From positions 660,659 through 689,228 of the forward strand of contig CAJINV010000023.1 of assembly GCA_905178155.1 (NCBI GenBank): a stretch of DNA of 28,570 nucleotides. Reading direction: 5' to 3'. This document shows positions 1-28,570 of this stretch, piece by piece; within the stretch, counting starts at the first letter, position 1, and every line of letters starts with the position of its first letter. The stretch is from Amoebophrya sp. A120. Taxonomy: Eukaryota; Protista; Dinoflagellata. The notes beneath the pieces are model-generated. The model saw only the letters and a list, made by a program, of their open reading frames with translations. It did no database searches and was not told the origin of the DNA. Position numbers and translations under genes: made by a program.

Positions 1-77
1 GGGGAGCGGGCGGATCCCCGGGCAACGGGCGGATCCCCTGGGCGAAGGCGGATCCCCGGGAAGCGGGCGGATCCCCC
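1..77. repeat. GC-rich minisatellite, about 4 copies of a 19-21 bp unit with core GGCGGATCCCC
   Basis: GGCGGATCCCC recurs four times at about 20-bp spacing; the array may continue left of the window. Confidence 0.8.
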
Positions 78-457
78 AAAAAAATCCACAAAGCGAAATC
101 ACGACGCTATGCGTATTTTTTTCCCCTCATTCTAAACACAAAAAAACCGCGCTGCCGTCGTGATTCGTTGGTTTAGGTCTCAGAGCGTCAGGGTCTCTTT
201 TTTTTTATATTCCTCGGCGATTTTATTCAGTAGATTGATTCAAGAGAACTGCGCTCACGCCGACACTGCGCTTGGGCATGATATCTGGGCTGATCAGGAT
301 ACAAAACGAGATCTTTTATTGCCTTGTTGAGTCGATGAACAATTTAGTACCTGCTTGACTTTTTTGGTAAAAACATTTGCAACACGACTGAAACTACACG
401 GATGCTCAGAATCTAAAATCCTGATACAGTGAGTTGCTCCATGTTGTCTCACGATCG

Positions 458-493
458 TGCCTCTCGGTCTCGATAGATGCCTCTCGGTCTCGA
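458..493. repeat. Short tandem duplication (TGCCTCTCGGTCTCGA x2)
   Basis: Identical 16-mer at 458-473 and 478-493. Confidence 0.7.
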
Positions 494-697
494 AAGGATG
501 CGCGGTAGCCTTCGCGCTGTTGACTGGGGTGACAGTTCGCGCGCTTTTGGTTTTACCAATATCCTCGCCCTCCGGGCGCGACCTTCATATTATACGGAAT
601 GTTGTACTATAGTGCTGCTGGTGGTGCCCGCCGGCGTGCTCTGAGATGTTGAACTACAAACGAGTTTTATTGAGATGATTTGAATTCCTTCGACACA

Positions 698-3600
698 ATG
701 CTGCCCGGCGCGTTTCTATCGCAAGAAAAAACTGTTTCAGTGTAAACTTGTAATGCAGAAACTGTATCTGAGAACTGTTTGTCTTGCTACACAAGCAAGA
801 CACTGGATTTTTAGCTTTGTTTTCCCCTATAGGACAATCTCGCATGGCAAATTTTCTCTGTGATGTAGAGCAACCGTGTGATGCAAAACTTGCAAAATCC
901 TTACAGTGAAACACTTTTTTCGTCCGATACTCTCTTCCGCAAGCTAGTTCCCCGAATGGAGCGAAAGAGAAGGCAGCTTCAACATCGTTATTGAGAGGAA
1001 AAATCCCCCCTCGCCATATCGAAGCGGTATGTTTCCGAAAATTTGTGTTCCTGATTTGAGACCACAAACCAAGGCTGTCTTGCAAGAAGACAAGTGCAGA
1101 GGCTTCCGCGCCATTATGGAAGCGATTTGGCATGCTGTTGGGCCTAGGGGACAGCCCCAGCCGTTCTTTGTAATGCTAAACAACTAGACCCAAACGCGCG
1201 GACCTAGGCTGAGGATCTGGCTGCGATGTCTTACTGCAAGACAGCGCGCAGTTGTGTACGGAAATCCAGCATCAGAACTTCGTTTTGATATGGGGAGGGA
1301 GGGTTTTTCCTTACGATAATCGTCCATACTGACTCGGTACGCCGGATTCCTTCTATATGACTTGCTCAAATGTTACAATCTCAAGCGTTACAATAGAATC
1401 TGAAATTTGTGTTGCATGATGAGGATGACAGAAGGTTCCACCTTTTGCAATACAAATTTCGCCAGATTGTAGTGAGTTTTGGGGCTCCGAAACTTGTCAT
1501 GCGCAATCCTATGAGAGTTGGCTAGATCATGCAATCTTGCATCACAGATTTCCATATTCTATTGTAACGTTTGAGATTGTAGCACCTGAGCGGGTTATAT
1601 TCTAGCGTGCTTCTTTCTGGTTTTGGTGGAGCGTGAAATCAGCCGGAGAACTAGGTCTTCAGCTGGATCATGGCCCTGTTATTGCCCGGAAAAATCCCCC
1701 CCCCACGTTTATAGAAAGCGCAGCCTTCTGAAAATTTGTGATGCAGATTTGTGGTCACAAATCCTGTCTGCCTTGCCAGAAGGCAAACTCACTGACGCCG
1801 CCACGATATGCAGGCGATTTGTAATGCTGCAGGGCCTACAGGGGCCCAGACGTCTGCCATGCTAGGCCCCTACAGCAAAAGGGCTAGGGCCCGCCACCTT
1901 AGGCGTACGATCTGCGTGCAGCCCTTTACTGCAAGACAAGTGTGATTTGCGTACACAGATCCCGCATCACAGGCTTCCGATTTGATATGGGGAGGAGACG
2001 AGAATTGTCATTTTGATACCTGTGGGACGTTGTTCGCGCGGCAGCGAGGACGATCGAGTTGGACGGGGGCAGGAGGCTATGCATTGCAAAAGTGTCTGTG
2101 TCTGGAAGAGTGGCGGTTCAACTTGTAATGCTGTCTGCGGATTCCAAAAATGTCTGTGTTGCATGAGCAGCAAGAGGAGTCAGCTCATGGCACGCAGAGA
2201 GGGCATTTCTCATGCGTCATTAGCACCAAGAAGCTTTCATAAAATCAGTGATGCTAGAACCAGCATCACAGACCTCACGGATCATGCAACATGTGCATGA
2301 CAAGCCCCGACTCTTCCAGACCTAGACATTTTTGCAGTTGATAGAGGCGCACAGGATGGCGCAGCGCCCAAGGCGGAGCTGCCCGCACCTGAACCCATGA
2401 AGATTACGACAGAGTTATCCTGAGTAAAAACGTACCCACACCAGAGTTGTAATGCAGATTTGCAAAGACAGGAAGACTTGTAATGCGCATCCCCATGAGA
2501 GCCATTTCCAATCGTGTTTTGGAATTTGTGATGCTGTGAACAGGATGAGCAGATGAATCTGTGATGCGGCTGCACTTGCTAACCTGCACTACACTGCAGA
2601 TTGCAACTTGTCATGCGTGACTCACAAAACTCCTAGGTTTGTGTTGCAAAATCCCCATCCTGACTCTGGTGTGGGTACGTTTTTACTCAGGATAAGAGTC
2701 TGGAGGTGAAGGTCTGCATAAAGTAGTACCAATATCAAAATGAAAAATCCTCTCTCCCCACATCAAAACGAAATTTCTGAAGATGCTCCTGGATTTGCGT
2801 GCAGTAGAGGACTGCAGGCCCATATCATGCCGATGTAGAGAGGTTTTGCCCTAAGTAGGCACTTAGCATGAGGAACGTCTATGCTGTAGGCCCAACAGCA
2901 TCACAAACCGCCTGAATGATTGGGCGGACAGCCTATGCCGTTGCTTTCTTGCAAGACAGACACGACGATCATCTGTGGTCACAAATCAGCATCGCAAATC
3001 CTCTGTGGCGTGCCTTTTCGATATGGGGACGAGGGGGGATTTTTCCTTACGATAAAAATCAAGCAGAAGTACAACTAGTGTGCTGCCACCTATCAAATGC
3101 AAAAGTGTCTGGGTCTGGAAGATTCTGAGACTTGTCGTGCATGTTTTGCATGACCCAGGATGTCTGTAATGCACGACCTAGCATCACAGATTTTTAGAGG
3201 GCTTCCTGAACCTGGTGCCTACTCCGCATGACAAACGCCCTCCCCGCGTAGCACAAACTAGACTCCTCTTGCTGGTCATGCGTTACAGATTTTTTTAGAG
3301 ACCGAAGTTAGCATCACAAGTTCCAATTCTTCCAGACCCAGACACTTTTGCATTTGATACCACCGCAAACGGAGCAGACGTGGGACGAGGTTCTTTTGCT
3401 CGGATATCAAAAGGAAAAATCCCCCCTCCCCATATCAAAACGAAGTTTCTGATGCTAGATTTCCGTACACAAATCAGATTTGTCTTGCAGTGGGGGACTG
3501 CAGGCATATGCCAAGCCTGAGTCGAGAGGTTTTGACGTAGGCGCCTAGCATGACAAACGTCTAGGCTGTAAGCCCAACAGCATCAACACAAACCGCCTGC

Positions 3601-6600
3601 ATAATGCGGCGGACTCTCTGGGTTCGTTTTCTTGCAATACAGACAGGCTTTGTGGTCACAAATCTGCGTCACGAATTTTCAGACGAGTAGACTTTCAATA
3701 TGGGGAGGCGGGATTTTTCCCTACAATATCGGAAAGTTTGAGCGGGTGACGAAGGAAACCCCTGCCGAAAAAGCGGCGCGAAGAGCGAAGCATATTGAGA
3801 GGAAAAATGCCCCCTCCCCATATCGAAACGGCATGCTTCCGAAAATTTGTCTTGCTGATTCCCCATTTGATATGGGGTGGGGGCTTTTTTCATTTTGATA
3901 AAGCAGCGAACGTATCTGCAGGGTGCGTACGAGCACGTCGCGCACACCTTCGCGCCGGGCTTTTGCAAGCGGGTGAGTCGACTAGGGCCGGGCGGCGACG
4001 GCGGCAAGAACGTTTGCGCGGACCAGCTCCCCAATGCTGGGCAAAGTAGAAATAATGGCTCCCCTGCCACGTCGCTGACGGGTTCCGTTGGAGCCGGCGA
4101 TCCTTTGGCGACGTCGTTATTACAATGAAAAATGCCCCCACCCCCGAATCGTTGGGAGCATTTGTATTGCAAACCTTTCCAAGTGAAACATTCGCCCTCT
4201 TGCATCTCTCAGCATCACAGGTTTCTAATCGTGAATAGCAAAAATTTGCATTGCAAAAGACCCCAGCAAGAGGGGCGCTTGTCATGCAAGCGATGCGATA
4301 CACGCCGAGACTCTGCATCGGAAAGATTCATACTCCTTTCATGCATAGATAAAAAAGTTCTTCATTTGAAAACCTTACGCATGACAAATTTTTGCAATTT
4401 CAGTGGTGGGGGGCACTTTTTACTGTAATAGTCGTCCTGTCTCGTTTATTCCCTCGGGTCTCGCCTCGATTTTTCCTTCGAAGCGGCCGTAGTGCGGGAG
4501 ACGGGGTATCAAAAGGAAAAATCCGCCCTCCCCATATTAAGAGAGTGTTTCTGATGCTGGATTTGCGTACACAAATCAGGTCTGTCTTGCAGTAGAGGAC
4601 GGCAGCAGGCCCATACTAAGCCTAGGCACAAGGGTAGTTTTGACGTAGGAGCGTAGCATGGCAAGCGTGTACTCTGTAGGCCGCATAGCATGATCACAAA
4701 CAGCCTGCATAATGCGGCTGAGTTGCTGGATTGGCCTTCTTGCAATACCTAGACGACTTGGGGTCACAAATCAGCATCGCAAATTTTCAGCAGTATCCCT
4801 TTTTGGTATGGGGAGGGAGATCTTTCCTCACAATACGGGGTGCGCGGTAGCCACCTTTGACTGCACCGTTCCGCCCGAAAAAGGACAAGCGCTAGCGAAG
4901 AAGCTACCGGGGACCGTATTCTGAGTAAAAGCGGGGCCCACACCCCAGAGTTGTCATGCAAATCTGCATGCCAAAAAAGTTTCATCTCATGCGGAGGGGG
5001 CCCATGAGGAGCATTTTGAAGTCGTGTTTTGGAATTTGTGATTCTAAAATCAGCATGATGTGCTAGATCTGTGATGCTGCTGAACTAGCTCAACAGGATA
5101 ATTACACTACGAGGACATCAAACTTGTCATGCGAAACAGCCAAAGCTGGCTGATTTGTCTAGCAGATTTCCCATCTTGACTATGGGGTCGTGGGGAGGTT
5201 TTTGCGGAGGATAGACCGTCAATTTTCACCCGTGGTGCGTGGGCGAATCGGACGAAGAGAAGCCGATCAGCAGCGACGTGGGCTACAAGAAGAAGACCGG
5301 TATCAGAATGAAAAATCCCCCCTCCCCATAAATCAAAACGAAGTTTCTGATGCTGGATTTGCCTACACAAATCAGATTTGTCTTGCTGGCGAGGACTGCA
5401 GGCCCGTACTAAGTGTGGGCAGAGAGGTTTTGGCCTAGACGCTTAGCATGAAAAACATCCGCGCTGTGGGCCCAACAGCATGACAAACCGCCTGCACAAT
5501 GCGGCGGAGCCTGCGGAGTTGCCTTCTTGTAAGACAGACGCGATTTGTGGCCACAGATCAGCATCACAAATTTCCAAACATATGCCTTTTCGGTATGGGG
5601 AGGGGGGATTTTTGCTTTTGATAACCGGACAGTTTTACACACTGGAGACCATTCAAAGAAAATTAGGCCACGTATCAAAAAAAAAAAATCCCCCCTCCCC
5701 ATATCAAAATGGAAATCTGTGATGCAGCTTTGTGGTCACAAATCAACTTTGTCATGCTAGCAGGGAAAAGATGCGGACTGTAGTGCAGGGTGGTGTGGGA
5801 AAGCCTTGCAGGTCCAGCATGACAGGAGGCAGCTGGAAGTATGAAACAGCATGACAAATTGCCTGCAAACCAGGCCACAGCTGCGGCTCTTGGCTTTCTA
5901 GCAATACAAATCGATTTGTGTACTCAAATACAGCATCACAAATTTCGTTTTCGATATGGGGAGGGGGGATTTTTCCTCTCAATACCACGAGCGCGTCGAC
6001 TTGTTGAAGATGGACATTGAGCGCAGCGAGTTCGGTATCGCAAGAAAAAACTGTTTCACTGTAAACTTGTAATGCAGAAAATGCATCTGAGAAGTATTTG
6101 TCTTGCTACACATGCAAGACAGTGGATTTTTAGCTGTGTTTTTCCTTAGGAATCTCGCATGGCAAATTTTCTCTGTGATGTAAAACAAACTTGTCATGCA
6201 AAATTTGCAAAATCCTTACAGTGAAACACTTTTTTCATACGATATTCGGCGTGGTAAAAGGCCTCCGACTCAACAGCCCTCAACAAGCGGGGGAAGAGCG
6301 AAAATTTCTGCCACGGCAAATCTTGATGGAAACGCATTTGCACGACGCCTACAACTATCAACTTCAAAAATGTCTGGGTCTGGAAACTTGTGATGCAAGT
6401 CCGTGAACAATAAGTGCTCTGTAATGCGCCGCCAAGCGTGACAAGTTTTTTCGTGCTTCTTTGATGCGTATTTCGCATGAGAAACTGCGCTTTTGCATGA
6501 CAGGCAAGAGCACCTCTTGATGGCCGCGCAATACAGAGCGCCGAGTCATGCCAGACTAGCATGACAATCTTCCAGACCCAGACATATTTGCGATGCATAA

Positions 6601-7340
6601 CAACCTCTGGGGCGGGAAAGCTGTCACCGCTGCACAATGGTCGGACTTCTGGCAGAAGTTGCGCGGCCTCTATTAGAATGAAAAATCCTTCCTCTCTTTT
6701 TTAACGAAGTTTCTGATGCTGGATTTGCGTATACAAATCAGATTTGTCTTGCTGGCGAGGACTGCAGGCCCATATCAAGCCTGAGTAGACAGGTTTTGGC
6801 CTAGGCGCTTAGCATGAAAGATGTCTACGCTGTAGGGACGACGCATGACAAACCGCCTGTAGAATGCGGCGGATCCTGTGGCGTTGCCTTCATGCAACAC
6901 AGAGACGATTGGTGGCCACAAATCAGCAACACAAATTTTCGGAAACATACCTTTTCAATATGGGAAGGGGGGATTTTTCCGCTCAATAACCTCGGCTACC
7001 GAGTCATTGCGCACGAACCAAATCCAGTGGGAGCGGTCTGCCACGAGTGGAGCGTCAAGCTCGATATGGATTGCAAATATGTCTGGGTCTGGAAGGTGGA
7101 AACTTGTCATGGTAAATCTGAATCATGTAAAAATCTGTGTTGCATGATTACCAAAAGCTCTTCACTTTTGACTAAGTTAGGATGGAGTTTCTCATGCAGG
7201 ATAGGCATGGCAGAGACCTCGCAGAGTCTGTCATGCTGAGTCCCGCATTCCAGACCTCATGGGTCATGGAAAATCTGCATGACAAGTTCACACTTTTCCA
7301 GATCCAGACATTTTTGCACTTGATACTCGAGGACCAGTGA
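698..7340 (+). CDS. METTL24/Methyltransf_22-like SAM-dependent methyltransferase, type II membrane protein; 20 exons split by 19 introners; 415 aa
   Basis: Removing 19 elements plus 5 nt each gives a 1248-nt ORF from ATG698 to TGA7340. N-terminal TM segment (YAGFLLACFFLVLV), then family motifs CKRVSRLGPGGDGGKNVC, CLVYSLGSRLDFSFE, GCAVATFDCT, VDLLKMDIERSEF, QILMETH and GYRVIAHEPN. Confidence 0.85.
717..929. mobile_element. Introner/MITE family D
   Basis: TIR TATCGCAAGAAAAAA...TTTTTTCGTCCGATA; imperfect TSD GTTTC/CTCTC. Confidence 0.85.
989..1318. mobile_element. Introner/MITE family A
   Basis: TIR TATTGAGAGGAAAAATCCCC...TTTTTCCTTACGATA; TSD ATCGT. Confidence 0.9.
1356..1599. mobile_element. 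Introner/MITE family E
   Basis: TIR TATGACTTGCTCA...TGAGCGGGTTATA; TSD TTCTA; reverse-orientation homolog of 17821-18072. Confidence 0.9.
1680..2018. mobile_element. Introner/MITE family A
   Basis: Diverged A-type TIRs; TSD CCTGT. Confidence 0.85.
2078..2343. mobile_element. Introner/MITE family B
   Basis: TIR TATGCATTGCAAAAGTGTCTGTGTCTGGAA; TSD GAGGC. Confidence 0.9.
2416..2694. mobile_element. Introner/MITE family C
   Basis: Perfect TIR TATCCTGAGTAAAAACGTACCCACACCAGAGT; TSD AGAGT. Confidence 0.92.
2733..3054. mobile_element. Introner/MITE family A
   Basis: A-type TIRs; TSD ACCAA/ATCAA offset by a 3-nt spacer (AAA). Confidence 0.85.
3091..3359. mobile_element. Introner/MITE family B
   Basis: Perfect TIR TATCAAATGCAAAAGTGTCTGGGTCTGGAAGA; TSD CCACC. 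Confidence 0.92.
3405..3728. mobile_element. Introner/MITE family A
   Basis: TIR TATCAAAAGGAAAAATCCCCCTCCCCATAT; TSD TCGGA. Confidence 0.9.
3793..3900. mobile_element. Introner family A, internally deleted (108 bp)
   Basis: Both A-type TIRs retained; TSD AAGCA. Confidence 0.88.
4118..4430. mobile_element. Introner/MITE family G (single copy in window)
   Basis: TIR TATTACAATGAAAAATGCCCCCA...GGGGGCACTTTTTACTGTAATA; TSD GTCGT. Confidence 0.88.
4507..4835. mobile_element. Introner/MITE family A
   Basis: A-type TIRs; TSD CGGGG. Confidence 0.9.
4917..5213. mobile_element. Introner/MITE family C
   Basis: C-type TIRs; TSD GACCG. Confidence 0.88.
5301..5623. mobile_element. Introner/MITE family A
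   Basis: A-type TIRs; TSD ACCGG. Confidence 0.9.
5673..5984. mobile_element. Introner/MITE family A
   Basis: A-type TIRs; TSD CCACG; same subfamily as 27245-27556. Confidence 0.9.
6036..6244. mobile_element. Introner/MITE family D
   Basis: D-type TIRs; TSD TTCGG. Confidence 0.9.
6356..6599. mobile_element. Introner/MITE family B
   Basis: B-type TIRs; TSD ACAAC. Confidence 0.9.
6671..6988. mobile_element. Introner/MITE family A
   Basis: A-type TIRs; TSD GCCTC/ACCTC. Confidence 0.88.
7065..7325. mobile_element. Introner/MITE family B
   Basis: B-type TIRs; TSD CTCGA; close to 26447-26707. Confidence 0.9.
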
Positions 7341-7984
7341 CGATTGTGCGCATTCTAAATGTTGTGTCAGGGTACGGCAAAGTGCAGAGTTTGTCATGCA
7401 GGTAGTCGCGGGGACAAGTACTTCAATTAAACGGACTTTCAGCTTGAGGGACTGAAATGCTTACAATACCTGTGTCAAAAGATAAAGAGACTGCTGTCGC
7501 TTATCGCACTTTCCGAATCTCGAGTGTCTTCTGCAGCTGTCTGCGGACTTCTATATGTGCTGTCGTTGTTTGCGCACGACGCATGACAGATGATCACGGG
7601 CACAGTTAAGAAGGGCTCGATATTGATGGCATCGAACACTTCATGACCAAATAGACAGCATGCGCGTGTTGACTCTGTGGTGACAAACTTCGGAATTACT
7701 TATTCAAAAAAAGGGAGCAGAGGGCTTCGTTGCAGTGCAAGCTTGGAGATGAGAAATCCCAGATTTGCAATTTGGGCGCAGCCGAAATGTGTTATCGTGA
7801 TCTGTGGATGTTGTCGGTTGCCCTTGCCTTTCCGAAATGGAGGCGAAGATCTCAAGTTTAAATTTCTAGAAACGGAGGTAGGACATTGTCCCAACTACAA
7901 AATTCGTAGTTATGCCCAAATCGCATGCTTTTTCACGGCACCAGGGAAGATGTTGAGGAACACGAATTAGTCCTCGGCTTCTTC

Positions 7985-8239
7985 TATCAACTGCAAATAT
8001 GTCTGGGTCTGGAAGAGTGCAAGTTTGTCATGCTTGTCTGGCATGAGTCTTAAATCTGTGATGCATGAGCAGGAAAAGGGCCTCTTGCCTGTCATGCAAG
8101 ATGAACGCAGTTTGTCATGCGAAAAACGAAACACACAGCAGCGCAAAAGCTTGTCATGTTGGGCTGCGTATTGCAGTGCGCCAACAATTCTTAGATATGC
8201 ATCACAAGTTTCCAGACCCAGACATTTTTGCATTTGATA
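7985..8239. mobile_element. Introner/MITE family B, probably in the 5' UTR of the deacetylase gene
   Basis: B-type TIRs; flanked by CTTCTTC on both sides. Confidence 0.88.
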
Positions 8240-8284
8240 CTTCTTCTGTTCCGCAAGCGAGGGCTGCCGTTGTTCGTAACGGTT

Positions 8285-11200
8285 ATGGCGATGAGGGCCC
8301 CGCCCTCGACTGTAGTAACAGCGTTTGTGTTTCACGATGTCGTCGACTGGGAAGAGGCTCCGTTCTGCAGCGACGCCGCGTGGCGAAACTGTATGAGCGC
8401 CGGGCCCTTTCTGACCCGCGGCGCGTTCGATATCAAACGCAAAAATGTCTGGGTCTGGAAGGTTGCAACTTGTAATGCTAGCTCTCCATACGACCTTGGA
8501 AATTTGTATTGCATGGCAAACAAAAGTCGCAGCCTCTTTTGCACATGCAAAAACGCAGTTTGTAGTCTTGCGGATTTGCTATGAGAAAGCGTTCTGAAAT
8601 AAAGTTGTCATGCTGTGTCACATTCGGAACTGTTTCCATCATCCACATTTTAGCATCACAAGTTTCCAGACCCAGATACTTTTGCAATGCATATTCGAAG
8701 GAAAGTATCGCAAGAAAAAACTGTTTCACTGTGAACTTGTGATGCAGAAAACGAAACGCCAAAGTGTTTGTCTTGCTACACCTGCAAGACATCCGATTTG
8801 CAAGCGTGTTTTCCCTTGGGAAGCGCGCATGGCAAATTTTCTGTCTCGTGTGTAACAAACTTGTGATGCAGATATCGCTAAGTCACAACAGTGAAACAGT
8901 TTTTTCGTGGGATAGAAAGTTGCGATTCTTGTGTGAAACGTACGACCACGTGGTTTCCGTCCAGGATTTTTTTGCGCTATCAAATGCAAAAATGTCTGGT
9001 TCTGGAAGAATTGGAACTTGTGATGCTAGCTTTGGTCTCTAAAAAAATCAGTATTGCATGACCAGCAAGAGGAGTCTAGTTTGTGCTACGCGGGGAGGGC
9101 GTTTTGTCATGCGGAGTGGGCATCAGGAAGTCCCCCTCTAAAAATCTGTGATGGTAGGGCATGCATCACAAACAATCCTGGGTCATGCAAAACATGCATG
9201 ACAAGTCTTAGAATCTTCCAGATCCAGACATTTTTGCATTTGATATGCGCTATTTGGCAAAGACCATCTGCCAGCGTCCAAACAGCAGGCGGCCGAGGAC
9301 CAAACCGAAAGCGAAAATAACCGGCAATTGGCGCACGAAACAAGTGGTGGCCGCAGAGTCTGCGTCCTGACGTTCGATGACGGGATTCGCAGCGACTCGG
9401 CTACCGTAGTGCCACTTTTGCAGAAGTACGGCGCGACGGCATCCTTCTATGTGATCGGTGAAGTATTGGAGAAGCGCACGGTGGTCCGGGCTCACAAAAT
9501 CCAGTTTCTTGTTCATGGCCCGAAACGGCACGCCGTTCTGGCAAAAGTTCTCGAGCATCTGCAGGAGCAGGAGCAGCTAAGAACTACATTATCTTCTACT
9601 TCCACATCTTCTACAAGAACGTCGAGAACAATGGTGGTGGAACAACAACTACACGGAAAAAATAAAGTAGAACACGACGAGAGCTGCAGGGAATCAACAT
9701 GGCTAGAAAATTTGTGGGCAACAAAGTCGCGGACCCGGTATCGGCGCAACTTCTGGTCCCGCTGCTATCGAACGGAAAAATCCCCCCTCCCCATATTGAA
9801 ACGGAAATTTCTGTTGCTGGATTTGTGTACACAAATCAGCTCTGTCTTGCAGTGAGGCACTACAGGCAGAGCCTAAGCCTGCGTGTGGGGGGTTTGGTGT
9901 AGGTGCTTGGCATAGCAGAGGCCTGCCATGATGCCGCCACAGCATCCATTACAAACCGCCTGCATAACGCGGCGGACTCTTTGGATTTGCCCTCTTGCAA
10001 GAGAGACTGGATTTGTGGTCACAAATCAGCATCACAAATTTTTAGAGTCATACCTTGCCAGTATGGGGAGGGGGGGATTTTTTCTCTCAATAGCTGCGAA
10101 ATCTTTCTCACTGCGGTCCTGCGCGATCCGGCGCACGGGGTCCTCTTGGACGAGCTTTTTTCCCGATTTGTGCTTGACCGGCTGAAAGTATCCGAGTCAC
10201 AGTTTATTCTGAGAAAATCTTCCCTCCCCATATCGAAAGGGAAATTTGTGATGCTGACTTGTGACCACAAATCAGCTGTGTCTTGCGTACAAGGCAAAGT
10301 GCACCCATGTGGCGCATAGTGCAGCGAGTCTGTCATGCGTTTTCTCCTATGCCAGATTTGTTTCTTATGCTCAGCTGCTAGCCGGACGATGCGTAGCACC
10401 TTCTAAATGGGCTTAGAATAATATGCCGCCACGTCGCTCTTGCTGCAATAGAAAGCTCATTTGTGTACATAAGTAAATCCAGCAACACAAATTGTCTTTT
10501 GACTATGGGGTGGGGGCTTTTTTCAGTTTGATACAATTCGCCGCCAAGTTCTACGCGAGTGACGCGGAGCTCGCGGACATGCAGCGTGCCGGGATGGTAT
10601 CAAAAGGAAAAATCCCCCCTCCCCATATCAAAGCCGAATAAATCTGTGCTGCGGGATTTGTGTAAGTACACAAATCAGCTTTGTCTTGCAGTATGGGAAT
10701 GCAGGCAGATACGAAGCCTTCCGGGCGGGGATGTTCTGACGTAGGCACTTAGCACGACAGAGACAGATCCCCGCTGTAGGCCTAGCAGCATTACAAACCG
10801 CCCGCAAATAAATGCGGCGAAGTGTCTGGATTTGCCTTCTTTCAATACAGAGACGCTCTGTGGCCACAAATCCGCATCACAAATTTTCACAAGTGTCCCC
10901 TTTTGGTACGGGAAGGGGGGATTTTTCCTCACGATAGATGGAGCTCGGCGCGCATGGGTACTACCACGACAAGCGTGACGACGTCGAAAACTGGAACCGG
11001 TGCGCGACGGCGATGGAACGCGTCCTGGGAACGTCGCCCGTATCCTGAGTAAAAACGTACCCACACCAGAGTCAGGATGGGGAATCGGCTAGACAAATCC
11101 ACAAGTTTTGGCTGTCTTGCATGACAAATTTGATGGAGCCGTATTGTAGTGCTGTTTGAGCTAGCTCAGCAGCATCACAGATCTAGTATATGGTACTGAT

Positions 11201-14200
11201 TGGAGCATGACAAATTGCAAAGCACGAGTAGAAAACGCTTGTCATGGGACTCCGCATGAGAAACATTTTCAGCATGCACATTTGCATCACAACGATGGGG
11301 TGGGGACGTTTTTAAATACGATAGCCTGTCAGTCTGACGTATCCGAACGGAGACCACCAGACCGTGCCGTATTAAGTGCAAAAGTATCTGATACTCGTAT
11401 TGCAATCATGCGTATACAAATCTTTTTCTGAAGGTAAACCCGCATTACAAATTTTATTTCTCATTATTGCGCTCTTGCTGGACATTACCAACATTTGCCC
11501 ACGCAGAGCCGTCCTCTTGCCGGACACAACCAACATCTGTCCGAAACAACAGCCCAGGGCCAAGACGACACCGTGAGGACGTACGACCACAGGGGGTTCG
11601 TCTCAATGATGATGATCATGCTGAGGAAATTTGTGCTGCATTCCATTTATATTACGAGTGCGATACTATTGCAATTCATATGCCGGACCTGCCGGCAAAA
11701 CTGTGTGAGAGAATAAAATCCCTCCAAGCCGGGTTTACCCTCACCCCCGGATCCTTTCACGTCAACCCGGTAACGGGGCAGCTACTCGACGAGGAGATGG
11801 ACCCAGTCGAAAAAAAACCTTCGCGAGGACCGTTTGGAAAACAAATGCTGCTACCACGCGAAGACTGCCGCTCTTATCAAATGCAAAAATGTCTGGTCTG
11901 GAAGAGTGCAAACTTGTCATGCATATTTTGCATGCCCCGTGAGGTCTGCAATGCAGGACTTAGCATGACAGGTTCTGCGAAGTCTCTATCATATCTATCC
12001 TGCATGACAAACTGCCGCTAAAAAAACTTGTTCAGAAGTGGACACCTTTTGATATTTGCAATGCATAGCTCCATCGTAGACGCGCATGCGGAGACCAACC
12101 GAGTGGCTTTTTTGGTCTCCGACATGCCCACGGCACTGGTCGCCCTGGAGTATCTGCTGCAGACGCAGGAGCGTCGCATTGGACTGGTAATCCTTCAGCA
12201 GCAGGAGTCTCATGTATTCTGTGTAAAAACATTCCCACCCCGAAGTTGTCATGAAAATGCGCAATGTTGACAGGAATCGATTTGTAATGCGTATCTCCAC
12301 GAGAGGCATGCCCAGTCGCGTTTTGACATTTGTAACGCTGTAAATAGAATGAGAAAGTGGCTTTCTCATGCGGCTTCCCTTGCTAGCCAGCACTACCCTG
12401 CAGATGGAAACTTGTCATGCAGAACTCCCAAAGCGTGCGGATTTGTGTTGCAGACTTCCCATCTTGACTACTGTGTGCGGACGTTTTTACTCAGGATATC
12501 ATGATGTTTTTGCTCAGGAGGACAAAGTGCAGCGAGAGAATATCGCAAGAAAAAAGTGTTACAGTTATAAATTATGTTGCAGAACACGCAGGAGGGATAA
12601 CTACCTCTGTCATGCACGAAATGCTTTCAAACCGTATTTCGTACGTGTTTCCCCGTAGGATTTCTGCAATGCAAGTTTTCCCTCTCATGCAGAGAGATTT
12701 TTTGTGTTGCTGAATGGACAACAAATGTGTAACTGTAACACTTTTTTCGTGGTATAGAGAACCTGGGAGAAGGCGGAGAATCGACGTCCTCCAATATCCT
12801 GTGTAAAAACGTCCCCGCCCTATAGCCAAGATGGGAAATCTGCTAGACAAATCAACAAGCACTGGCTCACGCGCATGACAAGTTTGGCTTCGACGTAGTG
12901 CTGTACTTAATCCTTTTCGGCTACTTCAGCAGCATCACAGATCTAGAATAGGATGCTGATTGGAGCATTACAAAGGGCAAAACACGACTAGAAAGTGCTT
13001 CTTATGGGGCTCCGCATGAGAAAGATTTTGAGTATGCAGCTCTGCATGACAACTGCGGGGTGGGGACGTAGTTTTTAAACAGGATATTATCCGACGCGGC
13101 CAGGGGTCCCGTTGCCGGCGCGGTAGAAGCCACGATCCAGCTGGCGACGCAGATTGAGTATCAGAAGGAAAAATCCCCCCTCCCCATATCGAAGTGGAAA
13201 TCTGTGATGCTGGATTTGTGTACACAAATCGGATTTGTCTTGCAGTGGAGCAGAGCCGGGGTAGGGACATTTTGGTGTAGGAACCTAGCAAGGCAGGCAT
13301 ATTCTCCGTAGGCCATACAGCATTACAAATTGCCTGCAGAACGGGGCGGGGTTTTTGGATTTGCCTTCTTGCAATACAGAGACGATTTGTGGCCTCAAAT
13401 CAGCATCACAAATTTTCAGAAGTATCCCGTTTTGGTATGGGAGGGGGGATTTTTCCTCACAATATTGAGGACCTGTGTGCCTTGCATGGCGTCGACACGC
13501 ACCGGGCCCATACCGCGGACCTGCGGCACTCTGCGGACCTGCAAGCGCTCGAACGCGCGCGGCCCAGCGTGTTTGTCTCCGTCGGATGGCGGGCCTTGTC
13601 TGTCCCGGCCTTGGCACAAACAGAGTACGGCGCCTGTGGGCTGCTCAAAGTGCGAGTAAAAGGAGGAGAAAATGAAAATGAAACAAAAACAACAAAAACT
13701 TCCTCTTTTACAACCACGACGTCGTCAACGGATCATGATCTCGTTGTTCATGAAAATAATGATCACAACATATTCTGAGCAAAAACGTCCCCACCCCAGA
13801 GTTGTCATGCAATTCTGCATGCCAACGAAGTTTCTCATGCGGAGCCCCATGAGAAGCATTGTCTAGTCGTGCTTTGGAATTTGTGATGCTAGAATCAGCA
13901 TGCTATGCTAGGTCTGTGATGCTGCTGAGCTACCTAAAACAGGACTACACTACGAGGACAGACTTATCATGCGAAGTAACCAAAGCTGGTAGATTTGTCT
14001 AGCAGACTTCCCATGTTGACTCTGGTGTGGGGACGTTTTTACTCAGGATACAACAGCCACCTCTCGTCGTCGCCACCGACAGCTCCTGCACAACATCCTC
14101 ATATCAAAAGGAAAAATCCCCCCTCCACATGCTGAAAAGGTATGTTTCTGAAAATTTGTGATGCTGATTTGTGACCACAAATCCTGTCTCTCTTGCAAGA

Positions 14201-16704
14201 GGGCAAACCCAGAGACTCCGCCACGATATGCAGACGATTTGTGATGCGGCAAGGCCTATAGGGCAGACGTCTGCCATGCTAGGCCCCTACACCAAGAGGC
14301 CCCCCTTAGGCTTACGATCTGCGTGCAGTCCTTTACTGCAAGACGAATGTGATTTGTGTACTCAAATACAGCAACACAGATTTCCGTTTTGATATGGGGA
14401 GGGGGCATTCTTCTTCTTGATACCTCACGATACTAATTCTGGTGCCCGAATAAAACAAGAAGAAGAAGATCCTCCTCCGCCTGTAATACCATTTCGTCCT
14501 TCCGCCAGGCGGGCAGAGTCGGAACAGACCACTAGCCTCGGATTCGGCCTCTTGGTCAACAGACGAGCAGCACATCACCACGACGACCAGGGCAAAGTAG
14601 GTTTGGAAGCGGACGTGGTCGCGAACAAGATGTTACGGACTACAGTGGACGAGGGAATAGATCGTGCAGGAGGAACTACTACTTCGCAACAAGAACCTGC
14701 TGGTGTTTTTGACCTCCAAGCTAGTGGATTTCATGATTTTGATGTCGGGCCGATGGGGGGTGCTGTTCCTGCCTCGAGTACAACAAGAACTCGTGCATCA
14801 ACTAGCACTCCTGCCAAAATACAGCTTGCTTCGCCAGCTCAACAACCTGCTCCCGGGGTCCTGGGTGTAAAAAAAGAAAAACCAACCTCGTCGAAGAACA
14901 TTCTGCATGGCGATCATGTGACGATGAAAAACAACAATAGTACTACAACAGCCCTCAACATTGCAAAAGAATCGATTTTGCTCGGCTTACTCCTGGCGGC
15001 GCATGTCGAAGGGTACGTGTTTCGGACTGCCTCCGACACGGGTCGGTTGAGCTCCGCCCTGTTTTCCTCGTCGGAGGCAAGAACTCCTGGAGCAAGAGAG
15101 ACGTCGGCAAGAACTCCAGAAGTAGTTGCACAACTACAAGGCGCAGCAGTTGTAGTTCATGATTCGCCTGGCACAATTTCTGGGTCTTCTGCAAGTAGAA
15201 CTACTGTGGCAGGAGTAAATAAAACAAGTACCCCACCTCCGCAGGAGCTGCACACCTCCCAGCAACTACACGAGGCCGTGCGGATTTTTCCGGCGCATCA
15301 TGATGTTGCAAAAAAAGTACTAGTACCCAATGCGGAACAACTAGTAAGCAACAACACGCGGAGCAACAAGCACGCTCGAGCGACTCGAACCCTCGTTCGA
15401 GCGACCTGTCCCTGCCTTCCCGATTGTGAGACGGTGACAAGCTTGTGGCCACTCCCACGCACGGTATACAATGGATTGAGCGTATCGAAGGGAAAAATTC
15501 CCCCTCCCCATATCAAAACGAAATTTCTGATGCTGGATTTGTGTACACAAATCCGAGCTGTCTTGCTGAAGAGCACTCTACAGGCCCATACCAAGTGTGA
15601 GTAGAGAGGTTGTGGCCTAGGCACTTAGCATGAAAAACATCCGCGCTGTAGGCCCAACAGCATGACAAACCGCCCGCGCAATCCGACGGAGCCTGCGAAG
15701 TTGCCTTCTTGCAAGACAGACACGATCTGTGACCACAAATCAGCGTCACAAATTTCCAAAAATATACCTTTTCAATATGGGGAGGGGGGATTTTTCCTTA
15801 CGATAGAGCGAGTGCCACATTCAAGAAGCAGCGCCGCTGGTTATCCTATGTCAAAACGTCCCCACACCATAGTCAAGATGGGAGGTCTGCAACACAAATT
15901 CCCAAGTTTTGGGACTTCTGCATGACAAGTTTCCATCTGCAGTGTAGTGCTGGCTAGCAAGGAAAGCCGCATGACAAAGCCACTCTCTCATCCTGTTTAC
16001 AGCATTACAAATTGCAAAACACGATTGAAACGCCTCTCATGAAGATGCGCATTACAAATGTTCCTGTCATTGCAAATCTGCATGACAACTCTGGGGTGGG
16101 GACGTTTTTGCTCAGGATACTGGTCATGAAAGAAGAAGCAGCAGCCTCTGAGGACGCCAACATGGTCAGTCGACAGAACGACCAAAGTATCAACAAAGAT
16201 GAGGAAAATTCTAATGGCGGTTGTTGTCCAACGACTTCTTCGTCGTGGCTTTCAGTGCTTGCCGCACTTCTGCTGTCACAGGCCGCGAAGGAGGGACTGC
16301 GAAGACTCCAAGAACAGTGTGCTGGTCGCCCTCGTGCTGGTGATAAAGGGGGAGTAAAAAATGAAAAGGAAACGGCAGCTGACAGAGACGCGCGACGAGC
16401 ACCAGGACCAACACAACTTCTAGGTGCATCAACAAAGCGAGGGGAAGATGCTGCAAAGGAGGCAAGTATTGTCGGAGATGATGTTGAAAAAGAACCGGAA
16501 GTAGATCATGCTGCTGTAGGCGGTACGCCGACTCCGTATGATTCTGTTATAGCCGGGACTGTGCTTCACACGTCTAGTATTTCTGGGGGCTTCGCTCTTC
16601 TGGCCTGTGTAAAGGACCAGGTGTGGTTCGTAGAGAAATTCGAGACTGACGCGATTTATCCGCGTGACCTCCTCACGCCGGCGCCAATCTATGCATACAA
16701 GTAG
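8285..16704 (+). CDS. CE4/NodB polysaccharide deacetylase fused to a formyltransferase-like module and a long low-complexity C-terminus; 18 exons split by 17 introners; about 1170 aa
   Basis: Spliced ORF of 3513 nt from ATG8285 to TAG16704. CE4 motifs VFHDV, FEGKLRFLCETY, VLTFDDG, PLLQKYGATASFYVIG, GMELGAHGYYH, LTYPNG and LLPR. These are followed by RVAFLVSD...RIGLVI...RPSVFVSVGWR...YG, reminiscent of the formyltransferase N-domain. Start codon uncertain (8285 or 8291; ATG7925 cannot be excluded). Confidence 0.8.
8431..8693. mobile_element. Introner/MITE family B
   Basis: B-type TIRs; TSD TTCGA. Confidence 0.9.
8706..8914. mobile_element. Introner/MITE family D
   Basis: D-type TIRs; TSD GAAAG. 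Confidence 0.9.
8978..9245. mobile_element. Introner/MITE family B
   Basis: B-type TIRs; TSD TGCGC; reverse-orientation homolog of 3091-3359. Confidence 0.9.
9766..10092. mobile_element. Introner/MITE family A
   Basis: A-type TIRs; TSD GCTGC. Confidence 0.9.
10205..10533. mobile_element. Introner/MITE family A (diverged)
   Basis: Degenerate A-type TIRs; TSD CAGTT/CAATT. Confidence 0.85.
10598..10936. mobile_element. Introner/MITE family A
   Basis: A-type TIRs; TSD GATGG. Confidence 0.9.
11041..11323. mobile_element. Introner/MITE family C
   Basis: C-type TIRs; TSD GCCCG/GCCTG. Confidence 0.88.
11370..11680. mobile_element. Introner family F carrying an internal insertion of about 150 bp
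   Basis: F-type TIRs (TATTAAGTGCAAAAGTATC...GATACTATTGCAATTCATA); TSD TGCCG. Confidence 0.85.
11875..12067. mobile_element. Introner family B, truncated, with a shortened right TIR
   Basis: Left B-type TIR present; right end only GATATTTGCAATGCATA; TSD GCTCT/GCTCC. Confidence 0.85.
12215..12498. mobile_element. Introner/MITE family C
   Basis: C-type TIRs; TSD TCATG. Confidence 0.9.
12541..12756. mobile_element. Introner/MITE family D variant
   Basis: TIR TATCGCAAGAAAAAAGTGTTACAGTTA; TSD GAGAA. Confidence 0.88.
12795..13086. mobile_element. Introner/MITE family C
   Basis: C-type TIRs; TSD TCCAA/TCCGA offset by a 3-nt spacer (TTA). Confidence 0.85.
13159..13464. mobile_element. Introner/MITE family A
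   Basis: A-type TIRs; TSD TTGAG. Confidence 0.9.
13771..14050. mobile_element. Introner/MITE family C
   Basis: C-type TIRs; TSD CAACA. Confidence 0.9.
14102..14422. mobile_element. Introner/MITE family A
   Basis: A-type TIRs; TSD CCTCA. Confidence 0.9.
15483..15805. mobile_element. Introner/MITE family A
   Basis: A-type TIRs; TSD GAGCG. Confidence 0.9.
15842..16119. mobile_element. Introner/MITE family C
   Basis: C-type TIRs; TSD CTGGT. Confidence 0.9.
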
Positions 16705-17721
16705 AATGGGCACTGACTAGTAGGTCGATCTTTTGATTTTAACCACCTAGTAACGTCAATACATAGGCTTGATGTAATTGTATTCAGCATCGTTGTTCTA
16801 GCGATTTGAGTGATTATAGGGTCGTTGATGATGACGTTCCTCTTTTGATTTAGATAGATATCTGCCGTAGTGCAGTTGTTCTGAGAGCTGTTGAAATTAT
16901 GTATCCAAGAAATTATAGGTATAACTTGACTACAAAAAGAATTTCTACAGAGTTCTTGATTTTTGCATCGTTGCGACAGATGTACTGTGTGCACAAGAAC
17001 CTTGTCACCGTTCCAGATTTATTTCGGGAGTTGCAGTTCCGTAGCAGTAAGTGAATTTTTGCGGAAAGTAAACAACATTTGGACGCCACGACCGAAAAAC
17101 TGACCCAGAAGGCATTGCAAGTATAAAGGAGGAAAGTGAGAACGCTTGTCATCATCATGATGGGCATTATTTCTGCAATTGTTCAAAAATGTCCCTAGTG
17201 TGAATAAACTTCTGGCGATACAAAATAAAGCAGTGATGCCATCAAAAACAAATGTTCATGCAAAAGAACCTGCAAGAACCTAATGACTGTGACGATTTTT
17301 TTTTCCGTAGTAGACTCAGACACTTTTGTGTTCGCTTCATTTGAATTTCAAAGTATAGCTACGTCCTCCTGCTGCGACGGCATTTGCTGGTGTGGTCTGC
17401 GTCGATCGCAAAATCATACAAGCTTATTCTACGCGACAAAGATGAAAGCTTGCCGTCCGTGCATTTCATAATTTCCCGGTACTAGGGGACACGACACATA
17501 AAACCGGCGAAAGATCCATATTCTGGTGGAAGGGCGTGAGTAGCAAGGCAAACGGTTGTCCTGCGCTGCTGCTGCACCTACTCCTGCATGGTTATGTTTG
17601 AAAGTGTTTTTTACAACTACCGTAATACAGCTTTTTATTTTCTCCTGTGATCATAGATATAGAGATAGAGTTAGACTCTACTACTTGTTGAATAGATTAT
17701 TTTTTCGAGACCGTGGTCACC

Positions 17722-20700
17722 ATGACGGTGCTGAACTTGAGCGCAGCATGCCTCCAGGAGGCCTTCAACGAAAAATGTGTGCTGATTACGGGCGCCACCG
17801 GATCCTTCGGGCAGCACCTTTATAACCCGCTCAGGTGTTACAATCTCAAACGTTGCAATAGAATATGGAAATCTGTGATGCAAGAGTGCATGATCTAGCC
17901 AACTCTCATAGGATTGCGCATGACAAGTTCCGGAGCCCCAAACCCCACTACAATCTGGCGAAATTTGTATTGCAAAAGGTGGAATGCTGCGCGAGTCTGT
18001 CATGCTCATCATGAAACACATATTCGAGACTCTATTGTAACGCTTGAGATTGTAACGCTTGAGCAAGTCATAACCTTGTTTCCAAAATTCTGGAACACTG
18101 CACCCCAGCTGCGATCGTGATTCTGTCCCGGGACGAGCTGAAACAGTCGGTCATGCAAGAGAAGTTTGGGAGGAGAGTAGCCTATGTAAAAACGAAGCCC
18201 GCCACACCCCAGAGTCGTCAAGATCATTTTGCAATACAAATAAATCTAGAAAATGTTTTCTTGGGAGTCCTCACGCATGTTGACAAGTTCTTGCAGGCTG
18301 TAGTGTAGTGCAGTTTAAAAATATTAGCAAAGGAAGCCCCCGCATAACAAATCCATGTTCTTATCCTAATTTCAGCATTACAAACTATGCTAAAACACGA
18401 ACAGAAATGCTTCACTCTCCTGCGGAGTAGACACCGCATTACAAATCGACGATTCCTGTATTTGTAATTGAAGACCCGCATGACAAGAACTATGGGGTCG
18501 TGTGGGCGGCCCTGTTTTTCCTCAGGATAGAGAGCCACCGTGAAGTATGAACTGCAAAAGCATCGTACTCGTATAAATGCATTACAAATTTCCTCAGCAT
18601 GAGATATAAAAATTTGGAATGCGGGTTTACCTGAAGAAAAAAATTTGTAATGCATGACTGCAATTACTACGACTACGATACTTTTGCACAGGATATGGAG
18701 TACCTTCTCGGGGACATCCGCGACTATGAAAGGCTGACGGACGCCTTCGAGGATGTGGACATCGTCATCCACGGCGCTGCCTTGAAGCAGGTTCCTAGCC
18801 TCGAGCGCAACCCCTTCGAGGCGATAAAGACCAACGTGCTCGGCGCGAACAATGTGATTCGGGCGGCGGCTATGCAAGAAAAAAACTGTATAAGTGTAAC
18901 TCTGTGTCTATAATGCAGAACATGCAACAGAATAATACACCTGTCATGCCAGACAGCCATGAAGTCCTCTTTATTTATGTGTGTTTTATTCCCTTACAAG
19001 CCACGCATGACAGGTTTTCTCTGTCATGTAGAGGAGCAAATTTGTGATCATTTCATGCTGTCAGCTGCCAATAAAGGAAGTTACACTAGCACAATTTTTT
19101 TCTTGGATAGCGGTGGCTTGCGGGGTGAAAAAGTATTATATGTAAAAACGTCCCCACCCCATAGTCAAGTTGGGAACTCAGCAACAAAAATCTAGCAAAT
19201 CTAGATGTTTTGGGAACAACGCATGACAAGTTGCGCGCCGTAGTGTAGTGCATGTTAACAAGGACAAGCGCATCACAAATCCATCTGCTTATCCTGTTTT
19301 CAGCATTACAAATTCCAAAACACGACTGGAAATGCCTCCCTTGGGGATGCGCATGACAAATGTTCCTGTAATCGCAAATCTGCATGACAACTCTGGGGTT
19401 GGAAGTTTGCGAGAATCAGAGTAAGGAATTGTTGGCAAAAAAGTGAGGCGTTGTTCTGTTGGCAAGTGGGCACAAGTTGGCACAGTATGGCTGTTGGCAC
19501 AGTATGGATATGGTTGGTGGCGATAACAGAGTTGGAATATAGTGGCCGGGAGATGATGGTGATGGCACTTTGGCGTCCGCCTGACCCACCCGCCCTGCGT
19601 CTCAAGCCATCTGCGGCCATGGCACAATGGGGGGGCAAAGTGTGTCGCATTTTGTTTAGCATGACAACTCTGGGGTGGGGACGTTTTTGCTCAGGATAAA
19701 AAGCTGATCGCCCTCAGCACCGACAACGCCTCGTCTCCCGTCAGTCTGTATCAAAATGAAATCCTCCCCATATTGAAACGGAAATTTCTGTTGCTGGATT
19801 TGCGTACACAAATCAGATCTGTCTTGCAGCGAGGTACTGCAGGCAAAGCCTAAGCCTGCGTATGGGGGGTTTGGTGTAGGTGCTTGGCATAGCACAGGCC
19901 TGCCATGATGCCGCCACAGCATTACAAATCGCCTGCATAAAGCGACAGACTCTTTGTGCTTGCCCTCCTGCATCAAGAGAGACAGGATTTGTGGTCACAA
20001 ATCAGCATCACAAATTTTCAGACGTGTGCCTTTTCAATACGGGGAGGGGGGATTTTTCCTTACAATAGTCTGTACGGCGCCACCAAGCTCTGCCAGGATA
20101 AACTGATGGTGGCTGCAAATCACATGTACCGAGGAAATATCAAATGTAAAAATGGCTGGGTCTGCCCCCAATTACATAAATTTGGCTGGGTGAGGTAACT
20201 CCCAATTACATAAATTTGCATAGGCTTTAGTTGCTTAAGTGTTCAAATCGCATACAAGTAACGCTCTGCGCGAAGGATAAAATTGCAATAAGAGTTAGTT
20301 CCTGAGATCTTAGATAGTTCCGAAATCCGCAATACAAATCCAAGGTCAGTTCAAATTTCAGTACATAGTTCCTCTCATGCTCCATGTCATAAATGCTTCC
20401 CGATAAATCGATGATCTAGTAGTACTTTACTTTATTTACCTATAGCTCATAATGATTCTTACCCGAATGCTATAATAGTTGTTAATCTAGTTTTTAATGC
20501 GCATTTTGGGGGAAGGGTCATGAACAGTAGTAGTGTCAGCGAATAGTAGTGAGCATGCACCCACGGTGTGCTATTCGCACGGCCATGACACTACTGCGCG
20601 AGCACCCACAGGCTCCCAGGTGCCTAGCGCTTTGGCCAGCGTAGCACCTCGGTAGAGCCTGCGGGACCCCGTGGGCAGAAGTTCATTGCACCCAATTTGT

Positions 20701-23086
20701 ACGTTGCGCAAGTGATAGTATAAGTAGTAATAGTTAGTTCCACCGGTGGACATATTAGCATGCTTAATCTCTCTCTAAATAGTGCAAACACGTAGTTCTC
20801 TTTTATTTTCTTTCTTCATAAAGTTCAAGTCGTTCTCTTCCCTGTGCTGTACCAAGGTCTTGTTTCCAGACAAAACACCAGACATTTTTACATTTGATAG
20901 GAAAAGCCCGCCAGGCACCGGTGGTCTCGGTCGTGCGCCTCGGAAATGTGTTTGGCAGCAGTGGGCTATCAGAATCAAAAATCCCCCCTCCCCATATCAA
21001 AACGAAGTTTCTAATGCTGGATTTGCGTACACAAATCAGATTTGTCTTGCTGGCGAGGACTACAGGCCCATATCAAGCCGGAGTACTTGAGAGGTTTTGG
21101 CCTAGGCGCTTATCATGACAGACGTCGATGCTGTAGGAGCAACAGCATGACGAACTGCCTGTAGCATGTGGCGGAGCCTGTGGAGTTGCCTTCATGCAAC
21201 ACAGAGACGATTTGTGGTCACAAATCACCAACAAAAATTTTTTCCAATAATATACCTTGTCCATATGGGGAGGGGGGAACGTTCCTCGCAATATGGGTCG
21301 GTGGTTCCCCTCTTTTTGCAGCAGGCGCAGCTGAGTGGGACGGTGACCGTGACCGACGAGAACATGTATCAAATGCACATATCCCTGGATGTTTGGAAGA
21401 TTGCCAGTTTTGTCATGCATATTTTGCATAACCCATGATGCCTGTAATGCATGTCCGAGCATTATAGATTTTTAAAGGGCCCTCTGATGCGTATTCCGCA
21501 TAAGAAACGCGCACTCTGCGTAGCACAAACTGAACTCCTCTTGCTGGTCATGCAAAAATACTTACAGACTTTTTTCACCTTCCAAAGACAGCATCACACG
21601 TTGCAACCTTCCAGATTTCCAGGGATATTTGCATTTGATAACATGACGCGTTTTACAATGGCTCTGGACGAGAGCGTTGGCTTCGTGGTGAATTGCATCA
21701 ACATGATGCCTATCAACTGCAACTATCGATCTGGATGTCTGGAAGGTCGCAAGACTTGTCATTGATGTTCTTTTGTATGACCACCCATGATTGTCTGTGA
21801 TGCATCACCTAGCAGTGGTTCACAGATTTTTTTTAGAGTCCGTCCTTATGCCTAATCCGCATGAGAGATAATGCCCTCGTCTCTGTGTAGCAGGAGAAAC
21901 TAGGTTCCTCTTGCTAGTCATGCAATTTACGGATTTTTTTTTTAGGATCCAAAGACAGCGTCACAAGTTGCAACCTTCCAGAATTCCAGGGCTAACATTT
22001 GCATTTGATAGTGCGCGGCGGTGAGATTTTCGTACCCAAGTTGAGTACGTATCGCCTGGGCACTCTGGTGGATGTTTTTGCAAGTGAAAACATAGCCGTA
22101 AGCACGGTGGGCGCGCGACCAGGGGAGCGAATTCACGAAGTGATGGTTCCTATCCTGTGCAAAAGTATCGTACTCGTATAAATGCATGACAAATTTTCTC
22201 AGCATGAGAAATGAAATTTGTAATGCGGATTTACCTTCAAAAAAAGATTTGTAATGCATGTTTGCAATTACTACGAGTACGATACTTTTGCACAGGATAG
22301 TTCCGCAGGATGAAGCAGTGAACGCGCTCGAGTTCGACTATCAAGTGCAAATATGATTGGGTCTGGAAGAGTGCAAGTTTGTCATGCTTGTCTGGCATGA
22401 CTCTTAAATCTCTCATGCACATTATCCAAGAGCTCCATTTTGTTGTCATGCAGAAACGCAGTTTGTCATGCAGAATAGGCAACACCCAGAAGCTCAGAAG
22501 CTTGTCGTCCTGAGCCAGCACTTGTGGCCTCCTCATGATACGCCACCCTGCATCACAAGTTGCCAGGCCCAGACATATTTGCATTTCATATCGACGACCA
22601 CTTTGTCATTTGTCCCGACGGCCCTTGGTGGGATGCGGAGCGGAAATTCTACAAGGAGAGCAAGCAGGGGAAGCACGTTGGGCGCAACTTTGTCTACTCG
22701 AGCAACGGCGATGAGAGTGGGCCCTCTTATCATTTGTAAAAACGTCCCCATCCCAGAGTCAAGATGGGGATTTTGCAACACAAACCTTAAAGTCTTGGGA
22801 GCCACGCATGACAAGTTTCAGTCTGTAATGTAAAACTGCAGTTTAGCAAGGGAAACCGCATAACAAATCCATCTCCTTATCCTGTTCACGGCATTACAAG
22901 TTCCAAAACACAATGGGCAATGGCTCTCATGGGGATGCGCATTACAAATGCTCTTGTGCTTGCAGATCTGCATGACAACTCTGGGGTGAGGACGTTTATT
23001 TTACACGGGATACTTCTAGCACGTTCGTTAGCAAAGAGGATCTCCAAGGGCTTTTAGCGGACGTGCTCGACCGAGCCGAAAACTGA
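17722..23086 (+). CDS. pseB: PseB/FlaA1-like UDP-N-acetylglucosamine 4,6-dehydratase (extended SDR, Polysacc_synt_2); 14 exons split by 13 introners; 357 aa
   Basis: Spliced ORF of 1074 nt from ATG17722 to TGA23086. Motifs VLITGATGSFG, SRDELKQ, GDIRD, HGAALKQVP, NPFEAIKTNVLGA, ALSTDNA..P..LYGATK, VRLGNVFGSSGSVVPLF, MTRF, GGEIFVPK, RPGERIHEVM and YSSN. Confidence 0.88.
17821..18072. mobile_element. Introner/MITE family E
   Basis: TIR TATAACCCGCTCAGGTGTTACAATCTCAA; TSD ACCTT. Confidence 0.9.
18178..18529. mobile_element. Introner/MITE family C (diverged; left end starts TAG)
   Basis: TAGCCTATGTAAAAAC...GTTTTTCCTCAGGATA; TSD GAGAG. Confidence 0.85.
18546..18695. mobile_element. Introner/MITE family F
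   Basis: F-type TIRs; TSD TGAAG/TGGAG. Confidence 0.88.
18871..19109. mobile_element. Introner/MITE family D (diverged)
   Basis: TATGCAAGAAAAAAA...TTTTTTTCTTGGATA; TSD GCGGC/GCGGT. Confidence 0.85.
19134..19698. mobile_element. Introner family C with a nested insertion of about 260 bp
   Basis: C-type TIRs; TSD AAAAG; internal 18-bp duplication flanking foreign DNA. Confidence 0.88.
19749..20067. mobile_element. Introner/MITE family A
   Basis: A-type TIRs; TSD GTCTG. Confidence 0.9.
20138..20899. mobile_element. Long (762 bp) introner with family B TIRs and an unrelated interior
   Basis: TATCAAATGTAAAAATGGCTGG...CCAGACATTTTTACATTTGATA; TSD GGAAA. Confidence 0.88.
20967..21293. mobile_element. 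Introner/MITE family A
   Basis: A-type TIRs; TSD TGGGC/TGGGT. Confidence 0.88.
21367..21640. mobile_element. Introner/MITE family B variant
   Basis: TIR TATCAAATGCACATATCCCTGGA; TSD ACATG. Confidence 0.9.
21711..22010. mobile_element. Introner/MITE family B variant (diverged)
   Basis: B-type TIRs; TSD ATGCC/GTGCG. Confidence 0.85.
22151..22299. mobile_element. Introner/MITE family F
   Basis: Perfect TIR TATCCTGTGCAAAAGTATCGTACTCGTA; TSD GTTCC. Confidence 0.92.
22339..22590. mobile_element. Introner/MITE family B
   Basis: B-type TIRs; TSD TCGAC. Confidence 0.9.
22728..23012. mobile_element. Introner/MITE family C
   Basis: C-type TIRs; TSD CCTCT/CTTCT. Confidence 0.87.
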
Positions 23087-23601
23087 TCAGGCTGTCCTGT
23101 GCTGTCAGGCTGCAGTCATGGAGTAGTACTAAGTTGTTGTGCTGAGTGTACTAGTTTTTGATTTTGTTACAACTACATGGGGGAACAAAACAAATAAGAA
23201 CAGTGGAACAAGAAAAAACAAATAGGATTTTTTACTTCTTTCGCGCCGTCGTGGGTTTTTTTTTGTTGATAAAAAAGAACCTCACCACGACGAGCAGCAG
23301 GATCTCGGTAGAATATTAGTACTGAGATGACTATTAGTCGTGCAGTAAACAAGAAAAAGAAAATCACTTTTTTTGATATACCATTTGCTACTTGCAACTG
23401 CCCATCTACTGGCTACTTACTCGTCGTCGTCGTCCTGCGATAAAGCTGATTGAAAATACCAATAAAACTAGTCAAGCAAGAGCCTTACTATGGGACGATG
23501 CATTTGTAGTTTTATTATTTTTCGCTGGAGGAGTTTTTCAAATGGTGATGCTGTTGTCACAAATTAAGTATTCTGAAATCGTCATCAACTGCGTGCTCAC
23601 G

Positions 23602-23856
23602 TATCAAATGCAAATATGTCTGGGTCTGGAAATCTGTGATGCTGAATTGAGCATGATTGAAGCGCTTGCAATGGCAGCCAGGCATGACAAGTTTTGGAGA
23701 CGCCTGCGAATGCCTACCACGCATCACAAATTGCAGCGTTTTTGCATGACAAAACAAGCTTCTCTTTTGCTGCTCATGCAACACAGATTTTCCAGGAATG
23801 CAAGACACGCATCACAAGTTCCACTGTTACAGACCCAGACATATTTGCATTTGATA
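23602..23856. mobile_element. Family B element outside the four reconstructed genes
   Basis: TIR TATCAAATGCAAATATGTCTGGGTCTG; TSD TCACG/TAACG. Confidence 0.88.
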
Positions 23857-24412
23857 TAACGAGTCAACTGACCATTTTACTGGCTGCTCGGACCACTGCG
23901 AGGACAACTGGAAGTGAAAGTGAAGCCAAAGTGCTGCTGTCCACAGTAAAAACAAGTAAAGCTGCTTCCAGACGAGAGCTGTGCGGCCTCTTTGAATGCT
24001 ATAGCTCCACGACCGGCTCTGGAAATATTAACTTGTTGTGTTGTTGACTGTAAGTACACTCACATTTTATTTCATCCAGAGTAGCAGCTTATTCCATATC
24101 AACAGCACGCTCAGGCATGATGACAGGGCGTCACAAATTTTTCGAGGTAGCTTACTGCAGATTCATTCGCGGCCATCAAAAGCATAATTTAAAATATTCT
24201 TTACTAGGTGGCTTCTTCCAGCAGGTCAACAAGGTCGTGTAGGCGACTACTAGTGTACGACCAGTAGCTACCACCACAGTTAATACAATCCGAAGGCGAA
24301 GTCTGGTAGCTTTTCCGGACAAGTTGAATTCGCCCATGCTATGGCAAGCATGCGAAAAATGCTTTGAAAAAGGGCACCGAACAAGAAGTCGCGGTTCTTG
24401 CTGCTCGACAGG

Positions 24413-27400
24413 ATGGGACCACAGCGGCAGCCTTTTTTTTCGCATCCCTCCGGGCGAACAAGCCGGTTATCTTCGTGCTGCCCGTATCCTGAGTAAAAAC
24501 GTCCCCACACCAGAGTCAGGATGGGGATTTTGCAACACAAACCTAGGAGTTTTGGGAGTCACGCATGACAAATTGCACTCCGCAGTGTAGTGCTGGTTAG
24601 CGAGTGCAGCCGCATCACAGATTCATCTGCTCATCCTGTTCACAGCATCACAAATACCAAAACACGACTGTACATGGCTCTCATGGGGATGCGCATTACA
24701 AGTCTTCCTGTCTTTGCAAATCTGCATTACAACTCTGGTGTGGGTACGTTTTTACTCAGGATAGCCCGTTGTGTAGCTTTATCGGGGTGGCGATTTTCGT
24801 CAGCGTTCTGCAGTATCGCGTGCACCAACGCAGTGGCGGGAAGCTCGCGCCCTGCGGCGTTCGTCGTGCCGTGGTGACGGGCGGCGGGGCGCCAGGTGGT
24901 GCTAGTGGTCCAGGGCAACTGCAACAGGAAGTACGCACTCAGCGAGATTATCATGCCGTCCAAGAACAAGCTATCAAATGCAAAAATGTCTGGGTCTGGA
25001 AGAGTGCCAGACTTGTCATGCTTGTCTGGCATGACTCGAGAAGCTGTGTTGCATAGACACGAAAAGGCCCTCTTCCCCTGTCATGCAAAAACGCAGTTTG
25101 CCATGCGGAATACGCAAGACATGGGAGCGAAAAAATTTGTCATGCATAGCTGCGTATTGCAGTGCGTCTACCATTCACTTTTAGCATTACAAGTTTCCAG
25201 AATTAGACGTATTTGCCATGCATACAGGCTGCTCTCGTACAACAACCAGCCGAGACCAGTGGAACTACGAGGACCCCGTATCAAAAGGAAAAATCCCCCC
25301 TCTCCATATCGAGATGGAAATCTGTGATGCGGGATTTGTGTACACAAATCGGCTTTGTCTTGCAGTAGATAGAAGACTGCAGGCAGATACAAAGCCCGAT
25401 ATTAAACACACTCTGATAATATAACCACGTAGCAAAGCACCCATATCCTCCGTAGAAGGCCATACAGCATATACAAATTGCCTGCAGAACGCGGCGGGGT
25501 TTTTGGAAGATTTGCATTCTTGCAATACAGAGAACAAGATTTGTGGTCTCCAAGCAGCATCGCAAATTTTCCGAAGTGTAGTCCCGTTTTGGTCTGGGGA
25601 GGGGGGATCGGGATTTTTCCCCGCAATATTACCCCAGCTGCAGCGTCCTCGACGAGCGCCGCAGGAGGAGCCCTCGATCACAAGCGATGTGAGCTCGGTG
25701 AGCAGACCCTTTGGGATCCCTTCCGCGGAGCACCTGGTGAAGGGGGAGGTAGTAGTAGTGGTGCAGCCGGAGGCACTGTGCTCGGACGTCCTCTTGCCGC
25801 AAGAAGCCTGCTACCCGAGTTTTTGCAGGTGTACGGGCGGCGACCGGGCGGGCAAAACGCGGGCGGGGGTGGGATATTCCACCATTTTGCGCTGTGGGTG
25901 ATTGTGAAAGCCCTGAAGCCGACGCATGTGATCGAGTCCGGTTGCCACACCGGCGTCGGCAGCTGGGTGTTACGGCAAGCCGCCGGTGCAGACGCCCACT
26001 TCACCTGCGTGAGCCCGGAGCAGCCCTCCACCTACGTGGACAAGATGGGTCCGGAGAAATATGAAAAGGAAAAATCCCCCCTCACCATATCAAAACGAAG
26101 TTTCTGATGCTGGATTTACGTACACAAATCAGGTTTGTCTTGCTGGAAAGGACTGCAGACCCATATCAAGCCTGAGTAGAGAGGCTTTGGCCTAGGCGCT
26201 TAGCATGAGAAACGTCTATGCTGTAGGCCCAGCGGCATCACAAACCGCCTGCATAATGCGGCAGAGCCTGTGGAGTTGTCTTCTTGCAAGACAGACGTGA
26301 TTTGTGGTCTCAAATCAGCAAGACAAATTTTCGGAAACATACCTTTTCGATATGGGGAGGGGGGATTTTTCCTCTCAATAAGAAAAGCAAATACTTCACG
26401 GGCGCCAATTTCAAAGACTTCACGAAAATTGACTGGACCGGTTGGCTATGGATTGCAAAAGTGTCTGGGTCTGGAAGATTGTAACTTGTCATGGTAAATC
26501 TGAAGCATGCAAAAATCTGTGTTGCATGAATGCCAAAAGCTGTCCACTATAGATCAAGTTGGAAGGAAGTTTCTCATGCAGAATAGGCATGGCAGAGACC
26601 TCGCAGAGTCTGTCATGCTAAGCCCCGCATTCCAGACCTCATGGGTCATGGAAAATCTGCATGACAAGTCTACAATCTTCCAGACCCAGACATTTTTACA
26701 TTTGATATTGGCCCAAGGAGACGACTCTGCTTTTTTTCGATGACCATCAGGCCTGCGTGCGCCGGGTGGAGGAGGCGCAGGACCGCGGGTTCCGCCATCT
26801 GGTATCAACTGCAAATATCCCTGGATGTCTGGGAGGTGATTGCGAGATTTGTCATGCTAGTTCGGCATGACTCTGAACTCTGTATTGCGTGGCCGCGAAG
26901 ACGAACTCCTCTTATCTGTCATGCAAGAACGCAGTTTCTCAGGGGAGTACGCAACTCAGAACCACGGAAAAACTTGTCAGCATGCTGGGCAGCGCATACA
27001 AAATTACATGGCGCTCACTAACTATTCCCTTTCTTGCATCACAAGTTCTTTCCAGACATCTAGACATATTTGCAATGCATATCTGGTCTTCGATGACAAC
27101 TACGTGCCCGGACACGGCGACAACATGTCCCTAAAGCGAATCTGCCAGAAGGACATGTACCCCGCCCTGCGGTTTCCCATGGTGTTTTCCGATAACTTCA
27201 ACCGAAAAAAGCGGCCTTTGTCGGACGAGGAATTCGGAACCTACTATCAAAAGGAAAAATCCTCCCACCCCATACTCAAACTAGAAATTTGTGATGCAGA
27301 TTTGTGGTCACAAATCAGCTTTGTCGTGCTAGAACGGAAAAGATGCGGACTATAGTTCTGGTTTGCGTGGGAAAGCGTTGCATCTTCAGCATGACAGGAG

Positions 27401-28217
27401 GCAGCTGGAAGTGGGAAACAGCATTACAAATTGCCTACAAACGAGGCCACAGTTGTGTCTCTTGGCCTTCTAGCATTACAAGCCGATTTGTGTACTCAAA
27501 TACAGCATCACAAATCTCGTTTTCGATATGGGGAGGGGGGATTTTTCCTTTTGATACCTACGAGAAAGTGTTTGCGGAAAAACTGCGCGTGTACGCAGAG
27601 TTTCCCCCGGTGTGGGCAGGCCCGAACCGCTTCAAACTTTCGGATGAGGTGTGGAAGCAAATCTCGCTGCCGCCCCTGCTGTCCGAAAACGAAATTCCGC
27701 CCACTATCCTGAGTAAAAACGTCCCCACACCAGGGTTGTAATGCAGATTTGCAAAGACAGGAAGACTTGTAATGCGCATCCCCATGAGAGCCATTTCCAC
27801 TCGTGTTTTGGAATTTGTGATGTTGTGAAAGAACAGGATGAGCAGATGAATCTGTGACGCGGCTGCACTTGCTAACCTGCACTACACTGCAGAGTGCAAC
27901 TTGTCACGCGTGACTCACAAAACTCCTAGGTTTGTGTTGCAAAATCCCCATCCTGACTCTGGTGTGGGTACGTTTTTACTCAGGATACCCACCCTCGACG
28001 CGACCGCACGAAGGAAAGAGGCCGAGCGGTACACGCACATTGTGTATGCAGAGTTGAAGCCGAAGCCGACGAGTTCTGGGGACGCGACAGCTGTCGTTGC
28101 AGCGCCGCCTGCTTCACCACCGCTGCAGCGAAACGAGGAGGTCGCAGAAACGGAGAAGGTCCGGGCCCTGAATCAGGTGGCGACCGAAGTGAAGGAGGTC
28201 CCGCACCTGCAAGTGGT
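24413..28217 (+). CDS. Type II membrane protein with a class I SAM-methyltransferase-like fold; at least 9 exons; at least 475 aa; 3' end lies beyond the interpretable sequence
   Basis: Spliced ORF from ATG24413. TM segment LCSFIGVAIFVSVL, then EFLQVYGRRP...GGGGIFHHFALW..VKALKPTHVIESGCHTGVGSWVLRQA (SAM motif I-like), YFTGANFKDFTKIDW, LLFFDDHQ, GFRHLVFDDNY..GHGD and YAEFPPVW. No stop before the element at 28218. Confidence 0.75.
24485..24763. mobile_element. Introner/MITE family C
   Basis: C-type TIRs; TSD GCCCG; near-identical reverse complement of 2416-2694. Confidence 0.92.
24972..25224. mobile_element. Introner/MITE family B
   Basis: B-type TIRs; TSD CAAGC/CAGGC. Confidence 0.88.
25279..25628. 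mobile_element. Introner/MITE family A
   Basis: A-type TIRs; TSD CCCCG/CCCCA offset by a 3-nt spacer (TTA). Confidence 0.87.
26060..26380. mobile_element. Introner/MITE family A
   Basis: A-type TIRs; TSD AGAAA. Confidence 0.9.
26447..26707. mobile_element. Introner/MITE family B
   Basis: B-type TIRs; TSD TTGGC. Confidence 0.9.
26803..27081. mobile_element. Introner/MITE family B variant
   Basis: B-type TIRs; TSD TCTGG. Confidence 0.88.
27245..27556. mobile_element. Introner/MITE family A
   Basis: A-type TIRs; TSD CCTAC. Confidence 0.9.
27705..27987. mobile_element. Introner/MITE family C
   Basis: C-type TIRs; TSD CCCAC; near-identical to 2416-2694. Confidence 0.92.
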
Positions 28218-28370
28218 TATCAAATACAAAAGTGTCTGGGTCTGGAAGACTGTAAACTTGTCATGCTAAATCTGAATAATGTAAAAATAAAAAATCTGTG
28301 TTGCGTGATTACCAAAAGCTGTCCACTTTTGACCTCATCGAGAGGCAGTCTATCATGCAGGATAGGCATG
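28218..28370. mobile_element. Left part of a family B introner, interrupted by unrelated sequence
   Basis: Left TIR after GTGGT; colinear with the 26447 element up to ATAGGCATG (28370), then diverges; no right TIR in the window. Confidence 0.8.
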
Positions 28371-28385
28371 ATCTGGTAACCAAAT

Positions 28386-28423
28386 GCGTGCGCGCGCGCG
28401 CGCAGAGCGCGCGCTCTGCGCGC
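28386..28423. repeat. (CG)n tract overlapping a perfect 26-bp palindrome
   Basis: GCGCGCAGAGCGCGCGCTCTGCGCGC at 28398-28423, preceded by alternating purine/pyrimidine. Confidence 0.75.
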
Positions 28424-28570
28424 TTGCGATATTGCTTAGCAAACGCAGCGCGAAGGCAGTTGCCGTTACCATATAGGGCAACCGCCGGGAGGCGTGAAGG
28501 TCAGGGAAATGGCCAGAAATGAAGCGGGAGAAGGGAAAAAAAGCGGACCAGATGGGAAAATGGCCAGGAG

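Follow-up and report, generated by a model that had tools for sequence, protein, structure and literature searches.

A shared 9-base motif with a fixed 31- to 33-bp pair spacing inside introner families with different terminal repeats in Amoebophrya sp. A120

Introduction

How the introners of Amoebophrya sp. A120, a marine parasite, move is the question on which the locus analyzed here bears. The stretch examined (the window, 28,570 nt) is gene-dense eukaryotic DNA in which short exons are interleaved with repeated elements. An earlier note, made from its letters alone, had proposed that element families with different inverted ends (TIRs) share an internal motif with about 31-bp phasing, arranged as a tripartite module just inside the TIRs.

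A120 introners were described as starting with TAT, followed by about seven variable bases and an A-run, with 3- to 5-nt direct repeats at the exon boundaries, a length of about 240 nt, and noncanonical boundaries (Farhat et al. 2021, PMC7789003; Gozashti et al. 2025, PMC12130899). The genome paper reports no fitting transposase and treats about 2,000 families as separate, and Farhat et al. argue there against a general transposase-driven spread in A120 (PMC7789003). As far as their available text goes, the published accounts deal with terminal repeats only and regard the families as unrelated or the mechanism as obscure, whereas here we describe a shared internal motif, spacing, and tip distance. 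None of these three was described in the mainly open-access literature searched, nor in the text and supplement wording of PMC7789003, figures aside.

Materials and methods

Window elements were called by a finder of inverted ends and flanking duplications and corrected by hand, giving 60 elements, one of them incomplete near the window end. The finder demanded a TA[TG] start, so the invariance of the terminal TAT is no evidence. A looser finder made no calls in 93.6 kb of shuffled loci at the thresholds applied to the loci.

For a wider sample, metagenome contigs were scanned with the family A TIR, which returned 38 loci from one other assembly; because they were found by this TIR, the sample over-represents family A neighborhoods. 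Three loci (L005, L008, and L033) overlap with the locus of the window itself; their 37 elements were kept out of the family counts and used for ortholog comparison. The other loci added 203 elements, for a total of 262, which sorted into 14 families of at least two members and 21 singletons. The spacing test used 257 of the 262, with five elements longer than 400 bp left out, and the truncated element at 28218 was excluded from all family work. Common variants were those carried by at least 15% of the copies, in the five largest families. The RNA-like contigs came from runs X4 to X6, which belong to one sample and whose RNA status is a guess; the raw-read runs X9 and X10 supplied 14 and 2 reads, respectively, and were uninformative.

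Results

Identity of the elements

The window elements begin with TAT and end with ATA; a perfect 5-bp duplication flanks 43 of the 59 that are complete. Their family consensus ends match those published for A120 introners (TAT, about 7 variable bases, and at least 3 A), with a weaker A-run in families E, H, and I than in the others. An 87-residue exon product matched a protein labeled Amoebophrya sp. A120 at 100% identity, and in silico removal of each element together with one duplication yielded four long frames on the + strand. A frame of 367 codons at 17692-23083 is interrupted by 13 elements, and its product may be a UDP-sugar dehydratase of the PseB type, which the exons resemble. Family A copies lie in one orientation relative to the host genes in 15 of 19 cases, while B1 and C are balanced. 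The elements belong to the class of A120 introners described in PMC7789003 and PMC12130899.

One motif inside families with different TIRs

We found 121 matches to TTGTNATGC in the window (shuffles, 1.52 ± 1.16, largest 6), 120 of them inside elements. A family-weighted matrix trained on the elements gave the 9-base motif (T/C)TGTN(A/T)TGC with A/T-rich flanks, and it placed 250 sites in 17,370 element bases and 3 sites in the 11,200 other bases, where shuffles give 0 to 2. Among the elements of up to 400 bp, 248 of 257 had a strong site (mean, 4.0 sites) and nine had none, eight of the latter being unclustered singletons; this count is partly circular because the matrix was trained on those elements, a circularity that does not affect the exact-pattern count or the spacing tests. 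When the motif was masked, the interiors were related within B1/B2, within D1/D2/J, and within H/E1/E2 (with C weakly related to H) and hardly between these groups; therefore, about seven groups count rather than fourteen. TAT is common to all families, and an A-run near positions 11 to 15 is found in most.

Spacing of the motif sites

Same-direction pairs at 31 to 33 bp amounted to 12.7 family-weighted versus 1.6 expected among the 257 elements from the window and the second assembly (5.9, 3.8, and 3.1 at 31, 32, and 33 bp, respectively, versus about 0.5 each), so that a peak near 31 bp does exist. Such a pair was carried by 10.0 of 32 family-equivalents, compared with a mean of 1.5 and a maximum of 5 in 1,000 draws of random placement, a null that, like the other spacing nulls, ignores kinship between families. 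It was present in some members of 13 of the 14 families, which bears out the earlier proposal of one motif common to families with different TIRs; family E2, whose six copies all lie outside the window, has the motif and no 31- to 33-bp pair. Same-direction pairs showed no excess at 20 to 22, 41 to 43, or 52 to 54 bp (0.7, 0.9, and 1.4 family-equivalents versus 1.7, 1.3, and 1.3, respectively), and helical periodicity between sites was therefore rejected in favor of one fixed distance. The phasing claimed in the earlier note thus stands as a fixed spacing, of 31 to 33 bp rather than 31 bp alone, and falls as a periodicity. The distance equals three helical turns and also two abutting 16-bp footprints.

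No two sites lie less than 15 bp apart. Inverted pairs concentrate at 15 to 17, 33 to 34 (tail to tail), and 45 to 50 bp; at the family level, those at 46 to 50 bp were in excess (5.1 versus 2.0, p = 0.007), strong inverted pairs at 15 to 17 bp were not significantly so (2.6 versus 1.5, p = 0.17), and those at 26 to 28 and 36 to 38 bp came to 0.0 and 0.4 family-equivalents versus 1.5 and 1.3, respectively.

The five modules quoted earlier, from families C, A, B, D, and F, are in place at 2447/2478, 5345, 8025, 748, and 22218, respectively, and the family C module recurs at 27736 and, inverted, at 24732. Scored as an inverted motif, the middle of 19 consensus modules reached 3.9, against -2.2 ± 0.8 for shuffled spacers and -5.4 on the forward strand. 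This signal comes mainly from GCA at offsets 16 to 18, and the inverted copy attains a full-site score in only 2 of the 19. The strong pair of the supposed tripartite module is therefore real, and its inverted middle is above chance on average but mostly degenerate. Pairs do occur just inside the TIRs, as had been claimed, but not exclusively, since others lie deep in the interior.

Distance of the first site from the tip

At 16 of the 28 family ends, the modal first site points inward, at 32, 32, 32, 33, 33, 40, 41, 42, 42, 42, 43, 43, 43, 44, 45, and 55 bp from the tip, which makes classes of 32 to 33 (5 ends), 40 to 45 (10 ends), and 55 bp (1 end). In a test defined after seeing the data, these distances were in phase at 10.5 bp (Rayleigh R = 0.77, p = 0.0003 versus a uniform range of 29 to 56 bp); periods of 10 to 13 bp fit equally well, and the 16 ends come from related, nonindependent families. 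The 12 outward sites showed no phase relative to the tip. The tip-distance phase of the inward sites is suggestive.

Conservation and variants of the motif

In nine family alignments, the match to the consensus was 0.93 for the six core bases, 0.73 for the N position, 0.76 for the flanks, and 0.74 for the other interior, so the motif is better conserved than its neighboring positions. Within the TIRs, positions 11 to 28 scored 0.89 and positions 4 to 10 scored 0.83, which makes the TIR bipartite with a family-specific inner part.

Common variants were 5.7-fold rarer in the core (0.10 per core column versus 0.57 per other column), while single-copy variants were about equally frequent before correction (14.6 versus 15.6 per 1,000 cells). 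The contrast between common and single-copy variants, core versus elsewhere, had an odds ratio of 4.9 (p = 1e-11), and the inner TIR showed a variant pattern like that of the motif core. After correction for the available alleles, single-copy variants in the core were about half as frequent as elsewhere (17.4 versus 32.8 per 1,000). Most of the constraint, by these counts, acts on variants spreading among copies, with a two-fold residue left, a pattern that fits the expectation for mutated copies that persist yet have founded few daughters. Between the assemblies, the core differed at 8 of 1,023 positions and the other interior at 74 of 4,904 (p = 0.08, two converted-looking elements excluded), and the semiconserved motif positions differed at 10 of 340. 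Because the core has about half the single-copy variants and fewer between-assembly differences, constraint after insertion may also act on it. Elements with higher identity to their nearest paralog tended weakly to have a larger share of their sites intact (rho = 0.21, p = 0.002).

The motif and removal from RNA-like contigs

At 26 listed joints covering 28 elements, the contigs of runs X4 to X6 skip the element plus 5 bases, with non-GT-AG boundaries; run X1 lacks 11 of these joints. The motif lies on the transcribed strand in both senses about equally (115 sense, 117 antisense). In family C, all sites are on one strand, five copies lie in one orientation and seven in the other, and skipping affects copies in either orientation (2416; 18178, 19134, and 22728). 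No strong pair is present in 11 of the 26 skipped elements of up to 400 bp. Two natural controls are listed in Table 1: one site is present in the element at 3793, and two weak sites, separated by 43 bp, in that at 20138. The motif array is dispensable for removal from the RNA-like contigs, which show presence and not efficiency. Since it is strand-balanced and not needed for excision, the motif acts most plausibly at the DNA level.

In predicted RNA folds, motif bases are paired at 0.74 versus 0.62, and base pairing between two sites involves 68 of the 232. None of the 51 family C sites is paired with another in this way, even though the family C core is 95% conserved.

Two elements with foreign inserts (20138-20899, 762 bp, and 19134-19698, 565 bp) are skipped whole, and the interior of the former recurs elsewhere in contigs 95 to 97% alike. 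At elements with imperfect duplications (714-933, 2730-3058, 18177-18699, 18869-19698, and 21706-22012), the cut falls after base 3 or 4 of the left duplication, which is consistent with a fixed cut position.

A family C element with three motif pairs

The element containing the module at 2447/2478 carries six motif sites on the same strand that form three pairs, with spacings of 31, 33, and 31 bp (Table 1). Contigs of runs X4, X5, and X6 join position 2410 to 2695 and so skip 284 bases, i.e., 279 + 5, a joint that run X1 lacks.

TABLE 1 Positions of the family C element, its parts, and related features in the window
Feature	Position	Strand	Basis
Host reading frame, 423 codons stop to stop after excision of 19 elements with one duplication each	674..7337	+	11 junctions equal listed contig joints
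Family C element, 279 bp, noncoding, acts as noncanonical intron	2416..2694	.	TIR and duplication finder; contig joints
Left copy of 5-bp target duplication AGAGT	2411..2415	+	Sequence
Right copy of 5-bp target duplication AGAGT	2695..2699	+	Sequence
Left TIR, with TAT, then variable positions (4-10) and conserved, family-specific ones (11-28)	2416..2445	+	30/30 match to right TIR; per-position conservation
Right TIR	2665..2694	-	TIR finder
Motif site 1, inward-pointing, 32 bp from left tip	2447..2455	+	
Degenerate inverted middle motif copy	2462..2471	-	Sequence; class-wide score above shuffles, weak in this copy
Motif site 2, 31 bp after site 1	2478..2486	+	
Motif site 3	2526..2534	+	
Motif site 4, 33 bp after site 3	2559..2567	+	
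Motif site 5	2608..2616	+	
Motif site 6, 31 bp after site 5, outward-pointing, 48 bp from right tip	2639..2647	+	
Family D module, 31-bp pair, in element 717-929	748..787	+	
Family A module, 33-bp pair, in element 5301-5623	5345..5386	+	
Family B module, 31-bp pair, in element 7985-8239	8025..8064	+	
Family F module, 31-bp pair, in element 22151-22299	22218..22257	+	
Family C copy, 96% identical, opposite orientation	24485..24763	-	
108-bp element, family A ends, one motif site	3793..3900	.	Skipped in RNA-like contigs (natural control)
762-bp element, family B-type ends, foreign interior, without 31- to 33-bp pair	20138..20899	.	Skipped in RNA-like contigs (natural control)

In the second assembly (L008:1790-2069), this insertion site has identical flanks and an element with 90% identical ends, but the interior is only about 55 to 73% identical and belongs to another family C subgroup. 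Gene conversion between copies, or an assembly chimera, is the likely source of this difference. The element is 1 of the 32 shared elements that differs by more than 10%, and a shorter tract of this kind lies at 2733-3054.

Presence and absence between assemblies

A comparison of window positions 4068-15184 with L005 and L008 revealed 13 elements in one assembly only (nine in the loci and four in the window). Their empty sites mostly consist of a clean single 5-mer, and these elements represent very recent gain or precise loss. Pairs at 31 to 33 bp were found in 7 of the 13 one-assembly elements and 20 of the 32 shared ones (p = 0.74). This lack of enrichment speaks against a link between the pairs and mobility, albeit in a small sample in which gains are indistinguishable from losses.

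Discussion

The motif is a real cross-family cis-motif with a rigid 31- to 33-bp pair layout and, by our reading, a variant of subterminal repeats, for which hAT elements offer a comparison. The BED domains of Hermes depend on subterminal repeats whose positions, both mutual and with respect to the TIR, are exact; their repeat, AAGT, is also that of Tol2 (PMC10368747). The Ac/Ds subterminal hexamer is AAACGG; maize Ds1 has only the TIR and a few such hexamers in common with Ac, the hexamers numbering fewer than three in most Ds1 copies (PMC3260210). As in the Hermes/Tol2 and Ac/Ds systems, short sites are repeated inside the TIR in both orientations and asymmetrically between the ends, and they stand in exact register with each other and with the tip (the tip register here comes from 16 nonindependent ends) in elements with unrelated interiors. 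On the other hand, the site measures 9 bp, whereas the repeats are 4 bp in Hermes and 6 bp in Ac; the unit is a same-direction pair at 31 to 33 bp with a weak inverted middle, found in at least 13 families with different inner TIRs; and the elements are spliced out. The hAT duplication is 8 bp, while that found here is 5 bp, as in hAT5 (PMC12730594), and 5-bp duplications are also made by other superfamilies, e.g., Transib. We do not file the elements as hAT members. The CMITE elements of Acropora corals likewise keep an internal part better than their TIRs, which was proposed to allow cross-mobilization; unlike those elements, which have a homologous internal region and TTAA duplications, the A120 families have only the short motif and its spacing in common (PMC2872659).

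A motif with fixed spacing and tip distance across families would mean that the interiors do more than fill space and that a single kind of protein recognizes every one of them, with a mobility signal set apart from the splicing signal. We give roughly even chances to the reading that it is a putative subterminal-type site for a transposition complex, most likely read by a conserved accessory domain of related transposases. A fuller scheme, which we advance tentatively and regard as doubtful, is a two-key code in which a family-specific inner TIR and the universal 9-bp site, paired at 31 to 33 bp and at whole helical turns from the cut end, would be read by one rigid complex that licenses hundreds of unrelated families to become introns. 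Under the preferred reading itself, the inner TIR (positions 11 to 28) would address each family's cognate enzyme, and two subunits of a rigid oligomer, kept a set distance apart, would bind the shared 9-mer; this oligomer the first inward site, at 32 to 33, 40 to 45, or 55 bp, would place on the same DNA face as the cut end. Site-losing copies would persist and still splice, and because they would found fewer new copies, the motif bases would stay conserved within each family. Against this reading, no transposase frame was seen in the window, and none was evident by eye in L001 and L016, two loci with a partnerless TIR. The motif pair and its spacing mutants would make a concrete DNA bait for finding the mobilizing protein and, if the two-key code is true, for the missing engine of the most massive noncanonical intron invasion described in this lineage.

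The main rival is a host DNA-binding or -bending protein that binds the motif pair as a dimer, either as a transposition cofactor for all families or as a chromatin mark. One motif serving wholly different inner TIRs is what would be expected of a factor not coevolving with each transposase, the residual, about two-fold constraint on single-copy and between-assembly changes is in its favor, and host bending proteins aid several transposons (PMC10368747). We nevertheless consider it unlikely, given that the inner TIR has the same variant pattern as the motif and that the motif is at chance outside the elements (3 sites in 11.2 kb of the window), where the binding sites of a host factor might be anticipated. 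Descent poses a different challenge to a subterminal-type site, in that the motif could be the relic of an ancestral element built from a 16- or 32-bp unit and kept alike by exchange of interiors, with no present function. The TAT of all families with the A-run near positions 11 to 15 in most, the degenerate inverted copy midway in many pairs, and the conversion-like interior of element 2416-2694, where the second assembly has a 71% identical interior from another family C subgroup, would suit such a history. Conservation is base specific, however (core, 0.93; N, 0.73; flanks, 0.76), and descent or conversion by itself would not spare six bases and skip a seventh; as the masked interiors of the main groups also lack a detectable relation, we hold a relic to be quite improbable.

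A role at the RNA level, with the motif serving as a protein site or forming a stem that helps an unusual splicing machinery, appears to us the least probable of these explanations, with a slight chance of being right. Nearly all elements are introns, the predicted folds do pair a part of the sites, and U1 snRNA was not detected in A120 (PMC7789003), so that extra signals may exist. Against these points stand the lack of strand bias, the skipping of family C in both orientations with its sites all on one strand, and the skipping of the one-site and pairless control elements on the same contigs as their neighbors.

Several minor observations accompany these results. Viral contigs gave 120 pair matches, 91 of them 33-spaced, and 18 TIR-like calls; visual inspection of two showed a tandem repeat in one and AT-rich sequence in the other rather than introners, and the family B TIR was not found in these contigs. 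The motif may resemble the mammalian Sox-Oct composite site, a likeness that we take to be a coincidence. Element G at 4113-4435 is missing in L008, which has three extra in-frame bases there; they may represent a footprint left by excision or, alternatively, slippage within a serine run. Two strong motif sites at 7391 and 7581 stand face to face in intergenic DNA with no recognized ends and are perhaps a decayed element.

Follow-up and report, generated by a model that had tools for sequence, protein, structure and literature searches.

Mismatched target repeats place the junction of Amoebophrya sp. A120 introners after repeat base 3 or 4, likely at a set distance from the elements' TAT and ATA ends

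We found that messages from which introners have been removed, in genes of Amoebophrya sp. A120, retain bases 1-3 of the upstream copy of the 5-nt target repeat and base 5 of the downstream copy, likely by a ruler-like rule. Our main reading, to which we assign a probability of about 0.55, is that these introners are joined after repeat base 3 or 4, are cut at a fixed distance from their TAT and ATA ends and are probably removed by a spliceosome that works without U1. The register taken by itself, N(1-2)-TAT…ATA-N(3-4), is very probable. What appears to be new is the junction fixed within the repeat and its register relative to the ends of the inverted repeats (TIRs); the elements themselves were known.

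The window, the whole stretch of DNA that was analysed, is 28,570 bases long and holds 59 complete TAT…ATA inverted-repeat elements, which together occupy 17,196 bases. Excising each element with 5 further nt leaves four long open reading frames, all on the + strand. One exon of the third gene shows 100% identity to a 357-aa deposited protein labelled Amoebophrya sp. A120, one of the first gene is a 100% match to its own 415-aa deposited protein, likewise so labelled, and one of the fourth is 100% identical to a 1035-aa database protein, 475 residues of which lie in the window. For the second gene, which starts near 8286, the protein search found no deposited protein.

The elements are the published A120 introners and were already described by Farhat et al. 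2021 (PMC7789003), who characterize them by an inverted-repeat motif of TAT, 7 nt and AAA and by 3-5-nt direct repeats that overlap the boundaries. The same motif of TAT, 7 variable nt and at least three A recurs in the window, with TAT at 117 of 118 ends and A at TIR positions 11-13 in 56-58 of 59 elements per end and position. The elements fall into repeated families (20, 15, 12, 3, 3 and 2 copies), and loss from transcripts is seen in the third, PseB-like gene, where 13/13 elements are missing in a spliced contig. Below, k denotes the number of upstream repeat bases kept in the message. The GT…AG ends of U2-type introns occur in 0/59 elements at any k from 0 to 5. Left and right ends are alike in composition over 18 positions, and no 3'-specific motif was seen there. 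The three genes checked, with 40 introns, can be read without any canonical GT-AG intron; genome-wide, canonical introns are put at ~35% in A120 (PMC7789003). The 20-member family (e.g. 3405-3728) is oriented 15:5 relative to transcription (p=0.04, uncorrected), and orientation is balanced in the other families. Two elements, 19134-19698 (565 nt) and 20138-20899 (762 nt), are over-long and carry internal insertions that seem to have no relation to the TIR families; related sequence occurs in other X1 and X5 contigs.

The direct repeat at the exon/intron boundaries appears in the window as a perfect 5-mer at offset 0 in 43/59 elements, compared to 0-1/59 at eight shifted offsets. Perfect repeats of length 3, 4, 6 or 7 are found in 0-1/59 elements, and repeats with at most two mismatches in 55/59. 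The 5-nt repeat is not due to chance. Since the reading frame stays open at any k, only mismatched repeats are informative about the junction. Mismatches are rarest at repeat position 4 (3/29, p=0.14), where elements 11041, 12795 and 7985 carry them. Element 11041-11323 (11036..11328, + strand) has GCCCG/GCCTG, a clean and synonymous position-4 mismatch. Element 12795-13086 (12790..13094, + strand) has TCCAA/TTATC, with TTA after the right TIR, and k=3 gives Ser there and k=4 Thr. The same extra TTA stands right after the right TIR in 12795-13089 and 25279-25631, which belong to different families; in both, a near-copy of the 5-mer found upstream comes next, and at 25279 the extra TTA adds one codon to the protein. 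The extra TTA is possibly an insertion or repair footprint. At element 7985-8239 (7978-8246), which apparently precedes the second gene's start codon, the direct repeat is not 5 nt long but 7 nt (or 4 nt), CTTCTTC. A further element, in 23602-23856 with TCACG/TAACG, follows the PseB-like stop codon, ahead of the neighbouring gene, and may be part of a 3' UTR.

The PseB-like (UDP-GlcNAc 4,6-dehydratase) gene extends over 17722..23088 on the + strand (end approximate, at the stop codon), with 14 exons, 357 aa and 13 introners. Its best family match is TIGR03589 (E=5e-114), at 380.6 bits; the curated cut-off of 407.75 bits is not reached, so we call the protein PseB-like only. The first-pass annotation had reported four mismatched repeat pairs in this gene. 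All four are present and directly flank TAT…ATA elements; the gene also has a fifth, CCTCT/CTTCT, which had been overlooked. Element 18546-18695 (18541..18700, + strand) lies between TGAAG (18541-18545) and TGGAG (18696-18700) and keeps upstream base 3 (k≥3), so that the intron is 18544-18698 or 18545-18699; the contig piece starts at 18699 and the deposited residue is K70. Downstream base 5 is kept (k≤4) at element 18871-19109 (18866..19114, +; GCGGC 18866-18870, GCGGT 19110-19114), on the basis of a contig piece that ends at 18869 and of deposited residue V127. It is also kept (k≤4) at element 20967-21293 (20962..21298, +; TGGGC 20962-20966, TGGGT 21294-21298), on the basis of deposited S191. 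Element 21711-22010 (21706..22015, +; ATGCC 21706-21710, GTGCG 22011-22015) keeps both upstream base 1 and downstream base 5, and deposited M234 and R235 give 1≤k≤4. The fifth pair, at element 22728-23012 (22723..23017, +), is synonymous and keeps upstream base 2 (k≥2), with a contig piece starting at 23015. Element 18178-18529 (18173..18534, +) has TAG instead of TAT at its left end and is still excised as the element plus 5 nt.

The retained letters had earlier been argued from conservation in the PseB family, and this argument is borne out in a sample of 111 homologues (120 matches listed of 276, with 8 shorter than 280 aa dropped and the query excluded). Among these listed matches, residue 70 is R in 106 and K in 1, residue 127 is I, L, M or V in 102, residue 191 is S in 111/111, residue 234 is M in 88, and residue 235 is variable; yet E70, A127, P191, V234 and P235 each occur in 0/111. 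Unspliced X5 contigs differ from the window by 0 letters across TGAAG, TGGAG, GCGGC, ATGCC and CTTCT, and this agreement indicates that the mismatched letters are not assembly errors, with the qualification that the assembly itself may derive from X5. Among the matches listed, sequences related to the PseB-like exon show 66-77% identity and are bacterial where the organism is named. Its neighbours include two genes with an FkbM-type methyltransferase domain and a further gene with what we take to be polysaccharide-deacetylase-like motifs. The neighbourhood could be a set of horizontally acquired glycan-modification genes that were later filled with introners.

Junction predictions were set down before the comparison with the spliced contig (run X1 record 1, 1723 nt; X1 is only guessed to be RNA). 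The contig is without the elements, and its coordinates equal removal of the element plus 5 nt at 5/5 checked places. At three mismatched junctions it gives k≥3 (start at 18699), k≤4 (end at 18869) and k≥2 (start at 23015), which provides nucleotide-level support for two of the four junctions of the first-pass annotation and for the fifth pair. All readable mismatched junctions (3/3, in this one contig) agree with the predicted register, though minor variants would be lost from a contig. Retention of a whole upstream or whole downstream copy, the outcome at odds with that register, was seen neither in the contig nor in the deposited proteins. The earlier proposal that the intron starts 1-2 nt before the left TIR and ends 3-4 nt after the right TIR is supported by the contig (3/3) and by three proteins. 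The X5 contigs keep the elements and the window's repeat copies. The raw RNA runs X9 and X10 yielded 2 and 0 reads, and the organism is not in them.

The deposited proteins lead to the same register. The three genes with a database protein contain 40 introns, 8 of which are informative at residue level. When all introns are cut at one k, there are zero differences at k=3 and at k=4 (415/415, 357/357 and the 475 in-window residues of 1035); k=0-2 is contradicted by all three proteins and k=5 by two of the three. In the first gene, element 717-929 (712..934, +; GTTTC/CTCTC) keeps upstream base 3 (k≥3), as residue 6 of deposited P0121 is F, and element 6671-6988 (6666..6993, +; GCCTC/ACCTC) keeps upstream base 1 (k≥1; P0121 residue 388). 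Element 2733-3054 (2728..3059, +; ACCAA/AAAAT, three mismatches; P0121 residues 111-112) alone confines k to 3 or 4. Homology is unlikely to lie behind junctions 717, 2733 and 6671, because the first-gene exon search matched its own protein only. Element 25279-25628 (25274..25636, +; CCCCG/TTACC, 1/5 matching) gives k≥3, with P0122 reading TTRTPPAAA. Together, the 8 protein-level junctions and the synonymous contig junction form nine constraints, five of them outside the original four, and their common solution is k=3 or 4. If k were independent and uniform, the outcome seen would have p=0.011, any common k p=0.014, and the five additional junctions p=0.046. Three of the nine junctions were read as nucleotides, in one contig, and six come solely from deposited gene models, which were built from transcript and protein alignments.

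The repeat does not appear to be the guide, because elements 2733 (2/5 matching) and 25279 (1/5) keep the same TIR-measured register as the rest. At 25279 a better repeat copy, CCCCA, lies 3 nt further out, yet the protein follows the cut measured from the TIR. Repeat-guided excision at this element was rejected, as all six repeat-guided versions fail against P0122. TAT/ATA is a nearly invariant sub-terminal signal, with 1 deviation in 354 bases compared to 14 mismatches in 275 bases of the repeat pairs (p=7e-5); when only genes with a deposited protein are counted (40 introns), the figures are 1/240 and 10/190 (p=0.003). That TAT/ATA was kept while the repeats drifted suggests that the ends are read after insertion. 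This conservation may come partly from transposase needs and from the element search, which was seeded on TAT; the 40 introns still fully account for the three proteins within the window.

We also considered RNA folding. The terminal TAT:ATA pairing has a probability >0.5 in 45/59 folds, and the 14/59 elements without a TAT-on-ATA fold include three spliced ones, 19749, 20967 and 25279. TIR positions 11-16 form a paired stem in 52/59 folds, and Watson-Crick pairing at positions 4, 5 and 7 is limited to 24-31/59. A wobble test on the sense strand, in which family copies are not independent, gave no indication that RNA pairing is under selection (G·U 39 vs A·C 58, p=0.07, in the opposite direction). 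The first-pass annotation had the cut positioned by the hairpin; the cut does track the TIR ends, but this would fit reading of the motif as well as base pairing, and the wobble asymmetry gives pairing no support.

Between the two registers we lean modestly towards k=4. At k=4, intron position +2 is T in 59/59 elements and +4 is T in 58/59. The earlier statement that there are no fixed terminal dinucleotides therefore applies at k=3 and not at k=4, where the second intron base is always T. Likewise, the cut is asymmetric in that its spacers are unequal, but by merely 1 nt if k=3. Nine A120 site types predominate in Table S4 of PMC7789003, and T stands at +2 in each of them. We do not regard them as proving k=4: eight also have A at -2, and +2 T plus -2 A is impossible in a single 5-nt register. 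An aligner that slides towards GT-AG or CT-AC would yield such +2 T / -2 A types.

The rule that we propose would read exon / N(1-2)-TAT…ATA-N(3-4) / exon, with spacers totalling 5. The repeat itself would not be read, and the cut would be measured from the TAT and ATA ends. Because the spacers total 5, any insertion would restore the original message, whatever the target sequence. More tentatively, the TIR stem may bring the ends together in place of U1. At k=4 the 5' end would be N-U-A-U, with a +4 U as well as the +2 U of spliceosomal introns, and TIR positions 11-15, an A-run, would give a U-run ~14-19 nt before the 3' junction. The polypyrimidine tract usually lies at about this distance, 14-19 nt before the 3' junction. 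In A120, U1 and snRNP27 were undetected and U2, U4, U5 and U6 were found (PMC7789003), and in yeasts the loss of SNRNP27K is linked to a preference for +4 U (PMC10581693). Given this link, the retained U2, U4, U5 and U6, the undetected U1 and snRNP27 and the near-constant +2 T and +4 T at k=4, we infer that a U1-less spliceosome is slightly ahead of a nuclease-ligase route. A stronger version, a sequence-blind ruler code in which the TIR ends replace both splice sites and U1 and the spacers sum to the 5-nt duplication, falls a little short of an even chance.

The same fixed register could instead be produced outside the spliceosome, in a Euglena-like manner, which we consider unlikely. A nuclease would measure from the base of the TIR stem and a ligase would join the exons, the staggered cut leaving a 1- or 3-nt 3' overhang; this corresponds to the hairpin reading of the first-pass annotation. 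The stem paired in 52/59 folds, the lack of fixed end dinucleotides at k=3 and the presence of both element orientations in sense-strand genes are consistent with it. So is the precedent of Euglena introns, in which spacers of 3 nt and 5-6 nt accompany a paired motif (PMC12501133) and which, according to a review (PMC11282704), are reportedly released as circles rather than lariats. However, the expected G·U excess is absent, several spliced elements fold poorly at their ends, and what is conserved in TAT/ATA is the sequence itself, no compensatory changes having been seen. A120 has also kept almost all spliceosomal proteins (PMC7789003), though canonical introns would account for that.

It is more doubtful still that the junction is specific to each intron within the repeat, or wobbles between 3 and 4, and that the agreement on 3-4 is partly chance. 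All nine constraints intersect at 3-4 (p=0.014) and element 2733 by itself brackets these values, even though there are nine junctions only and most give one-sided bounds. Wobble would be expected to leave position 4 least mismatched, as observed, if both copies are sometimes exonic. The legend of Fig. 3 in PMC7789003 calls the sites variable relative to the hairpin, but such variability would be expected from sliding alignments over perfect repeats. Finally, the joined form might be an artefact of reverse-transcriptase template switching at the hairpin base, or an intronless DNA copy, and we regard either as very improbable. X1 is merely guessed to be RNA, and a hairpin with direct repeats is a classic substrate for template switching. 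Yet 13/13 elements are missing together, which restores a conserved 357-aa enzyme, and the X5 contigs still contain the elements. Moreover, switching keeps the downstream copy or needs the repeat, whereas the message retains upstream bases 1-3, and the register is unchanged at elements where 1-2 repeat bases match.

The introners of PMC7789003 are the same elements as those studied here; the difference is that the junction is now confined to repeat base 3 or 4. The legends of that paper describe the sites as variable with respect to the hairpin, the border as unknown and the repeats as 1-5 nt from the sites, and passages of two reviews (PMC11282704, PMC11453091) also describe the A120 border as unknown. 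In 21/58 A120 rows of Dataset S2 of Gozashti 2025 (PMC12130899), the automated calls are mixed (co-opt both, co-opt 5' and carry 5'), with TSDs of 2-5 nt. A fixed A120 junction obtained from mismatched repeats was not found in the literature searched; figures 3, 4 and S19-S25 of PMC7789003, the remaining 37/58 A120 rows and two files of PMC12130899, and subscription papers may bear on this.

Euglena nonconventional introns follow the code 5'-N3CDG…CH'GN5-6/R-3' (Nomura et al. 2025, PMC12501133). The A120 elements share with them a paired sub-terminal motif, the lack of GT-AG and asymmetric fixed spacers that are longer at the 3' end (1-2 and 3-4 nt, nine junctions). Unlike in Euglena, there is no CDG/CH'G motif at +4 and -6, the ends being TAT/ATA; the spacers total the 5-nt TSD, the first exon base follows no clear purine rule (G+A 31-33/59), and the lineage is unrelated. 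By analogy, then, the A120 elements appear to work like Euglena nonconventional introns, their closest working analogue, and are not members of that class. In diplonemids, too, non-canonical introns have ends that pair, through a route described as unknown (PMC12621601). Other introners take both splice sites from the target duplication, e.g. in Florenciella (PMC9860276). Here, too, both A120 junctions come from the duplicated target and message length is unchanged; however, Florenciella-type introners recruit spliceosomal dinucleotides, whereas A120 has 0/59 GT…AG and apparently tolerates any target. The MITE-derived introns of Fritillaria borealis have the preferred ends AG-AC and AG-AT and the preferred target TAC (review PMC11282704). 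As in Fritillaria, A120 elements with TIRs and TSDs are removed in bulk and have non-GT-AG ends, but the 59 elements show no end or target preference at repeat positions 1-5.

The removal of non-GT-AG introns without U1 in Amoebophrya is a stated open question (PMC7789003), and it concerns tens of thousands of introns. The published borders stayed undefined, since a perfect repeat conceals where the junction falls. A mismatch in the repeat is a natural label and lets RNA-seq data that already exist fix the border. A fixed register would reduce a seemingly lawless set of introns to one rule, correct annotated coordinates and name the nucleotides at the catalytic centre; once these are known, a spliceosome and a nuclease-ligase route become directly testable against each other. 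If the ruler code is true, any insertion in any gene would be an intron excised perfectly from birth, by a mechanism convergent with that of Euglena and independently arisen.
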